Assembly (NCBI RefSeq): GCF_056712565.1
Contig: NZ_CM160072.1
Reading direction: 5' to 3' (one strand)
DNA length: 64,000 nt
Shown: piece by piece, positions 1-64,000 of the stretch
How the letters are laid out: every line of letters starts with the position of its first letter
Numbering within the stretch: the stretch's first letter is position 1
Translations under genes and position numbers: made by a program
The notes under the pieces: model-generated
The model's input: the letters and a program-made list of their open reading frames with translations, nothing else
Told to the model about the DNA's origin: nothing
The model's database searches: none

Positions 1-546
1 CTGTTCGAAACCAAAATCGAACAGTTGGCAGATGAAATTGAAAATATCTACAGCGACCTGGAGCAGTTGAGCCGGGTAATTATGGAAGGGCATCAGGGCG
101 ATGAGTACGACGAGGCGCTCTCCACGCTGGCGGAACTGGAAGATATCGGCTGGAAAGTTCGCCTGTGTCTGATGGATACCCAGCGCGCGCTCAACTTCCT
201 GGTACGTAAAGCACGCTTACCGGGTGGGCAACTGGAGCAGGCGCGTGAAATCCTGCGAGATATCGAATCCCTGCTGCCGCATAACGAATCCCTGTTCCAG
301 AAGGTGAACTTCCTGATGCAGGCGGCGATGGGCTTTATCAATATCGAGCAGAACCGCATCATCAAAATCTTCTCGGTGGTATCCGTGGTGTTCCTGCCAC
401 CGACGCTGGTCGCTTCCAGCTACGGGATGAACTTTGAGTTTATGCCGGAACTGAAGTGGAGCTTCGGCTACCCAGGCGCGATTATCTTTATGATCCTCGC
501 GGGCCTGGCACCGTATCTGTACTTTAAGCGGAAGAACTGGTTGTAA
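1..546 (+). CDS. corA: Magnesium/cobalt transporter CorA, C-terminal part (5' end lies outside the window)
   Basis: ORF translation ends ...[41 protein letters not shown], carrying the GMN signature and C-terminal TM helices typical of CorA; gene order matches K-12. Confidence 0.93.
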
Positions 547-581
547 TATAAATGCCGGGTAAAGATTGTTCTTTATCCGGC

Positions 582-1079
582 TTATTGCTGAAAATTGTCT
601 TTTTCAAAGTCATGCGGGTTGAACACTCGCTCTATCTTATTTTCCTGGGTTAGTTGATACTCATTGTTATCAGCAATAAAAAAATGAGTATTACGGTAAG
701 GATATTCATTAATAACCATTAAATAGTTTTTTACGATGCAATTATCATTGCTCTTAATCGTCGGGAAACAGTAGAGATCTTCATACGGCCCTTCGATATA
801 TTTTTTATAGTCAGTGAAGCCATTACCGATATCAATAACATACCAGGTATGCCAACTATCTTCTGGTAGGGGATTTTGACTTTTAATTTCATCCTGATGC
901 TTCAGATACCAATTTATTTTATCGCTATCAGTCCATGGCAGATGATCAACGACCAGAAAGACTGAATTGCCAGCATCAGAGTATGTATACAAAATCTGTA
1001 CAGGACGCAATATCCATAAATTATAGATGCAGCATAGAAGAAATAAATATAATATAATTTTCTGGAGTTTTCTTTTCAT
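582..1079 (-). CDS. Hypothetical 165-aa protein with N-terminal hydrophobic signal/anchor (candidate immunity or accessory partner)
   Basis: ORF in an AT-rich stretch; N-terminus MKRKLQKIILYLFLLCCIYNLWIL is hydrophobic; start overlaps the upstream ORF stop by 4 bp (ATGA coupling). No recognisable family. Confidence 0.55.
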   Translation of the reverse strand: MKRKLQKIILYLFLLCCIYNLWILRPVQILYTYSDAGNSVFLVVDHLPWTDSDKINWYLKHQDEIKSQNPLPEDSWHTWYVIDIGNGFTDYKKYIEGPYEDLYCFPTIKSNDNCIVKNYLMVINEYPYRNTHFFIADNNEYQLTQENKIERVFNPHDFEKDNFQQ

Positions 1080-1924
1080 AGATAATTTTCGATTCTTTCG
1101 ATAGTGTTAAAATTGGTGAAAAAAGGTTTGAAAGCAAAGTCTTTATGCCGTTGTAAAAAGAACCATATGCGAAAAAATCTATACTTGTTGTAAATCTTGT
1201 TTTTTATATCAGTCACATCCAAACCAAAGTGGTCTTGTGCTATGAAATGAATGGTAGCGCTCCAGCCCATAGGATATTTTTGAAAATTTAAAAGAGATAT
1301 TTTTTGAGCTGAGATATCATGAATGCTGATTCCCAGGCCATTAAAATTATCTTTAAAATCATTGAATTTATTTAGTCTTGATGAAAGTAATTCGGTCTTA
1401 ATCTTTTGTAGGAGAAGAGGCCGGTATCCTATCGTAGGTGTTGAAGAAATATCATTTTCGATACATTCTTTGATTACACGTATTGGGCTATTATAATCAT
1501 ATTTGTTTATTCGTTCATGAAAAGATAAGTTCAATTCCTGGCTATGGAAACTGTTGCCATTTTCATATCTAAAATGATCAATCAGATCCTGGATGAGTGT
1601 TTTGTATTGTCCAAAAAAGGAAAACATTTTTGCCAGATCTTTCATTTCTGCAAATAAAATATCAATACATTCACTTTGTGATATTTTTGTTCCAGAAGTT
1701 GGAACACTAAAAGCACCATAAGTAGAATTCGGCCCAGGAAAATGGTATTTAATGAGGCGGTAAGGATCAACTTTTGCAGAGATGTCGCTTAAGCCGAGAG
1801 AGAGAAAATCTTGTTCTTCCATATCCCCATACTGCATATCATCAGCAGAAAAATCATCGAATAAAGTAATAGTTTCGAAAAGTGTACAGGGCATATTAAT
1901 TGATGAGCCTAATATGTTGTTCAT
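1076..1924 (-). CDS. Hypothetical 282-aa protein (candidate effector/toxin or defence component)
   Basis: Long ORF in AT-rich DNA, translationally coupled to the downstream 165-aa ORF; no recognisable motif by eye. Confidence 0.55.
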   Translation of the reverse strand: MNNILGSSINMPCTLFETITLFDDFSADDMQYGDMEEQDFLSLGLSDISAKVDPYRLIKYHFPGPNSTYGAFSVPTSGTKISQSECIDILFAEMKDLAKMFSFFGQYKTLIQDLIDHFRYENGNSFHSQELNLSFHERINKYDYNSPIRVIKECIENDISSTPTIGYRPLLLQKIKTELLSSRLNKFNDFKDNFNGLGISIHDISAQKISLLNFQKYPMGWSATIHFIAQDHFGLDVTDIKNKIYNKYRFFRIWFFLQRHKDFAFKPFFTNFNTIERIENYL

Positions 1925-2234
1925 TTATATTCTCCTTTCTTATAATTAAGGGCAATGTTAATTTGATAAGAAATAATAGGGTAAAAAAATTTTAAAAAAG
2001 AAATGCACTTCACATTTTTTATTACATTCTGAAGATAACTTGGTTAATGATTGGTCTTGCTCATCGCTAATAACATAATGATGAATTTACCAAAAATGAA
2101 ATTTATTAAAGCAAATGAAAATATACAACGACGTCTGGAAATTCTGCCTTTCCTTATGTGAGTCTCCTGTCAGCATGGCAATATGCCCACTCTCATGCAA
2201 GAGTCGGCATATTTTTTCAGAATATATTTATTTT

Positions 2235-3125
2235 TTATTTGGACGTTCTACGCTGCGTATAAATCGCATCCATCACAAAAATTGCCAGCGCCACCCAAAT
2301 AAAGGTGAAAGTTACCATCTTATCGGCACCCGGTTTTTCACCATAAAACGTCACAGCCAGCAGGAACATCAGCGTCGGACCAATGTACTGGAAAAAGCCT
2401 AACGTTGAGAGACGCAGGCGTGTCGCCGCTGCAGTAAAACACAACAGTGGCACGGTGGTGACAATACCGGCGGCGATCAGCAGTAAATTCAGCGACATCG
2501 GGTTTTGCCCCATATGACTGGTTGAGCTGTCGGCAATAGCAAACAGGTAAATCGCCGCCACGGGCAGCAACCACATAGTTTCGATTAACATGCCGGTTTG
2601 CGCTTCAACAGCAATCTTCTTGCGCACCAGGCCGTAGAAAGCAAAACTAAACGCCAGCCCCAGCGCGATGATCGGCAGTGAACCAAAAGTCCACAACTGA
2701 ACCAGCACTCCACATATCGCCAGAATCACCGCCAGCCATTGCATCCGGCGGAATCGCTCGCCGAGGAAAATCATCCCCAGCACAATGTTCACCAGCGGGT
2801 TAATAAAGTAACCAAGGCTCGCTTCCAGCATATGGTGATTGTTCACCGCCCAGATAAACAGTAGCCAGTTGCCGCCAATCAGCACGGCAGAGACTGCCAG
2901 CATAAAAATTTTCTGTGGCGTCTGAATCAGCGTTTTTAAATAGGACCACTGGCGGCAAATGCTCATCAGCACCACCATAAAGAAAAACGACCAGATCACG
3001 CGATGCGTCAGGATCTCATCGGCGGGCACGTAGTAAATCAGTTTGAAGTACGCTGGCGCAATACCCCAAATAAAATAAGCGGCAAGAGCGAGTAATACGC
3101 CCTGCCGCGTTTGTTTTGCATCCAT
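2235..3125 (-). CDS. rarD: RarD, EamA/DMT-family transporter
   Basis: 296-aa polytopic membrane protein; sequence and position (between corA and yigI) match K-12 RarD. Confidence 0.93.
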   Translation of the reverse strand: MDAKQTRQGVLLALAAYFIWGIAPAYFKLIYYVPADEILTHRVIWSFFFMVVLMSICRQWSYLKTLIQTPQKIFMLAVSAVLIGGNWLLFIWAVNNHHMLEASLGYFINPLVNIVLGMIFLGERFRRMQWLAVILAICGVLVQLWTFGSLPIIALGLAFSFAFYGLVRKKIAVEAQTGMLIETMWLLPVAAIYLFAIADSSTSHMGQNPMSLNLLLIAAGIVTTVPLLCFTAAATRLRLSTLGFFQYIGPTLMFLLAVTFYGEKPGADKMVTFTFIWVALAIFVMDAIYTQRRTSK

Positions 3126-3176
3126 CGGGAATACTCATTTTTAATTGGTAACAGCAGTTTACCTGCTTTTATGTCT

Positions 3177-3644
3177 TCAACCTACCATATAGGTGGCGGT
3201 GGCACTGGCAATATAAAGCTGTTCTTCATTGTGTAATTCAACGCGGGCGACGGCGACTTTATTGCCTGCACGTAACAGGCTACTGGTAGCAGTAAAACGC
3301 TCGCCTCTGCCTGGGCGCAGATAATCGACGCGAAGATCAATGGTCCCCATCCGCGATAGCCGCTGGCGTAGTTCATCTTCACTGATGGTTTCGTGGCGGG
3401 TTAAGGTACTTCCCACGCACACCAGACCTGCGGCGACATCCAGCGCCGACGCAATGACCCCGCCGTGTAAAATGCTTTGCGCCCAGTTGCCCACCATCAT
3501 CGGCTGATTTTTAAAGGCCAGCTGTGCGAACTCTTTTTCGTAACGCTCCAGTTCCATCCCCAATGCGCGGTTAAATGGTATGTGATAAACAAACATCTCA
3601 CCCACTAATTTGAGGGCTTGTTCAGCGGTCAGTACGGCAGACAT
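3177..3644 (-). CDS. yigI: Hotdog-fold acyl-CoA thioesterase YigI
   Basis: ORF translation from internal Met [18 protein letters not shown]... (155 aa) matches recalled K-12 YigI; ORF-track start is 6 codons upstream. Confidence 0.88.
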
Positions 3645-3808
3645 AACATCCTTACACTTCATTGGTTAATGAAATGTTGATTTTATGCTTCTTTGTTGTT
3701 GGTTTCTACTTTAGGAAGGGATAACTAACGGCTATGGAGTTAAGTATGTAAAATAGCCCGCAGAAAAATATTCACCTTATCAATAATTCGTTACGGAGAA
3801 CACGAGCG

Positions 3809-4678
3809 ATGCGGACTCTGCAGGGCTGGTTGTTGCCGGTGTTTATGTTGCCTATGGCAGTATATGCACAAGAGGCAACGGTGAAAGAGGTGCATGACGC
3901 GCCAGCGGTGCGTGGCAGTATTATCGCCAATATGCTGCAGGAGCATGACAATCCGTTCACCCTTTATCCTTATGACACCAACTACATCATCTACACCCAA
4001 ACCAGCGATCTGAATAAAGAAGCGATTGCCAGTTACGACTGGGCGGAAAACGCGCGTAAGGATGAAGTAAAGTTCCAGTTGAGCCTGGCGTTTCCGCTGT
4101 GGCGTGGGATTTTGGGGCCAAACTCTGTACTGGGCGCCTCCTACACACAGAAATCCTGGTGGCAGCTTTCTAATAGCGATGAGTCATCACCGTTTCGTGA
4201 AACTAACTACGAACCGCAATTGTTCCTCGGTTTTGCCACGGATTACAACTTTGCTGGCTGGACGCTGCGCGATGTGGAAATGGGCTACAACCACGACTCA
4301 AACGGGCGTTCAGACCCGACTTCCCGCAGCTGGAACCGCCTTTATACCCGCCTGATGGCAGAAAACGGTAACTGGCTGGTAGAGGTGAAGCCGTGGTATG
4401 TGGTGGGGAATACGGACGATAACCCGGACATCACCAAATATATGGGTTACTACCAGCTTAAAATCGGCTATCACCTCGGTGATGCGGTACTGAGCGCGAA
4501 AGGGCAGTACAACTGGAACACCGGTTACGGCGGCGCGGAGTTAGGCTTAAGCTACCCGATCACCAAACATGTGCGCCTTTATACTCAGGTTTACAGCGGT
4601 TACGGCGAATCGCTCATCGACTATAACTTCAACCAGACCCGCGTTGGTGTGGGAGTTATGCTAAACGACCTGTTTTGA
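3809..4678 (+). CDS. pldA: Outer-membrane phospholipase A
   Basis: 289 aa with signal peptide MRTLQGWLLPVFMLPMAVYAQEA and a C-terminal beta-barrel ending ...VGVGVMLNDLF; matches recalled PldA. Confidence 0.95.
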   Translation: MRTLQGWLLPVFMLPMAVYAQEATVKEVHDAPAVRGSIIANMLQEHDNPFTLYPYDTNYIIYTQTSDLNKEAIASYDWAENARKDEVKFQLSLAFPLWRGILGPNSVLGASYTQKSWWQLSNSDESSPFRETNYEPQLFLGFATDYNFAGWTLRDVEMGYNHDSNGRSDPTSRSWNRLYTRLMAENGNWLVEVKPWYVVGNTDDNPDITKYMGYYQLKIGYHLGDAVLSAKGQYNWNTGYGGAELGLSYPITKHVRLYTQVYSGYGESLIDYNFNQTRVGVGVMLNDLF

Positions 4679-4753
4679 TGAATGGTTGGCAAATCTGGAA
4701 TCCAGCATCCAGGATTACCCTCTCAGAGACTAAAAGCATTGCAGTTTCTCGCG

Positions 4754-4783
4754 CAGGCGCTGAAAATAGCGCCTGTTTTTATT
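4754..4783 (+). terminator. Rho-independent terminator downstream of pldA
   Basis: Inverted repeat caggcgc...gcgcctg followed by a TTTTT run at 4776-4780. Confidence 0.6.
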
Positions 4784-4802
4784 TCAGGCAATCGGGGTGA
4801 AT

Positions 4803-6632
4803 GTGGCGCAGGCGGAAGTGTTGAATCTGGAGTCCGGAGCTAAACAGGTTTTACAAGAAACCTTTGGCTACCAACAGTTTCGCCCCGGCCAGGAAGAGAT
4901 TATCGACACCGTACTTTCCGGTCGCGATTGCCTGGTCGTCATGCCCACTGGTGGCGGAAAATCCCTTTGCTATCAAATCCCTGCCTTATTGCTAAACGGC
5001 CTTACCGTGGTTGTTTCACCGCTGATTTCCTTGATGAAAGATCAGGTGGATCAACTGCAAGCCAACGGCGTGGCGGCGGCGTGCCTTAACTCGACGCAAA
5101 CCCGCGAGCAGCAACTTGAAGTTATGACAGGCTGTCGCACCGGGCAAATCCGCCTGCTTTATATCGCGCCGGAACGCCTGATGCTGGATAACTTTCTTGA
5201 GCATCTGGCGCACTGGAATCCGGTGTTATTAGCCGTTGATGAAGCGCACTGTATCTCCCAATGGGGCCACGATTTCCGCCCGGAATACGCTGCCCTCGGT
5301 CAGCTGCGTCAGCGTTTTCCGACGCTGCCGTTTATGGCGCTGACTGCCACCGCCGACGACACCACGCGCCAGGATATCGTGCGCCTGCTGGGGCTGAACG
5401 ATCCGCTAATTCAAATCAGCAGTTTTGACCGTCCGAATATTCGCTACATGCTGATGGAGAAATTCAAACCGCTCGATCAGTTGATGCGTTATGTACAGGA
5501 ACAACGCGGTAAGTCGGGGATTATTTACTGTAATAGTCGTGCGAAAGTAGAAGACACCGCTGCGCGCCTGCAAAGCAAGGGAATTAGCGCGGCGGCCTAT
5601 CATGCCGGGCTGGAAAATAATGTTCGCGCTGATGTGCAGGAAAAATTCCAGCGCGATGACCTGCAAATTGTGGTGGCGACGGTGGCGTTCGGCATGGGCA
5701 TCAACAAGCCTAACGTTCGCTTCGTGGTGCATTTTGATATTCCGCGCAATATCGAATCCTATTATCAGGAAACTGGACGCGCCGGGCGTGATGGCCTGCC
5801 CGCGGAAGCGATGCTGTTTTACGATCCGGCTGATATGGCGTGGCTGCGCCGTTGTCTGGAAGAGAAGCCGCAGGGGCAGTTGCAGGATATCGAACGTCAT
5901 AAACTCAATGCGATGGGCGCGTTTGCCGAAGCGCAAACTTGTCGTCGTTTGGTATTGCTGAACTATTTTGGCGAAGGGCGTCAGGAGCCGTGCGGGAACT
6001 GCGATATCTGCCTCGATCCGCCGAAACAGTACGACGGTTCAACCGATGCTCAGATTGCCCTTTCCACCATTGGTCGTGTGAATCAGCGGTTTGGGATGGG
6101 TTATGTGGTGGAAGTGATTCGCGGTGCTAATAACCAGCGTATCCGCGACTATGGTCATGACAAACTGAAAGTCTATGGCATGGGCCGTGATAAAAGCCAT
6201 GAACATTGGGTGAGCGTGATCCGCCAGCTGATTCACCTCGGCCTGGTGACGCAAAATATTGCCCAGCATTCTGCCCTACAACTGACAGAGGCTGCGCGTC
6301 CGGTGCTGCGCGGCGAATCCTCTTTGCAACTTGCCGTGCCGCGTATCGTGGCGCTCAAACCGAAAGCGATGCAGAAATCGTTCGGCGGCAACTATGATCG
6401 CAAACTGTTCGCCAAATTACGCAAACTGCGTAAATCGATTGCCGATGAAAGCAATGTCCCGCCGTACGTGGTGTTTAACGACGCAACCTTGATTGAGATG
6501 GCGGAGCAGATGCCGATCACCGCCAGCGAAATGCTCAGCGTTAACGGCGTTGGTATGCGCAAGCTGGAACGCTTTGGCAAACCGTTTATGGCGCTGATTC
6601 GTGCGCATGTCGATGGTGACGACGAAGAGTAG
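4803..6632 (+). CDS. recQ: ATP-dependent DNA helicase RecQ
   Basis: Helicase motifs (PTGGGKS Walker A, DEAH, HRQ-Zn cysteine cluster) and C-terminal HRDC region; likely GTG start giving 609 aa. Confidence 0.95.
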
Positions 6633-6695
6633 TCAGCAGCATAAAAAAGTGCCAGGATGAAGACTCCGTAAACGTTTCCCCCGCGAGTCTAATGT

Positions 6696-7316
6696 ATGTT
6701 GATGTTATTCCTCACCGTCGCCATGGTGCACATTGTGGCGCTTATGAGCCCCGGTCCCGATTTCTTTTTTGTCTCTCAGACCGCTGTTAGTCGTTCCCGT
6801 AAAGAAGCGATGATGGGCGTGCTGGGCATTACCTGCGGCGTAATGGTTTGGGCTGGGATTGCGTTGCTTGGCCTACATTTGATTATCGAAAAAATGGCCT
6901 GGCTGCATACGCTGATTATGGTGGGCGGTGGCCTGTATCTCTGCTGGATGGGTTACCAGATGCTACGTGGTGCACTGAAAAAAGAGGTTGTTTCTGCCCC
7001 TGCGCCACAAGTCGAACTGGCGAAAAGCGGGCGCAGTTTTCTTAAGGGCTTACTGACCAATCTCGCGAACCCTAAAGCGATTATCTACTTTGGTTCGGTG
7101 TTCTCGCTGTTTGTCGGTGATAATGTCGGCACCACCGAACGCTGGGGCATTTTCGCGTTGATTATTGTCGAAACACTGGCGTGGTTTACCGTCGTTGCCA
7201 GCCTGTTTGCTCTGCCGCAAATGCGCCGTGGTTATCAACGTCTGGCGAAGTGGATTGATGGTTTTGCCGGGGCGTTATTTGCCGGATTTGGCATTCATTT
7301 GATTATTTCGCGTTAA
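6696..7316 (+). CDS. rhtC: Threonine efflux protein RhtC (LysE family)
   Basis: 206 aa; matches recalled RhtC sequence. Confidence 0.93.
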   Translation: MLMLFLTVAMVHIVALMSPGPDFFFVSQTAVSRSRKEAMMGVLGITCGVMVWAGIALLGLHLIIEKMAWLHTLIMVGGGLYLCWMGYQMLRGALKKEVVSAPAPQVELAKSGRSFLKGLLTNLANPKAIIYFGSVFSLFVGDNVGTTERWGIFALIIVETLAWFTVVASLFALPQMRRGYQRLAKWIDGFAGALFAGFGIHLIISR

Positions 7317-7319
7317 TGC

Positions 7320-7375
7320 CAGATGCGTCATCAGAGTAAGTCGGATAAGGCGTTTACGCCGCATCCGACATTATT
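7320..7375. repeat. REP (repetitive extragenic palindrome) element between convergent rhtC and rhtB
   Basis: Motif ggataaggcgtttacgccgcatccgac, characteristic of E. coli REP/BIME sequences. Confidence 0.7.
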
Positions 7376-7376
7376 T

Positions 7377-7997
7377 TCACGCATGCCTCGCCGATGCTAA
7401 CAGCGCTCCCACCAGCATAAATAACGAGCCGAAAATCTTATTCAGCGCCTTCATCTGCTTTGGTCCTTTAATCCATAGAGCAATCCGTTGAGCAAGGGTG
7501 GCGTAACCGATCATCACAATAATATCGACCACAATAGTGGTGACGCCGAGCACGATATACTGCATCAGTTGTGGCTGCTGCGGCATGATGAATTGCGGAA
7601 ATAGCGCCGCCAGAAACACAATACTTTTGGGATTGGTGAGATTCACAAAAACTGCGCGCTGGAACAAATGTCGACGCGATTGAGTGGAGGCCAGCGATTT
7701 AAGATCAATTGCGCCAGCGGCGCGCCATTGCTGTATTCCCAGCCAAATCAAGTAAGCTGCGCCTGCCCACTTCAACACTTCAAACGCAATCACTGAGCGG
7801 GAAAATAGCGTCCCCAACCCCACGCCAACCAGCACAATATGAATCGCCAGTCCGGTCTGAAGCCCAGCAATAGACGCCACCGCGCCGCGATAACCGTGGT
7901 TGAGCGAGGTGGTCATGGTGTTGATTGCGCCAGAGCCTGGCGACAGGCTTAAAATGATCGATGTCAGCAGGTAGGCAAACCACCATTCTAAGGTCAT
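7377..7997 (-). CDS. rhtB: Homoserine/homoserine-lactone efflux protein RhtB (LysE family)
   Basis: 206 aa, paralogous to rhtC; matches K-12 order. Confidence 0.93.
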
Positions 7998-8107
7998 GAT
8001 GAACTCCCGGTGTGTCTATTTTTGTGCCACAATACGCTACTGTCGCAGCGTTGTGTCAGGCACGCTTAAAAAAACGATTTTACGTGGTTTAAGAGGCAGA
8101 TTACCCG

Positions 8108-9130
8108 ATGTTTCAGCAGCAAAAAGACTGGGAAACAAGAGAAAACGCGTTTGCTGCTTTTACCATGGGACCGCTGACTGATTTCTGGCGTCAGCGTGAT
8201 GAAGCAGAGTTTACTGGTGTGGATGACATTCCGGTTCGCTTTGTCCGTTTTCGCGCACAGCACCATGACCGGGTGGTAGTCATCTGTCCGGGGCGTATTG
8301 AGAGCTACGTAAAATATGCGGAACTGGCCTACGACCTGTTCCATTTGGGGTTTGATGTTTTAATCATCGACCATCGCGGGCAGGGACGTTCCGGTCGCCT
8401 GTTAGGCGATCCACATCTCGGGCATGTTAATCGCTTTAATGATTATGTTGATGATCTGGCGGCATTCTGGCAACAGGAGGTTCAGCCCGGTCCGTGGCGT
8501 AAACGCTATATACTGGCACATTCGATGGGCGGTGCGATCTCCACATTATTTCTGCAACGCCATCCAGGTGTATGTGACGCCATTGCGCTAACTGCGCCAA
8601 TGTTTGGGATTGTGATTCGTATGCCGTCATTTATGGCACGGCAGATCCTCAATTGGGCCGAAGCGCATCCACGTTTCCGTGATGGCTATGCGATAGGCAC
8701 CGGGCGCTGGCGCGCGTTGCCGTTTGCTATCAACGTACTGACCCACAGCAGACAGCGATATCGACGTAACTTACGTTTCTATGCTGATGACCCAACGATT
8801 CGCGTCGGTGGGCCGACCTACCATTGGGTACGCGAAAGTATTCTGGCTGGCGAACAGGTGTTAGCCGGTGCGGGTGATGACGCCACGCCAACGCTTCTCT
8901 TACAAGCTGAAGAGGAACGCGTGGTGGATAACCGCATGCACGACCGTTTTTGTGAACTACGCACCGCTGCGGGCCATCCTGTCGAAGGAGGACGGCCGTT
9001 GGTAATTAAAGGTGCGTACCATGAGATCCTTTTTGAAAAGGACGCAATGCGCTCAGTCGCGCTCCACGCTATCGTTGATTTTTTCAACAGGCATAACTCA
9101 CCCAGCGGAAACCGCTCTACAGAGGTTTAA
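8108..9130 (+). CDS. pldB: Lysophospholipase L2
   Basis: 340 aa alpha/beta hydrolase with GHSMGG nucleophile elbow; matches K-12 position. Confidence 0.93.
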   Translation: MFQQQKDWETRENAFAAFTMGPLTDFWRQRDEAEFTGVDDIPVRFVRFRAQHHDRVVVICPGRIESYVKYAELAYDLFHLGFDVLIIDHRGQGRSGRLLGDPHLGHVNRFNDYVDDLAAFWQQEVQPGPWRKRYILAHSMGGAISTLFLQRHPGVCDAIALTAPMFGIVIRMPSFMARQILNWAEAHPRFRDGYAIGTGRWRALPFAINVLTHSRQRYRRNLRFYADDPTIRVGGPTYHWVRESILAGEQVLAGAGDDATPTLLLQAEEERVVDNRMHDRFCELRTAAGHPVEGGRPLVIKGAYHEILFEKDAMRSVALHAIVDFFNRHNSPSGNRSTEV

Positions 9131-9137
9131 ATTTCTT

Positions 9138-9938
9138 ATGTACCAGGTTGTTGCGTCTGATTTAGATGGCACGTTACTTTCTCCCGACCATACGTTATCC
9201 CCTTACGCCAAAGAAACTCTGAAGCTGCTCACCGCGCGCGGCATCAACTTTGTGTTTGCGACCGGTCGTCACCACGTTGATGTGGGGCAAATTCGCGATA
9301 ATCTGGAGATTAAGTCTTACATGATTACCTCCAATGGCGCGCGCGTTCACGACCTCGATGGCAACCTGATTTTTGCTCATAACCTGGATCGCGACATTGC
9401 CAGTGACCTGTTTGGCGTAGTCAACGACAATCCGGACATCATTACTAACGTTTATCGCGACGACGAATGGTTTATGAATCGCCATCGCCCGGAAGAGATG
9501 CGCTTTTTTAAAGAAGCGGTGTTCAAATATGCGCTGTATGAGCCGGGATTGCTGGAGCCGGAAGGCGTCAGCAAAGTGTTCTTCACCTGCGATTCCCATG
9601 AAAAACTTCTGCCACTGGAGCAAGCGATTAACGCTCGCTGGGGCGATCGCGTCAATGTCAGTTTCTCTACCTTAACCTGCCTGGAAGTCATGGCTGGCGG
9701 CGTTTCAAAAGGCCATGCGCTGGAAGCGGTGGCTAAGAAACTGGGCTACAGTCTGAAGGATTGTATTGCGTTTGGTGATGGGATGAACGACGCCGAAATG
9801 CTGTCGATGGCGGGGAAAGGCTGCATTATGGGCAGTGCGCACCAGCGTCTGAAAGATCTGCATCCAGAGCTGGAAGTGATTGGTACTAACGCCGAAGACG
9901 CAGTGCCGCATTATCTGCGTAAGCTCTATTTATCGTAA
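9138..9938 (+). CDS. yigL: Cof-type HAD sugar phosphatase YigL
   Basis: Translation from MYQVVASDLDGTLL (HAD motif I DxDGT), 266 aa; the ORF-track start is a spurious upstream extension overlapping pldB. Confidence 0.92.
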   Translation: MYQVVASDLDGTLLSPDHTLSPYAKETLKLLTARGINFVFATGRHHVDVGQIRDNLEIKSYMITSNGARVHDLDGNLIFAHNLDRDIASDLFGVVNDNPDIITNVYRDDEWFMNRHRPEEMRFFKEAVFKYALYEPGLLEPEGVSKVFFTCDSHEKLLPLEQAINARWGDRVNVSFSTLTCLEVMAGGVSKGHALEAVAKKLGYSLKDCIAFGDGMNDAEMLSMAGKGCIMGSAHQRLKDLHPELEVIGTNAEDAVPHYLRKLYLS

Positions 9939-10013
9939 TCGTTCTTTATTTGGTCAGTTGTCAACCTGATACTTCGCTACAATGGCTACTCGTTAATCAA
10001 AGAGTTTTCCATT

Positions 10014-10913
10014 GTGGCGCTACTTATCATCACCACGATTCTGTGGGCCTTCTCCTTTAGCTTTTATGGCGAGTACCTTGCGGGGCACGTCGATAGCTAT
10101 TTTGCGGTGCTGGTGCGCGTTGGCCTGGCGGCACTCGTTTTTCTGCCGTTTCTGCGTACCCGTGGCAATAGCCTGAAAACGGTCGGCCTGTATATGCTGG
10201 TGGGCGCGATGCAGCTCGGTGTGATGTATATGCTGAGTTTCCGCGCCTATCTCTACCTGACGGTCTCCGAACTGTTGCTGTTCACCGTACTGACGCCGCT
10301 CTACATCACGCTGATTTATGACATCATGAGTAAGCGCCGTCTGCGCTGGGGCTATGCCTTTAGCGCCTTGCTGGCGGTGATTGGTGCCGGGATTATTCGC
10401 TATGATCAGGTCACCGACCATTTCTGGACTGGCTTATTGCTGGTGCAACTCTCCAATATCACTTTTGCCATCGGCATGGTGGGTTACAAACGTCTGATGG
10501 AAACTCGCCCGATGCCGCAGCATAACGCCTTTGCGTGGTTCTATCTTGGCGCGTTCCTGGTGGCAGTGATTGCATGGTTCTTGCTGGGAAATGCGCAGAA
10601 AATGCCGCAAACCACGTTGCAATGGGGCATTCTGGTGTTTCTTGGTGTGGTGGCTTCCGGGATTGGCTACTTTATGTGGAACTACGGCGCGACGCAGGTG
10701 GACGCCGGAACGCTGGGCATTATGAATAATATGCACGTTCCGGCAGGGCTGCTGGTAAACCTGGCTATCTGGCACCAACAGCCGCACTGGCCAACGTTTA
10801 TTACAGGCGCGCTGGTGATCCTGGCCTCACTGTGGGTGCATCGTAAGTGGGTCGCTCCGCGCTCTTCACAAACGGCAGATGATCGCAGGCGTGATTGCGC
10901 GCTGAACGAATAA
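10014..10913 (+). CDS. yigM: EamA-family transporter YigM (biotin transporter BioP)
   Basis: 299-aa 10-TM protein; 3' end overlaps convergent metR as in K-12. Confidence 0.9.
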
Positions 10914-11754
10914 ACGCTTCCGTAATCGGCTGACGCTGCTCGCCATCGCGCACGGCGGCGTACAGTCGGCTCCACAAGCCTTCGCCCAGGGTTTTGGTGA
11001 CCACCAGACCCTGGCGTTCAAAACTCTCCACCACCCAATGCGGTAGTGCGGCAATACCCATCCGTGCGGCAACCATCTGAATCAACAATAAGGTGTTATC
11101 GACGCTTTTCAGTGACGGGCTGACGCCTGCTGGCTGAAGAAAATGCCGCCAGACATCCAGTCGGCTACGCTGCACCGGATAAATCAACAGCGTTTCGCTG
11201 GCGAGGTCTTCCGGCGTGATTCGCGTTTTCGCCGCCAGTGGATGGTCAGGTGCTAACACCAGACGCACTTCATAGTCGAACATCGGCGAATAATGCAGGC
11301 CACTGCGCGGCAGAATATCGGAGGTCATCACCAGATCCAGCTCACCCTGCTGCAACGCGGGCTGCGGGTCAAACGTCACGCCCGATTTAAAATCCATCTC
11401 CACCTGCGGCCAGTTCTTATGGAAATTTTCTAACGCGGGCGTCAGCCACTGAATACAGCTATGGCACTCAATGGCAATGCGCAGGCGCGTCTGCTGCGGT
11501 TCATTGCAGGCTTGCAGTGCCTGGCTGATTTGCGGCAGCACCTGATTCGCCAGTTGCAACAGGATTTCTCCCTGCGGTGTAAACCGAAGCGGCTGGCTTT
11601 TACGCACAAATAGCCGGAAGCCAAGGCGTTGTTCCAGATCGCTAAACTGGTGAGACAGGGCGGATTGCGTTTGATGCAACGTCGCCGCAGCGGCTGCGAG
11701 TGAGCCGCAGTTCCGCAACGCTTGTAGCGTTTTCAGGTGTTTTACTTCGATCAT
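10801..11754 (-). CDS. metR: LysR-type regulator MetR
   Basis: 317 aa with N-terminal HTH; divergent from metE. Confidence 0.95.
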
Positions 11755-11871
11755 GAAAGTCCTTCACTTCGGCATGAATAATTTGCGCTTGAGGAATATA
11801 CAGTAACCGCCAATTATGGATGTGTAAACATCTGGACGGCTAAATACTAAAAATTCCATAAGGGGCATATA
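11755..11871. promoter_or_regulatory. metR-metE divergent control region (expected MetR and MetJ sites; not mapped here)
   Basis: 117-bp intergenic region between divergent metR and metE; assignment by synteny with K-12, individual boxes not resolved by eye. Confidence 0.5.
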
Positions 11872-14133
11872 ATGACAATTCTTAATCACACCCTCGGTTT
11901 CCCTCGCGTTGGCCTGCGTCGCGAGCTGAAAAAAGCGCAAGAGAGTTATTGGGCGGGGAACTCCACGCGTGAAGAACTGCTGGCGGTAGGGCGTGAATTG
12001 CGTGCTCGTCACTGGGATCAACAAAAGCAAGCGGGTATCGACCTGCTGCCGGTGGGCGATTTTGCCTGGTACGATCATGTACTGACCACCAGTCTGCTGC
12101 TGGGTAATGTTCCGCAACGTCATCAGAACAACGATGGTTCGGTAGATATCGACACCCTGTTCCGTATTGGTCGTGGACGTGCACCGACTGGCGAACCTGC
12201 GGCGGCAGCGGAAATGACCAAATGGTTTAACACCAACTATCACTACATGGTGCCGGAGTTCGTTAAAGGCCAACAGTTCAAACTGACCTGGACGCAGCTG
12301 CTGGAGGAAGTGGACGAGGCGCTGGCGCTGGGCCACAAGGTGAAACCTGTGCTGCTGGGGCCGATTACCTACCTGTGGCTGGGTAAAGTGAAAGGTGAAC
12401 AGTTTGATCGCCTGAGCCTGCTGAACGACATTCTGCCGGTTTATCAGCAAGTGCTGGCAGAACTGGCGAAACGCGGCATCGAGTGGGTACAGATTGATGA
12501 ACCCGCGTTGGTACTGGAACTGCCGCAGGCGTGGCTGAACGCATACAAACCCGCTTACGACGCGCTCCAGGGACAGGTGAAACTGCTGCTGACCACCTAT
12601 TTTGAAGGCGTAACGCCAAATCTCGACACGATTACTGCGCTGCCTGTTCAGGGTCTGCATGTCGATCTTGTACATGGTAAAGATGACGTTGCTGAACTGC
12701 ACAAGCGTCTGCCTTCTGACTGGCTGCTGTCTGCGGGTCTTATCAATGGTCGTAACGTCTGGCGCGCCGATCTTACCGAGAAATATGCGCAAATTAAGGA
12801 CATTGTCGGCAAACGCGATTTGTGGGTGGCATCTTCCTGCTCGTTGCTGCACAGCCCCATCGACCTGAGCGTGGAAACGCGTCTTGATGCAGAAGTGAAA
12901 AGCTGGTTTGCCTTCGCCCTGCAAAAATGTCATGAACTGGCATTGCTGCGCGATGCGCTAAACAGTGGTGATACGGCAGCTCTGGCAGAGTGGAGCGCTC
13001 CGATTCAGGCGCGTCGTCACTCTACTCGTGTACATAATCCGGCAGTAGAAAAGCGTCTGGCGGCGATCACCGCCCAGGACAGTCAGCGTGCGAATGTCTA
13101 TGAAGTGCGTGCTGAAGCCCAGCGTGCGCGTTTTAAACTGCCCGCATGGCCGACCACCACGATTGGTTCCTTCCCGCAAACCACGGAGATTCGTACCCTG
13201 CGTCTGGATTTTAAAAAGGGTAATCTCGACGCCAATAACTACCGCACGGGCATTGCGGAACATATCAAGCAGGCCATTGTTGAGCAGGAACGTTTGGGAC
13301 TGGATGTGCTGGTACATGGCGAGGCCGAGCGTAATGACATGGTGGAATACTTTGGCGAGCACCTCGACGGGTTTGTCTTTACGCAAAACGGTTGGGTACA
13401 GAGCTACGGTTCCCGCTGCGTGAAGCCACCGATTGTTATTGGTGACGTTAGTCGTCCGGCGCCGATTACCGTGGAGTGGGCAAAATATGCGCAATCCCTG
13501 ACTGATAAACCGGTGAAAGGGATGTTGACCGGCCCGGTGACTATTCTCTGCTGGTCGTTCCCGCGTGAAGATGTCAGCCGTGAAACCATCGCCAAACAAA
13601 TTGCGCTGGCGCTGCGTGATGAAGTCGCGGACCTGGAAGCCGCTGGAATTGGCATCATTCAGATTGACGAACCGGCATTGCGCGAAGGTTTACCACTGCG
13701 TCGCAGCGACTGGGATGCCTATCTCCAGTGGGGCGTGGAGGCTTTCCGTATCAACGCCGCCGTGGCGAAAGATGACACACAAATCCACACTCACATGTGT
13801 TACTGCGAGTTCAACGACATCATGGATTCGATTGCGGCGCTGGACGCAGACGTCATCACCATCGAAACCTCGCGTTCCGACATGGAGTTGCTGGAGTCGT
13901 TTGAAGAGTTTGATTATCCAAATGAAATCGGTCCTGGCGTCTATGACATTCACTCGCCAAACGTACCGAGCGTGGAATGGATTGAAGCCTTGCTGAAGAA
14001 AGCGGCAAAACGCATTCCGGCAGAGCGTCTGTGGGTCAACCCGGACTGTGGCCTGAAAACGCGCGGCTGGCCAGAAACCCGCGCGGCACTGGCGAACATG
14101 GTGCAGGCGGCGCAGAATTTGCGTCGGGGATGA
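11872..14133 (+). CDS. metE: Cobalamin-independent methionine synthase
   Basis: 753 aa; [22 protein letters not shown]... matches MetE. Confidence 0.97.
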
Positions 14134-14170
14134 TGAGTATTAACGAGTCATTGTAAATTGCAGTACGATA

Positions 14171-14197
14171 ATGGCTTCCAGTACTGGAAGCCATTTT
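14171..14197. terminator. Perfect 24-bp palindrome (atggcttccagtactggaagccat) plus T-run; likely metE terminator
   Basis: Inverted repeat read directly in the sequence, 38 bp after the metE stop. Confidence 0.55.
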
Positions 14198-14301
14198 GCA
14201 TGAGTGCCAGATTGAAGCAGATCTTCAGGAGTAGAAATAACCGAATCGTTTTTTTCGCAAAACACAGTTTTGAGTGATTCCGTTCAGTAATCAACGCTAC
14301 G

Positions 14302-14562
14302 TTATTTATTCTCACGTTGCACGAGATTGTATCCCTTTTCACTAACGTGGTAGTGAGGCATAGACTTATGCCCGCTATCCTCAATAATAACCAAACCTTC
14401 GTTAGCTAATTTGTTAACAATATTAACAACATTACCGAATCCTGGTATTTGCCTTATGGATAGTGTGCGATCGAGATTCATCCAGTTCCAGTTTATATCT
14501 TTCTCAGTCATAACGTTCAGCACGTTAAGTTCATTTTTAGTGATCACGATATTCTGTACCAA
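14302..14562 (-). CDS. Putative immunity protein, copy 2 (86 aa)
   Basis: Paralogue of the adjacent 85-aa ORF (shared blocks NVL.VM.EKDI.W.WM.LDRTL.IR.IP.FGNV.NIV.KL...GLV); sits downstream of the toxin domain in AT-rich DNA. Confidence 0.6.
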   Translation of the reverse strand: MVQNIVITKNELNVLNVMTEKDINWNWMNLDRTLSIRQIPGFGNVVNIVNKLANEGLVIIEDSGHKSMPHYHVSEKGYNLVQRENK

Positions 14563-14621
14563 AATTGATGAGTATCTTATTGAAAGATCACAATGTAAAT
14601 CATGCTCCTGTAATGGCTGGA

Positions 14622-14879
14622 TCAGAAGAGGTTGTCTTGTTGTTCTTTGATAAGATTCAATCCATATTGAGAAACTCTGTAGCGTGGTTTAGAGTTGCCC
14701 TCACCATTTACGATATCAACCAACCCATGATTAACCAGCTTTGTTACGATATTCGCTACGTTGCCAAATTCTGGAATATTTCGTATAGCTAAAGTACGAT
14801 CCAGCACCATCCAGCTCCAGTCAATATCTTTCTCAGCCATAACTTTCAGCACGTTAAATTCAACTATCGTAATCGTCAT
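14622..14879 (-). CDS. Putative cognate immunity protein, copy 1 (85 aa)
   Basis: Start overlaps the stop of the upstream toxin-domain ORF by 4 bp (ATGA), the classic toxin-immunity arrangement. Confidence 0.65.
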   Translation of the reverse strand: MTITIVEFNVLKVMAEKDIDWSWMVLDRTLAIRNIPEFGNVANIVTKLVNHGLVDIVNGEGNSKPRYRVSQYGLNLIKEQQDNLF

Positions 14880-16009
14880 TTTTTTGCATCCGGATGAAAT
14901 AAGTCAGTATCTTTAATTTTAAAGTCTTCTAGAGTTGCAGTATGTGCATTATTCCATAATTCATATCCATCTAAACCATTCGGTTCACCTGTTTCCCATC
15001 CTAAATTACAATAACGCTGATACTCGCGGCATTCATGAGTATAGTAGTTCAGATCGTATTTTTCAGGAAGCAATTCTTTATTTGCTATTTTTTTTAGCCT
15101 TGAAATCATTACATCATTAGCTGGATCATGATCAAATCTGGAGATATGCTTTTCAACAATAGCGATACCTTCCCTATTGATTGTTACGCCATCTATCGTC
15201 AGGTTTTCTATTGGACCACCGGCAAGGTCGGGATTAAATGGTCTTCCTGATACTGCTCCTCTGGCTCCGAAATGCTCAAATGATTCCAAATCAGGGAATC
15301 TCATTCTTCCCAGAACAACTCCAGCAACTATTGAAGCACCAGCGATGAGTAACCCTTTGTTATCCATAACTTGATCGTAACCAGCAGGTGCATCTCCTCC
15401 CAACTTGTTTGCTGTTTCCCTGAATCCTTCGATATTCCCATTGTATATGCCGCCAGCAGCAAGCAGTCTGCCAACCGCTTTACTATTGAGTGTTTTGAGG
15501 CCATTATTATCTTTAGTTTTTTGCCGTGGTATAAACAGACGGTTGTAGTTATCGGGAAATGCCAAATGACTAAATTCAGTATTAGCAATCAGATGCCTGG
15601 AGAGTATATATTCATAACTGACAGTGATGGTTTCTGTATCCAGATTGTTCTCAGTAAACAGGTGATTGATTGCTGATAAGAGCGCGCCGCGGAGTTGAAT
15701 GTTGTAATATTTCTCCTATCGACCAAATCTATTGATCCGATAGAAGTCAAACTCCATGAACAACTGCTCGTTATTGTTAATAGCGTTAATAAGTAACGGG
15801 GAGCTTTTGTCAATCAACTTACAGAAACTAAGGCCATGTAATTGTGACCCTTTGCCTGTATTCGTAATACTATTAGATAGCGAGAACGCGAAGATTTCAT
15901 CTTCATGGCCAATCTGCCAGCGATTACCTATTGATGCGCTCGTTCCGCAACGAGAGGAAATACATCCTTGTTGTTCTCCGGTTATGGTCAGGTAAATTTC
16001 ATCACTCAT
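14876..16009 (-). pseudogene. Hcp-toxin fusion (Hcp-ET-like T6SS tube protein with C-terminal extension) interrupted by an in-frame TAG
   Basis: N-terminal 97 aa (MSDEIYLTITGEQQG...GHEDEIF...KLIDKSSPLL...FYRIN) are Hcp-like; an in-frame TAG at 15716-15718 is followed without further stops by an approx. 280-aa extension (frame checked codon by codon). The 229-aa C-terminal ORF 14876-15565 is the toxin-domain portion. Confidence 0.7.
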
Positions 16010-16493
16010 CTTTGATGAACTCTCTTTATTGCTTGATGTTTTAAAAATAAACAATATTGCTATTTGTTTATAATTATTTACTCCTCAAGTTAATGGATTT
16101 AAATATGGGAAATAAAATGTTTCACTTTAGACCAGTTTTCATGAGGAAAATCTGTAATCATTAATAATAAACATGAATATTTTGCAGTGATTAATATTTG
16201 TTATGAATATAATCTATAACAATGAAGAGTTATCAGTTGTTCGGTGTATAGCCAGAGACGAGTTCAGTTTGTGATTTTTACAGGGCAGTTACAGCCGCAA
16301 AATTTTATGGCTGATTTCACCTTCCCCTCAAGCTTATCTTTCTTAAAAAGAGAAATAATTCTTAAATTCAAATAGTTATATACAATCTACTCTCTTTCTT
16401 GTGACTAGCTTCACATTTCATACTGATGCATTGGAATGAAATAAAATTTCATGAGATTTTGTGTTTGAGAAAAATTATTTCATTAGGTGTGAA

Positions 16494-17051
16494 ATGGACG
16501 CAAAGCTGTACATCACTGAGATCATCAATGAATTAACCTTCGTTAAGGACTCTATCCGTGAGGATGACTGCACCAAATTGATCGACGCTATTCAGCAAAG
16601 CCAGCGCGTTTTCTGCTATGGCCTGGGGCGTGCCGGCTTTTCCATGAAAGCCTTCACCATGCGCCTGATGCATATGGGCAAAGAGGTTTACTTCCTGACG
16701 GAAACCATTACGCCGAACTTTGGGCCTGGCGATCTGTTTATCGTTTCTTCCGCTTCCGGTGAGACAGCACAACTGGTGGCACTGGCGAAAAAAGCACGTC
16801 AGTTTGGCGGCGCTGTGGCGGTGTTAACCACGAATCGACACGCCACTATCACCGAGTTTGTCGACGTCATCGTGCAAATCAATGCCCCTTCCAAAAATCA
16901 AAAAGATTCTGTTTTCCGCTCGGCACAGCCGATGGCGTCGTTGTATGAGCAAGCTTTGCTGGTGATTGCCGATGCATTAGTGATGAAGATGGCTGCTGAA
17001 AGCGGTGCGCCGGAAAGTGAACTGTTTAAGCGCCACGCCAATCTGGAATAG
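16494..17051 (+). CDS. SIS-domain sugar-phosphate isomerase (6-phospho-3-hexuloisomerase-like)
   Basis: About 185 aa from MDAKLYITEI; SIS signatures GLGRAG and SSASGET; first gene of the PTS operon. ORF track starts 11 codons upstream. Confidence 0.7.
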   Translation: MDAKLYITEIINELTFVKDSIREDDCTKLIDAIQQSQRVFCYGLGRAGFSMKAFTMRLMHMGKEVYFLTETITPNFGPGDLFIVSSASGETAQLVALAKKARQFGGAVAVLTTNRHATITEFVDVIVQINAPSKNQKDSVFRSAQPMASLYEQALLVIADALVMKMAAESGAPESELFKRHANLE

Positions 17052-17092
17052 TCGTCGCCGTTATTTGCTCGATACCCTACAGGAGAATAAAA

Positions 17093-18601
17093 ATGAGCAA
17101 AAAAATAACATCCTTGTTTAACTTCAAGAAGTTGCAGAAATTTTCTTCTGCTCTGATGTTACCAATCGCCATTCTTCCGGCGGCGGGTTTGATTTTAGCC
17201 ATCGGGATTTCATTTAACATTGAGCTGCTGGCGAATTGCGGCGGCCTGATTTTCGCCAACCTTCCTTTGCTGTTTTGTGTCGGTATTGTGATTGGCCTGA
17301 CAGGTGATGGTTCTTCATCACTTTCAGCGATTATCAGCTACATGATCATGAATGCCACGATGGGAACGCAACTTGGCATTACCGCGGAGTCCGTTGCAGC
17401 CAGTAACGGTGACTATGCGATGATCCTCGGGGTACCGACGTTACAAACGGGAGTGTTTGGCGGTTTGATTGTCGCCATCTTTGTTTATCTGCTCTATACC
17501 CGCTTCCACAATATTGAATTGCCTCAGTTTCTTGGTTTCTTCGGTGGAAAACGCTTTGTACCGATTATTACGGCGGTGGCGGCAATTATTGTCGGCTATT
17601 TATTGCCGTGGCTGTGGATACCGGTACAAAAAGGTCTGGCGTCGCTTTCAACGCTGGTGACCAGTGGGCATAACGCGAACTTCGCGGCCTTTATTTACGC
17701 CGTTGGCGAACGTTCGCTGATTCCTTTTGGCCTGCATCATATCTGGAACGTGCCGTTTTATTACAACTTTGGCGACTACATGACCAAATCCGGGCAACTG
17801 GTGACGGGCGATATTCCGGTGTTCTTTGCCCAATTGCGCGACGGTGTTCCGTTGACGGCGGGGTTGTTTATGACAGGTCGTTTCCCAATCATGATGTTTG
17901 CGTTACCTGCCGCCGCGTTGGCGATGTATCAGGAAGCAAAACCGGAACGTAAGGCGCTGATTAAAGGCCTTTTACTCTCCGGTGCGCTGACCACATTTGT
18001 TACCGGGATTACGGAGCCGCTGGAATATGCATTTTTGTTTGCAGCTCCGGTTCTCTACATCATTCACATCTTCTTATATGCCACTTCATTTGTGCTGATG
18101 AACATCCTGAATGTGCACATTGGTCATCCTTTTGCTGGCGGTCTTATTGATTTCGTACTGAATGGCGTTATGCCAAACCGCACGCCGTGGTATCTGGTGT
18201 TCCTGGCAGGCGCGGGCTATGCAGCGATTTACTACACCGTATTTCGGGTACTGATCCGCAAGTTGAATCTGAAAACACCGGGACGTGAGGATGAAGAGAT
18301 TGCCGTTGCAACCACATTAACGCGCGAAGAACGTCCATACCAAATCATCGAGGCAGTAGGTGGTTTCGACAATATCGAAGATGTGGATGCCTGCGCAACA
18401 CGCCTGAGGCTGGCGCTGGTAGACGATAAGAAAGTGAATGAAAAACGGCTGAAGGAGTTGGGGGCTGCGGGTTTAGTGAAACTGGGTGATGGCGGTGTAC
18501 AGGTGATATTTGGCGGCAAATCGCAAATCCTGCGCGACGAAATCAAAACCGTAATGAGCAGACCGCGCCCGACAGAAATGACAGTGGCCTGTGCTAACTA
18601 A
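17093..18601 (+). CDS. PTS glucose-family EIICB component
   Basis: 502 aa; EIIC motif GITEPLEYAFLF and C-terminal EIIB domain with phosphorylatable Cys in ACATRLRL. Confidence 0.8.
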   Translation: MSKKITSLFNFKKLQKFSSALMLPIAILPAAGLILAIGISFNIELLANCGGLIFANLPLLFCVGIVIGLTGDGSSSLSAIISYMIMNATMGTQLGITAESVAASNGDYAMILGVPTLQTGVFGGLIVAIFVYLLYTRFHNIELPQFLGFFGGKRFVPIITAVAAIIVGYLLPWLWIPVQKGLASLSTLVTSGHNANFAAFIYAVGERSLIPFGLHHIWNVPFYYNFGDYMTKSGQLVTGDIPVFFAQLRDGVPLTAGLFMTGRFPIMMFALPAAALAMYQEAKPERKALIKGLLLSGALTTFVTGITEPLEYAFLFAAPVLYIIHIFLYATSFVLMNILNVHIGHPFAGGLIDFVLNGVMPNRTPWYLVFLAGAGYAAIYYTVFRVLIRKLNLKTPGREDEEIAVATTLTREERPYQIIEAVGGFDNIEDVDACATRLRLALVDDKKVNEKRLKELGAAGLVKLGDGGVQVIFGGKSQILRDEIKTVMSRPRPTEMTVACAN

Positions 18602-18651
18602 TTCGAGATTAGCGGGCTGGTTTCAGCCCGCCAGACAGAGAGAGCTGAAGT

Positions 18652-20649
18652 ATGAATTCACAATTACTGGCTAACGCCATCCGAATGTTAAGTGTTGATG
18701 CGATCCAGAAAGCGAACTCCGGTCATCCGGGCGCGCCGATGGGGATGGCGGATATTGCCGAAGTGGTCTGGCGTCGTCACCTGCGTCATAACCCAAAAAA
18801 TCCGCAGTGGTTTAACCGCGACCGCTATATTCAGTCGAACGGGCACGGTTCCATGTTGATTTACGCTTTGCTGCATCTTACAGGCTACGACCTGTCGATG
18901 GATGATATTCGCGACTTTCGTCAGCTCCACTCCCGCACGCCAGGTCATCCAGAATATGGTTATACGCCGGGTGTTGAAACCACCACCGGCCCGTTGGGGC
19001 AGGGCGTAGCTAATGCGGTGGGGATGGCGATTGCGGAGAAGGCGCTGGCGGCAGAATTTAACAAACCGGGCTTTAATATTGTTGATCATCACACATGGCT
19101 ATTTTTGGGTGATGGCTGCCTGATGGAAGGGATCTCCCACGAGGCCTGTGGTCTTGCAGGAACGCTGAAGCTCGGCAATCTGATTGCTATCTGGGACGAT
19201 AACGGTATTTCGATCGATGGTCACGTAGAAGGCTGGTTTGCTGAAGATACGGCTGCCCGTTTTCGTGCCTACGGCTGGCATGTCATTGAAGGCGTTGATG
19301 GTCACGATCCAGAAGAGGTAGATGCTGCGGTGCGTGAAGCGAAAAGCGTCACGGATAAGCCCAGTCTGCTGTGCTGCAAAACGATTATCGGTTTTGGTTC
19401 GCCAAATAAAGCCAACAGCCACGATTGCCACGGCTCGGCGCTGGGTGCAGATGAAGTGGCGCTGGTGCGTGAACGTCTGCAATGGCCGTATGCCCCTTTC
19501 GAAATTCCTGGTGAAATTTATGCCGCATGGGATGCGACCGAGAAAGGCGCGCAGGTTCAACAGGAATGGGATGCACTGTTTGCTGACTACGCGAAGCAGT
19601 GGCCGGAACTGGCGGCGGAGTTTACTCGTCGCATGAAGGGTGATTTGCCTGCTGGCTGGGCCGAGAATATGCAGAAATATGTGCACGATCTGCAATCCCA
19701 TCCGGCGGCGCTGGCAACCCGTCAGGTCAGCCAGAAATGCCTCAATCACTTCGCGGATATGCTGCCGGAACTGATGGGCGGCTCGGCGGACTTGTCGCCC
19801 TCTAACCTGACTCGCCATCAGAAATCGGTTGATTTCACCGGGGAAAATCCGGCGGGGAATTACATCTCCTATGGCGTGCGTGAATTTGGTATGTCGGCCA
19901 TCATGAACGGTCTTGCGCTGCATGGTGGGTTTATCCCTTACGGCGGTACTTTCCTGATGTTTATGGAATATGCGCGTAATGCACTGCGCATGGCGGCGCT
20001 GATGAAGATCCGCTCGGTGTTTGTTTATACCCACGATACCATCGGCCTGGGCGAAGACGGCCCGACACATCAGCCCGTTGAGCAACTGGCGTCGCTGCGT
20101 CTGACGCCGAATATGGAAACCTGGCGCGGTTGCGATCAGGTGGAAGTGGCGGTAGCCTGGCAACAGGCGATTGAGCGCAAAGATGGCCCAACGTCGTTGG
20201 TATTAACGCGCCAACCTCTGGCGCAACAGCCGCGCACCGCTGCACAGTTGGCAGAGATTGCGCGTGGTGGTTATGTACTGAGTGATTGTGACGGTCAGCC
20301 TGAGATGATCCTCATTTCTGCGGGTTCAGAGATTGAGTTAGTGGTCAGCGCCGCAAAAGCGTTAACGGAAGAAGGGCGTAAAGTTCGCGTGGTTTCCATG
20401 CCGTGTACCGAGCGTTTCGATAATCAGGATGCGGCGTACAAAGAGTCGGTATTGCCAAAAGCTGTACGCAAACGTCTGGCGGTAGAAGCCAGCATCGCCG
20501 GATTCTGGGAACGCTACGTCGGCCTGGACGGTAAAGTGATCGGCATGACGAGCTTTGGTGAGTCTGCTCCGGCGAATGTGTTGTTCAAACACTTTGGTTT
20601 TACGCCGGAAAATGTCCTGGCGCAGGCGCGTGAGCTACTGAACAGCTAA
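18652..20649 (+). CDS. Transketolase (additional paralogue, TktA/TktB-like)
   Basis: 665 aa; N-terminus ...[18 protein letters not shown] and ThDP-binding GDGCLMEG motif; clearly homologous to TktA but in an accessory context. Confidence 0.85.
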
Positions 20650-20678
20650 ACCTGCACAAGGGGTGAAAGGATGACCTT

Positions 20679-21524
20679 TTACCCCTTGAAACGGGAGCCA
20701 AGAAACTCTTCACGGGTGCGGTATTTCTCGTAATGCGCCTTGTTTTTATACATAAACAACAGCACCAGCATATCAATAACGCCCATTGCCGGAACGCGAG
20801 TGGAGTCGAAGGCTTCAAAGAAGATTTTATCGCTGACCGCGGTATTGAGTTGATGGGTGGAGAGTTTTGATAACGGAGATTTAATATAGTTAGTGATACA
20901 AACGGATTTGGCACCGCGCTCTTTCACCACTTTAAAGATATCGACCATTAAGTTGGTGCTGCCAGAGTTAGAAATACCAATCGCCAGGTCACGTTTCCCC
21001 ATAGAATATGCCGCATTAATTTGCATTTCCGGGCTGACGTGAACAACGGTTTTTAATCCGAGTTGGCTGAATTTATAAGCACCATAAACGGCCAGAGGGT
21101 TTGAATTTCCGGCAGCAAAAAAGAAAATAGTGTCGCAATTAGCAAGTAGTTTGAGAATGGACTCAAGCACTTCGGCATTAAAAAATTGCGTTGATTGTAT
21201 TAAATCTTCGGCCTGTTTTTTTAATAAAAATGTGGCCAGCGACGTTATATCGGTAAAATCGGTATTATCAGGATAGCTATTGTCAGGATTAATGACTTCT
21301 TTTGCTAATGCAATTTTTAAATGGTAATAACCCTGATAACCTAATTTCTTACAGGTGCGTACGATAGTCGCTTCACTGGCATGGCTTTTTTCTGATAGTT
21401 CAGTGACACTATAGTTCACGACTTCATGTGCGTGGCTAAGAATATAGTCAGCGACCTTTTTTTCCGCCTGATGCAGTGTAGGGTAATTGCTTTGAATCAG
21501 ACTTTTTACGGTTATGTTATTCAT
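20679..21524 (-). CDS. RpiR/MurR-family regulator (HTH + SIS)
   Basis: 281 aa; N-terminal HTH (LSEKSHASEATIVRTCKKLGYQGY) and C-terminal SIS domain; convergent with the PTS-transketolase operon. Confidence 0.8.
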   Translation of the reverse strand: MNNITVKSLIQSNYPTLHQAEKKVADYILSHAHEVVNYSVTELSEKSHASEATIVRTCKKLGYQGYYHLKIALAKEVINPDNSYPDNTDFTDITSLATFLLKKQAEDLIQSTQFFNAEVLESILKLLANCDTIFFFAAGNSNPLAVYGAYKFSQLGLKTVVHVSPEMQINAAYSMGKRDLAIGISNSGSTNLMVDIFKVVKERGAKSVCITNYIKSPLSKLSTHQLNTAVSDKIFFEAFDSTRVPAMGVIDMLVLLFMYKNKAHYEKYRTREEFLGSRFKG

Positions 21525-21724
21525 AATTAGTAAATTTCATTCTGACAGAAAGTGCTGATTATAACATAGTTTTCAGGCGTGGATAGGTGTGAAAAAAATG
21601 AAGGTGTGCAGTGAACGTAATGATTAACAGACCGGTTAATTTTCATGAATTACGTCAACTGCACAAAAATAATTTAAACGGGTGCTCTAATTAAAGCAAA
21701 ACTTATATTTTTATCATTGTATTG

Positions 21725-22630
21725 TCAATTAAATACAAATTGTGTCATTAATTGTGGGTTTCTTAAATATTCTATGCACCACTGACAGGCTTTGCCCATA
21801 CCATCGGAACGAGCGGCAAGAAATAACTTGGTGGCGTGTTTATGTTCGCGCATTGGCTTTTTAAGCAATTTACCGCTGTTCAATAACGGCAATGCCAGAT
21901 GATGTGGAATATAACCAATACCGACGTTTTGTTCTATTAAGGCGATTGCCGTAGCGAAGTCAGGAACAAAAATGGGTTTTTGTCCTTCCAACAACCAGGC
22001 TTGCATCGGGGGGAAGTTAACGGAGGTATCGCGGATACAAATCGCTGGATAGTGACGCAATTCACTGTTTTCTAATGGATGCCGCTTCGCTGCCAGTGGG
22101 TGGAGTGGGCTGACGACAAAATCCCATTCCATTTGTCCGACCGGTTCGCTAATGATGCCTTCACTGCTTGGTACTGCATGAGGAGCACCGTAGACCAGAT
22201 CAGCACGCTTACTGTACAGCGCATCCCAGCAGCCGTTGTATACCTCAAGATCTACCGTCAGTGTTGTTGATGTGAATTGCCGTTCAAAATCTCGAATAAA
22301 TGCCACCAGCAAATCACCAGGAATAATATTGTTCACCGCAATTGTCAGTTCACGCTCAATACCATCGTGAATCAGCACTGTGTTGCGCTTTAATGCTTCC
22401 AGGTCGCCAAGAATAGTTTTGCTATGTTCGATGAAGTAACTTCCCGCTGGCGATAATTCAATATAGCGTCCCTTACGAATGAACAGTTCAACGCCCAGGC
22501 TCTCTTCCGCTTTCTTGATGGTGTAACTGATGGCGGAAGGGACTTTATTTAACTGCTCGGCTGCGGTGGTAATGCTCTGGTGTCTGGCGACCAGATGAAT
22601 AACACGAAGCGTTTCGTCTGAGATGAACAT
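21725..22630 (-). CDS. LysR-family transcriptional regulator
   Basis: 301 aa; N-terminal HTH (ITTAAEQLNKVPSAISYTIKKAEESLGVELF); immediately downstream of the catabolic operon. Confidence 0.8.
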   Translation of the reverse strand: MFISDETLRVIHLVARHQSITTAAEQLNKVPSAISYTIKKAEESLGVELFIRKGRYIELSPAGSYFIEHSKTILGDLEALKRNTVLIHDGIERELTIAVNNIIPGDLLVAFIRDFERQFTSTTLTVDLEVYNGCWDALYSKRADLVYGAPHAVPSSEGIISEPVGQMEWDFVVSPLHPLAAKRHPLENSELRHYPAICIRDTSVNFPPMQAWLLEGQKPIFVPDFATAIALIEQNVGIGYIPHHLALPLLNSGKLLKKPMREHKHATKLFLAARSDGMGKACQWCIEYLRNPQLMTQFVFN

Positions 22631-22707
22631 AAGGCTCCCTGGTCAGTGGTAAAGTGGCTGAATCTCTCCAGATTCAGCCGTAATCATTGCCTGAGTATAC
22701 CCAGGAA

Positions 22708-23931
22708 TTAGCGGTGTTGACTTGCCCGACTGAGAATCGCATACGCGATACATGCCACCAGAATCGAGTCTACCGAAGGGATCGTCGTCAGGGTGAATAA
22801 GCCTTTTACGGTCATAAAGCCAACCGCTGCGCCTATGATCCATGCTGCGAATGTCAGCACTTTAATCTGTGACTCCTGGGCTAACACTGACTCTTGATAG
22901 CCATTACGGCGATAAAGGAAAAAGTCAGCGATATAAATTCCGGCAACGGGTGGCGTGGCGATACCCAGGAACAGCAGAAACGGAATAAACCACGCCATAA
23001 TATCCATACTGCCTACGATGGCGGAAAGGATACCCAGCGCCACGGTAATCTGCCATTTGGGAAAGCGGGTAAGCAGTGTGGAAACCACCAGCGTGCCCTG
23101 GAACATATTGCCCGCGTTACCGGTGACGCAGGCGAAAATCAACAACAGCGCCGCAGGCAGAACCGCACCGAATACCGCCATCGCACCCAGTAAAGATCCC
23201 TGACCACTAATGGCGCTCGGCGTTGCACCCGCCCAGTAGAGCAGAGGGTAGGCAACCAGAAACGTCACGCCTGCGGCAATCAGCGCATGTTTGCGGTTAT
23301 GCACAAAACTACCGAAATCAGGCAGTGTGGCAACCAGCACAATAATGGTGCCAACAACGGTGGAAACGGCGACACCTGTATTCATCTCCACAATCGCCGC
23401 TGGTACTGCCACTTCGGTATGGGTTGCCACATAGAGGATGTAACACAGCACCAGCGCGATAACCGGCACGGCAACCTGGGCAATTTTTCCCAGAACGGCA
23501 AAGCCAAATGCCGTAGAGGCGACAAAAATGACACAGCCAGCCGCCACTAACAGTGCCAGTGGAACTTCCAGTCCATGTTGAGCCAGTAAGTCATGTACCG
23601 AATGACCAAACATATTGGCGGTAACGGCAATCCAGCCGAACAGACTTATCGCCATCAAAATGTTAATGGCGATGGCCCCTTTTTCGCCAAACGAATATTT
23701 CACAATGCCATACGTTGGCAGGCGGGCTTTTTCTCCCACGCTAATGGTGATGGCTGAAAGTAAGGTCAGAATGACGCCGCCTAACAATACGACGCTAATT
23801 AAACTGCCGCTGGAAAGTTGATTGCCGAGGCTTGAGGATGACAACAGCACAGGTGTGACGGCAATACCCAGCAAAATCATGGCAATACGCAATCCTGATG
23901 CCGTATTCAGATTCTCTTCTTTTTTACGCAT
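22708..23931 (-). CDS. NCS1-family (CodB-like) permease
   Basis: 407-aa polytopic membrane protein with CodB-like architecture; assignment by pattern only. Confidence 0.6.
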   Translation of the reverse strand: MRKKEENLNTASGLRIAMILLGIAVTPVLLSSSSLGNQLSSGSLISVVLLGGVILTLLSAITISVGEKARLPTYGIVKYSFGEKGAIAINILMAISLFGWIAVTANMFGHSVHDLLAQHGLEVPLALLVAAGCVIFVASTAFGFAVLGKIAQVAVPVIALVLCYILYVATHTEVAVPAAIVEMNTGVAVSTVVGTIIVLVATLPDFGSFVHNRKHALIAAGVTFLVAYPLLYWAGATPSAISGQGSLLGAMAVFGAVLPAALLLIFACVTGNAGNMFQGTLVVSTLLTRFPKWQITVALGILSAIVGSMDIMAWFIPFLLFLGIATPPVAGIYIADFFLYRRNGYQESVLAQESQIKVLTFAAWIIGAAVGFMTVKGLFTLTTIPSVDSILVACIAYAILSRASQHR

Positions 23932-23956
23932 AGTATGTTCCCTTTATAAATGCGCG

Positions 23957-24346
23957 TTACACAGTATGAAAATGCCCGGTGTATTTGCGCCAGCTACCCA
24001 GTTCTGTAATTTCCCGTTGGCCTTCGGTCAGCCAGTTTTCTGCCAGTACGCCCAGCACTTCGCTACCATCGGCAAGTTTGATTTTGCCAATTGCCAGCCC
24101 AGCGGGTTCGCTCATTAACAGAGCGGCAAAACTGGCCAGCGGTAATTGCCAAATTTCTACGTCGACGTGTGTTCCTCCTTCATTCACGCGAATCATTCCC
24201 GGATGGCGATCATTAATACTCCACAACCGGTAATGGGCGTCAGTTCGGTCTTCACGGACAAAAATACCGCCCGCTTTTTGCATATTTGGGTTGAGTTCCA
24301 GGCCGCGCATCAGCGTTCCGTTAACGGCTAAAAGCGTTGTAGTCAT
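23957..24346 (-). CDS. AIG2/gamma-glutamyl-cyclotransferase-like protein
   Basis: 129 aa; N-terminus LLAVNGTLMRG resembles the GGCT/AIG2 fold start; assignment tentative. Confidence 0.5.
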   Translation of the reverse strand: MTTTLLAVNGTLMRGLELNPNMQKAGGIFVREDRTDAHYRLWSINDRHPGMIRVNEGGTHVDVEIWQLPLASFAALLMSEPAGLAIGKIKLADGSEVLGVLAENWLTEGQREITELGSWRKYTGHFHTV

Positions 24347-24362
24347 TGTGTTCTCCAGAGAA

Positions 24363-25319
24363 TTAAAGGGTTATCCATGTACCGCTCTGATGCGCCAGGG
24401 CTGCTTTTATGGTTTGCGGTGAAGTAATCAGGCCGCTGGCCTGTTTGCCTTGTTGCTGGCTGGCATTGATGAAATCAACAATGGCTTCCACTTTGGGTTG
24501 CATACTGCCGACACCAAACTGACCTTCCCGCAACAGCGTTTGCGCTTCGGCAACGCTGATAGCGTCGAGCCACTGTTGTTGTGGTGTACCAAAGTTAATC
24601 GCTACTTTTTCTACACCGGTGGGGATCACCAGCAGATCTGCGCCTAACTGACTGGCGAGCAGCGCGGAGGCCAGATCTTTATCGATCACGGCTTCTACAC
24701 CTTTCAGTTGTTGCCCGTCTCGCACCACCGGAATACCGCCGCCGCCGCAGGCAATAACCAGATATCCCTGGCGCACCAGGTGAGCGATGGTGTCGTGCTC
24801 AATAATTTCCAGTGGTGCAGGAGAGGGAACTGTACGCCGCCAACCACGCCCGGCGTCCTCCATCAGCGTCCAGCCGAGTTGTTGTTGGCGTTGTTGGGCC
24901 GTTGCTTCATCGAGAAACGCGCCAATTGGTTTACTGGGGCTGGCGAAAGCATCGTCATGTGGGCTGACTCGCGTTTGTGTCACCAGGGCAATTACCGGTT
25001 TGTTTATGCCACGGCGAGCCAATTCGTTATGCAGCGCTTTCTGGAACATGTAGCCAATTGCACCTTGTGTATCACCCACGGCGTAATCAAGTGGAACCGG
25101 AGAAACTTCGTTACTGGCGAGTTCAGAGCGGCGCAGAATAAAGCCCACCTGCGGGCCATTACCGTGGGTTAGTACCAGGTCCCATCCGGCTTCAACCATA
25201 TCAACGATATGTTGCACGCTTTCCATCACTGCAACATATTGATCGGGAATACTATTGCGTTGCTCGTCCTGAATGAGCGCATTGCCGCCAACCGCGACGA
25301 CAGCCAGTGGCTTAACCAT
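24363..25319 (-). CDS. Carbamate kinase-like protein
   Basis: From MVKPLAVVAVGGNAL...; amino-acid kinase fold with ACGGGGIPVV motif; ORF-track start is a spurious upstream extension. Confidence 0.8.
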   Translation of the reverse strand: MVKPLAVVAVGGNALIQDEQRNSIPDQYVAVMESVQHIVDMVEAGWDLVLTHGNGPQVGFILRRSELASNEVSPVPLDYAVGDTQGAIGYMFQKALHNELARRGINKPVIALVTQTRVSPHDDAFASPSKPIGAFLDEATAQQRQQQLGWTLMEDAGRGWRRTVPSPAPLEIIEHDTIAHLVRQGYLVIACGGGGIPVVRDGQQLKGVEAVIDKDLASALLASQLGADLLVIPTGVEKVAINFGTPQQQWLDAISVAEAQTLLREGQFGVGSMQPKVEAIVDFINASQQQGKQASGLITSPQTIKAALAHQSGTWITL

Positions 25320-26736
25320 GATGGTTCTCCTTTGCGACGATCTCCGCCAGTGCACGTACAGCGGCGACAAAACAGGCCATCGGCGCAGTGGTGATCCCGG
25401 CACCAATTTGCCCGACCCCCGCTTGTTTGTGGGCGATACCCGTATTGATGACCGGTAAAATGCCGCGATCGGTCACTTTACGCGCATCAATTCCTGCTGC
25501 GGTGGGGGCAAAATTGAGGGCTGGAAGTGTAAATGCGGGGTTACCGCCGAGGGTGATGGCTTGCATCCGACGGCTGTTATTGGTGGCATCGGCAGGGGTG
25601 CCTCCCACAAATTTGACGATCGCCGGAGACGACGCCATCGCGAAGCCACCCATACCTGCGGTTTCAGTAATTGCGCTATCACCCAGGTCAGCAGCAGCGT
25701 CGTCAACGCCAAATCCGGGGAAGAACAGACCTTCAACGGCATTGGCAGGAGCCTGGAACCAGCGATCGCTAGTACCGGAAAGCCGAATACCAAAACTCAC
25801 CCCGTTACGCGCCATCACCGTAACCATTGAACTGAACGGTACATTGGCGGCGGCATCCATCATTGCTTTACAGGCGGCCATCGACAGATTGAGGAAGAAG
25901 TGATCGTTACCGGTGATAAATGCCACGACGCGCTGGATATGTTCCTGTGGAAGAGAGCAGGCCAGCAATGCCGGGAGCAGGCGCTTAATCAGCAAACCGG
26001 TAGCGGCAGCATTGCGGTTATGAACTTCATCCCCCATATGCAGCGCCTGCGCCATTAATGGCTTGAGTTCCAGCTCGCCGTGTTGTGCGATTGCTGCTTT
26101 CATTGCCGGCGCCAGTTCATCGCGCATCCAGGCCAGACGATTGAGAACTTCATCGTTATTGGCGCCAAAACGGAGAACCTTACCCAGACCTTCATTGAAA
26201 TTGCTAAAAGTACGATGGCCGTTGGTTTTGTTTTCTACCACCCATAACGGCATCGACGGGCTGATGATGCCTGCCATTGGGCCAACCGCGTGATAATGAT
26301 GACAAGGGGCAAGGTCGATTTCGCCTGCGTTTATTTGGTTTTCAGCGTCTTGCTGGCTGGTGGCCCAACCTTCGTACAGCATGGCACCAATAATCGCCCC
26401 TTTTACCGGACCACACATCTCTTCCCAGGCAATCGGCGGGCCAGAGTGCAAAATACGTTTTTGTTCAGCCATTGCTGGAATGGCCTCTTTAGCGAGCATG
26501 ACATCCACCAGCATGGGCTGTGCTTCGAGATAACGTGTCATGGCGATTTGGTTGGCATTTTCTACCAGGGGATGACGTAGCAACGATGCCAGATCCAATC
26601 CAGCGTCAATATCGCCTTGTGCTGGTGGCTGCCAGTTGAGTGCAATTGCGCTTCCCCCGGCATGTTGAATATTGTCAGCAAAACTGTGTAGTCCCGCGTT
26701 CACAACCTTCAAAGGCTGATTAAATAAGGTATTCAT
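25312..26736 (-). CDS. YlbE-like (DUF1116) protein
   Basis: About 474 aa from MNTLFNQPL; start overlaps the fdrA-like stop by 4 bp; paralogous to the K-12 allantoin-region ylbE. Confidence 0.7.
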   Translation of the reverse strand: MNTLFNQPLKVVNAGLHSFADNIQHAGGSAIALNWQPPAQGDIDAGLDLASLLRHPLVENANQIAMTRYLEAQPMLVDVMLAKEAIPAMAEQKRILHSGPPIAWEEMCGPVKGAIIGAMLYEGWATSQQDAENQINAGEIDLAPCHHYHAVGPMAGIISPSMPLWVVENKTNGHRTFSNFNEGLGKVLRFGANNDEVLNRLAWMRDELAPAMKAAIAQHGELELKPLMAQALHMGDEVHNRNAAATGLLIKRLLPALLACSLPQEHIQRVVAFITGNDHFFLNLSMAACKAMMDAAANVPFSSMVTVMARNGVSFGIRLSGTSDRWFQAPANAVEGLFFPGFGVDDAAADLGDSAITETAGMGGFAMASSPAIVKFVGGTPADATNNSRRMQAITLGGNPAFTLPALNFAPTAAGIDARKVTDRGILPVINTGIAHKQAGVGQIGAGITTAPMACFVAAVRALAEIVAKENHHG

Positions 26737-28292
26737 GCGTTTAGCCCCTTTTTCTGCAACTGAGTCTGTGCAACGGTGCTGGCCCATAGCGCCGCCTGTG
26801 CATTGCTGCTGGCGATGATGACCCCTGCATTTTGTAGTGCTCTTATCTGCTGACTGCGTATTTGCGGATCAGCTTCCGTTCCGCAAACGTGCGCAATCAG
26901 CAACGGTGCGTTATTCATGTCGATGTGTGAAAGTTGGTCCAGTAATTCGCTGGCAGGCGCCGTGGAAGCGCCATAACCAAGTACCAGGTCGAATAACACG
27001 ACGGCAGTGTGTGAGTCGTTGAGTTCGTTGAGCAGACGTTGATTGCGCAGAGTCGGGTCGATCATTGGATGCGGTTTGCCACGGGTGAAATCATCGTCGC
27101 CCATATCGATCAACGTGTGATCTTCGCTTTGCCAGATATTTGCCAGAGCACGATTACCCGCAACTGGCGTATTGGAAGCTGCGCTGAATCCCTTTTGTTG
27201 GCAGATAAGTTGCGCTTCGTAGCAGAAGGTTCCTCCGGCGAAAACACCGCGTATCGCCTGGCGATGGGCTGGCAGGCGCTGACAGGCGTTTTGTAACATT
27301 GTGAGATCGGCGCAGGAAATCTCGGTCTCGACAGCCGGAAGTGGCTGAGCATTCAGTAACGCTACGGCGATATTTGCGGCGCTGGCAAGTGTGGTGGCCG
27401 CGGTGATATTGGGACGTGCCAGATCATGCGGATTCGCACCGAGGAAATTCACCACCACGGGTTTTCCACAAGCCTCGGCGCGCTCCAGAATAGTCTGGGC
27501 AACGATCGGTGAAGGCGGTTTTGAAATCAGCACAATCACGCGAGTTTCATCGTCTTGCGCCAGCGCATCTAAAGCGAAGAGCATCGATATTCCACCAATC
27601 TCTTCACTGAGATCATGCCCACCGGTTCCCAACGCCTGAGAAATACCCGCTCCGAGCTGGTCGATTCGGCAAGTCACTTCCTGTAGCCCGGTGCCTGACG
27701 CGCCAATAACACCAATTGCTCCGCGTTTCACCACATTAGCGAAGCCTAACGGAATGCCGTTAACAATGGCGGTTCCACAGTCAGGTCCCATTACGATGCG
27801 CTGACGTTCTCGGGCAAGCGTTTTGATAGATTTTTCCTGCCCGATACTGACGTTATCGCTGAACATCATCACGTTCATTCCGAGGTTTAACGCTTTAATT
27901 GCTTCGGCGGCGGCGTAGTCTCCCGGTACAGAAATGAGTGCCAGGTTGGCTTCGGGTTCGGCTTCCAGTGCCATTTCCAGGCTGACCTTTTCCGGTGTTT
28001 TAATGCCACTATCCGTTTCATCATCGGGTTTGCTGGTCAGACGTTGCTGGGCCAGTACCAGTGCTTCATTGCAAATATCTTCTTCACCCATGACTGCAAT
28101 CACTAAATCATTGGGACTGGCGTTGATTTCGTTACCCAGACCCGCATCGCGCAATTGTTCGAGATTATTGGGCGTTCCCATGACGACCGAGGCCTGTTGA
28201 ATACCGGGCAACTTGCTGATTTGCGCGGAAATCTGCATCAGAGAAACTGAGTCCTGATAAAGATTACTGAAAACTTTATATTTAACTTTCAT
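26733..28292 (-). CDS. FdrA-like protein (CoA-binding, succinyl-CoA-synthetase-alpha-like)
   Basis: 519 aa; resembles FdrA of the K-12 allantoin region. Confidence 0.75.
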   Translation of the reverse strand: MKVKYKVFSNLYQDSVSLMQISAQISKLPGIQQASVVMGTPNNLEQLRDAGLGNEINASPNDLVIAVMGEEDICNEALVLAQQRLTSKPDDETDSGIKTPEKVSLEMALEAEPEANLALISVPGDYAAAEAIKALNLGMNVMMFSDNVSIGQEKSIKTLARERQRIVMGPDCGTAIVNGIPLGFANVVKRGAIGVIGASGTGLQEVTCRIDQLGAGISQALGTGGHDLSEEIGGISMLFALDALAQDDETRVIVLISKPPSPIVAQTILERAEACGKPVVVNFLGANPHDLARPNITAATTLASAANIAVALLNAQPLPAVETEISCADLTMLQNACQRLPAHRQAIRGVFAGGTFCYEAQLICQQKGFSAASNTPVAGNRALANIWQSEDHTLIDMGDDDFTRGKPHPMIDPTLRNQRLLNELNDSHTAVVLFDLVLGYGASTAPASELLDQLSHIDMNNAPLLIAHVCGTEADPQIRSQQIRALQNAGVIIASSNAQAALWASTVAQTQLQKKGLNA

Positions 28293-28386
28293 GCTGTTAC
28301 GCCTGTTTCATTCCGCCCGATAGCAAAATTCGGGCAAAGCATCCCCGTGTAGCCCCATAAACGGGCTACGGGAGAAAAGGTTGAAA

Positions 28387-29247
28387 TCAATTCATGGTGT
28401 TCAGGGTTCGAAAGCCATGCAGCATTCCTGCAAGGCAATCTACTCCTGACGTTGCGCCAAATTGCATGACCTGTTCTGCACAGGATGCGATTGTCATTGC
28501 CGATGCGCTCCCAACCAGTTGTGCGAGTAACTGGCAAATCGGTTCTGAAAAATGTCCCTGAAGCGCACGCTCCAGATAATGACGACTGATATCCGTGGTG
28601 TTGTGCGCATGTTGATCAATTGCCTGCTGCAACCGGTATTGATGATCGGCAAGTGGTGCAGGGAGTTGCCATAACCAGAGCGCTGCCAGATAGCCCAACA
28701 AATAGTCATCTCCATCGGGCGTTAAGCCTTTACCAAAGCCGATCAGTTGTGGCACCTGGCGTTCCAGCGCATCTGGATGCTCCATAATTGCTAATCCCTG
28801 GTGCGTGAGACTATCCGGCAGGTGCAATGTGCTTTGAACGTTATGTTCCAGACAAAATAAAAGCCGTTGCGATGCCATCGTTGGGTAGTGCTGGAAAACC
28901 AAAGGGAATGCCTCAAGTGTCAGCATTCTCCCCACAAATGGCGACTGCCAGAGCGTTGCGTTTTCGAGCGCCACACAAAATCGAGGTGTCCGCAGTAAGC
29001 CTTGGGTTAACTGAATGGGATCTGAATGGGCAATCTCTCTTCGCCAGTCCCAACATTCAGGTAGCCAGACTCTGGCAGCATCAGGGAGATTCAGATACGT
29101 TTGCGCACACAACAGAGTGATGAATGTTCCCGCGTCTGAATACAGATTTACCGCATGTTTAAAAGCGCTATGTAGACGTAAATCTTGCGTTTCATTCTGC
29201 GGGAAAAGATATCCCAACGACGATGCGCAAAGCGTAACCTGTACCAT
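28387..29247 (-). CDS. YlbF-like (DUF2877) protein
   Basis: 286 aa; position and size consistent with the third member of the FdrA/YlbE/YlbF triad; family call by context. Confidence 0.55.
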   Translation of the reverse strand: MVQVTLCASSLGYLFPQNETQDLRLHSAFKHAVNLYSDAGTFITLLCAQTYLNLPDAARVWLPECWDWRREIAHSDPIQLTQGLLRTPRFCVALENATLWQSPFVGRMLTLEAFPLVFQHYPTMASQRLLFCLEHNVQSTLHLPDSLTHQGLAIMEHPDALERQVPQLIGFGKGLTPDGDDYLLGYLAALWLWQLPAPLADHQYRLQQAIDQHAHNTTDISRHYLERALQGHFSEPICQLLAQLVGSASAMTIASCAEQVMQFGATSGVDCLAGMLHGFRTLNTMN

Positions 29248-29252
29248 CGGCG

Positions 29253-29921
29253 TTAGCCTTCCAGACCTGCAATAATGGCTTTGGAATCAGTAACCCAACC
29301 GAAAATGGCACCTTGTGCTTTGATCATCTCGAGGGCGTATTTCTGGAATTCCGGGAAATAGGAGCCGACACAATCTTCCGGGATAATGCATTCATAGCCA
29401 CGATCATTTGCTTCGCGCACGGTGGTGGTTACGCAAACTTCGGTTGTTACACCACAAACTATCAGCGTCTTGATACCGTGGTTTTGCAAAATCAGATGTA
29501 AGTCGGTTTGATAAAACGCGCCTTTGCCAGGCTTATCAATCACCGGTTCGCCTGCCACCGGGTACAGTTCAGGAATGATGTCATGACCTGCTTCACCTCT
29601 GACCAGAATGCGTCCCATCGGTCCTGGTTCACCAATAAAGGTTTTTCCGCCGCGCGTCAGTTTGGCTGGCGGGCAGTCGCTTAAGTCTGCACGATGGCCT
29701 TCACGAGTATGAATAACCATAATTCCTTTTTGACGTGCGGCTGCCAGCACCTCTGTACATGGTGCGATAGCCGTGCGTACCAGTGAAACATCATTGCCCA
29801 GAGCCTCACCGAAGCCCCCTGCTTCGACAAAGTCACGCTGCATGTCGATCATGACCAGTGCAGTTGTGCGCGGATCAAAAGGTAATTCAAAGGGTTGAGC
29901 CTGAAAAATGGATTGCGTCAT
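29253..29921 (-). CDS. Isochorismatase-family cysteine hydrolase (RutB-like amidohydrolase)
   Basis: 222 aa; motifs ALVMIDMQ, LIVCGVTTEVCVTTT and AIFGWVTD parallel the RutB catalytic triad regions; first gene of the operon. Confidence 0.8.
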   Translation of the reverse strand: MTQSIFQAQPFELPFDPRTTALVMIDMQRDFVEAGGFGEALGNDVSLVRTAIAPCTEVLAAARQKGIMVIHTREGHRADLSDCPPAKLTRGGKTFIGEPGPMGRILVRGEAGHDIIPELYPVAGEPVIDKPGKGAFYQTDLHLILQNHGIKTLIVCGVTTEVCVTTTVREANDRGYECIIPEDCVGSYFPEFQKYALEMIKAQGAIFGWVTDSKAIIAGLEG

Positions 29922-30177
29922 GGTAAATCTCCTGTCTGATGTTTAAACGATCCAGTTGTTCTGAGAACGAGTATTCAGGAGAAAAGCGACACAAAACAGG
30001 AAAAAAGTTTGCCGCACAGCAACGAAATTTTTGCATTCAGCAGGTGGTGTGATGACGAATGTGAAGGGAGTCAAAGAGTGGCATACAGCAACAAATTTTT
30101 TGATGCTGTATGGTTTTGAGATTAAAAAAATCGTTGAAATTGTGTGAGCTTAATCATCAGATTTAGCGACTATGGCG

Positions 30178-30987
30178 TTACTTTTTAACACCATACTGTG
30201 TAAACCATTCCAACATTCGCTGCCAGCCGTCTTTCGCAGATTCGGCATGATAGCTCGGACGATAATCGGCGTTGAACGCATGCCCTGCATCCGGGTACAC
30301 GATAATCTCTGCTTTCGCGTTTGCTGCCCGCAGCGCCTGGCGCATCGTTTCCACGCTCTCTTGCGGAATGCTGTTATCCTGGCCGCCATATAAGCCGAGA
30401 ACCGGAGCGTTAAGATCGGTTGCGATATCAACAGGTTGTTTCGGTGAATTCAGCGACTTATCGCCCGTCAGTTTGCCGTACCACGCCACTGCGGCTTTTA
30501 GCTGTGGATTATGCGCGGCATACAGCCAGGTGATACGTCCACCCCAGCAGAATCCGGTGATCATTAAACGATGAACATCGCCGCCGTTGCGGGAAGCCCA
30601 ACTGGCGACATGATCGAGATCGGCCAGCACCTGCGAGTCAGGCACTTTTGCTACCAGACCGCTAAGCAACGTGGGGATATCGGCAAAATCATTCGGATCG
30701 CCTTCGCGGAAGTAAAGTTCAGGTGCGATAGCCAGATACCCCTCCAGCGCCAGACGGCGACAAATGTCGCGGATATGTTCATGCACGCCAAAAATTTCCT
30801 GCACTACAATGACCACTGGCAGTGGGCCATCGCTTTGCTTTGGTCTGGCATGGTAAGCAGGCATGTTATCCCCTTGTGAAGGGATAGAGGTGAAGCCCGC
30901 CACAATCGCGTCGTCCGGAGTCTGAACGATGGTCGAAGCGAGAGGCGATGCAGCAGGTGCAAATCCAGATTGTTGTGTTGTTGCCAT
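30178..30987 (-). CDS. ysgA: Dienelactone hydrolase family protein YsgA
   Basis: From MATTQQSGFAPAA... (269 aa); alpha/beta hydrolase with GFCWGG nucleophile elbow. Confidence 0.88.
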   Translation of the reverse strand: MATTQQSGFAPAASPLASTIVQTPDDAIVAGFTSIPSQGDNMPAYHARPKQSDGPLPVVIVVQEIFGVHEHIRDICRRLALEGYLAIAPELYFREGDPNDFADIPTLLSGLVAKVPDSQVLADLDHVASWASRNGGDVHRLMITGFCWGGRITWLYAAHNPQLKAAVAWYGKLTGDKSLNSPKQPVDIATDLNAPVLGLYGGQDNSIPQESVETMRQALRAANAKAEIIVYPDAGHAFNADYRPSYHAESAKDGWQRMLEWFTQYGVKK

Positions 30988-31248
30988 GGTATTCTCCGTA
31001 CCCTTATAAAAATGTTGCGCAATGTTAACTATAGTCAGCATGCAACAAATCACATTGCCTGAATCGGCTCATCTTTTATGCAGTCCTGCAGAATGAAGAG
31101 TGATTTATGTGATTTGCATCACTTTTGATGGGTAAATTTATGCAACACATTTTCGTCATGGTGATGAGTATCACGAAAAAATGTTAAACCCTTCGGTAAA
31201 GTGTCTTTTTGCTTCTTCTGACTAAACCGATTCACAGAGGAGTTGTAT

Positions 31249-32013
31249 ATGTCCAAGTCTGATGTTTTTCATCTCGGCCTCACTAAAAACGATTTACAAG
31301 GGGCTACGCTTGCCATCGTCCCTGGCGACCCGGATCGTGTGGAAAAGATCGCCGCGCTGATGGATAAGCCGGTTAAGCTGGCATCTCACCGCGAATTCAC
31401 CACCTGGCGTGCAGAGCTGGATGGTAAACCTGTTATCGTCTGCTCTACCGGTATCGGCGGCCCGTCTACCTCTATTGCTGTTGAAGAGCTGGCACAGCTG
31501 GGCATTCGCACCTTCCTGCGTATCGGTACAACGGGCGCTATTCAGCCGCATATTAATGTGGGTGATGTCCTGGTTACCACGGCGTCTGTTCGTCTGGATG
31601 GCGCGAGCCTGCACTTCGCACCGCTGGAATTCCCGGCTGTCGCTGATTTCGAATGTACGACTGCGCTGGTTGAAGCTGCGAAATCCATTGGCGCGACGAC
31701 TCACGTTGGCGTGACAGCTTCTTCTGATACCTTCTACCCAGGTCAGGAACGTTACGATACTTACTCTGGTCGCGTAGTTCGTCACTTTAAAGGTTCTATG
31801 GAAGAGTGGCAGGCGATGGGCGTAATGAACTATGAAATGGAATCTGCAACCCTGCTGACCATGTGTGCAAGTCAGGGCCTGCGTGCCGGTATGGTAGCGG
31901 GGGTTATCGTTAACCGCACCCAGCAAGAGATCCCGAATGCTGAGACGATGAAACAAACCGAAAGCCATGCGGTGAAAATCGTGGTGGAAGCGGCGCGTCG
32001 TCTGCTGAAATAA
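31249..32013 (+). CDS. udp: Uridine phosphorylase
   Basis: [31 protein letters not shown]... matches Udp. Confidence 0.96.
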
Positions 32014-32018
32014 AAAAA

Positions 32019-32040
32019 CGCTCCCCAACTTCGGGGAGCG
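32019..32040. terminator. GC-rich hairpin (cgctccccaacttcggggagcg) between convergent udp and tctA-like genes; A-tract on its 5' side
   Basis: Inverted repeat read in the sequence immediately after the udp stop; likely a bidirectional terminator. Confidence 0.55.
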
Positions 32041-32047
32041 ATACCAG

Positions 32048-33538
32048 TTATTGACGCCGTAAACGCATTATTTTGCGGATTATTGGCGTCAGTAGCGTAA
32101 AGGCGGCCAGAGTCAGCAATGCCAGAGTGATCGGTCGGGTATACAGAAAGTCGAGTGAACCCCCTGAAAGCGACAGCGCACGGCGAAAATTACTTTCCGC
32201 CATTGGCCCCATAATCAATGCCAGGACCACTGGCGACGCCGGATATCCCCCTTTCTGCATGAAATAGCCCACTACGCCCGCAATCAACATAATGCCGACA
32301 TCAAACAGGCTGTTGTTCAGTGCATAAGTCCCGACCACACAAAGTGCGAGGATCATCGGTGTGAGAATATTGCCGGGAATTTTCACCACATTACCGATGA
32401 CTTTCAAAGAGAGCAGTCCAAGAACTAGTAGCATGAAGTAACAGAAGATCATGCCGACAAACAGCGTATAAACCATATCACCGTGGTCGGTAAACATCAG
32501 CGGGCCTGGTTGCATTCCCTGTAACGTTAACGCGCCCAGCATGATGGCGGTTACCGCATCGCCAGGGATCCCCAGCGTCAGCATAGGTAACAATGCGCCA
32601 CCGGTGCAGCCATTCGCGCCTGCCTCACAGGAGGCCACAGCTTTAATTTCACCCTTACCAAAGTTTTCTGGTGTCTTACTGAAACGACGAGTTTCGTTAT
32701 AGGCAACAAAAGCTGCAATATCCGCCCCCGCACCGGGGATCATGCCGATAAAAACCCCTAATCCTGATGAGCGCAAAATGGTTAATGCGATGCGGCGTAG
32801 TGTTTGCCAGGGCAGTAACAGACTGCCGATAGCCACCTTCGCGCCCCGACGAATTTGCTGGTTTTGCTCCATAGAGCGGAATGCTTCTGAAGCAGCAAAT
32901 AAACCAATCATCACCGGGATAAATGGCACATTCATCAGCTCCACAAATCCACCTGTAAACCGTGGAAAACCGCCCATTGGATCAAGGCCTATCGTTGCGA
33001 TCAGCAATCCGCCAACCCCGGCAATCAGCCCCTTAATCAGCGACTCACCGGAAATACTGGCAATAATGCTCAGTCCGAAGGTTGCCAGGGCGAAGGACTC
33101 CGAGGCACTAAATTTCAGCGCCCAACTGGCAAGTACCGGAGAGAGAAACATCAGCACGATAATGCTGAGCGTTCCGCCACTAAAGGAAGAGAACGTGGCG
33201 GCACTCAATGCCAGCCCTGCTTTTCCCTGTTTCGTCAGCTCATAACCATCAATAGCGGTGGCTGCGGCGGCAGGTGTTCCGGGAATTTTGAGCAAAATTG
33301 CGGTGATAGAACCACCGTAGACGCCACCAAAAAAGACGCCGCAAATCATCAACAATCCAGAAACAGGCTCCATGCCGTAGGTGAAAGGCAGCAAAATCGC
33401 CACACCCATGGTCGCTGTCAGACCAGGCAAAGCGCCAATCACAATACCCAGCATCACCCCAAAAGTGGCAAACAGCAGCGCCTGAGGATTATTGAGTAAT
33501 GTCGAAAAACCCTGAGTTAAAAGTTCACTTTCAAACAT
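32048..33538 (-). CDS. Tripartite tricarboxylate transporter, large permease TctA-like
   Basis: 496-aa polytopic membrane protein, last gene of the tctCBA-like set. Confidence 0.8.
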   Translation of the reverse strand: MFESELLTQGFSTLLNNPQALLFATFGVMLGIVIGALPGLTATMGVAILLPFTYGMEPVSGLLMICGVFFGGVYGGSITAILLKIPGTPAAAATAIDGYELTKQGKAGLALSAATFSSFSGGTLSIIVLMFLSPVLASWALKFSASESFALATFGLSIIASISGESLIKGLIAGVGGLLIATIGLDPMGGFPRFTGGFVELMNVPFIPVMIGLFAASEAFRSMEQNQQIRRGAKVAIGSLLLPWQTLRRIALTILRSSGLGVFIGMIPGAGADIAAFVAYNETRRFSKTPENFGKGEIKAVASCEAGANGCTGGALLPMLTLGIPGDAVTAIMLGALTLQGMQPGPLMFTDHGDMVYTLFVGMIFCYFMLLVLGLLSLKVIGNVVKIPGNILTPMILALCVVGTYALNNSLFDVGIMLIAGVVGYFMQKGGYPASPVVLALIMGPMAESNFRRALSLSGGSLDFLYTRPITLALLTLAAFTLLTPIIRKIMRLRRQ

Positions 33539-33550
33539 TGCTGGCCCCTG

Positions 33551-34060
33551 TTATTCGAAAAATGTGCCGACAGGCAATGGCACCTGTAACGCTTCGACAA
33601 ACAGCAACCAGAGGATTGCCGTTAACAGCAGCGCAATACCCGGTGTGAGTACCCATCGCCTGTAGCCCATCAACGTCATAATGACGATGAGGAAAACAGG
33701 AGTAGTAATGAGATAACCGCAGTAGCTCATCGCCACAATATAAAACGCGGTTGCCGCAATTCCTGTTGCTGTTTTCCTGAATGCCGGTTTTTCCTGTGCG
33801 TTGGCGCAAGAGGCTGGTTTTGCCTGCAAAAGATCGCGTATCACCAGCAAGACAGCGAGCACAATCAGGGCACAGGCATAGAAGGTAGGGAAGGCACTTG
33901 CACCGGGATCCGTTTCAATGGCAGTTGCTGGAAAATCAGCGGCATTAATCATCACCGCGCCAGCAACCACACAAAGTAACAGCGCCACCACCATCGTTGA
34001 TGAAAGGCGCTTGCGGTGCGGTACGGCGAGTTGAGCAACAGACTGTTTTGTGTTCATCAA
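33551..34060 (-). CDS. Tripartite tricarboxylate transporter, small permease TctB-like
   Basis: 169-aa, 4-TM protein between tctC-like and tctA-like genes. Confidence 0.7.
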   Translation of the reverse strand: MMNTKQSVAQLAVPHRKRLSSTMVVALLLCVVAGAVMINAADFPATAIETDPGASAFPTFYACALIVLAVLLVIRDLLQAKPASCANAQEKPAFRKTATGIAATAFYIVAMSYCGYLITTPVFLIVIMTLMGYRRWVLTPGIALLLTAILWLLFVEALQVPLPVGTFFE

Positions 34061-34073
34061 CCGTACCTCAGGT

Positions 34074-35048
34074 TTATTTTTTCAGGCCCAGGCGAGTCAG
34101 CAACTCGTCAAAGTACTTTTCCTGTTCGCTGATTTGGGTCTGGAAGCTGGCAGCGTCAAGCCATGCATAGTTGAGATTCAACTTTTGCAGTGCATCCTGG
34201 AATGCAGGCTCTTCAGCCGTCTCTTTTGCTGCCTTTGCCAGAACATCCACCACATCCTGCTGCGTTTTTTGCGACACAATCAGGCCGCGCCAGGTGCCGA
34301 TGGAGAGATCAACGCCTTTCTCTTTTAACGTCGGGACGTCAGGCATGGTTTTCATTCGCTCATCCGCCATCACTACCAGTGTCTTCAGCTTGCCGCCATT
34401 CACATGGTTGATAACTTCTCCTGGGCTTACGGAAACCGCTTCAATGTGCCCACCTAACAGGCCTGTAATGGCAGGGGCTGCGCCGTCATACGGGACATGA
34501 GAAAACTTTGCGCCCGTTTTGTCTTCCAGTGCAGCTGCCGCCAGATGCCAGATAGCTCCGGTGCCTGAGTTACCAATGCGTACTTTTCCGGGATTCGCTT
34601 TGGCGTAAGTCATAAATTCTTCATAGCTATTCCACGGCGCATCGGCACGGACTGTGATAGCAGCCGGATCCGCATTCAGACGGGCAATGGGTTTAAAGTC
34701 GCTGGTTTTAAAACGCACCATTCCGAGGCTGGGAAGGGTGGTTAGTTCAACCGTGCCTAAACCAATTTTGTAACCGTTAGGGCGGGCAGCGGCGATTTCA
34801 CTCAGGCCGATAGCACCGCCTCCGCCAGGTTTATTGATAACCCCGATGCTGACGGGTAAATGGTTTTTGGCGGCATCAGCAAAGGCACGGGCAACCAGAT
34901 CCGTACCGCCTCCGGCAGCGTAGGGAACGACTAACTCGATCTGTTTGGTTGGGTAGGAGGCTGCCTGTACAGGCGCAATGCTGAGGGCAGCGCCTGCAAG
35001 AAGTACCATTGCAGCCATTTTTTTCGGTAAGGTAAGATGTTTTATCAT
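34074..35048 (-). CDS. Tripartite tricarboxylate transporter, periplasmic binding protein TctC-like (Bug family)
   Basis: 324 aa with signal peptide (MIKHLTLPKKMAAMVLLAGAALSIAPVQA) and Bug/TctC-like body. Confidence 0.8.
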   Translation of the reverse strand: MIKHLTLPKKMAAMVLLAGAALSIAPVQAASYPTKQIELVVPYAAGGGTDLVARAFADAAKNHLPVSIGVINKPGGGGAIGLSEIAAARPNGYKIGLGTVELTTLPSLGMVRFKTSDFKPIARLNADPAAITVRADAPWNSYEEFMTYAKANPGKVRIGNSGTGAIWHLAAAALEDKTGAKFSHVPYDGAAPAITGLLGGHIEAVSVSPGEVINHVNGGKLKTLVVMADERMKTMPDVPTLKEKGVDLSIGTWRGLIVSQKTQQDVVDVLAKAAKETAEEPAFQDALQKLNLNYAWLDAASFQTQISEQEKYFDELLTRLGLKK

Positions 35049-35072
35049 TGCTTTTATATCCTTATTTATCAG

Positions 35073-35702
35073 TTAGTTGCTATTTAAATTGTTCCATGCG
35101 TTCATAAACAGTACTGCATTTTCATAGACTTGCTCTGGCGTCATGCCGGGGCGATATAGCGCAGAACCGAGGCCAAAGCCGTTTGCGCCGTGGCTCAGAT
35201 AATGCGCCATGGTTTCCGGTGTGATACCGCCAACCGGTAACATCGGAACGGATTGTGGAATAACCGCACGCCAGGCTTTGGTAACTTCTGGCGTAATTTG
35301 TTCAGCCGGGAACAGCTTGATGGCATTAGCACCATGTTCAATGGCAGCAAAGGCTTCGGTGGGCGTGGCGACGCCAGGCGCACAATACATACCCAGCGCA
35401 CGGGCGCGACGGATCACCGCAGTATCGCAATGCGGCATCACGATAATCTGGCCCCCAGCCTCTTTAACCGCAACCACCTGCTCTACCGAAAGCACAGTTC
35501 CGGCTCCGACCAGGCAGTCCTTAGGCAGGGCGTCGCGCAGTAAACTGATACTTTGCAACGCCTCCGGCGAGTTCATAGGAATCTCAATCAGGCGGAATCC
35601 GGCGGCGTACAGTTTTTCACCGATGGCGACAATCTCATCCGGTTTCACACCGCGTAAAATGGCGACTAACCCGGTTTTTTGCAAAAGCGTATTAAATGGC
35701 AT
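35073..35702 (-). CDS. 2-dehydro-3-deoxy-6-phosphogalactonate (KDPGal) aldolase-like, DgoA family
   Basis: From MPFNTLLQKTGLVAILRG...; blocks LVAILRG, EIPMNSP, GAGTVL and VGGITPE parallel E. coli DgoA; ORF-track start extends into the upstream kinase. Confidence 0.8.
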   Translation of the reverse strand: MPFNTLLQKTGLVAILRGVKPDEIVAIGEKLYAAGFRLIEIPMNSPEALQSISLLRDALPKDCLVGAGTVLSVEQVVAVKEAGGQIIVMPHCDTAVIRRARALGMYCAPGVATPTEAFAAIEHGANAIKLFPAEQITPEVTKAWRAVIPQSVPMLPVGGITPETMAHYLSHGANGFGLGSALYRPGMTPEQVYENAVLFMNAWNNLNSN

Positions 35703-36696
35703 GGGTACATTCCCTGGCGTTGGTGGACAGTAACCCGGCAGCGTGGGCGATTCGCCATAATCCCTGTTCAGTGGCATTGGGAATGGCGTGTATCTGTCTG
35801 TCGGGAAAAACGTGGCTGAATGCTTGTGAATAGCGGCTGTTCAGATTTGCGCTACCGATTAAGGCGATCGGTGTTGTGGCGGGTAAATCACGTAGCAAAC
35901 TGGATGCCAGACCACATAATTCATGGCCTATCAGTAATCCGGAAAGGTAATCCCCCTGCGAGGACGACGTAAGATTACTGGTCAGCAGGCGCGAACGGGT
36001 CGAAAACAGCGTCGATAATAATCCGGTCTGATGATGCTCTTGTGCTGCTGTCAGCCCGTGGGTGAAGGCATCCCAGTGCGGTTCATCTCCAGGATGCATG
36101 GTGGCACCGAGAATCGAATGGCGGGATAAAACATCAAATAACTCGCCCGTCATAAAGGTTCGGAAATCGGTAATGGTGTTGTTTTCAACTACTGCCCATT
36201 TCGCATGTGTGCCGGGTAAGCCTATCAGCACTGGCATACCCTGATGGATTGCGTTTTGCAGGGCCGGTTCCATCGAGATAGCACCGAAGATTTGTGTCTC
36301 TTCGCCACGCATCACTTCGGGCATTTCACCTTCTTTAATCACGCCAGGAATGATGTGCAGCATTGTCTGCTGCTGGTGGATAACAGGCGTCAACTGCTTC
36401 GCCAGACCCTCGAGAGTGACCGGGCAAGGTAAATAAGCTGCTGGTTGCCACCCTTGCGCACTGCCGAGCATGCCGCAAGCCAGTACCGGGCATGGGGTTT
36501 GTGCCAGCCAGTCGCTGCAGACACGTAAAAACGTATCGTGGAAAGTGTCCTCACGTGTTGCTGCCTGGGAGGGTAATTTCATGATCCCCCAGGGGAATTC
36601 ACGTTTTTCTTGTGGATTTGGTGATTCGCCAAAACGCCATGCCCGAAGCGATGACGTTCCCCAGTCCAGGGCAATAAATGAGGGTGCTCCCGGCAT
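35692..36696 (-). CDS. 2-dehydro-3-deoxygalactonokinase-like, DgoK family
   Basis: 334 aa; blocks IALDWGTSSLRAW, VMRGEETQ, PGTHAKW, DFRTFMTGEL and LSGLLIG parallel DgoK. Confidence 0.8.
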   Translation of the reverse strand: MPGAPSFIALDWGTSSLRAWRFGESPNPQEKREFPWGIMKLPSQAATREDTFHDTFLRVCSDWLAQTPCPVLACGMLGSAQGWQPAAYLPCPVTLEGLAKQLTPVIHQQQTMLHIIPGVIKEGEMPEVMRGEETQIFGAISMEPALQNAIHQGMPVLIGLPGTHAKWAVVENNTITDFRTFMTGELFDVLSRHSILGATMHPGDEPHWDAFTHGLTAAQEHHQTGLLSTLFSTRSRLLTSNLTSSSQGDYLSGLLIGHELCGLASSLLRDLPATTPIALIGSANLNSRYSQAFSHVFPDRQIHAIPNATEQGLWRIAHAAGLLSTNARECTHAI

Positions 36697-36719
36697 TAGT
36701 CGTTTCCTTTAATCATGGT

Positions 36720-37487
36720 TTATTTATCTTTGCGGACGTGCTTACCCCAGCCCAGTTCAGCGGATATCTCTTCTGCACAGGATTTGACGTAAGGTGCCAG
36801 TTCTTCCAGACGCGCCAGCGACATATACGTGGTGGTACTGGCGACAGAAATAGCCGCCACAATTTCATCCCGGGCGTTGTAAACCGGCGCTGCAACGCAA
36901 CGGATAGTCGGCTCGTTCTCTTCCAGATCAAAAGCAAAACCACTGGCGGCATAACGACGCATGTTCTGAATAAATGCGCCCAGTTTTGTTTCATCACCAC
37001 AGGTCTTAAACAGCGTGCGCCACTCTTCTTCTGTTCGGTTGAGGATCAATGCCTTGCCGATGCCGGTGATTGCCAGTGGCATGCGATGGCCTGGGCGTGA
37101 GCGCATTTCCAGCCCGCGCTGACTGTTGATCTTCTCCAGATACAGCACTTCGTCGCCTTCAACGATCCCCAGATGCACGGTGTCCAGGGTGTAACGGGCA
37201 AGGCGTTGCAAAACGGGCTGGGCAATTTCGTACAGCGAGGTGCTTTCCAGTGCTCTGGCACCGAATTCGATCAGTTTGGCACCCAGTTGGTAGCCCTGCG
37301 TTGGGACATGGCGCAGGTAGCGTTGTTCCACCAGAACGGTGACTAAACGATGGGTTGTGCTCCGGGTCGTGCCGGTGAACTCGCCGATACTTTTTAGGTC
37401 ATGGCAGCCGTTATAAACAGCATTAAGAACCGCCAGTCCACGTAATAACGTTTGTGCGCCTGCGGTGGTTGAAGAGGTTTCTGCCAT
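36720..37487 (-). CDS. IclR-family transcriptional regulator (KdgR-like)
   Basis: From MAETSSTTAGAQTLLRGLAVL... (255 aa); N-terminal wHTH and C-terminal effector domain typical of IclR. Confidence 0.8.
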   Translation of the reverse strand: MAETSSTTAGAQTLLRGLAVLNAVYNGCHDLKSIGEFTGTTRSTTHRLVTVLVEQRYLRHVPTQGYQLGAKLIEFGARALESTSLYEIAQPVLQRLARYTLDTVHLGIVEGDEVLYLEKINSQRGLEMRSRPGHRMPLAITGIGKALILNRTEEEWRTLFKTCGDETKLGAFIQNMRRYAASGFAFDLEENEPTIRCVAAPVYNARDEIVAAISVASTTTYMSLARLEELAPYVKSCAEEISAELGWGKHVRKDK

Positions 37488-37703
37488 ACGTTTCTCCTGA
37501 TGATATTGCTGAAGTGTTCCACATAATGACGTGGGGAAAAGGTGATATATCCCACAATATAAACTCCATCTCATATTGTGGGATAAAATAATGAAAATTA
37601 ACGATCGTTTTGCGTAGCGCCTCGCAGGAAACTTCTTTCAAACTGGACGTTTGTACAGCACAATTCTATTTTGTGCGGGTAAGTTGTTGCGTCAGGAGGC
37701 GTT

Positions 37704-39131
37704 GTGGATTTCTCAATCATGGTTTACGCAGTTATTGCATTGGTGGGTGTGGCAATTGGCTGGCTGTTTGCCAGTTATCAACATGCGCAGCAAAAAGCCG
37801 AGCAATTAGCTGAACGTGAAGAGATGGTCGCGGAGTTAAGCGCGGCAAAACAACAAATTACCCAAAGCGAGCACTGGCGCGCAGAGTGTGAATTGCTCAA
37901 TAACGAAGTGCGCAGCCTGCAAAGTATTAACACCTCGCTGGAGGCCGATCTGCGTGAAGTGACCACGCGGATGGAAGCCGCACAGCAACACGCTGACGAT
38001 AAAATTCGCCAGATGATCAACAGCGAACAGCGCCTCAGTGAGCAATTTGAAAACCTTGCCAACCGTATTTTTGAACACAGTAATCGTCGGGTTGATGAGC
38101 AAAATCGCCAGAGTCTGAACAGTCTTTTGTCGCCGTTGCGTGAACAACTGGATGGTTTCCGCCGTCAGGTCCAGGACAGCTTTGGTAAAGAAGCCCAAGA
38201 ACGTCATACCCTGACTCACGAAATCCGCAACCTCCAGCAACTCAACGCCCAGATGGCCCAGGAAGCGATCAACCTGACGCGTGCGCTGAAAGGCGACAAT
38301 AAAACCCAGGGCAACTGGGGCGAGGTAGTATTGACGCGGGTGCTGGAGGCTTCCGGTCTGCGTGAAGGGTATGAATATGAAACCCAGGTCAGCATCGAAA
38401 ATGACGCCCGCTCGCGGATGCAGCCGGATGTCATCGTGCGGTTGCCGCAGGGAAAAGATGTGGTGATCGACGCCAAAATGACGCTGGTCGCCTATGAACG
38501 CTATTTCAACGCCGAAGATGACTACACCCGCGAAAGCGCGCTACAGGAACATATCGCGTCGGTACGTAACCATATCCGTTTGCTGGGACGCAAAGATTAT
38601 CAACAGCTGCCGGGGCTGCGAACTCTGGATTACGTGCTGATGTTTATTCCCGTTGAACCCGCTTTTTTACTGGCGCTTGACCGTCAGCCGGAGCTGATCA
38701 CCGAAGCGTTGAAAAACAATATCATGCTGGTTAGCCCGACTACGCTGCTGGTGGCGCTGCGCACTATCGCCAACCTGTGGCGTTATGAGCATCAAAGTCG
38801 TAACGCCCAGAAAATCGCCGATCGCGCCAGCAAGCTGTACGACAAAATGCGCTTGTTTGTCGATGACATGTCCGCGATCGGTCAAAGTCTCGACAAAGCG
38901 CAGGATAACTATCGCCAGGCAATGAAAAAACTCTCTTCAGGTCGCGGAAATGTGCTGGCGCAGGCAGAAGCGTTTCGCGGTTTAGGGGTAGAAATTAAAC
39001 GCGAGATTAATCCGGATTTGGCTGAACAGGCGGTGAGCCAGGATGAAGAGTATCGACTTCGGTCGGTTCCGGAGCAGCCGAATGATGAAGCTTATCAACG
39101 CGATGATGAATATAATCAGCAGTCGCGCTAG
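37704..39131 (+). CDS. rmuC: DNA recombination protein RmuC
   Basis: 475 aa; N-terminal TM helix, long coiled coil and C-terminal RmuC domain; K-12 synteny. Confidence 0.93.
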   Translation: MDFSIMVYAVIALVGVAIGWLFASYQHAQQKAEQLAEREEMVAELSAAKQQITQSEHWRAECELLNNEVRSLQSINTSLEADLREVTTRMEAAQQHADDKIRQMINSEQRLSEQFENLANRIFEHSNRRVDEQNRQSLNSLLSPLREQLDGFRRQVQDSFGKEAQERHTLTHEIRNLQQLNAQMAQEAINLTRALKGDNKTQGNWGEVVLTRVLEASGLREGYEYETQVSIENDARSRMQPDVIVRLPQGKDVVIDAKMTLVAYERYFNAEDDYTRESALQEHIASVRNHIRLLGRKDYQQLPGLRTLDYVLMFIPVEPAFLLALDRQPELITEALKNNIMLVSPTTLLVALRTIANLWRYEHQSRNAQKIADRASKLYDKMRLFVDDMSAIGQSLDKAQDNYRQAMKKLSSGRGNVLAQAEAFRGLGVEIKREINPDLAEQAVSQDEEYRLRSVPEQPNDEAYQRDDEYNQQSR

Positions 39132-39225
39132 CCCATTGGGGGTAGTTAAGCCGGGTAGAAATCTAGGGCATCGACGCCCAATCTGTTACACTTCTGGAAC
39201 AATTTTTTGATGAGCAGGCATTGAG

Positions 39226-39981
39226 ATGGTGGATAAGTCACAAGAAACGACGCACTTTGGTTTTCAGACCGTCGCGAAGGAACAAAAAGCGGATATGGTC
39301 GCCCACGTTTTCCATTCCGTGGCATCAAAATACGATGTCATGAATGATTTGATGTCATTCGGTATTCATCGTTTGTGGAAGCGATTCACGATTGATTGCA
39401 GCGGCGTACGCCGTGGGCAGACCGTGCTGGATCTGGCTGGTGGCACCGGCGACCTGACAGCGAAATTCTCTCGCCTGGTCGGAGAAACTGGCAAAGTGGT
39501 CCTTGCTGATATCAATGAATCCATGCTCAAAATGGGCCGCGAGAAGCTGCGTAATATCGGTGTGATTGGCAACGTTGAGTATGTTCAGGCGAACGCTGAG
39601 GCGCTGCCGTTCCCGGATAACACCTTTGATTGCATCACCATTTCGTTTGGTCTGCGTAACGTCACCGACAAAGATAAAGCACTGCGTTCAATGTATCGCG
39701 TGCTGAAACCCGGCGGCCGCCTGCTGGTACTTGAGTTCTCGAAGCCAATTATCGAGCCGCTGAGCAAAGCCTATGATGCATACTCCTTCCATGTGCTGCC
39801 GCGTATTGGCTCACTGGTCGCGAACGACGCCGACAGCTACCGTTATCTGGCAGAATCCATCCGTATGCATCCCGATCAGGATACCCTGAAAACCATGATG
39901 CAGGATGCCGGATTCGAAAGTGTCGACTACTACAATCTGACGGCAGGGGTTGTGGCGCTGCATCGTGGTTATAAGTTCTGA
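39226..39981 (+). CDS. ubiE: Ubiquinone/menaquinone C-methyltransferase
   Basis: 251 aa; SAM-binding LDLAGGTGD motif. Confidence 0.96.
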
Positions 39982-39994
39982 CAGGAGACCGGAA

Positions 39995-42237
<2,243 letters not shown>

Positions 42238-42315
42238 TTTTTTCATCGCTCAAGGCGGGCCGTGTAACGTATAATGCGGCTTTGTTTAATCATCATCTAC
42301 CACAGAGGAACATGT

Positions 42316-42585
42316 ATGGGTGGTATCAGTATTTGGCAGTTATTGATTATTGCCGTCATCGTTGTACTGCTTTTTGGCACCAAAAAGCTCGGCTCCATCG
42401 GTTCCGATCTTGGTGCGTCGATCAAAGGCTTTAAAAAAGCAATGAGCGATGATGAACCAAAGCAGGATAAAACCAGCCAGGATGCTGATTTTACTGCGAA
42501 AACTATCGCCGATAAGCAGGCGGATACGAATCAGGAACAGGCTAAAACAGAAGACGCGAAGCGCCACGATAAAGAGCAGGTGTAA
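42316..42585 (+). CDS. tatA: Twin-arginine translocase TatA
   Basis: From [27 protein letters not shown] (89 aa). Confidence 0.95.
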
Positions 42586-42588
42586 TCT

Positions 42589-43104
42589 GTGTTTGATATC
42601 GGTTTTAGCGAACTGCTATTGGTGTTCATCATCGGCCTCGTCGTTCTGGGGCCGCAACGACTGCCTGTGGCGGTAAAAACGGTAGCGGGCTGGATTCGCG
42701 CGTTGCGTTCACTGGCGACAACGGTGCAGAACGAACTGACCCAGGAGTTAAAACTCCAGGAGTTTCAGGACAGTCTGAAAAAGGTTGAAAAGGCGAGCCT
42801 CACTAGCCTGACGCCCGAACTGAAAGCGTCGATGGATGAATTACGCCAGGCTGCGGAGTCGATGAAGCGTTCCTACGTTGCAAACGATCCTGAAAAGGCG
42901 AGCGATGAAGCGCACACCATCCATAACCCGGTGGTGAAAGACAATGAAACTGCGCATGAAGGCGTAACGCCTGCTGCTGCACAAACGCAGGCCAGTTCGC
43001 CGGAACAGAAGCCAGAAACCACGCCAGAGCCGGTGGTAAAACCTGCTGCGGACGCTGAACCGAAAACCGCTGCACCTTCCCCTTCGTCGAGTGATAAACC
43101 GTAA
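42589..43104 (+). CDS. tatB: Twin-arginine translocase TatB
   Basis: 171 aa; [26 protein letters not shown]. Confidence 0.95.
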
Positions 43105-43106
43105 AC

Positions 43107-43883
43107 ATGTCTGTAGAAGATACTCAACCGCTTATCACGCATCTGATTGAGCTGCGTAAGCGTCTGCTGAACTGCATTATCTCGGTGATCGTGATATTCC
43201 TGTGTCTGGTCTATTTCGCCAATGACATCTATCACCTGGTATCCGCGCCACTGATCAAGCAGTTGCCGCAAGGTTCAACGATGATCGCCACCGACGTGGC
43301 CTCGCCGTTCTTTACGCCGATCAAGCTGACCTTTATGGTGTCGCTGATTCTGTCAGCGCCGGTGATTCTCTATCAGGTGTGGGCGTTTATCGCCCCAGCG
43401 CTGTATAAGCATGAACGTCGCCTGGTGGTGCCGCTGCTGGTTTCCAGCTCTCTGCTGTTTTATATCGGCATGGCGTTCGCCTACTTTGTGGTCTTTCCGC
43501 TGGCATTTGGCTTCCTTGCCAATACCGCGCCGGAAGGGGTACAGGTATCCACCGACATCGCGAGCTATTTAAGCTTCGTTATGGCGCTGTTTATGGCGTT
43601 TGGTGTCTCCTTTGAAGTGCCGGTGGCAATTGTGCTGCTGTGCTGGATGGGGATTACCTCGCCAGAAGACTTACGCAAAAAACGCCCGTATGTGCTGGTT
43701 GGTGCATTCGTTGTCGGGATGTTGCTGACGCCGCCGGATGTCTTCTCGCAAACGCTGTTGGCGATCCCTATGTACTGCCTGTTTGAAATCGGTGTCTTCT
43801 TCTCACGCTTTTACGTTGGTAAAGGGCGAAACCGGGAAGAGGAAAACGACGCTGAAGCAGAAAGCGAAAAAACTGAAGAATAA
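43107..43883 (+). CDS. tatC: Twin-arginine translocase TatC
   Basis: 258 aa, 6-TM protein. Confidence 0.95.
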
Positions 43884-43924
43884 ATTCAACCGCCCGTCAG
43901 GGCGGTTGTCATATGGAGTACAGG

Positions 43925-45237
<1,313 letters not shown>

Positions 45238-45358
45238 TTACGCTAAGTTAATTATATTCCCCGGTTTGCGTTATACCGTCAGAGTTCACGCTAATTTAAC
45301 AAATTTACAGCATCGCAAAGATGAACGCCGTATAATGGGCGCAGATTAAGAGGCTACA

Positions 45359-46852
45359 ATGGACGCCATGAAATATAACGATTTACGCGACTTCTTGACG
45401 CTGCTTGAACAGCAGGGTGAGCTAAAACGTATCACGCTCCCGGTGGATCCGCACCTGGAAATCACTGAAATTGCTGACCGCACTTTGCGTGCCGGTGGGC
45501 CTGCGCTGTTGTTCGAAAACCCTAAAGGCTACTCAATGCCGGTGCTGTGCAACCTGTTCGGTACGCCAAAGCGCGTGGCGATGGGCATGGGGCAGGAAGA
45601 TGTTTCGGCGCTGCGTGAAGTTGGTAAATTATTGGCGTTTCTGAAAGAGCCGGAGCCGCCAAAAGGTTTCCGCGACCTGTTTGATAAACTGCCGCAGTTT
45701 AAGCAAGTATTGAACATGCCGACAAAGCGACTGCGTGGTGCACCCTGCCAACAAAAAATCGTCTCTGGCGATGACGTCGATCTCAATCGCATTCCCATTA
45801 TGACCTGCTGGCCGGAAGATGCCGCGCCGCTGATTACCTGGGGGCTCACCGTAACGCGCGGCCCGCATAAAGAGCGGCAGAATCTGGGCATTTATCGCCA
45901 GCAGCTAATTGGTAAAAACAAACTGATTATGCGCTGGCTGTCGCATCGCGGCGGCGCGTTGGATTATCAGGAGTGGTGTGCGGCGCATCCGGGCGAACGT
46001 TTCCCGGTTTCTGTGGCGCTGGGTGCCGATCCTGCCACGATTCTCGGTGCAGTCACCCCCGTTCCGGATACGCTTTCAGAGTATGCGTTTGCCGGATTGC
46101 TGCGCGGTACCAAGACCGAAGTGGTGAAGTGTATCTCCAATGACCTTGAAGTGCCCGCCAGTGCGGAGATTGTGCTGGAAGGGTATATCGAACAAGGCGA
46201 AACTGCGCCGGAAGGGCCGTATGGCGACCACACCGGTTACTATAACGAAGTCGATAGTTTTCCGGTATTTACCGTGACGCATATTACCCAGCGTGAAGAT
46301 GCGATTTATCATTCCACCTATACCGGGCGTCCGCCAGATGAACCTGCGGTACTGGGTGTAGCACTGAACGAAGTGTTCGTGCCGATTCTGCAAAAACAGT
46401 TCCCGGAAATTGTCGATTTTTATCTGCCGCCGGAAGGCTGTTCTTATCGTCTGGCGGTAGTGACGATCAAAAAACAGTACGCCGGACACGCGAAGCGCGT
46501 CATGATGGGCGTCTGGTCGTTCTTACGCCAGTTTATGTACACTAAATTTGTGATCGTTTGCGATGATGACGTCAACGCCCGCGACTGGAACGATGTGATT
46601 TGGGCGATTACCACCCGTATGGACCCGGCGCGGGATACTGTTCTGGTAGAAAATACGCCTATTGATTATCTGGATTTTGCCTCGCCTGTCTCCGGGCTGG
46701 GTTCAAAAATGGGGCTGGATGCCACGAATAAATGGCCGGGTGAAACCCAGCGTGAATGGGGACGTCCCATCAAAAAAGATCCAGATGTTGTCGCGCATAT
46801 TGACGCCATTTGGGATGAACTGGCTATTTTTAACAACGGTAAAAGCGCCTGA
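45359..46852 (+). CDS. ubiD: 3-octaprenyl-4-hydroxybenzoate decarboxylase UbiD
   Basis: 497 aa; matches UbiD. Confidence 0.95.
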
Positions 46853-46897
46853 TGCGCGTTTGTTTTGCCCTATTTATCGATCCGACAGAGAAAGCGC

Positions 46898-47599
46898 ATG
46901 ACAACCTTAAGCTGTAAAGTGACCTCGGTAGAAGCTATCACGGATACCGTATATCGTGTCCGCATCGTGCCAGACGCGGCCTTTTCTTTTCGTGCTGGTC
47001 AGTATTTGATGGTAGTGATGGATGAGCGCGACAAACGTCCGTTCTCAATGGCTTCGACGCCAGATGAAAAAGGGTTTATCGAGCTGCATATTGGCGCTTC
47101 TGAAATCAACCTTTACGCGAAAGCAGTCATGGACCGCATCCTCAAAGATCATCAAATCGTGGTCGATATTCCCCACGGAGAAGCGTGGCTGCGCGATGAT
47201 GAAGAGCGTCCGATGATTTTGATTGCGGGCGGCACCGGGTTCTCTTATGCCCGCTCGATTTTGCTGACAGCGTTGGCGCGTAACCCAAACCGTGATATCA
47301 CCATTTACTGGGGCGGGCGTGAAGAGCAGCATCTGTATGATCTCTGCGAGCTTGAGGCGCTTTCGTTGAAGCATCCTGGTCTACAAGTGGTGCCGGTGGT
47401 TGAACAACCGGAAGCGGGCTGGCGTGGGCGTACTGGCACCGTGTTAACGGCGGTATTGCAGGATCATGGTACGCTGGCAGAGCATGATATCTATATTGCC
47501 GGACGTTTTGAGATGGCGAAAATTGCCCGTGACCTGTTTTGCAGTGAGCGTAATGCGCGGGAAGATCGCCTGTTTGGCGATGCGTTTGCATTTATCTGA
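46898..47599 (+). CDS. fre: NAD(P)H-flavin reductase Fre
   Basis: From [21 protein letters not shown] (233 aa); FNR-like fold. Confidence 0.93.
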
Positions 47600-47611
47600 G
47601 ATATAAAAAAA

Positions 47612-47630
47612 CCCGCCCCTGACAGGCGGG
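47612..47630. terminator. GC hairpin (cccgcccctgacaggcggg) flanked 5' by an A-tract; orientation ambiguous
   Basis: Inverted repeat directly after the fre stop; the A-run precedes it on the + strand, so it may terminate the convergent fadBA transcript instead. Confidence 0.45.
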
Positions 47631-47639
47631 AAGAACGGC

Positions 47640-47880
47640 AACTAAAACTTTATTCAGTGGCATTTAGATCTATGTCGCATCCGGCAATTGGTGCACGATG
47701 CCTGATGCGACGCTGGCGCGTCTTATCAGGCCTACATTGGTGCCGGATCGGTAGACCGGATAAGGCGTTCACGCCGTATCCGGCATACAGTGCCCGATGC
47801 GACGCTGCCGCGTCTTATCGGGCCTACAAAAGTTCTGAACCGTAGGCCGGATAAGGCGTTCACGCCGCATCCGGCAAGTG
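47640..47880. repeat. Cluster of REP/BIME elements between fre and fadA
   Basis: Several copies of gatgcgacgctg(g/c)cgcgtcttatc(a/g)ggcctac and ccggataaggcgttcacgcc(g/a)(t/c)atccggca motifs in alternating orientation. Confidence 0.8.
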
Positions 47881-47881
47881 G

Positions 47882-49054
<1,173 letters not shown>

Positions 49055-51244
49055 TTAAGCCGTTTTCAGGTCGCCAACCGGACGGGCTGGCTCAACCGGG
49101 GGATAGTACGGTTCGTTATGACGTGCTTTATTACGCAGACCTTCCGGTACTTCATACAGCGGGCCGAGGTGCTGATATTGCTGTGCCATATCGAGGTATT
49201 TTGCGCTGCCGAGGGTGTCCAGCCAGCGGAACGCGCCGCCGTGGAACGGAGGGAAGCCCAGGCCGTAGACCAGCGCCATATCCGCTTCTGCCGGAGTGGC
49301 GATAATGCCCTCTTCCAGACAGCGGACCACTTCGTTGACCATCGGGATCATCATGCGGGCGATAATCTCTTCCTCGCTGAAATCGCGCTTCGGCTGGCTC
49401 ACTTTTGCCAGCAGGTCGTCAACGACGACATCTTCTTCTTTCTTCGGCTTACCTTTGCTGTCTTCTTTATAACGCCAGAAACCGAGGCCGTTCTTCTGAC
49501 CAAAGCGGTTGGCATCAAACAGCGCGTCGATGGCATCGCGATAATCTTTCTGCATCCGCTGCGGGAAGCCTGCTGCCATGACAGCCTGAGCGTGATGCGC
49601 GGTGTCAATGCCCACAACATCCAGCAGATATGCCGGACCCATCGGCCAGCCAAACTGTTTTTCCATCACTTTGTCGATCTTGCGGAAACCCGCGCCGTCG
49701 CGCAGCAACTGGCTGAAACCGGCGAAATAGGGGAACAGCACACGGTTGACGAAGAAGCCGGGGCAGTCGTTGACCACAATCGGCGTCTTGCCCATCTTGC
49801 TCGCCCAGGCGACGACTTTCGCGATGGTTTCGTCGGAGCTTTTCTCGCCGCGAATAATTTCCACCAACGGCATCCGGTGCACCGGGTTAAAGAAGTGCAT
49901 CCCGCAGAAGTTTTCCGGACGTTCCAGCGCGTTGGCCAGTTCGCTGATAGGAATGGTTGAAGTGTTAGACGCCAGCACGGTATCCGGGCGTACTTTCTGC
50001 TCGGTTTCTGCCAGCACGGCTTTTTTCACTTTCGGGTTTTCAACAACCGCTTCTACCACAACATCCACGCGGTCAAACCCGGCGTAGTCGAGCGTTGGGT
50101 GAATTGTGGAGATCACGCCAGCCAGTTTCAGACCATCGATCTTGCCGCGCTCAAGCTGCTTGTTCAGCAGTTTCGCGGCTTCGGTCATGCCGAGGGTTAA
50201 CGACTTGTCGTTGATATCTTTCATGACAACCGGCACGCCTTTCCACGCAGACTGGTAGGCGATGCCGCCGCCCATAATGCCTGCGCCCAGCACAGCGGCC
50301 TGTTTCGGGGTTTCAACATCTTTGGTGAGTTTCTTCGCTTTACCTTTTACATATTGATCGTTAAGGAAAATGCCGACCAGTGCGCGGGCTTCGTTGGTAT
50401 GCGCCAGCGGGACAAAACTTTTGTTTTCCAGGTTTAAGGCTTCTTCACGACCAAAACGGGCCGCAGCTTCAATGGTTTTTACTGCGGTGATGGGGGCCGG
50501 ATAATGTTTCCCCGCCGTTTGCGCGACCATCCCTTTAGCGATGGTGAAGCTCATGGCGGCTTCAATCTTGCTCAGTTTTAGCGGTTCCAGCTTCGGCTGA
50601 CGTTTTGCTTTCCAGTCGAGGTCGCCGTTAATGGCCTGGCGTAAAATCGCTATCGCCCCTTCAACCAGTTTTTCTGCTTTGACTACGCCATCCACCAGAC
50701 CGATTTTCAGCGCCTGATCCGCGCCGACATCTTTACCGGCGGCAATGATTTCCAGCGCACTGTCAGCGCCCAGCATACGTGGCATACGTACAGAACCGCC
50801 AAAGCCCGGCATGATGCCCAATTTGGTTTCCGGCAGACCGATGCGCAGATCCGGCGTCGCCAGACGATAATCGGTCGCCAGCACGCATTCGCAGCCACCG
50901 CCCAGCGCATAGCCGTTGACGGCAGCAATGGTCGGCACCGGCAGATCTTCCAGGCGATTAAACACGCTATTGGCAAAGTGCAGCCACTGACTTAACTGTT
51001 CTTCAGGAACGAGGAACAGGGACAAAAATTCGGTGATATCAGCACCGACGATAAAGGCTGCTTTGTTCGAACGTAGCAGCAGTCCTTTTAGATCTGATTG
51101 CTGTTCCAGCACGCCGATGGCCTCGCCGAGGCTGGCGACGGTCGCAGTGTCGAGTTTATTAACTGAACCTGGGGTATCAAATACCAGTTCGGCAATGCCA
51201 TCTTCCAGCCAGTCAAGGTAAAGGGTGTCGCCTTTGTAAAGCAT
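49055..51244 (-). CDS. fadB: Fatty-acid oxidation complex alpha subunit FadB
   Basis: From [22 protein letters not shown] (729 aa); ORF-track start is a 42-codon upstream extension. Confidence 0.95.
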
Positions 51245-51433
51245 GTCAGTCTCCTGAATCCGCAAGGTGATCTGGTCGTACCAGATGCATCGAAGTGTGT
51301 ATTTTGTGTTAAAAATATGCAAATAAAATATTAAGGAAATGCCGATCTGATCACGCTCGGCAGAAATCACGCTCTGGATGAACGATGTGCTAAGATGCGG
51401 AGACTTAAGGTCAAAAAAACAGAAGGGTAAAAA

Positions 51434-52765
51434 ATGGAATCACTGGCCTCGCTCTATAAAAATCATATAGCTACCTTACAGGAACGGACTCGCGATGCGC
51501 TGGCGCGCTTCAAGCTGGATGCGTTACTTATTCACTCCGGCGAACTGTTCAACGTTTTTCTCGACGATCATCCCTATCCGTTTAAAGTGAACCCGCAATT
51601 CAAAGCGTGGGTGCCGGTAACTCAGGTGCCAAACTGCTGGCTGCTGGTGGATGGCGTGAATAAGCCGAAACTGTGGTTTTATCTGCCGGTTGATTACTGG
51701 CACAACGTCGAACCGCTGCCGAACTCCTTCTGGACTGAAGATGTAGAAGTGATCGCGCTGCCAAAAGCCGATGGCATTGGTAGTCTGTTGCCTGCTGCGC
51801 GCGGCAATATCGGTTATATCGGTCCGGTGCCAGAACGTGCGCTGCAACTGGGTATTGAGGCCAGCAATATCAACCCGAAAGGGGTGATCGACTACCTGCA
51901 TTACTATCGCTCCTTCAAAACCGAGTACGAACTGGCCTGTATGCGTGAAGCGCAGAAAATGGCGGTCAACGGTCATCGCGCGGCAGAAGAAGCGTTCCGT
52001 TCTGGCATGAGCGAGTTCGATATCAACATTGCCTATCTGACCGCGACCGGTCATCGTGATACCGACGTACCTTATAGCAACATTGTGGCGCTTAACGAAC
52101 ACGCTGCGGTGTTGCATTACACCAAACTGGACCACCAGGCACCGGAAGAGATGCGCAGCTTCCTGCTGGATGCCGGGGCCGAATATAACGGCTATGCGGC
52201 TGATCTAACCCGTACCTGGTCGGCAAAAAGCGACAACGACTACGCACAGCTGGTGAAAGACGTAAATGATGAGCAACTGGCGCTGATCGCCACCATGAAA
52301 GCAGGCGTCAGCTATGTGGATTACCATATCCAGTTCCATCAGCGCATCGCCAAACTGCTGCGTAAACATCAAATCATCACCGATATGAGTGAAGAAGCGA
52401 TGGTCGAAAACGATCTCACCGGACCGTTTATGCCGCACGGTATCGGCCATCCGCTGGGCCTGCAGGTGCATGACGTAGCCGGTTTTATGCAGGATGATAG
52501 CGGTACGCACCTCGCGGCACCGGCAAAATATCCGTACCTGCGCTGCACTCGTATTCTCCAGCCGGGCATGGTGTTAACCATCGAACCGGGTATCTACTTC
52601 ATCGAATCGCTTCTGGCACCGTGGCGTGAAGGGCAGTTCAGCAAACACTTCAACTGGCAGAAAATTGAAGCACTGAAACCGTTCGGCGGCATTCGTATCG
52701 AAGACAACGTGGTGATTCACGAAAACAACGTGGAAAACATGACCCGGGATCTGAAACTGGCGTGA
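51434..52765 (+). CDS. pepQ: Xaa-Pro dipeptidase (prolidase) PepQ
   Basis: 443 aa, M24 metallopeptidase. Confidence 0.95.
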
Positions 52766-53379
52766 TGGAAAGCTGGTTAATTCCTGCGGCACCGGTCACG
52801 GTCGTTGAAGAGATCAAAAAGAGCCGCTTCATTACGCTGTTGGCGCATACCGATGGCGTTGAGGCGGCAAAAGCGTTTGTTGAATCGGTGCGGGCAGAAC
52901 ACCCCGATGCCCGGCACCATTGCGTGGCGTGGGTGGCGGGTGCGCCGGATGATTCTCAACAGCTGGGTTTCTCTGACGACGGGGAGCCGGCGGGAACGGC
53001 AGGTAAACCGATGCTCGCCCAACTAATGGGCAGCGGCGTCGGGGAAATTACCGCTGTGGTGGTGCGCTACTACGGCGGCATATTGCTTGGCACCGGTGGG
53101 TTAGTGAAAGCGTATGGCGGCGGCGTGAATCAGGCGCTGCGCCAGCTAACGACCCAACGCAAGACACCATTAACCGAATATACTTTGCAATGTGAATATA
53201 GTCAGTTAACCGGCATTGAAGCGTTGCTGGGGCAGTGTGACGGCAAAATTATTAACAGTGATTATCAGGCATTCGTTCTGCTGCGGGTGGCGCTTCCGGC
53301 GGCGAAAGTGGCTGAATTTTCCGCAAAGCTGGCGGATTTTAGCCGTGGTTCATTGCAATTGTTAGCGATTGAAGAATAA
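52765..53379 (+). CDS. yigZ: IMPACT-family protein YigZ
   Basis: From [22 protein letters not shown] (204 aa); start overlaps the pepQ stop. Confidence 0.9.
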   Translation: MESWLIPAAPVTVVEEIKKSRFITLLAHTDGVEAAKAFVESVRAEHPDARHHCVAWVAGAPDDSQQLGFSDDGEPAGTAGKPMLAQLMGSGVGEITAVVVRYYGGILLGTGGLVKAYGGGVNQALRQLTTQRKTPLTEYTLQCEYSQLTGIEALLGQCDGKIINSDYQAFVLLRVALPAAKVAEFSAKLADFSRGSLQLLAIEE

Positions 53380-53417
53380 TCCCCACTTCGTTTTGCAGAA
53401 CTAAGGAAGCGGCAGAG

Positions 53418-54869
53418 ATGCATTTTCGCGCCATTACCCGAATCGTTGGACTACTGGTCATCTTATTTTCAGGGACCATGATTATCCCTGGGCTGGTAGC
53501 ACTCATCTACCGGGATGGAGCGGGCCGCGCTTTTACCCAGACCTTTTTTGTCGCCCTCGCCATTGGCTCTATGCTTTGGTGGCCGAACCGCAAAGAGAAG
53601 GGCGAACTGAAATCCCGTGAGGGGTTTCTGATAGTGGTGCTGTTCTGGACCGTGCTGGGTAGCGTCGGTGCGCTCCCTTTTATCTTCTCGGAAAGCCCGA
53701 ACCTCACGATTACCGATGCGTTTTTTGAATCTTTCTCTGGCCTGACCACCACGGGGGCCACTACGCTGGTGGGGCTGGATTCGCTCCCTCATGCCATCCT
53801 CTTTTATCGCCAGATGCTGCAATGGTTTGGCGGTATGGGGATCATCGTGCTGGCGGTTGCGATACTGCCTATCCTCGGCGTGGGTGGGATGCAGCTCTAT
53901 CGCGCAGAAATGCCCGGCCCGCTGAAAGATAACAAAATGCGCCCGCGAATTGCGGAAACGGCGAAAACCCTGTGGTTGATTTATGTCTTGCTGACCGTCG
54001 CCTGTGCGCTGGCGTTGTGGTTTGCTGGAATGGATGCCTTTGATGCCATCGGCCATAGCTTTGCGACCATCGCTATTGGCGGCTTCTCGACACATGATGC
54101 CAGTATCGGTTATTTCGACAGCCCGACTATTAACACTATCATTGCTATCTTCCTGCTGATCTCTGGCTGTAACTACGGTCTGCACTTTTCACTGTTAAGT
54201 GGGCGTAGTCTGAAGGTTTATTGGCGCGATCCGGAATTTCGCATGTTTATCGGCGTACAGTTTTCACTGGTGGTTATTTGTACACTCGTACTGTGGTTTC
54301 ATAATGTCTACAGTTCGGCGCTGATGACAATTAACCAGGCGTTTTTCCAGGTGGTGTCGATGGCGACAACCGCCGGGTTTACAACTGACAGCATTGCCCG
54401 CTGGCCGCTCTTTTTGCCGGTACTGCTTTTATGTTCAGCTTTTATCGGCGGTTGCGCCGGGTCAACGGGCGGTGGCCTGAAAGTGATCCGCATCCTGCTG
54501 CTGTTTAAGCAGGGGAACCGTGAGCTGAAACGACTGGTGCATCCGAACGCCGTCTATAGCATTAAGCTGGGGAATCGCGCACTGCCGGAACGTATCCTCG
54601 AAGCCGTTTGGGGATTTTTCTCCGCCTATGCATTGGTGTTTATTGTCAGTATGCTGGCGATTATCGCCACGGGCGTGGATGACTTTTCTGCCTTTGCCTC
54701 GGTTGTTGCAACATTGAATAACCTGGGGCCAGGGCTTGGCGTGGTTGCTGATAACTTTACCAGTATGAACCCGGTGGCTAAATGGATCCTGATTGCCAAC
54801 ATGCTGTTTGGTCGTCTCGAGGTCTTTACATTGCTGGTGCTCTTTACCCCGACTTTCTGGCGTGAATGA
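53418..54869 (+). CDS. trkH: Potassium uptake protein TrkH
   Basis: 483-aa polytopic membrane protein; matches TrkH. Confidence 0.95.
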   Translation: MHFRAITRIVGLLVILFSGTMIIPGLVALIYRDGAGRAFTQTFFVALAIGSMLWWPNRKEKGELKSREGFLIVVLFWTVLGSVGALPFIFSESPNLTITDAFFESFSGLTTTGATTLVGLDSLPHAILFYRQMLQWFGGMGIIVLAVAILPILGVGGMQLYRAEMPGPLKDNKMRPRIAETAKTLWLIYVLLTVACALALWFAGMDAFDAIGHSFATIAIGGFSTHDASIGYFDSPTINTIIAIFLLISGCNYGLHFSLLSGRSLKVYWRDPEFRMFIGVQFSLVVICTLVLWFHNVYSSALMTINQAFFQVVSMATTAGFTTDSIARWPLFLPVLLLCSAFIGGCAGSTGGGLKVIRILLLFKQGNRELKRLVHPNAVYSIKLGNRALPERILEAVWGFFSAYALVFIVSMLAIIATGVDDFSAFASVVATLNNLGPGLGVVADNFTSMNPVAKWILIANMLFGRLEVFTLLVLFTPTFWRE

Positions 54870-54880
54870 TGGAGTAATAC

Positions 54881-55426
54881 GTGAAAACATTAATTCTTTT
54901 CTCAACAAGGGACGGACAAACGCGCGAGATTGCCTCCTACCTGGCTTCGGAACTGAAAGAACTGGGGATCCAGGCGGATGTCGCCAATGTGCACCGCATT
55001 GAAGAACCACAATGGGAAAACTATGACCGTGTGGTTATTGGCGCTTCTATTCGCTATGGTCACTACCATTCTGCGTTCCAGGAATTTGTCAAAAAGCATG
55101 CGACGCGGTTGAATTCGATGCCGAGTGCCTTTTACTCCGTAAATCTGGTGGCGCGTAAACCGGAGAAGCGTACTCCACAGACCAACAGCTACGCGCGGAA
55201 GTTTCTGATGAACTCGCAATGGCGTCCCGATCGCTGTGCCGTCATTGCCGGGGCGCTGCGTTACCCACGTTATCGCTGGTACGACCGTTTTATGATCAAG
55301 CTGATTATGAAGATGTCAGGCGGTGAAACGGATACGCGCAAAGAAGTTGTCTATACCGATTGGGAGCAGGTGGCGAATTTCGCCCGAGAAATCGCCCATT
55401 TAACCGACAAACCGACGCTGAAATAA
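54881..55426 (+). CDS. hemG: Protoporphyrinogen oxidase HemG (flavodoxin-like)
   Basis: 181 aa; [22 protein letters not shown] flavodoxin start; likely GTG start. Confidence 0.93.
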
Positions 55427-55475
55427 GCATAAAGAATAAAAAATGCGCGGTCAGAAAATTATTTTAAATTTCCTC

Positions 55476-55503
55476 TTGTCAGGCCGGAATAACTCCCTAT
55501 AAT
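55476..55503 (+). promoter_or_regulatory. rrnA P1 promoter (-35 ttgtca, 16-bp spacer, -10 tataat) with upstream A/T-rich UP-like element
   Basis: Hexamers read at 55476-55481 and 55498-55503; A/T-rich tract aaaattattttaaatttcct immediately upstream. Confidence 0.8.
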
Positions 55504-55594
55504 GCGCCACCACTGACACGGAACAACGGCAAACACGCCGCCGGGTCAGCGGGATTCTCCTGAGAATTCCGGCAGAGAAAGCAAAAATAAATGC

Positions 55595-55622
55595 TTGACT
55601 CTGTAGCGGGAAAGCGTATTAT
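55595..55622 (+). promoter_or_regulatory. rrnA P2 promoter (-35 ttgact, -10 tattat)
   Basis: Hexamers read at 55595-55600 and 55617-55622. Confidence 0.75.
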
Positions 55623-55659
55623 GCACACCCCGCGCCGCTGAGAAAAAGCGAAGCGGCAC

Positions 55660-55672
55660 TGCTCTTTAACAA
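55660..55672 (+). promoter_or_regulatory. boxA antitermination element of the rrn leader
   Basis: Exact tgctctttaacaa consensus in the leader upstream of the 16S gene. Confidence 0.8.
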
Positions 55673-55801
55673 TTTATCAGACAATCTGTGTGGGCACTCG
55701 AAGATACGGATTCTTGATGTCGCAAGACGAAAAATGAATACCAAGTCTCTGAGTGAACACGTAATTCATTACGAAGTTTAATTCACGAGCATCAAACTTT
55801 T

Positions 55802-57343
<1,542 letters not shown>

Positions 57344-57411
57344 CCTTAAAGAAGCGTTCTTTGTAGTGCTCACACAGATTGTCTGATGAAAATGAGCAGT
57401 AAAACCTCTAC

Positions 57412-57488
<77 letters not shown>

Positions 57489-57530
57489 AATTTGCATCGC
57501 AAATTTGAAGAGGTTTTAACTACATGTTAT

Positions 57531-57606
57531 GGGGCTATAGCTCAGCTGGGAGAGCGCCTGCTTTGCACGCAGGAGGTCTGCGGTTCGATCCCGCATAGCT
57601 CCACCA
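57531..57606 (+). tRNA. alaT: tRNA-Ala (UGC) in the 16S-23S spacer
   Basis: ggggctatagctcagctgggagagcgcctgctttgcacgcaggaggtctgcggttcgatcccgcatagctccacca. Confidence 0.97.
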
Positions 57607-57790
57607 TCTCTGTAGTGATTAAATAAAAAATACTTCAGAGTGTACCTGCAAAGGTTCACTGCGAAGTTTTGCTCTTTAAAAATCTGGATCAAGCTGAAAA
57701 TTGAAACACTGAACAACGAAAGTTGTTCGTGAGTCTCTCAAATTTTCGCAACACGATGATGGATCGCAAGAAACATCTTCGGGTTGTGAG

Positions 57791-60693
<2,903 letters not shown>

Positions 60694-60786
60694 ACAACGC
60701 CGAAGATGTTTTGGCGGATGAGAGAAGATTTTCAGCCTGATACAGATTAGATTAACCGGCGACAAGCGGGTTAATGAAACAGAATT

Positions 60787-60906
60787 TGCCTGGCGGCCTT
60801 AGCGCGGTGGTCCCACCTGACCCCATGCCGAACTCAGAAGTGAAACGCCGTAGCGCCGATGGTAGTGTGGGGTCTCCCCATGCGAGAGTAGGGAACTGCC
60901 AGGCAT
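60787..60906 (+). rRNA. rrfA: 5S ribosomal RNA
   Basis: tgcctggcggccttagcgcggtgg...gggaactgccaggcat; 120 nt. Confidence 0.97.
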
Positions 60907-60917
60907 CAAATTAAGCG

Positions 60918-60945
60918 AAAGGCCATCCGTCAGGATGGCCTTTTT
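60918..60945 (+). terminator. rrnA operon terminator
   Basis: Hairpin ggccatcc-gtca-ggatggcc followed by ttttt. Confidence 0.8.
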
Positions 60946-60962
60946 GCATTGGAGCAGAATAA

Positions 60963-61000
60963 ATGCCGGATGCGACGCTGGCGCGTTTGCTCCAGCCTAC
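60963..61000. repeat. REP-like element downstream of rrnA
   Basis: gccggatgcgacgctggcgcgtttgctccagcctac resembles the REP consensus. Confidence 0.5.
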
Positions 61001-61006
61001 TCTTGC

Positions 61007-61534
61007 CTATCCGTCCTGCTTTTGCATCCACTCCACCACAAAATCAGCCAGCCCCTCAACATCATTAATATCCAGTAACGCGACATCAAGATTAAGCGGC
61101 ACATCACTGGCTACAGCAATAACATGCCTGTCTATCACTAATTCTTCCGGTCGATGTCCGGCTCCATCGCGAAACAGCACAATCTTTGCGATCTCTTCAT
61201 GCTTAAACCCTTCGACCAGAATCAAATCCAGCTTTGAGGTATCCATTCGACTTGCGAGAAAATGTAGATCCAGCTCTTCTTCGTCTGGTGTTTCCGTCAT
61301 CAAGGCCCATCGCTGTTGGCTGGCAACGATGGTTTGCGCCGCGCCAGCCTTGCGCAGCTCATAGCTATCTTTGCCCGGTTTATCAACATCCATATCATGG
61401 TGCGTATGCTTAATCAGCCCCGGACGGATCCCTCTGGCGCATAATGCCGGGATCAATTTTTTCAGCAGCGTTGTTTTTCCGGTGCCACTCCATGCAGCAA
61501 AGGCGAGTAACGGTATCATCGTTTTTCCTGCCAT
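61007..61534 (-). CDS. mobB: Molybdopterin-guanine dinucleotide biosynthesis adaptor MobB
   Basis: 175 aa; Walker [10 protein letters not shown]. Confidence 0.92.
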
Positions 61535-62100
61535 CGGGCAAGCTCCTCTGGCGTATTCACGTTTATAAATGCCTCTTTACGATCGCTGAAATCAACCGCA
61601 TGACCGCCAGCCAGACGCATAAATGCCATAACCCGGCGTTCTCCTGCTTGCAGATATTCCAGTAATAAAGGCTCAATTGCGCGGTTTACCAGAGCAATAG
61701 TCGGGTGATCGCGTTCACCGTCGTGGACCCACACGACAGGCGCATCTTTGCGCTGATGAGTAAGCCGGGCGGCTAAATCATGGGGAATGTAAGGCGTATC
61801 GCACGGGCAAAACAAAAACCACTCACCCGCTTCCTGCTGCATTACTGAAAGCATTCCTGCCAGAGGACCAGGGTAATCCGCCAGTGAATCTTCAATCACT
61901 TTCAGACCGCTTACCTGATAGATTTCCTGATGACGATTAGCATTAATCACGACGTGAGAAAGCTGCGTCATAAGCGCGTCAGCGACATACTGCCATAATG
62001 GTTTGCCGTTTAATTCAAGCAATCCTTTATCTACGCCGCCCATTCGTCTGGCTTTACCGCCCGCCAGCACAACGCCTGTTATCATCGTCATCAGATTCAC
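61516..62100 (-). CDS. mobA: Molybdenum cofactor guanylyltransferase MobA
   Basis: 194 aa; [18 protein letters not shown] motif; 3' end overlaps mobB start. Confidence 0.95.
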
Positions 62101-62169
62101 CGATATCGCCTCTTTTATTGTGGGATTGACCCTGCTAACGTGTCTGTCTCAAGAGTAAGGAGCATTACT

Positions 62170-62439
62170 ATGAAATGTAAACGTCTGAATGAAGTTATTG
62201 AACTCCTCCAGCCAGCCTGGCAAAAAGAGCCAGACCTTAACCTGCTGCAATTTTTGCAGAAACTGGCGAAAGAGTCAGGTTTTGACAGCGAACTGGCGGA
62301 TTTGACGGATGACATTCTGATCTATCACCTGAAAATGCGTGATTCCGCGAAAGATGCGGTGATCCCGGGTTTGCAGAAAGATTATGAAGAAGATTTCAAA
62401 ACGGCGCTATTACGCGCACGTGGCGTAATTAAAGAGTAA
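62170..62439 (+). CDS. yihD: DUF1040 protein YihD
   Basis: From [19 protein letters not shown] (89 aa). Confidence 0.88.
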
Positions 62440-62515
62440 AAGCTTGTAAGCGGCGCAACCAAAATCATCGTGAAATGATATCCTTCATCATTCGTAATGT
62501 TTTCCGGATGATGGG

Positions 62516-63502
62516 ATGAACAACAGCGCTTTTACTTTCCAGACACTACACCCGGATACCATCATGGACGCTCTGTTTGAGCATGGGATTCGGGTGGATT
62601 CCGGTCTTACCCCGCTTAACAGCTATGAAAACCGTGTCTATCAATTTCAGGACGAAGATCGTCGACGTTTTGTCGTCAAATTTTATCGCCCTGAACGTTG
62701 GACAGCCGATCAAATCCTCGAAGAACATCAATTTGCGTTGCAGCTGGTTAACGATGAAGTTCCGGTCGCAGCACCTGTGGCCTTTAATGGTCAGACTTTA
62801 TTGAACCATCAGGGATTTTATTTCGCTGTTTTTCCAAGCGTCGGTGGTCGCCAGTTCGAAGCTGATAATATCGATCAGATGGAAGCGGTTGGGCGTTATT
62901 TAGGGCGTATGCACCAGACGGGGCGCAAACAGCTTTTTATCCATCGCCCGACCATCGGTTTGAATGAATATCTCATTGAGCCACGCAAGCTGTTTGAGGA
63001 CGCTACACTGATACCTTCCGGGTTGAAAGCGGCATTCCTGAAAGCGACAGATGAGCTGATTGCCGCCGTTACAGCACACTGGCGGGAAGATTTCACCGTT
63101 CTGCGGCTACATGGAGACTGCCACGCCGGGAATATTCTCTGGCGCGATGGTCCAATGTTTGTTGATCTGGATGATGCACGTAATGGTCCAGCCGTTCAGG
63201 ATTTGTGGATGTTGCTCAATGGTGATAAAGCCGAGCAGCGGATGCAACTGGAAACTATTATTGAGGCTTATGAAGAATTTAGCGAGTTCGACACCGCTGA
63301 AATCGGACTGATTGAACCTTTACGCGCCATGCGTTTGGTTTATTATCTTGCCTGGCTAATGCGGCGTTGGGCTGATCCCGCGTTCCCGAAAAATTTCCCG
63401 TGGTTAACCGGGGAAGATTACTGGCTACGACAGACGGTGACTTTTATAGAACAGGCAAAAGTTCTACAAGAACCCCCTTTGCAATTAACACCTATGTATT
63501 AA
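62516..63502 (+). CDS. srkA: Stress-response Ser/Thr kinase SrkA (RdoA/YihE)
   Basis: 328 aa; aminoglycoside-phosphotransferase-like kinase fold (HGDCHAGNILW). Confidence 0.93.
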   Translation: MNNSAFTFQTLHPDTIMDALFEHGIRVDSGLTPLNSYENRVYQFQDEDRRRFVVKFYRPERWTADQILEEHQFALQLVNDEVPVAAPVAFNGQTLLNHQGFYFAVFPSVGGRQFEADNIDQMEAVGRYLGRMHQTGRKQLFIHRPTIGLNEYLIEPRKLFEDATLIPSGLKAAFLKATDELIAAVTAHWREDFTVLRLHGDCHAGNILWRDGPMFVDLDDARNGPAVQDLWMLLNGDKAEQRMQLETIIEAYEEFSEFDTAEIGLIEPLRAMRLVYYLAWLMRRWADPAFPKNFPWLTGEDYWLRQTVTFIEQAKVLQEPPLQLTPMY

Positions 63503-63518
63503 TCGGAGAGAGTAGATC

Positions 63519-64000
63519 ATGAAAAAGATTTGGCTGGCGCTGGCTGGTTTAGTTTTAGCGTTTAGCGCATCGGCGGCGCAGTATGAAGATGGTAAACAGT
63601 ACACTACCCTGGAAAAACCAGTTGCTGGCGCGCCGCAAGTGCTGGAGTTTTTCTCTTTCTTCTGCCCGCACTGCTATCAGTTTGAAGAAGTTCTGCATAT
63701 TTCTGATAACGTGAAGAAAAAACTGCCGGAAGGCGTGAAGATGACTAAATACCACGTCAACTTCATGGGGGGTGACCTGGGCAAAGAGCTGACTCAGGCA
63801 TGGGCTGTGGCGATGGCGCTGGGCGTGGAAGACAAAGTCACAGTTCCGCTGTTTGAAGGCGTACAAAAAACCCAGACCATTCGTTCAGCATCTGATATCC
63901 GCGATGTATTTATCAACGCAGGTATTAAAGGTGAAGAGTACGACGCGGCGTGGAACAGCTTCGTGGTGAAATCTCTGGTCGCTCAGCAGGAAAAAGCTGC
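63519..64000 (+). CDS. dsbA: Thiol:disulfide interchange protein DsbA (3' end outside the window)
   Basis: [19 protein letters not shown] signal peptide and active site [12 protein letters not shown] (CPHC). Confidence 0.95.

Follow-up and report, generated by a model that had tools for sequence, protein, structure and literature searches.

We consider it probable that the 484-bp spacer between tssD and hxlB is a composite junction within the known tkt1 island, at the metE-ysgA hot spot of phylogroup-B2 Escherichia coli, and not a single regulatory unit. An earlier note on the same stretch of DNA (64,000 nucleotides of contig NZ_CM160072.1, hereafter the window) had treated the spacer as one promoter unit; it is instead the junction of three pieces of different origin. 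The classes of matches found in complete genomes, together with the breakpoints between them, lead to the conclusion that the tkt1 'island' consists of two independently distributed modules, one carrying an Hcp-toxin gene and the other the hxlB-ptsG-tkt1 operon, and that the spacer is the place where they meet. In acquired islands, divergent spacers rich in A and T are to be expected; the present one matters little in itself and belongs, as a junction with a regulatory part, to the ordinary features of a known island. What the analysis corrects is the published picture of the island as such, and what it adds is a short, conserved stretch in front of hxlB that may control the operon.

Locus and limits of the spacer

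The interval 14000-17200 is 100% identical to the chromosomes of E. coli S88, APEC O1, ATCC 11775 and other phylogroup-B2 strains, and the window is, to judge from its sequence, a phylogroup-B2 E. coli chromosome. Gene coordinates are those of the RefSeq annotation of S88, mapped onto window positions. Downstream of metE (11872-14133, plus strand) lie two small hypothetical, immunity-like genes on the minus strand (14302-14547 and 14622-14879), which are paralogues of each other with about 77% DNA identity. The second of them overlaps by 4 nt the 3' end of tssD (14876-16009, minus strand), a pseudogene for an Hcp protein with a C-terminal extension (Hcp-ET type). On the far side of the spacer the plus strand carries hxlB (16494-17051), coding for an HxlB-like SIS isomerase, ptsG (17093-18601), coding for a glucose-family PTS IIBC protein, and the transketolase gene tkt1 (18652-20649), all three assigned from RefSeq, domain matches and Li et al. 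(2012). They are followed on the minus strand by a gene for a MurR/RpiR-family regulator (20679-21524), whose product has HTH_6 and SIS domains, and, from 30178, by ysgA, also on the minus strand.

The spacer thus sits inside the tkt1 island, the insert between metE (which ends at 14133) and ysgA. Li et al. (2012; BMC Microbiol 12:51) described it in APEC O1 as a tkt1 genomic island of 16 kb, flanked by metE and ysgA, in which the fragments of the Hcp-toxin gene were entered as three hypothetical ORFs; in a later report (PLoS One 2026) the same island is GR29 of strain BEN2908. The characteristic gene set of the island, i.e. tkt1 with the genes for PTS IIBC, a sugar isomerase and a regulator, is present in the window. 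K-12-type genomes are without the island, and among 5426 complete E. coli genomes the spacer occurs in 460 and the operon promoter in 1134. On this distribution the locus is horizontally acquired, being present in only part of E. coli, and the published island together with this partial presence bears out the proposal of horizontal acquisition made in the earlier note.

The spacer of about 400 bp that had been reported at 16055-16460 is real, but its limits were off, as the bounds of open reading frames (TTG 16054 and GTG 16461) had been used. In the RefSeq annotation the real start codons are ATG 16009 (minus strand) for tssD and ATG 16494 (plus strand) for hxlB. The match to a TssD model starts with residue 1 of the product beginning at ATG 16009, and that to an HxlB model with residue 8 of the product beginning at ATG 16494. 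The true intergenic spacer is therefore 16010-16493, 484 bp long with 28.1% GC. Both start codons face it, and the divergent geometry described earlier stands.

The extreme A/T-richness was likewise upheld. The interval 16055-16460 has 28.6% GC compared to 50.9% for the window, which puts it within the bottom 0.1% of windows of 406 bp. Of the 21 annotated intergenic regions that reach 60 bp or more (mean 43.2% GC), none is longer or richer in A and T than the spacer 16010-16493. TpA steps are doubled (0.095 in the spacer, 0.044 in the window). The spacer forms the end of a larger AT-rich patch, 14134-16493, in which 2.36 kb with 37% GC lie between genes of 51-55% GC. Promoter-like hexamers of the -10 type, and pairs, are 4-5 times denser in the spacer than on average in the window; AT-rich DNA yields such matches by chance. 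Phased A/T tracts, which had also been claimed, were not found. AA/TT/AT dinucleotides and the centres of A/T tracts were subjected to Fourier analysis against 500 dinucleotide-preserving shuffles, and the power at 10-11.5 bp was no higher than in the shuffles, of which a fraction of 0.29-0.86 reached the observed value, for the whole spacer as well as for each of its three parts. No Rfam 15 covariance model matched 13900-17200 on either strand at E <= 1, and there were no terminators in 15900-16600.

Three segments of the spacer

The mosaic structure became apparent when the 484-bp spacer was queried by sensitive search against the 5426 complete genomes. It was recovered at full length with 99-100% identity in the 460 genomes mentioned above. 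In 672 genomes (e.g. ST131), which are without the Hcp module, only 16378-16493 was matched, with about 94% identity, and in 363 genomes without the tkt1 island only about 16039-16202, with about 72% identity. Pairwise BLAST located the breakpoints at 16202/16203 and 16377/16378.

The first segment (16010-16202, minus strand, 23% GC) travels with the Hcp-toxin module. Its homology to the tssD-ysgA spacer of genomes lacking the island ends at 16202 and amounts to about 72% identity, rising to 76% if 70 nt from the start of tssD are counted in. Presumably it holds the tssD promoter and leader. We propose that it would be the native upstream DNA of an orphan Hcp-ET module, the gene of which was later killed by a nonsense mutation in this lineage. 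At the other end, the third segment (16378-16493, plus strand) is the hxlB-proximal control region and travels with the hxlB-ptsG-tkt operon, being the part retained at 94% identity in the 672 genomes.

The middle segment (16203-16377, 33% GC) is an orphan, restricted to genomes in which the arrangement is exactly the one seen here. It had no E. coli match beyond the 460 genomes with the full spacer, no match in the locus of ST131 (L002), in the loci with the Hcp module only (L003, L004 and L016) or in plasmids, and an exact-pattern scan of gut metagenomes placed 12 of 12 matches in the same context. Comparison with the tssD-ysgA spacers of L004 and L016 or with the left end of the ST131 locus was not significant (local-alignment p about 0.04 and 0.99). 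The segment may be filler of obscure origin, remaining where the Hcp module and the hxlB-ptsG-tkt1 module were joined.

A function for the middle segment, as a distal promoter giving tssD a leader of about 285 nt, as a small RNA or as a 43-aa ORF at 16244-16375, appears very unlikely to us. It is true that the top sigma-70-like match of the whole spacer in a promoter scan, TTGAGG-18-TAAAAT directed toward tssD (16331-16302, minus strand), falls in this segment, and that more than 99% identity is retained in some 460 genomes. The genomes that retain it nevertheless make up one recent clade, and with no homologue elsewhere there is no conservation signal; the promoter-like match, lying as it does in orphan DNA, cannot be checked by conservation and is of the kind that arises by chance in AT-rich DNA. 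The segment has no Rfam match and no terminator-like site.

The gene content of other strains agrees with two separate modules. In ST131 the hxlB operon follows directly after metE and the Hcp gene is absent. In O145:H28 and others (L003, L004 and L016) the interval from metE to ysgA holds an Hcp-toxin gene and the small genes downstream of it, and the tkt1 island is absent. The Hcp module is thus found alone in these three loci, the operon alone in L002 and L014, and both are also found together. The locus L014 is on a divergent Escherichia-like contig, with an HxlB 90% identical to that of the window, and has an ST131-type left end beside metE. Because of this divergent example, the arrangement with the operon only looks like the older state.

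The Hcp-toxin gene and H-NS

The gene beside the PTS operon had been called a toxin gene. It is indeed of the Hcp-toxin type, but in the window it is a pseudogene, interrupted by a single in-frame TAG at 15716-15718. The affected codon, number 99, is TGG (Trp) in intact alleles, and the difference maps to 15717. This stop is common to the window, S88 and CFT073, and RefSeq annotates an 'internal stop' in the latter two. Read in this way, tssD is a pseudogene in S88, CFT073 and APEC O1-type strains, and the toxin gene next to the operon is dead in them, though intact in some relatives. Intact tssD occurs without the tkt1 island in L004 and L016, and with the island, in the same arrangement as here, in L018; the joining of the two modules is therefore older than the inactivation.

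The Hcp domain spans residues 1-147 of 377, and the C-terminal extension of about 230 aa has no family match in Pfam or NCBIfam. The two small genes at 14302-14547 and 14622-14879 have no match in these databases either, and the immunity role is ascribed to them because they are located downstream of an Hcp-toxin gene.

Promoters in both directions had been expected in the spacer. For the plus strand, cross-genus conservation points to an operon control region, confined to about 16395-16493 (see below), whereas the tssD promoter was not located. Upstream homology among Hcp modules is limited to 193 bp with roughly 72-76% identity, and within these common 193 bp there is no conserved -35/-10 pair. 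A 28-nt direct repeat is present at 16153-16210. A Fur box was considered at this repeat and dismissed, as about 10 of 19 positions match by eye, which is the chance level in AT-rich DNA.

The earlier note had also suggested H-NS silencing. AT-rich acquired DNA is reportedly subject to xenogeneic silencing by H-NS and StpA (Navarre 2006; Lucchini 2006), and traits of such DNA are present here in the form of markedly low GC (28% over 484 bp and 37% over 2.36 kb) and presence/absence polymorphism. A high-affinity H-NS motif is reported to have the sequence tCGATAAATT (Lang et al. 2007); no match to this motif, searched as TCGATAAATT, was found within 2 mismatches in 16010-16493. Neither such a motif nor phased A-tracts are obligatory for H-NS binding. 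A comparison can be drawn with CFT073, which carries the present spacer with two substitutions and has another orphan Hcp-toxin locus, c0132, between aroP and pdhR, with an upstream spacer of 30% GC and a patch of 41% GC. In published H-NS/StpA ChIP-seq of CFT073 (Hustmyer et al. 2022), H-NS is bound at this other Hcp-toxin gene as well as at its immunity genes, the IP/input values being 19-52. By analogy with this locus, and from base composition, H-NS occupancy of the spacer is plausible, and we hold it to be likely. The 2.4-kb AT-rich patch 14134-16493 is the kind of DNA that H-NS and StpA would coat, and H-NS would probably dampen the tssD side and spurious promoters.

It is a different matter whether the whole spacer of about 400 bp is one curved, H-NS-silenced divergent promoter, in which nucleation on phased A-tracts leads to repression of the toxin gene and of the PTS operon alike. 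We hold this to be possible but rather doubtful. The very low GC, the horizontal acquisition, the elevated density of -10-like hexamers and the H-NS binding of the comparable locus in CFT073 would all suit it. The A/T tracts, however, have no helical phasing and the spacer no high-affinity motif; the three pieces differ in ancestry; and the toxin gene that would be silenced is already dead in this lineage. Moreover, the elements on the plus side are short and specific in sequence, and they have been kept in genera whose surrounding DNA differs.

The probable operon control region and its relation to known systems

Orthologues of the hxlB operon were gathered by protein search and contig look-ups. 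A scan of species-representative contigs with HxlB gave two loci only, because the E. coli representative is without the island. The orthologues compared were Klebsiella-like (L006, L008, L009 and L020, with HxlB 79-81% identical), Serratia-like (L010 and L012, 71-76%), the divergent L014 (90%) and ST131. Their upstream regions align only over the last 100-145 bp or so before the hxlB ATG, and nothing upstream of about 16345-16395 aligns among these orthologues, in which HxlB is 71-90% identical. Within the aligned part three blocks are kept at fixed spacing across genera, namely a CRP site and two further elements, Box A and Box B.

The CRP site (16400-16415, plus strand) is a perfect consensus, TGTGA-N6-TCACA, and the only exact match in the 64 kb; TGTGA-N6-xCACA is retained in 7 of the 8 aligned orthologues. 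Box A (16436-16452, plus strand) is a perfect 7-3-7 palindrome, ATGAAAT-AAA-ATTTCAT, the sole match with zero mismatches in the window. Wherever the DNA in front of an orthologue is intergenic, the block GAAAT-N3-ATTTCATGA of Box A is retained, and the TAnnAT hexamer within the box (16442-16447), kept in nearly all orthologues, is the best candidate for a -10 element. Box B (16467-16487, plus strand), likewise conserved across orthologues, reads GAGAAAAATTATTTCATTAGG and overlaps the Shine-Dalgarno sequence (GAGG). It is a second copy of (A/T)TTATTTCATGAG, 31 bp after the first, or 30 bp in the ancestral allele and in most sequences. By this conservation the plus-strand region 16395-16493 or so looks like a catabolic promoter with a CRP site and a specific operator, not like a diffuse AT-rich zone.

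CRP-activated, repressor-controlled promoters for sugar and PTS catabolism are well known from Enterobacteria. The consensus site may likewise subject the hxlB-ptsG-tkt1 operon to catabolite control by cAMP-CRP, with Box A overlapping the likely -10 element and Box B lying 30-31 bp downstream over the ribosome-binding site. Activation by CRP and the positions of the two transcription starts are predictions at this stage. Measured from the centre of the CRP site, the candidate -10 begins 34.5 bp further downstream, which would place CRP near -46. Canonical centres are at -41.5 (class II) or at -61.5, -71.5 etc. (class I), and as -46 fits neither class, the -10 element lies elsewhere or CRP acts unconventionally. 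A position weight matrix (PWM) scan gave, for the plus side, TTCATA-19-TAAAAT with a poor -35, and a strict promoter scan of the spacer returned 1 site, compared to 3.4 in shuffled sequences. No genome-wide lists of transcription starts for Nissle, CFT073 or UTI89 were found in a literature search. Two other assignments were rejected: a sigma-54 promoter at the conserved TGG 16432-16434, which by eye has no GC at the -12 position, and a NagC/Mlc-type site, the consensus of which appears to differ in half-site orientation and spacing.

The boxes have the character of operators, as the palindromic Box A and Box B overlap the likely promoter or leader and both are conserved across genera. We infer that they serve as operators at which a repressor responsive to sugar phosphates would occlude RNA polymerase until an inducer appears, and the most likely repressor is the RpiR-family product of the gene behind tkt1. 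E. coli and the Klebsiella-like L006 and L020 have an RpiR-family gene in linkage with the operon. In L008, where the boxes are kept, no RpiR gene was seen in the DNA examined. The Serratia-like L010 and L012 also keep the boxes and have no RpiR gene within about 3 kb upstream or within the downstream sequence covered (3 kb in L010 and 1 kb, to the contig end, in L012); instead, an SgrR-like gene lies upstream. A PWM search for further copies of the boxes, covering the rest of the window and the DNA in front of rpiR in E. coli and Klebsiella, yielded weak matches only. Because of the Serratia-like loci without an RpiR gene and the lack of a box upstream of rpiR, the assignment to RpiR is tentative.

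The boxes could also act in the mRNA leader, with Box A (AUUUCAUGA) pairing to Box B and the Shine-Dalgarno sequence (UCAUGAGGU) and so sequestering the ribosome-binding site, which would mean translational control of hxlB. RNAalifold does predict a 9-bp helix between the boxes, formed in most orthologues, and 16430-16510, folded as a single sequence, exceeds shuffled sequences somewhat in stability (z = -2.25). The covariation term (+0.08 kcal/mol) is, however, practically nil, a double change being present in one pair only, and the pairing follows automatically from the repeated, self-complementary TCATGA core. The helix is AU/GU-rich and weak. The mechanism also requires Box A to be part of the transcript, although this box holds the best -10 candidate. 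We find such a mechanism improbable and prefer to see the boxes as DNA operators.

Variation within E. coli is concentrated in Box B. Haplotypes were counted by exact matches over 16425-16505 in the 1134 genomes carrying the operon promoter. The ancestral form (A4, G16467 and G16484), which is also that of ST131 and L018, is the commonest (658 genomes), followed by forms with an extra A at 16470 (266), with the extra A and T16467 (130, among them CFT073 and Nissle) and with the extra A and T16484 (39, among them the window, ATCC 11775 and the S88/APEC O1 lineage); the other haplotypes account for 41 genomes. Three derived and nested mutations, at 16467, 16470 and 16484, thus segregate in B2 lineages, those at 16467 and 16484 being G to T changes. 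They are the only polymorphisms common to several of the compared sequences, the rest of the spacer being more than 99% identical. All three fall inside the 21-bp Box B, one of them being slippage in a run of A and the sample being clonal, and they are at most a hint of either regulatory tuning or relaxed constraint. A stronger proposal, that an uncharacterised repressor responsive to sugar phosphates has its operator in the two boxes and that the Box B mutations are adaptive, retuning the operon in major B2 pathogen lineages, we regard as unlikely.

The tkt1 operon has been reported as a virulence and fitness locus of APEC, and its putative control is here narrowed to about 100 bp with a CRP site and two conserved boxes. 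Such a compact region provides a defined target for reporter and binding work and for finding the inducer of the operon.

The control region resembles known CRP-activated PTS promoters in its consensus CRP site, which precedes the first gene of the PTS operon by about 85 bp, in the palindromic boxes between this site and the start codon, and in the linked gene for a SIS-domain regulator; it differs in that the distance from the CRP site to the candidate -10 is outside class I and class II. The 2.4-kb patch of 37% GC, in an accessory island flanked by genes of 51-55% GC, resembles acquired DNA silenced by H-NS, from which the spacer departs in having neither the high-affinity motif nor A-tract phasing. 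[quoted passage not shown] 2017, reviewed in PMC6730261). It shares with them the N-terminal Hcp domain, the extension of about 230 aa, the duplicated small downstream genes and an orphan position away from the T6SS cluster. The toxin and immunity roles are putative here, and the module differs in that its C-terminal domain is outside the named Pfam and NCBIfam toxin families and that its gene is a pseudogene in the window.

The tkt1 island of ExPEC is the very same locus, found in B2 strains and with the same genes (SIS isomerase, PTS IIBC, tkt1, RpiR, LysR and others). In those portions of the published accounts of the island available to us we found no mention of a two-module mosaic, of the pseudogene, of the spacer or of its control elements. 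As far as these portions go, Li et al. (2012) and the BEN2908 paper handle the island as a single unit, whereas in the present analysis it is made up of two modules.

Allelic variation in Box B

Box B, the second conserved box upstream of hxlB, spans 21 bp (16467-16487) and overlaps the Shine-Dalgarno sequence. In B2 lineages it carries three derived mutations, which are nested and all fall inside the 21 bp: an extra A at 16470, a G to T change at 16467 (the CFT073/Nissle type) and a G to T change at 16484, found in the window and in S88. Among the 1134 genomes carrying the operon promoter, 658 had the ancestral haplotype and 266 the extra A, while the extra A was combined with T16467 in 130 and with T16484 in 39; the other 41 had different haplotypes.

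The Hcp-toxin gene and its neighbours

The Hcp-toxin gene tssD (14876-16009) is a pseudogene in the window and intact at L016:2501-3634. The C-terminal ~230 amino acids of its product (residues ~150-377) had no family match in Pfam or NCBIfam, which leaves the toxin without an assigned type and distinct from the domains named Hcp-ET1-5. Downstream of tssD lie two small paralogous genes (14302-14547 and 14622-14879), ca. 77 % identical in DNA over 124 nt. No family match was found for either, and presumably they are immunity genes that arose by duplication. Between them and the convergent metE lies a perfect palindrome with an 11-bp stem, AATGGCTTCCAGTACTGGAAGCCATT (14170-14195), followed by TTTGC, which is probably a bidirectional terminator.

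Insertion sequences in the Hcp module are a second way in which this locus decays. In O145:H28 (L003:4034-5248) an IS3 element interrupts tssD, and at another Hcp-module locus (L019:2733-3430) an IS1 element is located in the tssD-ysgA spacer, ~100 bp upstream of tssD.

Other low-GC regions and database records

Among the intergenic regions, the spacer upstream of the RpiR-family regulator gene (21525-21724, 31 % GC) ranks second in AT content. The motif common to Box A and Box B was not found there beyond weak, half-site-like matches (e.g. 21637-21649). A second low-GC patch, between corA and rarD (731-2073), contains two minus-strand genes annotated as DUF943 and YPO3983 family members. Within this patch and close to it (793-2109) there are several sites that nearly match the high-affinity motif of H-NS.

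The recQ gene (4797-6632) is an uninterrupted ORF of 611 codons in the window, whereas the RefSeq record of S88 marks it as 'frameshifted'; either the window derives from a different strain of the S88 clade or the S88 record differs locally. A contig labelled Chryseobacterium sp. (CACSKA010000003.1) holds an enterobacterial-type hxlB-ptsG-tkt-rpiR module, with HxlB 79 % and RpiR 83 % identical to those of E. coli, and the assembly looks mislabelled or contaminated.

Edges of the tkt1 island

In ST131 the tkt1 island has at its left end, directly past the metE terminator, a 24-bp copy of the ysgA 3' end (L002:5833-5856, corresponding to 30189-30212 in the window). A short piece of the target thus flanks the island as a direct repeat, whereas Li et al. 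(2012, BMC Microbiol 12:51) reported that there was no such repeat.

What the first reader, a model, noticed from the sequence alone, without database searches (positions are those of the whole stretch)
21725..29921. Seven-gene operon resembling an uncharacterised ATP-yielding ureide/nucleobase catabolic pathway
Seven co-directional, tightly packed minus-strand genes (several with 4-8 bp overlaps) plus a LysR regulator. They encode a RutB-like isochorismatase-family cysteine hydrolase, a YlbF/FdrA/YlbE-like triad, a carbamate kinase, an AIG2/GGCT-like protein and an NCS1 permease. The triad and carbamate kinase are paralogues of the K-12 allantoin-region genes fdrA-ylbE-ylbF-ybcF, but in a different order and with different partners. 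The gene content suggests uptake of an N-heterocycle or ureide, amide hydrolysis, release of carbamoyl phosphate and substrate-level ATP formation. The substrate is not evident from the sequence.
Basis: partly seen in the sequence, partly recalled or inferred. Interest (0 to 1): 0.85.

Follow-up and report, generated by a model that had tools for sequence, protein, structure and literature searches.

The report
Triuret-type ureide breakdown operon yielding ATP
This is a real, widely transferred eight-gene unit of pathogenic E. coli that probably imports triuret, an oxidation product of uric acid, strips off ammonia, and splits the rest with phosphate so that carbamate kinase makes ATP; no experiment has tested this route.

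Summary
Seven tightly packed minus-strand genes plus a co-directional LysR gene lie at 21725-29921. The window is E. coli B2/ExPEC, and the cluster is the right half of the published "tkt1 genomic island".

It can be sharpened.
- The hydrolase is not RutB-like. It belongs to the triuret/biuret hydrolase clade and has the triuret-hydrolase (TrtA) residue at all six sites that separate TrtA from BiuH.
- The "AIG2" protein is a stand-alone allophanate-hydrolase C-domain (PDB 5C5Z).
- The triad is a third E. coli paralogue of AllFGH, the oxamic transcarbamylase characterised in 2024.

All seven genes co-occur in 11 of 11 loci examined, from Burkholderiales to Vibrionales and on IncF plasmids.

In environmental relatives the TrtA slot is sometimes filled by cyanuric acid hydrolase (AtzD). 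AtzD is unrelated to TrtA but makes the same product, carboxybiuret. Other variants add BiuH or a full-length allophanate hydrolase.

Best reading: the triad phosphorolyses carboxybiuret and probably allophanate to carbamoyl phosphate. This bypasses BiuH, AtzF and urease.

I found no paper that characterises the locus. All evidence here is comparative. I rate it a new variant of a known kind.

The parts
29253..29921 (-). TrtA-type isochorismatase-family cysteine amidohydrolase (predicted triuret hydrolase; product 1-carboxybiuret + NH3)
   Evidence: The best solved relative is TrtA 6XIX (8.7e-80), ahead of BiuH 6AZO/6XJM and far ahead of RutB. NCBIfam BiuH scores 280 bits (below the cut-off of 370) and RutB 112 bits. 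The catalytic residues D/K/C and Q202 are present. All six TrtA-versus-BiuH discriminating residues are TrtA-type (FNAEYI), in this protein and in its 120 nearest homologues. Identity is 58.7% to TrtA and 53.5% to BiuH.
28387..29247 (-). AllH-like (DUF2877) subunit of an AllFGH-type carbamoyltransferase
   Evidence: Pfam PF11392 AllH, 5e-27. It is 24% identical to K-12 AllH and 27% to YahE. It is the least conserved cassette protein, at about 37% identity between E. coli and Caballeronia/Dyella. The AF2 model has pLDDT 91.6 but no significant PDB fold match.
26733..28292 (-). AllF/FdrA-like subunit (CoA_binding + Ligase_CoA domains)
   Evidence: NCBIfam FdrA subfamily, 499 bits against a cut-off of 433. 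Pfam Ligase_CoA 1.7e-39 and CoA_binding 2.5e-9. PDB 3DMY FdrA 9e-85. Identity is 42% to AllF and 43% to YahF.
25312..26736 (-). AllG-like (DUF1116) subunit
   Evidence: Pfam PF06545 AllG, 5.5e-98. PDB 3CLQ 1e-118. Identity is 49% to AllG and 46% to YahG. It overlaps AllF by 4 nt and CK by 8 nt.
24363..25319 (-). Catabolic carbamate kinase (carbamoyl-P + ADP -> ATP + carbamate)
   Evidence: NCBIfam arcC equivalog TIGR00746, 366 bits (cut-off 358), and PRK12352, 378 bits (cut-off 266). Identity is 50% to YahI and 42% to AllK.
23957..24346 (-). Stand-alone allophanate-hydrolase C-terminal-domain (AH_C, GGCT-like) protein; role unresolved (decarboxylation or channelling of an N-carboxy intermediate)
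   Evidence: It is 100% identical to PDB 5C5Z and homologous to the C-domains of the allophanate hydrolases 4GYR/4ISS. NCBIfam aligns it to positions 472-595 of the 600-position allophanate hydrolase model. In the family, 53 sites are at least 97% conserved, and 24 of them are shared with the G. bethesdensis AH C-domain.
22708..23931 (-). CodB-like NCS1 permease (predicted substrate importer)
   Evidence: NCBIfam cytosine permease, 146 bits (below the cut-off of 326), and NCS1, 60 bits. Orthologues carry PF02133. In relatives this slot is filled by BMP-type ABC, NCS2 or an unannotated ~520-aa permease.
21725..22630 (-). LysR-type regulator related to PunR and AllS
   Evidence: NCBIfam PunR 289 bits and AllS 214 bits, both below their cut-offs. 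It travels with the cassette in Caballeronia, Dyella, Serratia, Citrobacter and the plasmids, and lies upstream in Photobacterium and Avibacterium.
29922..30177 (-). Promoter/operator region of the operon (inferred)
   Evidence: A 14-nt-arm dyad lies at 30082-30112, with a 77%-identical 30-nt repeat at 30004-30033. Blocks conserved across E. coli, Citrobacter and the plasmid include TGA-N6-TCACATT (30060-30075, CRP-like) and CTGAATACTC (29969-29978). No sigma-70 consensus hit was found here and no Rfam match reached its threshold. Function was not tested.
22656..22679 (-). Perfect 10-bp-stem hairpin between the permease and LysR genes (possible partial terminator or RNA stabiliser)
   Evidence: Inverted repeat GGCTGAATCT/AGATTCAGCC with a 4-nt loop. 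No T-run follows it. Its function is only inferred.

Best explanation
The eight genes form one horizontally mobile catabolic cassette for a carbonyl-polyureide, most likely triuret (carbonyldiurea), a product of urate oxidation by peroxynitrite.

Proposed steps:
1. The CodB-like permease imports the substrate.
2. The TrtA-type cysteine hydrolase removes one terminal amide and gives 1-carboxybiuret + NH3.
3. The AllF/AllG/AllH-like complex, a paralogue of oxamic transcarbamylase, uses phosphate to remove the terminal carbamoyl group of this N-acylurea. Carboxybiuret + Pi gives carbamoyl-P + allophanate. Probably allophanate + Pi then gives carbamoyl-P + carbamate.
4. Carbamate kinase converts carbamoyl-P + ADP to ATP + carbamate, which decays to NH3 + CO2.

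All nitrogen is thus released without biuret hydrolase, allophanate hydrolase or urease, with up to 2 ATP per triuret. The AH_C-like protein handles an unstable N-carboxylated intermediate, by decarboxylation or channelling. The AllS/PunR-like LysR protein activates the operon.

Shown here: the family memberships, the TrtA-type residue signature, the conserved gene set, and the swapping of the upstream enzyme. Inferred: every substrate and every reaction.
For: 1. Hydrolase. Its nearest solved relative is TrtA. The catalytic triad, the substrate-contact residues and 6 of 6 specificity residues named in PMC7948467 are TrtA-type, in the window and in all 120 nearest homologues. Among library representatives the two signatures, FNAEYI and YYSDTV, separate cleanly.

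2. Triad. It matches AllF/AllG/AllH. That family has a demonstrated activity: oxalurate + Pi <-> carbamoyl-P + oxamate (PMC11326118). Carboxybiuret and allophanate are N-acylureas with a terminal carboxylate, like oxalurate.

3. Kinase. It passes the arcC equivalog cut-off.

4. Conserved gene set. All seven genes are found in 11 of 11 loci: Caballeronia, Dyella, Photobacterium, Psychrobacter, Serratia, Citrobacter x2, E. coli E69, IncF plasmid pEC598, one metagenome contig, and a rearranged copy in Avibacterium. The flanks are unrelated.

5. Metagenome survey anchored on AllG. Of 16 loci with at least 6 kb on both sides, 13 carry a BiuH/TrtA-class hydrolase, 12 carry AH_C and 15 carry CK. Every single hydrolase is TrtA-type.

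6. Slot swapping. In L018, L086 and L084 cyanuric acid hydrolase AtzD (579, 571 and 414 bits; cut-off 360) sits next to the orthologous triad, and CK and LysR are present where the contig extends. In L018 there is no TrtA or AH_C. AtzD and TrtA are unrelated enzymes that share one product, carboxybiuret (PMC7948467).

7. Variant L046/L052. TrtA-type hydrolase + full-length allophanate hydrolase (847 bits) + triad + CK, with no BiuH. Allophanate can arise there only by decarbamoylation of carboxybiuret.

8. Variant L043 type. True BiuH (407 bits, above the cut-off of 370) + TrtA-type + stand-alone AH_C + triad + CK, with no amidase domain. Something other than AtzF must consume allophanate there.

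9. Non-redundancy. allFGHK is present in 5407 of 5426 E. coli genomes, so the cassette (1553 of 5426) is not a replacement for it.

10. Independent report. PMC12625717 describes biuH/trtA collocated with allFGHK and codB in comammox Nitrospira and ammonia-oxidising archaea.
Against: - No biochemical or genetic data exist for any of these proteins.
- The hydrolase is only 59% identical to TrtA, against 53.5% to BiuH. The six-site signature comes from a two-class comparison, so a third specificity that shares the TrtA residues is not excluded.
- The triad is about equally distant from AllFGH and from the uncharacterised YahEFG. Nothing in the sequence identifies its substrate.
- The AH_C protein has no necessary role in the double-phosphorolysis scheme. 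It is absent from some otherwise complete clusters (L042, L057, L038).
- In the comammox-type clusters described in PMC12625717 a full hydrolytic route coexists with the triad, so the triad could serve a separate pathway there.
- Metagenomic ORFs were called stop-to-stop and labelled with my own HMMs.
- The absence of biuH, atzF and urease from the rest of the E. coli genome was not tested here. It rests on general knowledge.
Confidence: 0.58

Rival explanations
1. Biuret-phosphorylase variant. The substrate and the first step are the same. The AH_C protein then acts as a carboxybiuret decarboxylase, a functional analogue of TrtB. The triad cleaves neutral biuret: biuret + Pi gives carbamoyl-P + urea. 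The yield is 1 ATP, and urea is left over.
For: - This scheme gives every gene a role.
- AH_C is translationally coupled to, or adjacent to, the TrtA-type gene in several variants (L043, L054, L052).
- The AH C-domain has been proposed to decarboxylate an N-carboxy compound (from my own knowledge of Fan et al. 2013; I could not read the paper).
- Carboxybiuret decays to biuret spontaneously, with a half-life of about 20 min (PMC7948467).
Against: - Half of the nitrogen would end as urea, in hosts described as urease-negative (E. coli, Salmonella and Citrobacter freundii; PMC11326118 discussion).
- Variant L052 carries a full-length allophanate hydrolase but no BiuH, so that enzyme would have no substrate.
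- Variant L018 (AtzD + triad + CK) has no AH_C.
- Biuret is neutral, unlike oxalurate.
Confidence: 0.15
2. The substrate is another N-acylurea or ureide, not triuret. Examples are an acylated or formylated biuret, or another urate or pyrimidine oxidation product. The hydrolase and the triad would have specificities not yet described.
For: - The hydrolase scores below the BiuH equivalog cut-off and is only 59% identical to TrtA.
- The cassette hydrolases form a very tight group of their own, at 79-88% identity across classes.
- The permease is CodB-like, which could suggest a ring compound.
Against: - All residues that contact triuret in the TrtA crystal structure, and all second-shell specificity residues, are kept.
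- Relatives replace the hydrolase with AtzD, or add BiuH or allophanate hydrolase. All of these belong to the triuret/cyanurate/biuret network.
Confidence: 0.14
3. The triad is simply a second oxamic transcarbamylase, and the cassette is an alternative oxalurate/allantoin-branch pathway. The hydrolase would produce oxalurate from an amide precursor.
For: - Membership of the AllF/G/H families, an adjacent CK, and an AllS-like regulator.
- PMC12625717 interprets the collocated genes in this way.
Against: - Identity to AllFGH is only 42/49/24%.
- Essentially every E. coli genome already has allFGHK.
- No allantoin-pathway gene (allB, C, D, E) is next to the cassette in any of the 11 loci.
- The partner enzymes (TrtA-type, BiuH, AtzD, allophanate hydrolase) do not make oxalurate.
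Confidence: 0.07
4. Pyrimidine (Rut-like) degradation. Cytosine or uracil would be taken up by the CodB-like permease, and the RutB-like hydrolase would cleave ureidoacrylate. This was suggested by the first reader's label and by the BEN2908 genome paper.
For: - Weak RutB (112 bits) and CodB (146 bits) similarity.
- Speculation in PMC12928451.
Against: - Both scores are far below the equivalog cut-offs of 378 and 326.
- The hydrolase scores 280 bits on BiuH and has the TrtA signature.
- No RutA/C/D/E/F homologue lies in or next to the cassette in any locus.
- The permease is replaced by unrelated transporters in relatives.
Confidence: 0.03

Closest known systems
AllFGH-AllK of E. coli K-12 (oxamic transcarbamylase + catabolic carbamate kinase; PMC11326118, PMC9843812)
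   Same: Both have three subunits of the same Pfam families followed by a carbamate kinase. Both follow the same logic: phosphorolysis of an N-acylurea to carbamoyl phosphate, then substrate-level ATP. Both give urease-independent nitrogen release.
   Different: The cassette proteins are paralogues, not orthologues: 42/49/24% identity for the triad and 42% for CK. The gene order is H-F-G-K instead of F-G-H-K. The cassette lies in an accessory island rather than the allantoin regulon. Its partners are a TrtA-type hydrolase, AH_C and an NCS1 permease rather than AllB/C/D/E. The predicted substrate is carboxybiuret/allophanate rather than oxalurate.
Triuret pathway TrtA-(TrtB)-BiuH-AtzF of Herbaspirillum sp. 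BH-1 and Rhizobium leguminosarum (PMC7948467)
   Same: The first enzyme is of the same type: same catalytic triad, same substrate contacts, and 6 of 6 specificity residues. An allophanate-hydrolase-derived module is present in both.
   Different: The cassette has no BiuH, no TrtB (an AtzH/HpxZ-like protein) and no amidase domain of AtzF. The downstream hydrolytic steps are replaced by an AllFGH-type transcarbamylase plus carbamate kinase. The route would therefore yield ATP rather than being purely hydrolytic.
yahE-yahF-yahG-yahI-yahJ cluster of E. coli K-12 (uncharacterised)
   Same: The gene order is the same (DUF2877, FdrA-like, DUF1116, carbamate kinase) and the divergence is similar (27/43/46/50% identity). 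A hydrolase gene is attached and a LysR gene lies nearby.
   Different: The hydrolase partner, YahJ, belongs to the metal-dependent amidohydrolase family, not the isochorismatase family. There is no AH_C and no NCS1 permease. The yah cluster is present in 4666 of 5426 E. coli genomes, against 1553 for the cassette.
Cyanuric acid mineralisation AtzD-AtzEG-AtzH-AtzF of Pseudomonas sp. ADP
   Same: Both pass through 1-carboxybiuret and allophanate. Environmental relatives of the cassette carry AtzD itself next to the triad (L018, L086, L084).
   Different: The Pseudomonas route is wholly hydrolytic and decarboxylative, and no carbamoyl phosphate or ATP is formed. The E. coli cassette has no ring-opening enzyme.
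Arginine deiminase pathway (catabolic ornithine transcarbamylase + carbamate kinase)
   Same: The energetic principle is the same: phosphorolysis of a ureido compound to carbamoyl phosphate, followed by ATP formation by carbamate kinase.
   Different: The transcarbamylase fold is unrelated (ATC/OTC family versus AllFGH). The substrate is citrulline.

Membership tests
TrtA (triuret hydrolase, isochorismatase-like hydrolase family) | Catalytic triad D24-K129-C162 and the V157-T158 cis-peptide motif | tested here: met
   D, K, C, V and T are present at the aligned positions, in the window protein and in 120 of 120 homologues.
TrtA (triuret hydrolase, isochorismatase-like hydrolase family) | Substrate-contact residues F29, E72, K132 and Q202 | tested here: met
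   All four are conserved (alignment).
TrtA (triuret hydrolase, isochorismatase-like hydrolase family) | Second-shell residues that separate TrtA from BiuH: F35, N41, A134, E160, Y187, I205 (BiuH has Y, Y, S, D, T, V) | tested here: met
   The signature is FNAEYI in the window protein and in all 120 nearest homologues. Reference TrtA gives FNAEYI and reference BiuH gives YYSDTV.
TrtA (triuret hydrolase, isochorismatase-like hydrolase family) | Genomic clustering with biuH and atzF, as in the defining operons | tested here: not met
   No BiuH-type hydrolase and no amidase-domain allophanate hydrolase lies in the cassette in any of the 11 loci. Some environmental relatives do have them.
TrtA (triuret hydrolase, isochorismatase-like hydrolase family) | Triuret hydrolase activity with about 10^4-fold discrimination against biuret | not testable with these tools
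   This needs a purified enzyme assay.
BiuH (biuret amidohydrolase) | NCBIfam equivalog NF050097 cut-off (370 bits) and the YYSDTV signature | tested here: not met
   The score is 279.8 bits and the signature is TrtA-type. A true BiuH in L043 scores 407 bits.
RutB (ureidoacrylate amidohydrolase) | NCBIfam equivalog TIGR03614 cut-off (378 bits) and a rutA-G gene context | tested here: not met
   The score is 111.9 bits. No rut gene is adjacent in any locus.
AllFGH oxamic transcarbamylase | Three subunits: AllF (CoA_binding + Ligase_CoA), AllG (PF06545) and AllH (PF11392) | tested here: met
AllFGH oxamic transcarbamylase | Co-transcribed catabolic carbamate kinase | tested here: met
   The arcC equivalog scores 366 bits against a cut-off of 358, and the gene overlaps AllG by 8 nt.
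AllFGH oxamic transcarbamylase | Orthology to b0518-b0520 and a location downstream of allECD in the allantoin regulon | tested here: not met
   Identity is 42/49/24%. The genuine allFGHK is present in 5407 of 5426 genomes as well. The cassette lies between metE and ysgA.
AllFGH oxamic transcarbamylase | Oxalurate/oxamate carbamoyltransferase activity | not testable with these tools
   This needs a purified complex.
Allophanate hydrolase (AtzF/AH) | N-terminal amidase-signature catalytic domain | tested here: not met
   The 129-aa protein aligns only to positions 472-595 of the 600-position model, at 104.7 bits against a cut-off of 487. A full-length enzyme in L052 scores 847 bits.
Allophanate hydrolase (AtzF/AH) | C-terminal AH_C (GGCT-like) domain | tested here: met
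   Homologous to the C-domains of 4GYR, 4ISS and 5I8I. Orthologues carry PF21986. 24 family-invariant residues are shared with the GbAH C-domain.
Carbamate kinase (ArcC) | NCBIfam equivalog TIGR00746 cut-off | tested here: met
   366.2 bits against a cut-off of 358.25.
CodB cytosine permease (NCS1) | NCBIfam equivalog NF008241 cut-off (326 bits) | tested here: not met
   145.7 bits. It is an NCS1-family member but not a CodB orthologue.

The most novel reading that the evidence does not exclude
The AllF/G/H-like complex is a new enzyme specificity: a carboxybiuret (and allophanate):phosphate carbamoyltransferase. It defines a phosphorolytic, ATP-yielding 'carboxybiuret funnel' for triuret and, in relatives with AtzD, for cyanuric acid. 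This funnel replaces biuret hydrolase, allophanate hydrolase and urease. In B2 ExPEC/APEC and on ColV-type plasmids it would let urease-negative E. coli harvest nitrogen and energy from triuret. Triuret forms when host peroxynitrite oxidises urate, and humans and birds lack uricase.
Probability: 0.38. Interest if true: 0.82.

Novelty: new variant of a known kind. Interest (0 to 1): 0.68.

Why it matters
If correct, the finding would matter in four ways.
- It assigns a concrete, testable function to eight "hypothetical" genes. They are carried by about 29% of complete E. coli genomes, mainly the B2 ExPEC lineage, and by conjugative IncF virulence plasmids.
- It adds a second substrate class to the AllFGH transcarbamylase family, which was discovered only recently.
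- It describes an energy-conserving alternative to the textbook hydrolytic routes for triuret, biuret and cyanuric acid. That is relevant to fertiliser impurities, s-triazine breakdown and organic-nitrogen use by nitrifiers.
- It links a urate-oxidation marker of inflammation to bacterial nutrition in hosts that lack uricase.

It also offers a context for testing the disputed function of the allophanate hydrolase C-domain.

Tried and rejected
- **50%-identity representative search with the hydrolase.** It was too coarse to resolve the cassette clade. It did show the clean TrtA/BiuH signature split and BiuH-TrtA fusions. Context look-ups for two representatives landed on short contigs.
- **Rfam.** No match reached its threshold, including in the leader. 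A riboswitch such as the guanidine type is therefore not supported.
- **Promoter and terminator scans.** Counts were at or below shuffle expectation and no sigma-70 hit fell in the leader. I relied on phylogenetic footprinting instead.
- **Papers.** Fan et al. 2013 (AH C-domain function) and Aukema et al. 2020 (TrtB) could not be read. The AH_C decarboxylase idea therefore rests on memory.
- **RutB/pyrimidine reading.** Rejected on scores and context.
- **The whole 16-kb tkt1 island as one unit.** Rejected. E. coli E69 and the plasmids carry the cassette without the hxlB-ptsG-tkt1-rpiR module.
- **NCBIfam and Pfam on the ~520-aa membrane proteins and on L018:1881-3116.** Neither library identified them.

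Full report
**What is there.** The window is E. coli of the B2/ExPEC type. Region 21500-30200 is 100% identical to APEC O1, S88, ATCC 11775 and others. It is present in 1559 of 5426 complete E. coli genomes, and 1553 of them have at least 80% coverage. The ORF list and RefSeq annotation of the identical APEC O1 sequence give eight co-directional minus-strand genes:
- cysteine hydrolase, 29253-29921
- DUF2877/AllH-like, 28387-29247
- FdrA/AllF-like, 26733-28292
- DUF1116/AllG-like, 25312-26736
- carbamate kinase, 24363-25319
- "allophanate hydrolase-related" 129-aa protein, 23957-24346
- cytosine-permease-like NCS1 transporter, 22708-23931
- LysR regulator, 21725-22630

AllF/AllG overlap by 4 nt and AllG/CK by 8 nt. 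The other gaps are 5, 94, 16, 25 and 77 nt. The locus is the right half of the published 16-kb "tkt1 genomic island" between metE and ysgA. That paper lists these ORFs (APECO1_2632-2639) as hypothetical (PMC3349570). A 2026 genome paper speculates about pyrimidine degradation (PMC12928451). I found no paper that characterises the genes.

**Family assignments on the window's own proteins.**
- Triad: Pfam AllH PF11392 (5e-27), AllG PF06545 (5.5e-98), and Ligase_CoA + CoA_binding for the FdrA-like protein. The NCBIfam FdrA subfamily scores 499 bits against a cut-off of 433.
- Kinase: it passes the arcC equivalog cut-off, 366 against 358 bits.
- Regulator: closest to PunR (289 bits) and AllS (214 bits), both regulators of purine-related genes, but below both cut-offs.
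- Permease: NCS1 family, not a CodB orthologue (146 against 326 bits).

AllFGH was shown in 2024 to be oxamic transcarbamylase: oxalurate + Pi <-> carbamoyl phosphate + oxamate, with AllK as the catabolic carbamate kinase (PMC11326118, PMC9843812). The window's triad is a paralogue, about equally distant from K-12 AllFGH and from the uncharacterised YahEFG:

| Subunit | % identity to All protein | % identity to Yah protein |
|---|---|---|
| AllF | 42 | 43 |
| AllG | 49 | 46 |
| AllH | 24 | 27 |
| CK | 42 | 50 |

The gene order H-F-G-K is that of yahE-F-G-I. allFGHK is in 5407 of 5426 E. coli genomes and yahE-J in 4666. The cassette is therefore a third, accessory set, not a substitute.

**The hydrolase is TrtA-type, not RutB-like.**
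- NCBIfam scores: BiuH 280 bits (cut-off 370) and RutB 112 bits (cut-off 378).
- The best solved relatives are triuret hydrolase TrtA (6XIX, 8.7e-80), then BiuH (6AZO, 6XJM), and RutB far behind.
- The TrtA paper (PMC7948467) defines the catalytic triad D24/K129/C162, the contacts F29/E72/K132/Q202, and six second-shell positions that separate TrtA (F35, N41, A134, E160, Y187, I205) from BiuH (Y, Y, S, D, T, V).
- In a MAFFT alignment the window protein and all 120 nearest database homologues carry the TrtA residue at all six sites and keep all catalytic and contact residues.
- Identity is 58.7% to TrtA and 53.5% to BiuH.
- Among 150 library representatives the two signatures separate cleanly, and BiuH-TrtA fusion proteins exist.
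- TrtA converts triuret to 1-carboxybiuret + NH3. Carboxybiuret decarboxylates spontaneously to biuret with a half-life of about 20 min.

**The small protein.** It is 100% identical to the structural-genomics entry PDB 5C5Z. It is homologous only to the C-terminal domain of allophanate hydrolases (4GYR, 4ISS, 5I8I). Orthologues carry Pfam PF21986 AH_C. Of its 53 near-invariant positions, 24 are shared with the G. bethesdensis AH C-domain. It is not related to TrtB, the carboxybiuret decarboxylase, which is AtzH/HpxZ-like.

**The cassette is a conserved, mobile unit.**
- The hydrolase has homologues of 79-88% identity in Enterobacterales, Vibrionales, Alteromonadales, Pasteurellales, Moraxellales, Burkholderiales, Neisseriales-type Silvimonas and Xanthomonadales.
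- The AH_C and AllH homologues come from the same taxa and often from the same contigs.
- All seven genes are colinear in Caballeronia, Dyella, Photobacterium profundum, Psychrobacter, Serratia fonticola, a JGI metagenome contig, two Citrobacter, E. coli E69 and the IncFIB/FIC plasmid pEC598. They are rearranged but complete in Avibacterium. The flanks are unrelated in each case.
- Eighty-two conjugative plasmids (78 Escherichia, 4 Klebsiella) carry the 8.2-kb unit, 80 of them at 90-95% identity and about 94.6% in typical listed hits.
- In E. coli E69 the cassette sits alone between metE and ysgA, without the hxlB-ptsG-tkt1-rpiR module and without the udp-rmuC islet. The "tkt1 island" is therefore composite.
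- Conservation between E. coli and Burkholderiales falls in this order: hydrolase (83%), AllG (78%), permease/CK (73-75%), AH_C (71%), AllF (67%), LysR (57%), AllH (37%).

**What the triad acts on: evidence from relatives.** An alignment-based scan of metagenome contigs anchored on AllG returned 80 loci. Their AllG is 52-98% identical to the window's, so all are closer than either K-12 paralogue. I labelled their ORFs with HMMs built here.

Among the 16 loci with at least 6 kb on both sides of AllG, 13 have a BiuH/TrtA-class hydrolase, 12 an AH_C, 15 a carbamate kinase and only 3 the CodB-like permease. Every single hydrolase is TrtA-type (FNAEYI or FNSEYI). The architectures vary in informative ways.

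- **(i) E. coli type.** L017, L019, L020, L022 and L024.
- **(ii) BiuH-containing type.** L040, L043, L044, L060 and L067 have AllH-AllF-AllG-CK, a BMP-type ABC transporter, a genuine BiuH (407 bits, cut-off 370, YYSDTV), a TrtA-type hydrolase and an AH_C. The AH_C is a stand-alone 132-aa protein overlapping the TrtA gene by 4 nt. In L060 it is a full-length ORF of about 626 aa. L043 has no amidase domain.
- **(iii) Allophanate-hydrolase type.** L046 and L052 have a TrtA-type hydrolase plus a full-length allophanate hydrolase (847 bits), divergent from AllF-AllG-CK, with no BiuH.
- **(iv) No AH_C.** L042, L057 and L038 have hydrolase-AllH-AllF-AllG-CK without AH_C.
- **(v) AtzD type.** L018, L086 and L084 carry cyanuric acid amidohydrolase AtzD (579, 571 and 414 bits; cut-off 360) next to the triad.
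  - L018: AtzD-NCS2 permease-AllH-AllF-AllG-CK-LysR. AllG is 78% and LysR 66% identical to the window's. There is no TrtA, AH_C or CodB-like gene.
  - L086: AllH-AllF-AllG-AtzD-CK.

AtzD and TrtA are unrelated enzymes whose common product is 1-carboxybiuret (PMC7948467). Two non-homologous producers of the same metabolite occupy the slot upstream of orthologous triad + CK genes. This is the strongest indication that this clade of AllFGH-like enzymes works on carboxybiuret or on what it turns into.

Two further inferences follow.
- Variant (iii) needs allophanate to form from carboxybiuret without BiuH. Phosphorolytic removal of the terminal carbamoyl group would do this.
- Variant (ii) needs something other than an amidase to consume allophanate. 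A second phosphorolysis would do this.

Both substrates are N-acylureas ending in a carboxylate, like oxalurate. An independent study reported biuH/trtA collocated with allFGHK and codB in comammox Nitrospira and ammonia-oxidising archaea, but read them as two adjacent pathways (PMC12625717).

**Proposed mechanism (inference).**
1. Triuret is imported.
2. The TrtA-type hydrolase gives carboxybiuret + NH3.
3. The AllFGH-like enzyme + Pi gives carbamoyl-P + allophanate, and then probably carbamoyl-P + carbamate.
4. Carbamate kinase makes ATP.
5. Carbamate decays.

This releases all four nitrogens with up to 2 ATP and needs no BiuH, AtzF or urease. It fits the argument of the AllFGH authors that urease-negative enterics use transcarbamylase + CK to recover ureido nitrogen.

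The role of AH_C is unresolved. It is often adjacent to the TrtA-type gene, or it forms part of a full-length AH, and some complete clusters lack it. That pattern suits a helper for a step that also proceeds spontaneously (decarboxylation), or a channel for an unstable N-carboxy intermediate. The main rival is that AH_C decarboxylates carboxybiuret and the triad cleaves biuret to carbamoyl-P + urea. That scheme wastes half the nitrogen in urease-negative hosts and leaves the AH of variant (iii) without a substrate.

**Ecology (speculative).** Triuret is described as a specific product of urate oxidation by peroxynitrite. [quoted passage not shown] The cassette is enriched in B2 ExPEC/APEC. It is found on IncF plasmids from poultry and from human urine and blood, and in Avibacterium. 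From my own knowledge, both humans and birds lack uricase.

**Regulatory region.** No Rfam match reached its threshold, and no sigma-70 consensus hit lies in the 256-nt leader. Footprinting across E. coli, Citrobacter and the plasmid shows several conserved features:
- a 14-nt-arm dyad at 30082-30112
- a related repeat at 30004-30033
- a CRP-like TGA-N6-TCACATT at 30060-30075
- a conserved CTGAATACTC at 29969-29978

This is compatible with an activator-dependent promoter but is untested.

**Limits.**
- Everything above is comparative.
- The hydrolase is not much closer to TrtA than to BiuH in overall identity.
- The six-site signature comes from a two-class contrast.
- No sequence feature identifies the triad's substrate.
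- Metagenome gene calls were crude.
- The absence of biuH, atzF and urease elsewhere in B2 genomes was not tested.

**Verdict.** The locus is known and annotated but functionally uncharacterised. It is best classed as a new variant of a known kind: a TrtA-type entry step coupled to an AllFGH-type phosphorolytic, ATP-yielding exit.

Noticed in passing
window 14208-21746 (hxlB-like 16494-17051, ptsG-like 17093-18601, tkt1 18652-20649, RpiR 20679-21524): The left half of the 'tkt1 island' is a separate sugar-phosphate module: 6-phospho-3-hexuloisomerase, a glucose-type PTS IIBC, a transketolase and an RpiR regulator. It is absent from E. coli E69 and from the plasmids that carry the ureide cassette, so the published 16-kb island is a composite of two units.
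   Followed up: partly
window ~14876-16009: A T6SS tube protein gene (tssD/hcp) is annotated as a pseudogene with an internal stop. It lies in a low-GC stretch (0.34-0.41) at the left edge of the island, next to two small hypothetical genes.
   Followed up: no
window 32012-37607: A second islet lies between udp and rmuC. It holds a tripartite tricarboxylate transporter (TctC/B/A-like), 2-dehydro-3-deoxygalactonokinase and aldolase homologues, and an IclR regulator. It is absent from E. coli E69.
   Followed up: partly
L007 (pEC598, NZ_KP119165.1) 5982-14160; 82 PLSDB plasmids: The complete eight-gene cassette is also carried on large conjugative IncFIB/FIC plasmids of E. coli (78) and Klebsiella (4), at about 94.6% identity in typical listed hits. 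Sources include poultry, pig and human urine, blood and stool. In pEC598 it sits near bacteriocin-immunity and iron-transport genes and is bounded by unrelated DNA.
   Followed up: partly
L018 3046-11960; L086 859-7302; L084: These metagenome contigs have cyanuric acid amidohydrolase (AtzD) embedded in, or directly upstream of, an orthologous AllH-AllF-AllG-CK(-LysR) operon. In L018 an NCS2 permease replaces the NCS1 permease. This implies a phosphorolytic cyanuric-acid route without AtzEG/H/F or BiuH.
   Followed up: partly
L057 2583-4202 and 4224-5801; L054 5009-6547; L023 11825-13423: A family of hydrophobic membrane proteins of about 510-540 aa (45-57% identical to each other) occupies the transporter slot in several relatives of the cassette. 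NCBIfam found no match for the three members tested, and Pfam found none for the one tested (L054). This may be an unannotated ureide transporter family.
   Followed up: partly
P0121-P0128, P0132, P0135 (representative proteins): Two-domain fusions of BiuH-type and TrtA-type isochorismatase domains exist. In some (P0122, P0123) one domain has lost the catalytic D/K/C residues, which suggests a pseudo-enzyme domain.
   Followed up: no
L012 (Avibacterium sp.) 8876-16985: The same seven genes are present in a rearranged order: hydrolase-AllF-AllG-AH_C-permease, then AllH on the opposite strand, then CK. The cluster lies between recA and mutS in a bird-associated Pasteurellaceae. This shows selection for the gene set rather than for inherited synteny.
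   Followed up: partly
L016 (Serratia fonticola) 9010-17811: In Serratia the cassette lies directly after pldA-recQ-rhtC-rhtB-pldB-yigL. This is the same chromosomal neighbourhood as in E. coli, where the rhtB-pldB-yigL genes precede bioP-metR-metE and the island.
   Followed up: no
L003 (K-12) 5926-12508: A megablast search with the K-12 yahE-yahJ segment gave about 24 places per genome. This points to a dispersed repeat somewhere inside the segment. I did not locate it.
   Followed up: no

What the first reader, a model, noticed from the sequence alone, without database searches (positions are those of the whole stretch)
32048..37487. udp-rmuC island: DgoK/DgoA-like kinase and aldolase with a TctCBA tripartite transporter and IclR regulator
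Six co-directional genes are inserted where K-12 has only a short udp-rmuC spacer. The kinase and aldolase are clear paralogues of the D-galactonate pathway enzymes, but are coupled to a tripartite tricarboxylate-type transporter rather than a DgoT-type MFS permease, and controlled by an IclR rather than a GntR regulator. This suggests uptake and catabolism of a different 2-keto-3-deoxy sugar acid.
Basis: partly seen in the sequence, partly recalled or inferred. Interest (0 to 1): 0.55.

Follow-up and report, generated by a model that had tools for sequence, protein, structure and literature searches.

The report
Keto-deoxy sugar-acid uptake and cleavage operon
About a quarter of E. coli strains carry, between udp and rmuC, a compact six-gene operon that most likely imports a ready-made 2-keto-3-deoxy sugar acid and splits it into pyruvate and glyceraldehyde-3-phosphate; the genes are of ordinary kinds, but this combination and its substrate have never been characterised.

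Summary
Six co-directional minus-strand genes (iclR, a DGOK-family kinase, a DgoA-like aldolase, tctC, tctB, tctA) replace the 140-bp K-12 udp-rmuC spacer. All family assignments hold. The islet is in 1452 of 5426 complete E. coli genomes, is intact and is under purifying selection. A 2012 paper noted it as "6 ORFs with unknown functions".

New here:
- The same cassette is conserved as a unit across alpha-, beta- and gammaproteobacteria.
- It sits at the same udp/rmuC site in Metakosakonia and Klebsiella indica, so K-12 may have lost it rather than other strains gaining it.
- No dehydratase accompanies it in any locus examined.
- A conserved TCCCA-N5-TGG-type operator lies upstream of iclR.

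Best reading: a self-contained, IclR-controlled module that takes up a free 2-keto-3-deoxy-hexonate, phosphorylates it and cleaves it. It works like KdgR/KdgT/KdgK/Eda. Enzyme signatures point to 2-keto-3-deoxy-D-galactonate.

Caveat: accessory genes in other genera (an A1-R-type DEH reductase, KduI, KduD) and the nearest characterised binding protein (Vibrio, alginate products) point instead to KDG or unsaturated-uronate chemistry. The exact substrate is unresolved. Moderately interesting; a new variant of a known kind.

The parts
36720..37487 (-). iclR: IclR-family transcriptional regulator (255 aa) and first gene of the operon. It is the predicted autoregulated repressor.
   Evidence: ORF and RefSeq WP_000852398.1. 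NCBIfam best hits are BhcR (142.7 bits) and KdgR (129.7 bits), both far below their equivalog cut-offs. An AGGAG ribosome-binding site lies 7 nt before the ATG.
35692..36696 (-). DGOK-family sugar-acid kinase (334 aa), annotated as 2-dehydro-3-deoxygalactonokinase.
   Evidence: Pfam PF05035, E 1.3e-88, full length. PDB hits: 3R1X Klebsiella DgoK, E 2e-37, and 3T69. 35.6% identical to K-12 DgoK. The DWGTS, MRGEETQ, PGTHxKW and SGLLIG motifs are aligned and conserved.
35073..35702 (-). Class I (Schiff-base) 2-keto-3-deoxy-6-phosphohexonate aldolase of DgoA type (209 aa). Its start overlaps the kinase stop by 11 nt.
   Evidence: NF006600, 321.8 bits, cut-off 207. PDB 2V81 E. coli DgoA, E 4e-50. 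44% identical to DgoA and 25% to Eda. R17/E40/N44/K129/V157 match DgoA R14/E37/N41/K126/V154.
34074..35048 (-). [quoted passage not shown] It has an N-terminal signal peptide; the cleavage site after A29 was read by eye.
   Evidence: PF03401 on the 98%-identical representative. PDB hits: 4X9T, E 7e-99; 25HK (Vibrio TTT-C), E 3.5e-63; BugD, E 9e-48.
33551..34057 (-). tctB: small membrane subunit of the TTT transporter (168 aa).
   Evidence: Pfam PF07331, E 1.9e-21. RefSeq WP_001093393.1.
32048..33538 (-). tctA: large permease subunit of the TTT transporter (496 aa).
   Evidence: Pfam PF01970, E 1.9e-151. pN/pS of about 0.01 against two other E. coli lineages.
37548..37585 (.). Candidate operator: a perfect 13-nt inverted repeat, TATCCCACAATAT-N12-ATATTGTGGGATA. 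It comprises two TCCCACAATAT half-operators, 60-100 nt upstream of the iclR ATG.
   Evidence: Inverted repeat. The two exact TCCCACAATAT copies in the 64-kb window are both here. Related TCCCA-N5-TGG palindromes lie upstream of iclR in orthologous cassettes. The degenerate motif hits only 7 of 98 loci, always upstream of the cassette iclR.
32019..32040 (.). Bidirectional intrinsic terminator shared by the convergent udp and tctA genes.
   Evidence: A 9-bp stem with 7 GC pairs, flanked by T and A runs.
32008..37607 (.). Extent of DNA absent from K-12-type strains (about 5.6 kb). The left junction is on the udp stop codon, so udp is one codon longer than in K-12. The right junction is just before TTTTGCGTAGCGCC, upstream of rmuC.
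   Evidence: Alignment with the K-12 spacer. The presence/absence split across 5426 genomes is binary.

Best explanation
The six genes form one IclR-controlled operon: a self-contained route for scavenging a free 2-keto-3-deoxy-hexonate.

Proposed mechanism:
1. The periplasmic TctC protein captures the acid.
2. TctA and TctB carry it across the inner membrane.
3. The DGOK-family kinase phosphorylates it at C6.
4. The DgoA-type Schiff-base aldolase (Lys129) cleaves the product to pyruvate plus D-glyceraldehyde-3-phosphate.
5. The IclR protein represses the operon, and itself, by binding the inverted TCCCACAATAT repeats upstream. The acid or its phosphate releases it.

The most likely substrate is 2-keto-3-deoxy-D-galactonate (KDGal). 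As I recall, K-12 can neither import KDGal nor be induced by it. Functionally the module is the galacto-configured counterpart of KdgR/KdgT/KdgK/Eda.

Shown here: gene content, family membership, conserved catalytic residues, conservation of the cassette and the operator motif, absence of a dehydratase, and purifying selection.

Inferred: the substrate identity, the direction and energy coupling of transport, repression, and the inducer.
For: Operon anatomy:
- Intergenic gaps are 12-24 nt and the kinase and aldolase genes overlap.
- One terminator lies after tctA.

All families were confirmed.

Aldolase:
- It keeps DgoA's E37, K126, N41, R14 and V154.
- Validated KDPG aldolases (E. coli Eda and the T. 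maritima enzyme) have Thr at position 154.

Conservation of the cassette:
- The same R-K-A-C-B-A cassette appears in 19 of 23 distinct taxa whose binding protein is at least 57% identical, across alpha-, beta- and gammaproteobacteria.
- In E. coli, Metakosakonia, K. indica, Brenneria, Uliginosibacterium and Pseudoroseomonas it stands alone among unrelated genes.

No dehydratase:
- No DgoD-like ORF lies within 9 kb in any of the 79 loci.
- No dehydratase Pfam family appears in the eight Pfam-annotated neighbourhoods.

Link between the transporter and keto-deoxy acids:
- Binding-protein orthologues (61-67% identical) in Brevibacillus sit with IclR, a PfkB kinase whose best hit is the KDG/KDGal kinase model, and an Eda-type aldolase.
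- This ties the transporter clade to keto-deoxy-hexonates rather than to the DGOK enzyme as such.

Operator:
- The motif is conserved and found only at these promoters.

Selection:
- pN/pS is about 0.1 between E. coli lineages and the ORFs are intact.

Other points:
- KDPGal accumulation is toxic (PMC12288454), which fits tight kinase-aldolase coupling.
- From my own knowledge (Cooper 1978, Arch Microbiol 118:199; not retrieved): K-12 cannot grow on KDGal unless dgo and kdgT are both derepressed.
Against: - No experiment exists on any of these proteins.
- The accessory genes recurring beside the cassette in other genera make KDG, or compounds with KDG's C4 configuration, and not D-KDGal. They are: an SDR 73% identical to the Sphingomonas A1-R DEH reductase; KduI inside the operon of a Firmicutes MAG; DhuD/DhuI-like genes in Photobacterium; and kduI-kduD-kdgT 4 kb away in Azospirillum thermophilum.
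- The nearest characterised binding protein (Vibrio TTT-C, 39% identical) binds unsaturated alginate products.
- The kinase is only 36% identical to DgoK, matches no NCBIfam model, and evolves fast (48-54% identity between enterobacterial genera). Its specificity is therefore not secure.
- The Val/Thr stereochemistry rule rests on three characterised enzymes.
- No natural source of free KDGal in the gut or urinary tract has been demonstrated.
Confidence: 0.55

Rival explanations
1. KDG or unsaturated-uronate salvage. The transporter takes up 2-keto-3-deoxy-D-gluconate or a 4-deoxy-5-hexosulose uronate (DEH or DKI) released by polysaccharide-lyase-producing neighbours. The DGOK-like kinase and DgoA-like aldolase of this clade then act on KDG and KDPG, or on an L-threo isomer. 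The 'galactonate' names would be mis-annotations. In E. coli the reductase/isomerase step would be supplied by the chromosomal kduI and kduD genes.
For: - An A1-R-type DEH reductase (73% identical) lies in or beside 12 of 19 DGOK-type cassettes.
- KduI sits in-operon with a DGOK-family kinase and a Val-type aldolase in L033.
- DhuD/DhuI-like genes are present in Photobacterium pectinilyticum.
- kduI, kduD and kdgT lie next to the cassette in Azospirillum thermophilum.
- Vibrio TTT-C binds unsaturated alginate products, and E. coli TctC shares its distinctive G24, G183 and T225.
- Bacilli pair the same binding-protein clade with KdgK-like and Thr-type (KDPG) aldolases.
Against: - The E. coli islet lacks the reductase and the isomerase.
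- E. coli already has a complete KdgR-KdgT-KdgK-Eda system, so a second KDG route would be redundant.
- All cassette aldolases carry the DgoA signature, not the Eda signature.
- The binding-pocket residue aligned to 25HK S164 is Asn in 10 of 12 cassettes with the reductase and never Asn in the 7 without it, including E. coli (Ala191). This suggests a different ligand in reductase-free cassettes.
Confidence: 0.25
2. High-affinity D-galactonate (or other aldonate) uptake. TctCBA imports D-galactonate, the unlinked dgo-operon dehydratase DgoD converts it to KDGal, and the islet kinase and aldolase add capacity.
For: - The kinase and aldolase are homologous to DgoK and DgoA.
- E. coli has dgoD elsewhere.
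- Lactonase-like SGL genes occur beside some cassettes and could fit an aldose-to-aldonate route.
Against: - No dehydratase is linked in any of about 25 orthologous cassettes (and the Pfam tables).
- D-galactonate would induce dgoK and dgoA anyway, making the islet enzymes redundant.
- A separately regulated IclR operon lacking its committed first enzyme is an unusual design.
- The transporter clade's wider context is keto-deoxy and uronate metabolism.
Confidence: 0.12
3. A decaying or functionless remnant, or a citrate/tricarboxylate transporter that only happens to lie next to the two enzymes.
For: - The islet is absent from about 73% of E. coli genomes.
- iclR is frameshifted in one strain.
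- The kinase and regulator diverge quickly between genera.
Against: - All six ORFs are intact in the genomes inspected. pN/pS is about 0.1 overall and about 0.01 for tctA.
- Gene order, overlap and operator are conserved across three proteobacterial classes.
- TctC is only distantly related to the citrate- and aspartate-type Bug proteins.
Confidence: 0.05

Closest known systems
E. coli dgoRKADT operon (D-galactonate catabolism)
   Same: It has a DGOK-family kinase followed by an overlapping class I KDPGal-type aldolase, with the same catalytic residues. The end products are pyruvate and GAP.
   Different: The islet has no DgoD dehydratase, a TTT transporter instead of the MFS DgoT, and an IclR regulator instead of the GntR/FadR DgoR. 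The kinase and aldolase are only 36% and 44% identical to DgoK and DgoA.
KdgR regulon of enterobacteria (kdgT, kdgK, eda)
   Same: The logic is the same: an IclR-family repressor controls direct uptake of a ready-made 2-keto-3-deoxy-hexonate, its phosphorylation and its aldol cleavage, with no dehydratase needed.
   Different: Every protein is non-orthologous. The regulator scores 129.7 bits against the KdgR cut-off of 275. The kinase is DGOK-family, not PfkB. The aldolase is DgoA-type, not Eda-type. The transporter is TTT, not KdgT. All genes are in one operon rather than scattered.
Vibrio sp. C42 TTT of the alginate utilisation locus (TTT-C, PDB 25HK; PMC13390454)
   Same: It is the nearest experimentally characterised TTT binding protein (39% identity). 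G24, T25, D26, P104, G183, T225 and R227 are shared. Both systems feed a kinase/aldolase keto-deoxy-acid pathway.
   Different: The Vibrio system binds unsaturated alginate oligosaccharides and sits with lyases, KdgF, DehR, KdgK and Eda. The E. coli pocket differs at S164 (Ala) and E165 (Pro), and no lyases or reductase are linked.
Salmonella TctCBA citrate transporter and Bordetella Bug proteins
   Same: The three-component architecture, the gene order C-B-A and the Pfam families are the same.
   Different: Regulation is by IclR, not by the TctDE two-component system. The system is linked to sugar-acid enzymes. BugD and BugE are much more distant than 4X9T and 25HK.
PDB 4X9T (uncharacterised UPF0065/TctC protein, structural genomics)
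   Same: It is the closest solved structure (52% identity, E 7e-99). The pocket residues are nearly identical.
   Different: The PDB molecule name gives no function, so it adds no information on the substrate.

Membership tests
Tripartite tricarboxylate transporter (TTT, TctCBA) | TctA large permease (PF01970) | tested here: met
   E 1.9e-151, model positions 1-423 of 423.
Tripartite tricarboxylate transporter (TTT, TctCBA) | TctB small membrane subunit (PF07331) | tested here: met
   E 1.9e-21, model positions 2-137 of 137.
Tripartite tricarboxylate transporter (TTT, TctCBA) | Periplasmic TctC/Bug binding protein (PF03401) with a signal peptide | tested here: met
   PF03401 on the 98%-identical representative. 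TctC/Bug structures are the best PDB hits. The signal peptide was read from the sequence only.
Tripartite tricarboxylate transporter (TTT, TctCBA) | Transports a tricarboxylate such as citrate | not testable with these tools
   The gene context argues for a sugar acid instead.
DgoK (2-dehydro-3-deoxygalactonokinase, EC 2.7.1.58) | DGOK fold and family (PF05035) | tested here: met
   E 1.3e-88. PDB 3R1X and 3T69 hits.
DgoK (2-dehydro-3-deoxygalactonokinase, EC 2.7.1.58) | Orthology with characterised DgoK | tested here: inconclusive
   35.6% identity. In an NJ tree with a single genuine DgoK, the cassette kinases are about as far from DgoK as from one another. No NCBIfam model is matched.
DgoK (2-dehydro-3-deoxygalactonokinase, EC 2.7.1.58) | Specificity for KDGal over KDG | not testable with these tools
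   This needs an enzyme assay.
DgoA (KDPGal aldolase, EC 4.1.2.21) | Family model score above the curated cut-off | tested here: met
   NF006600, 321.8 bits, cut-off 207.
DgoA (KDPGal aldolase, EC 4.1.2.21) | Schiff-base Lys and general-base Glu, plus Val (not Thr) at DgoA position 154 | tested here: met
   K129, E40 and V157 align with K126, E37 and V154. Eda and the T. maritima KDPG aldolase have Thr. The role of V154/T161 in stereoselectivity is from my recollection of Walters et al. 2008.
dgoRKADT D-galactonate operon | DgoD dehydratase, DgoT MFS permease and a GntR-family DgoR | tested here: not met
   None of the three is present in the islet or beside any orthologous cassette. The true dgo operon is elsewhere on the chromosome.
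KdgR regulon | KdgR equivalog regulator, PfkB KdgK, Eda and KdgT | tested here: not met
   The regulator scores 129.7 bits against the KdgR cut-off of 275. The kinase is DGOK, the aldolase is DgoA-type and the transporter is TTT. The resemblance is one of design, not of membership.
Horizontally acquired genomic island | Integrase or transposase, tRNA target, flanking direct repeats, deviant base composition | tested here: not met
   There is no mobility gene among the six ORFs and no tRNA nearby. GC is 49-56%, like the flanks. No repeat is seen at the junctions. The same site is occupied in two other genera.
Horizontally acquired genomic island | Presence/absence polymorphism within the species | tested here: met
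   1452 of 5426 complete genomes carry at least 80% of it. In the 20 genomes sampled across the ranking, coverage falls straight from 100% to the 5% contributed by the flanks.

The most novel reading that the evidence does not exclude
The R-K-A-CBA cassette may be the core of an unrecognised, widespread TTT-dependent pathway. In it, DGOK-family kinases and DgoA-like aldolases would process keto-deoxy acids derived from polysaccharide-lyase products (DEH or DKI via an A1-R-type reductase, KduI and KduD) rather than from galactonate. The 'galactonate' annotations of thousands of genes would then be wrong, and the Val/Thr stereochemical rule for KDPG and KDPGal aldolases would fail in this clade. 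In E. coli (phylogroup B2 ExPEC, B strains and others) the islet would be a cross-feeding trait for scavenging such acids released by pectin-, glycosaminoglycan-, alginate- or carrageenan-degrading gut bacteria.
Probability: 0.25. Interest if true: 0.65.

Novelty: new variant of a known kind. Interest (0 to 1): 0.42.

Why it matters
The islet is carried by about 27% of complete E. coli genomes. Carriers include ST131 (JJ1886), APEC O1 and the B/BL21 laboratory lineage. It has stood as '6 ORFs of unknown function' since 2012.

A concrete, testable assignment would do three things:
- Fill an annotation gap for a cassette found across three proteobacterial classes, with related forms in Firmicutes.
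- Extend the known substrate range of TTT transporters.
- Add a candidate nutrient-niche determinant that separates ExPEC and B strains from K-12.

The conflict between the enzyme signatures (KDGal) and the comparative context (KDG and uronate-derived acids) is itself a useful test of how far sugar-acid specificities can be read from homology.

Tried and rejected
- Literature searches for the islet, for its RefSeq accessions, and for TTT combined with KDGal, KDG or DgoK found only the 2012 mention and the 2026 Vibrio TTT paper.
- I tried to see whether the characterised Sphingomonas A1-R gene lies in such a cassette. The A1-R sequence is on record only as PDB/UniRef entries with no contig. Its closest relative with a contig (83% identical, Rhodocyclaceae MAG) is a stand-alone gene. 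Papers citing A1-K and A1-A do not say which families they belong to.
- NCBIfam gave no hit for the kinase, TctC, TctB or TctA. Pfam settled these.
- The simple sigma-70 scan found no convincing promoter on the operon strand upstream of iclR. A possible CRP-like TGTGG-N6-TCACC overlapping the second half-operator was seen by eye only and is not claimed.
- A first operator pattern with the wrong spacing found nothing. The corrected pattern worked.
- Rfam and tRNA scans found nothing inside the islet.
- I worked out the stereochemistry by hand. Aldehyde reduction of DKI (L-threo) would give L-KDGal, and DEH gives KDG. Neither gives D-KDGal, so the A1-R-type reductase cannot be reconciled simply with a D-KDGal pathway.
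- I rejected the mobile-island reading (no mobility features, shared site in other genera) and the citrate-transporter reading.

Full report
**What is there.** The window is E. coli chromosome, 100% identical over the region to strain HS13-1. Between udp (+ strand, ending at 32013) and rmuC (+ strand, starting at 37704) lie six tightly packed minus-strand genes:

| Gene | Coordinates |
|---|---|
| iclR | 36720-37487 |
| DGOK-family kinase | 35692-36696 |
| DgoA-like aldolase | 35073-35702 |
| tctC | 34074-35048 |
| tctB | 33551-34057 |
| tctA | 32048-33538 |

The aldolase start overlaps the kinase stop by 11 nt. The other gaps are 12-24 nt. A strong bidirectional hairpin at 32019-32040 terminates both tctA and the convergent udp. 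K-12 has only a 140-bp spacer here. Alignment puts the left junction on the udp stop codon, so udp is one codon longer than in K-12, and the right junction at 37608. About 5.6 kb is therefore islet-specific.

**Family assignments.**
- Kinase: Pfam DGOK, E 1e-88.
- TctB: Pfam TctB, E 2e-21.
- TctA: Pfam TctA, E 2e-151.
- TctC: PF03401 on the 98%-identical cluster representative, with TctC/Bug structures as best PDB hits.
- Aldolase: passes NCBI's curated KDPGal-aldolase model (321.8 bits against a cut-off of 207). It is 44% identical to E. coli DgoA and 25% to Eda.
- Kinase identity to E. coli DgoK: 36%. The ATP- and sugar-binding motifs align with Klebsiella DgoK 3R1X.
- Regulator: an IclR-family protein that is not an equivalog of KdgR, IclR, AllR or BhcR.

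**Distribution and history.**
- At least 80% of the islet is present in 1452 of 5426 complete E. coli genomes. Among the 20 genomes sampled across the ranking there were no intermediate states: the others match only the flanks.
- Carriers include JJ1886 (ST131) and C43(DE3), a BL21 derivative. K-12 and O157:H7 lack it.
[quoted passage not shown] 6 ORFs with unknown functions' in APEC O1 (PMC3349570). I found no later functional study.
- There is no integrase, tRNA, flanking repeat or compositional anomaly.
- The same six genes occupy the same udp/rmuC(ubiE) position in Metakosakonia massiliensis and Klebsiella indica.
- In those two genera TctA (85-90%) and TctC (80-84%) are about as conserved as the flanking core genes. 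The kinase (48-54%), TctB, the aldolase and the regulator diverge much faster.
- An old enterobacterial locus lost in K-12-type lineages is therefore at least as likely as an insertion.
- Within E. coli the genes are intact and under purifying selection. Overall pN/pS is about 0.1, and about 0.01 for tctA, although the counts for the small genes are low.
- One strain has a frameshifted iclR.

**Comparative context.** I searched one representative genome per bacterial and archaeal species with an alignment of TctC orthologues and obtained 79 loci. I labelled their ORFs with seed proteins.
- Of 23 distinct taxa whose binding protein is at least 57% identical to the E. coli one, 19 have IclR, a DGOK-like kinase and a DgoA-like aldolase adjacent to TctCBA. 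They span alpha-, beta- and gammaproteobacteria.
- In Brenneria, Uliginosibacterium and Pseudoroseomonas, and in the three enterobacterial genera, the six genes stand alone among unrelated neighbours.
- No DgoD-like gene was found within 9 kb of any locus.
- No dehydratase Pfam family appears in the eight Pfam-annotated neighbourhoods.
- In Brevibacillus, binding proteins 61-67% identical to the E. coli one sit instead with IclR, a PfkB kinase whose best match is the bifunctional KDG/KDGal kinase model, an Eda-type aldolase and a GhrB-like reductase.
- More distant members of the clade (46-55% identical) in Bacilli, Clostridia and a spirochaete are likewise next to PfkB or DGOK-family kinases and aldolases.

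The transporter clade, not just this operon, is therefore tied to kinase-plus-aldolase catabolism of keto-deoxy sugar acids. The absence of a dehydratase implies that the imported molecule is already the keto-deoxy acid.

**Regulation.**
- A perfect 13-nt inverted repeat (TATCCCACAATAT-N12-ATATTGTGGGATA, 37548-37585) lies 60-100 nt upstream of iclR. Its two TCCCACAATAT cores are the only exact copies in the 64-kb window.
- Related TCCCA-N5-TGG(G/A)(A/C) palindromes occur upstream of iclR in Azospirillum, Skermanella, Acetobacteraceae, Uliginosibacterium, Brenneria, Rhodoferax and Spirabiliibacterium.
- The degenerate pattern TCCCAYWATDTGG occurs in only 7 of the 98 fetched loci. Every hit lies within about 170 nt upstream of the cassette's iclR.
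- By my arithmetic, about 0.6 hits would be expected by chance in roughly 1.6 Mb.
- I take this to be the operator of an autoregulated IclR-type repressor. This is an inference; no binding data exist.

**Which acid?** The evidence points in two directions.

For D-KDGal:
- The kinase family has only KDGal kinases among its characterised members.
- Every cassette aldolase carries the DgoA pattern R14/N41/V154. E. coli Eda and the T. maritima KDPG aldolase have Thr at position 154. The Bacilli aldolases paired with PfkB kinases also have Thr.
- E. coli already has a complete KDG system, but no way to import KDGal or be induced by it. I recall this from Cooper 1978, which I did not retrieve.
- KDPGal accumulation is toxic (PMC12288454), which fits the overlapping kinase and aldolase genes.

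For KDG or uronate-derived acids:
- In 12 of the 19 DGOK-type cassettes an SDR is present that is 73% identical to Sphingomonas A1-R, the reductase that converts alginate-derived DEH to KDG.
- A lactonase-like SGL protein accompanies seven of them.
- KduI lies inside the operon in a Firmicutes MAG, and DhuD/DhuI-like genes follow the cassette in Photobacterium pectinilyticum.
- kduI, kduD and kdgT lie 4 kb from the cassette in Azospirillum thermophilum.
- The nearest characterised binding protein, Vibrio TTT-C (39% identical), binds unsaturated alginate products. It shares its 'distinctive' G24, G183 and T225 with E. coli TctC.

Working through the Fischer projections by hand, DEH reduction gives KDG and DKI reduction would give L-KDGal. 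Both have KDG's C4 configuration, and neither is D-KDGal. I cannot reconcile this and record it as unexplained.

One hint that reductase-free cassettes bind a different ligand: the pocket residue aligned to TTT-C S164 (E. coli Ala191) is Asn in 10 of 12 cassettes with the reductase and never Asn in the 7 without it. Fisher's exact p is 0.0007, uncorrected for phylogeny.

**Verdict.** The best-supported model is a self-contained, IclR-repressed module for uptake, phosphorylation and cleavage of a free 2-keto-3-deoxy-hexonate, most likely KDGal. It works like the KdgR regulon but is built from non-orthologous parts (confidence 0.55). KDG or uronate-derived salvage is the main rival (0.25). Dehydratase-dependent galactonate uptake (0.12) and a functionless remnant (0.05) are less likely. 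It is a new variant of a known kind, of moderate interest, and directly testable with ligand screening, enzyme assays and transfer of the islet into K-12.

Noticed in passing
window 14300-29921: The ExPEC 'tkt1' genomic island lies between metE and ysgA. It carries hxlB, a ptsG-like IIBC gene, tkt, RpiR and LysR regulators, a cytosine permease, an allophanate hydrolase-related gene, arcC, DUF1116, fdrA, DUF2877 and a cysteine hydrolase. A tssD pseudogene with an internal stop sits at 14876-16009 (PMC3349570).
   Followed up: partly
window 32008-32040: udp is one codon longer than in K-12 (...LLK* against ...LL*) because the islet junction falls on its stop codon. The K-12 udp terminator is replaced by a bidirectional hairpin shared with tctA.
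   Followed up: yes
L094 5591-10999; L095 5551-10997: Metakosakonia massiliensis and Klebsiella indica carry the same six genes at the same udp-proximal site. Metakosakonia has no rmuC between iclR and ubiE. The transport genes are conserved like core genes, but the kinase is only 48-54% identical.
   Followed up: partly
L097 5020-5774: In E. coli DSM 101139 the islet's iclR is annotated as frameshifted while the five downstream genes are intact. This strain may be a natural constitutive mutant.
   Followed up: no
L005 5079-7258 and 13239-14003: The Enterobacter hormaechei version of the cassette has a divergently transcribed Fe-ADH plus a very divergent second DGOK-family gene (about 20% identical) upstream. 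A second IclR gene lies downstream and is closer to the E. coli regulator (61%) than the operon's own regulator is (53%).
   Followed up: no
L011 13100-14858; L003 6505-7281 and 13184-14089; L023 7734-8522: An SDR 73% identical to the Sphingomonas A1-R DEH reductase, often with an SMP-30/lactonase-like gene, recurs in or beside the cassette in other genera but is absent from E. coli. Its product stereochemistry does not match the DgoA-type aldolase signature.
   Followed up: partly
window 34476-34478 (TctC Ala191) and SBP alignment: The binding-pocket position aligned to Vibrio TTT-C S164 is Asn in 10 of 12 cassettes that include the A1-R-like reductase. It is Ala, or Thr in one case, in the 7 that lack the reductase, E. 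coli included.
   Followed up: partly
window 40349-40600; 47754-47824; 55802-60904: Rfam matches outside the finding: Erse sRNA inside the ubiJ region, naRNA4, and a complete rrn operon with tRNA-Ile and tRNA-Ala spacer genes.
   Followed up: no
window 582-1924: Two small accessory-looking genes (a DUF943 family gene and a YPO3983 family gene) lie between corA and rarD in the HS13-1 annotation.
   Followed up: no

What the first reader, a model, noticed from the sequence alone, without database searches (positions are those of the whole stretch)
47640..47880. Dense REP/BIME array between fre and fadA
At least four REP units in alternating orientation fill the approx. 280-bp spacer. Such arrays can bind gyrase and IHF, stabilise upstream mRNA, and serve as IS insertion targets. 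It is a known type of element, noted mainly as a possible recombination or assembly breakpoint.
Basis: seen in the sequence. Interest (0 to 1): 0.15.

Follow-up and report, generated by a model that had tools for sequence, protein, structure and literature searches.

The report
REP array inside the fadBA 3' UTR

Summary
Window 47699-47876 holds four complete REP units in strictly alternating orientation (Z2+, Y-, Z2+, Y-), plus a 13-nt half-Y remnant at 47674-47686. Such units appear in none of the shuffled controls. Each folds at -20 to -23 kcal/mol (z about -5), and the whole spacer folds with z = -7 to -8.

By the published criteria it is a BIME-2: Y plus Z2 units, short linkers, tandem pairs. 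The gyrase and IS-target claims hold. The K-12 allele is listed as a BIME-2 with gyrase cleavage sites, and 31 of 5,426 E. coli genomes carry IS621 exactly in the Z2 tail of this array.

Copy number varies from one pair (about 64% of sampled genomes) to two (29%, as here) to three (7%, K-12). The alleles are related by single 91- or 98-bp gains or losses between direct REP copies.

The main correction concerns context. The "spacer" is the fadBA 3' UTR. The only intrinsic terminator is on the fadA strand, beyond the array, and it belongs to the known RNase E-processed, Hfq-dependent sRNA FadZ (47647->47603). The array is a lineage-specific insertion into the FadZ precursor.

Known element, low interest.

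The parts
47603..47647 (-). FadZ sRNA (STnc790). It consists of a 17-nt single-stranded 5' part (UUUUAGUUGCCGUUCUU), a GC hairpin and a U-run. It is the 3' end of the fadBA transcript.
   Evidence: A 40-nt block is at least 90% conserved in 18 species. It was published as an RNase E-processed, Hfq-dependent sRNA of about 40 nt in Salmonella and E. coli. The K-12 3' end at 4,027,232 corresponds to window 47603. Its fold is shown.
47605..47630 (-). Intrinsic terminator of fadBA/FadZ: hairpin 47630->47612 followed by T7 at 47611-47605.
   Evidence: It is the only terminator-like site in 47300-48200, and it is on the minus strand.
47648..47673 (-). Unique AT-rich 26-nt stretch between the array and the FadZ 5' end. 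It contains the U-rich RNase E cleavage context AAAG|UUUU.
   Evidence: GC is 0.33 for 47631-47673, the stretch that includes it, against 0.61 in the array.
47674..47686 (-). Half-REP remnant: the head half of a Y unit (GTCGCATCCGGCA). It is present in all E. coli alleles examined and in E. albertii.
   Evidence: (D1, I7).
47687..47698 (.). Head-to-head linker ATTGGTGCACGA.
47699..47735 (+). Z2 REP number 1, identical to the Z2 consensus. Its tail 47725-47735, ATCAGGCCTAC, is the natural IS621 target.
47736..47750. Tail-to-tail linker ATTGGTGCCGGATCG.
47751..47785 (-). Y REP number 1 (GTAGACC...CCGGCA).
47786..47790 (.). Head-to-head linker TACAG.
47791..47827 (+). Z2 REP number 2. Its tail 47817-47827, ATCGGGCCTAC, is the sequence encoded by the IS621 bridge-RNA target loop.
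47828..47841 (.). Tail-to-tail linker AAAAGTTCTGAACC.
47842..47876 (-). Y REP number 2 (35/35 to consensus). It is the first hairpin in the fadBA 3' UTR and starts 5 nt after the fadA stop codon.
47754..47824 (+). A Y-linker-Z2 unit that matches Rfam naRNA4 (RF02564) above its gathering score.
   Evidence: 69.7 bits against a gathering score of 59.5. The Rfam family describes the Y-l-Z2 naRNA4 RNA transcribed from REP325.
47882..47884 (-). fadA stop codon (TAA).

Best explanation
The feature is a BIME-2: two tandem Z2-Y pairs of E. coli REP elements plus a half-Y remnant. It sits within the 3' UTR of the fadBA operon mRNA, between the fadA stop codon (5 nt away) and the RNase E-processed sRNA FadZ with its terminator (26 nt away). 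It is a selfish or expandable repeat that entered this slot in the Escherichia coli/albertii lineage. It grows and shrinks by one 91- to 98-bp unit at a time through recombination between direct REP copies, and it is a natural landing site for IS621. Shown: identity, anatomy, transcript position, polymorphism and IS621 occupancy. Taken from the literature on the K-12 allele: moderate gyrase cleavage. Inferred: the most likely function is at the RNA level. The four -20 to -23 kcal/mol hairpins would block 3'->5' exonucleases and so protect fadBA mRNA. This would matter most after RNase E has cut off FadZ and, with it, the terminator hairpin. [quoted passage not shown] At the DNA level the array probably acts as a gyrase site between the convergent fre and fadBA transcription units.
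For: The unit calls and orientation come, and the folds. The BIME-2 criteria (y+z2, tandem copies, short linkers, copy number variable between strains) are quoted and are met here. The only terminator is on the minus strand, beyond the array. The FadZ identity of that terminator region rests. The first REP lies 5 nt from the stop codon, and the published rule is fewer than 16 nt. The K-12 allele is listed as a BIME-2 with gyrase cleavage sites, 0/1/0/3. Spacer lengths among 59 evenly sampled genomes were 180-183 (11), 190-191 (27), 271 (1), 282 (16) and 380 (4). The window allele converts to the 191-bp allele by one 91-bp deletion with 1 mismatch, with the breakpoint inside a 21-nt Y/Y identity. 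The K-12 allele is the ET245 allele plus a 98-bp tandem duplication whose breakpoint is ambiguous over 110 nt, with 3 mismatches elsewhere. IS621 sits at ATCAGGCCT|AC in three array contexts, in 31 genomes, and this matches the published target. The array is absent from the same slot in other genera, while FadZ is retained there.
Against: No expression or stability data exist for this strain, so the RNA-protection and translation-damping roles are extrapolated from other REP loci. Gyrase cleavage at the K-12 allele is modest (4 sites against 61 at tldD-yhdP), and no cleavage sites were seen with ciprofloxacin. About two thirds of strains manage with one pair, and other genera have none, so any function of the extra pair is dispensable. 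Predicted local structure at the FadZ cleavage site does not change with copy number. The named linker motifs (S, s, l, r) could not be checked against their published sequences.
Confidence: 0.85

Rival explanations
1. The array is functionally neutral junk. It is a selfish REP cluster, spread by the RAYT/TnpA-REP system or by recombination, that is merely tolerated in a permissive slot between a stop codon and a terminator. It has no selected effect on fadBA, FadZ or DNA topology.
For: Copy number ranges freely from 1 to 3 pairs. Other genera have unrelated fillers in the same slot, such as ERIC-like elements and other palindromes, or nothing at all (23-146 nt from the stop codon to the FadZ core), while FadZ is kept. 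Only FadZ is conserved. Variation in BIME-2 copy number between strains is a general property.
Against: At least one Z2-Y pair was present in every E. coli allele examined and in E. albertii. The Y REP always sits 5 nt from the stop codon. Gyrase does cleave the K-12 allele.
Confidence: 0.35
2. The array acts mainly at the DNA level, as a strong gyrase site or topological insulator that relieves positive supercoils between the convergent fre and fadBA units. It may also form cruciforms bridged by HU and naRNA.
For: BIME-2 elements are over-represented among gyrase cleavage sites, independently of transcription. This locus carries cleavage sites in K-12. It lies between convergent genes. One unit scores above the Rfam naRNA4 gathering threshold, and HU and naRNA4 bridge DNA cruciforms such as those in REP elements.
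Against: The cleavage counts are low and absent with ciprofloxacin and microcin. Many BIME-2 elements show none. The naRNA4 match reflects only shared REP sequence.
Confidence: 0.3
3. It is a BIME-1/RIP element that recruits IHF.
For: Only the general statement that some BIMEs bind IHF.
Against: There is no Z1 unit, no long L linker (the linkers are 5-15 nt) and no IHF consensus in the array; the only match in the window is at 30426.
Confidence: 0.02

Closest known systems
BIME-2 of E. coli (Gilson/Bachellier classification), specifically the fadA-fre BIME-2 of K-12
   Same: It has Y and Z2 REPs in alternating orientation, short linkers, tandem pairs and the same chromosomal slot. The flanks are shared, including the half-Y remnant and the Y REP 5 nt from the fadA stop codon.
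   Different: It has two pairs (282-bp spacer) where K-12 has three (380 bp). The unit order is also different (A-B, against B'-B''-A in K-12). This allele is at least 99% identical in only 214 of 5,462 matching records.
REP325 / naRNA4 (Rfam RF02564)
   Same: It has the Y-linker-Z2 two-hairpin unit, and one unit scores 69.7 bits against a gathering score of 59.5.
   Different: It lies at a different locus (yjdM-yjdN for REP325) and has two pairs rather than six units. The sense matching naRNA4 is the fre strand, not the fadBA strand. HU binding and transcription were not tested.
BIME-1 / RIP / RIB (IHF-binding BIMEs)
   Same: It contains a Y REP and sits at the 3' end of a transcription unit.
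   Different: It has no Z1 unit, no L linker and no IHF site, and it occurs in tandem copies rather than as a single copy.
3' UTRs that yield RNase E-processed sRNAs (FadZ of Salmonella, CpxQ and others)
   Same: The array is part of the fadBA 3' UTR, whose last 43-45 nt (~40 nt by northern blot) is FadZ.
   Different: In the other genera examined here, no Y/Z2 REP pair lies upstream of the FadZ core, which sits only 23-146 nt from the stop codon. In E. coli, 1-3 REP pairs extend this to 140-339 nt. The FadZ papers do not mention REPs.

Membership tests
E. coli REP (palindromic unit) | Imperfect palindrome of 30-40 nt with a mismatch in the stem | tested here: met
   The units are 35 and 37 nt. 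Each folds as a stem with an internal mismatch, at -19.7 to -23.4 kcal/mol and z -4.9 to -5.7. The criterion is quoted.
E. coli REP (palindromic unit) | Conserved GTAG tetranucleotide at the foot of the palindrome | tested here: met
   All four units carry GTAG/CTAC. The criterion is quoted.
E. coli REP (palindromic unit) | Extragenic location and high copy number in the genome | tested here: met
   The array lies between the fre and fadA coding sequences. A query containing the array hits a median of 37 places per genome, with the limit of 40 matching pieces per record reached in 3,620 records, across 5,425 genomes.
BIME-2 | Composed of y and z2 REPs in inverse orientation | tested here: met
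   The order is Z2+, Y-, Z2+, Y-, with 29-37 of 37 and 31-35 of 35 matches to consensus. The consensus sequences were confirmed and the definition.
BIME-2 | Occurs as tandem multiple copies whose number varies between strains | tested here: met
   There are two pairs here. Across E. coli there are one, two or three pairs: 38, 17 and 4 of 59 sampled genomes.
BIME-2 | Linkers are the named short motifs S, s, l and r | tested here: inconclusive
   The linkers are short (12, 15, 5 and 14 nt). I could not obtain the published motif sequences to compare them.
BIME-2 | Cleaved or bound by DNA gyrase in vivo | not testable with these tools
   Published Topo-Seq for the K-12 allele gives 0/1/0/3 cleavage sites. 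Nothing is available for this strain.
BIME-1 (IHF-binding RIP/RIB) | z1 + y separated by a long L linker that carries an IHF site | tested here: not met
   There is no Z1 unit, the linkers are at most 15 nt, and the IHF consensus WATCAANNNNTTR is absent from the array.
Rfam RF02564 naRNA4 | Covariance-model score at or above the gathering threshold | tested here: met
   47754-47824 (+) scores 69.7 bits against 59.5. Three other placements score 40-48 bits, below threshold.
Rfam RF02564 naRNA4 | Transcribed as a discrete RNA that binds HU | not testable with these tools
   No expression data are available. The match follows from shared REP sequence.
IS621 (IS110 family) natural target | 11-nt target ATCAGGCCTAC or ATCGGGCCTAC with a CT core | tested here: met
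   Both motifs are present, at 47725-47735 and 47817-47827. Natural insertions occur at ATCAGGCCT|AC of this array in 31 genomes. The target is quoted.
Translation-damping REPs (Liang, Rudd and Deutscher 2015) | REP lies fewer than 16 nt downstream of the stop codon of the upstream gene | tested here: met
   The sequence is TAA-CCACT-TGCCGG..., a gap of 5 nt. The rule is as summarised. The effect on FadA was not tested.
FadZ sRNA (neighbouring part) | Conserved 3'-terminal ~40 nt of the fadBA 3' UTR: U-rich RNase E site, single-stranded seed and Rho-independent terminator | tested here: met
   The sequence block is at least 90% conserved in 18 species. The fold is and the terminator.

The most novel reading that the evidence does not exclude
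The REP array is a strain-variable module of the FadZ precursor. After RNase E releases FadZ, the REP hairpins become the new protective 3' end of fadBA mRNA, which would uncouple mRNA stability from sRNA production. Natural variation could then tune or abolish FadZ output, and so OmpC porin repression, between E. coli lineages. That variation comprises one to three pairs and, in about 0.6% of genomes (mostly Shiga-toxin-type lineages such as O103 and O121), a 1.3-kb IS621 inserted antisense between fadA and FadZ.
Probability: 0.25. Interest if true: 0.4.

Novelty: already known. Interest (0 to 1): 0.18.

Why it matters
As a REP/BIME-2 array it adds nothing new. The class, its gyrase affinity, its copy-number polymorphism and its use as an IS621 target are all published, and the K-12 allele of this locus is already listed as a BIME-2. 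The practical value is in annotation. The fre-fadA 'spacer' should be read as the fadBA 3' UTR carrying the sRNA FadZ, and the repeat array lies inside the sRNA precursor. That gives a cheap natural experiment (alleles with one, two or three pairs, and IS621-interrupted alleles) for asking whether REPs affect the biogenesis of a 3'-UTR-derived sRNA. It may also explain why the FadZ 5' end could not be mapped from RNA-seq coverage in E. coli.

Tried and rejected
1. Tandem Repeats Finder found no array at a score of 30 or more. The two 91-92-bp units differ too much in their linkers, so the repeat was established with the repeat finder and consensus scans instead.

2. My first regex scan dropped overlapping units. 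I replaced it with iterative local alignment.

3. The NC_000913.3 copy held here carries no REP features, so curated REP names could not be transferred.

4. An ungapped single-deletion model from the window allele to the 180-bp S65EC allele failed (41 mismatches) because of small indels in the unique part. MAFFT shows that S65EC carries the 'B' unit only.

5. Liang et al. 2015 could not be opened. I used its summary in the RepRanger paper.

6. The supplements of the IS621 paper contain no mention of fadA.

7. The weak Rfam hit to anti-hemB (21.8 bits, E 0.038) coincides with FadZ and is dismissed as terminator-like chance similarity.

8. ORFs of 40-62 aa inside the array are dismissed as by-products of the GC-rich palindromes.

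Full report
**Source and genes.** The window is Escherichia coli. The 901 bases around the finding are 100% identical to the type strain ATCC 11775 / DSM 30083. RefSeq annotates the flanking genes as fre (NAD(P)H-flavin reductase, plus strand, ending at 47599) and fadA (3-ketoacyl-CoA thiolase, minus strand, 47882-49045). The spacer is 47600-47881, 282 bp.

- Repeat finding, a degenerate REP pattern and iterative alignment to the Y, Z1 and Z2 consensus sequences all give the same anatomy.
- From left to right: a 13-nt half-Y remnant (47674-47686), a 12-nt linker, Z2 (47699-47735, +, identical to consensus), a 15-nt linker, Y (47751-47785, -), the linker TACAG, Z2 (47791-47827, +), a 14-nt linker and Y (47842-47876, -).
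- The consensus sequences I used from memory agree with those printed in the IS621 bridge-RNA paper.
- The REP pattern has 0.00 expected matches in shuffles. Five shuffled windows gave no REP calls, and the rest of the 64 kb has only two lone REPs.
The spacer folds with z = -8.25 (fadA strand) and -7.04 (fre strand). Each unit alone folds at -19.7 to -23.4 kcal/mol with z about -5.
- The array occupies 203 of the 282 bp, so it does not fill the spacer.

**Classification.**
- Ton-Hoang et al. (PMC3333891) restate the published classes. BIME-1 is z1+y, single copy, with a long L linker that often carries an IHF site. BIME-2 is z2+y, in tandem copies, with short linkers and a copy number that varies between strains.
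- This array is y+z2 in two tandem pairs with linkers of 5-15 nt. It has no Z1 unit and no IHF consensus; the only match in the whole window is at 30426.
- The gyrase statement does apply. Sutormin et al. (PMC6379681) found gyrase cleavage sites over-represented in BIME-2. Their table DS3 lists 'BIMEs2 ... 280 ... fadA>-<fre' with 0, 1, 0 and 3 sites for Cfx, RifCfx, Micro and Oxo. That signal is real but modest.
- Rfam's naRNA4 model scores one Y-linker-Z2 unit (47754-47824, +) at 69.7 bits, above its gathering score of 59.5. This shows shared REP sequence, not a demonstrated RNA gene.

**Population comparison.** I used a REP-free query made of the last 300 bp of fre joined to the last 300 bp of fadA. 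It matched 5,425 of 5,426 complete E. coli genomes.

| Spacer length | Array | Records (of 59 evenly sampled) |
|---|---|---|
| 180-183 bp | one pair | 11 |
| 190-191 bp | one pair | 27 |
| 271 bp | two pairs | 1 |
| 282 bp | two pairs | 16 |
| 380 bp | three pairs (includes K-12) | 4 |

- The window's own allele is at least 99% identical in 214 of 5,462 matching records.
- The alleles are related by simple events. Removing 91 bp from the window allele gives the 191-bp allele with one mismatch, and the breakpoint can lie anywhere in a 21-nt identity shared by the two Y REPs.
- The K-12 allele is the ET245 allele plus a 98-bp tandem duplication whose breakpoint is ambiguous over 110 nt, with 3 mismatches elsewhere.
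- Two different two-pair alleles exist, with their units in opposite order.
- This is the copy-number polymorphism already described for BIME-2 in general.

**IS insertion.**
- In 38 genomes the two flanks were not joined.
- In 31 genomes an IS621 copy lies between fre and fadA.
- In three different contexts the junctions are identical...TTATCAGGCCT | IS621 | AC ATTGGTGCC... That is the CT core of the Z2 tail.
- This matches the natural IS621 target ATCAGGCCTAC and the bridge-RNA-encoded ATCGGGCCTAC (PMC11208160).
- Both motifs are present in the window, at 47725-47735 and 47817-47827.
- Whether the 31 cases represent one event or several cannot be decided here.

- The only intrinsic-terminator-like site in 47300-48200 is on the minus strand: hairpin 47630->47612 followed by seven T. 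It lies beyond the array as seen from fadA, so the array is transcribed as part of the fadBA 3' UTR.
- Loci from other Enterobacterales show that the array is present only in E. coli and E. albertii, which has one pair.
- Other genera have unrelated fillers in the same slot: ERIC-like elements in Citrobacter and Pluralibacter, other palindromes in Enterobacter, or almost nothing.
- By contrast, the block TTAGTTGCCGTTCTTCCCGCCTGTCAGGGGCGGGTTTTTT is at least 90% conserved in 18 species. It stays next to fadA even where fre is not the neighbouring gene.
- This block is the known sRNA FadZ (STnc790). It is about 40 nt, Hfq-dependent, cut out of the fadBA 3' UTR by RNase E at a U-rich site, and it represses OmpD/OmpC. 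It was shown in Salmonella, with a northern blot in E. coli as well (PMC10703908).
- Bar et al. mapped its 3' end in K-12 at 4,027,232, four bases beyond the fre stop codon. They could not determine its 5' end (PMC8175672).
- In the window FadZ is 47647->47603 on the minus strand.
- Neither FadZ paper mentions REPs.
- The distance from the fadA stop codon to the FadZ core is 241 nt here and 23-146 nt in other genera.

**Mechanism.**
- Shown: the array is a BIME-2 lying between the fadA stop codon (5 nt away) and FadZ (26 nt away). It is polymorphic through recombination of whole units, and it is used by IS621.
- From the literature on the K-12 allele: it is cleaved by gyrase.
- Inferred: the hairpins act as 3'->5' exonuclease barriers for fadBA mRNA. 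This would matter most once RNase E has removed FadZ and the terminator hairpin.
- Inferred: the stop-proximal Y REP satisfies the '<16 nt' rule for dampening translation of the upstream gene.
- Predicted structure around the FadZ cleavage site and seed is the same with one, two or three pairs. I therefore see no sequence-based reason to expect copy number to change FadZ accessibility.
- The neutral-passenger reading remains a serious rival, because the extra pair is dispensable in most strains and the whole array is absent from other genera.

**Verdict.** This is a correctly spotted, ordinary and already catalogued element. IHF binding is wrongly attributed to it. The mRNA it belongs to is fadBA, and its immediate neighbour is the FadZ sRNA. 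Interest is low. The only mildly novel angle is the untested possibility that REP copy number or the IS621 insertion modulates FadZ output.

Noticed in passing
window 47603-47647 (minus strand): The left end of the 'spacer' is the known 3'-UTR-derived sRNA FadZ (STnc790) with its terminator. It is nearly invariant across Enterobacterales and travels with fadA rather than with fre.
   Followed up: yes
L007 6301-7860; L128 1752-3268; L129 1752-3221: IS621 is inserted at ATCAGGCCT|AC of the Z2 REP in 31 of 5,426 E. coli genomes, many of them O103, O121 or other STEC-type strains. It lies antisense to fadBA and between fadA and FadZ, so it may disconnect FadZ from its promoter. The copy in RM11911 is 47 bp longer (1,326 against 1,279 bp).
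   Followed up: partly
L011, L057 (Citrobacter), L045 (Pluralibacter), downstream of fadA: An element of about 125 bp with ERIC-like core sequence fills the same slot between the fadA stop codon and FadZ. It gives local scores of 13-16 of 22 to the ERIC1R and ERIC2 primers, which I recalled from memory. The slot seems to collect different transcribed repeats in different genera.
   Followed up: partly
L057 (Citrobacter youngae), between fre and FadZ: About 2.3 kb carrying two extra open reading frames is inserted between fre and the FadZ terminator. In E. cloacae (L018), Superficieibacter (L015) and Pluralibacter (L045), no fre homologue was found within 2.5 kb beyond FadZ.
   Followed up: no
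L066 (Escherichia sp. ESNIH1), L037 (Pseudescherichia vulneris): These have a fadA-fre spacer of 53-54 bp with a different hairpin (GGCCCGACGG...CCGCCGGGCC) and no FadZ core. FadZ appears to have been lost or replaced there.
   Followed up: no
window 7336-7370 (-) and 60964-61000 (+): These are two isolated, degenerate REPs (Y-like and Z2-like), the only other REPs in the 64-kb window.
   Followed up: no
window 47674-47686: A 13-nt half-Y remnant is conserved, with point differences, at the FadZ-proximal edge of the array in all E. coli alleles examined and in E. albertii. It can pair with the head of the adjacent Z2 (I7). Its origin is unexplained; it may be a truncated REP or a recombination scar.
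   Followed up: partly
K-12 coordinates 4,027,232 and upstream (L006 2733 onward): Bar et al. 2021 could not define the FadZ 5' end in E. coli from RNA-seq coverage. The six REPs a short distance upstream of FadZ in K-12, which map to many genomic places, may be the reason. This is my inference.
   Followed up: no
window 47612-47637 (plus strand): On the fre strand the FadZ hairpin is followed by AAGAACGG and not by a T-run, so fre has no recognisable intrinsic terminator. Its transcripts may read into the array antisense to FadZ and the fadBA 3' UTR.
   Followed up: no
window 47657-47845 (+), 47650-47772 (-), 47732-47863 (-): Open reading frames of 40-62 aa run through the REP array. They are most likely artefacts of the GC-rich palindromes.
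   Followed up: no
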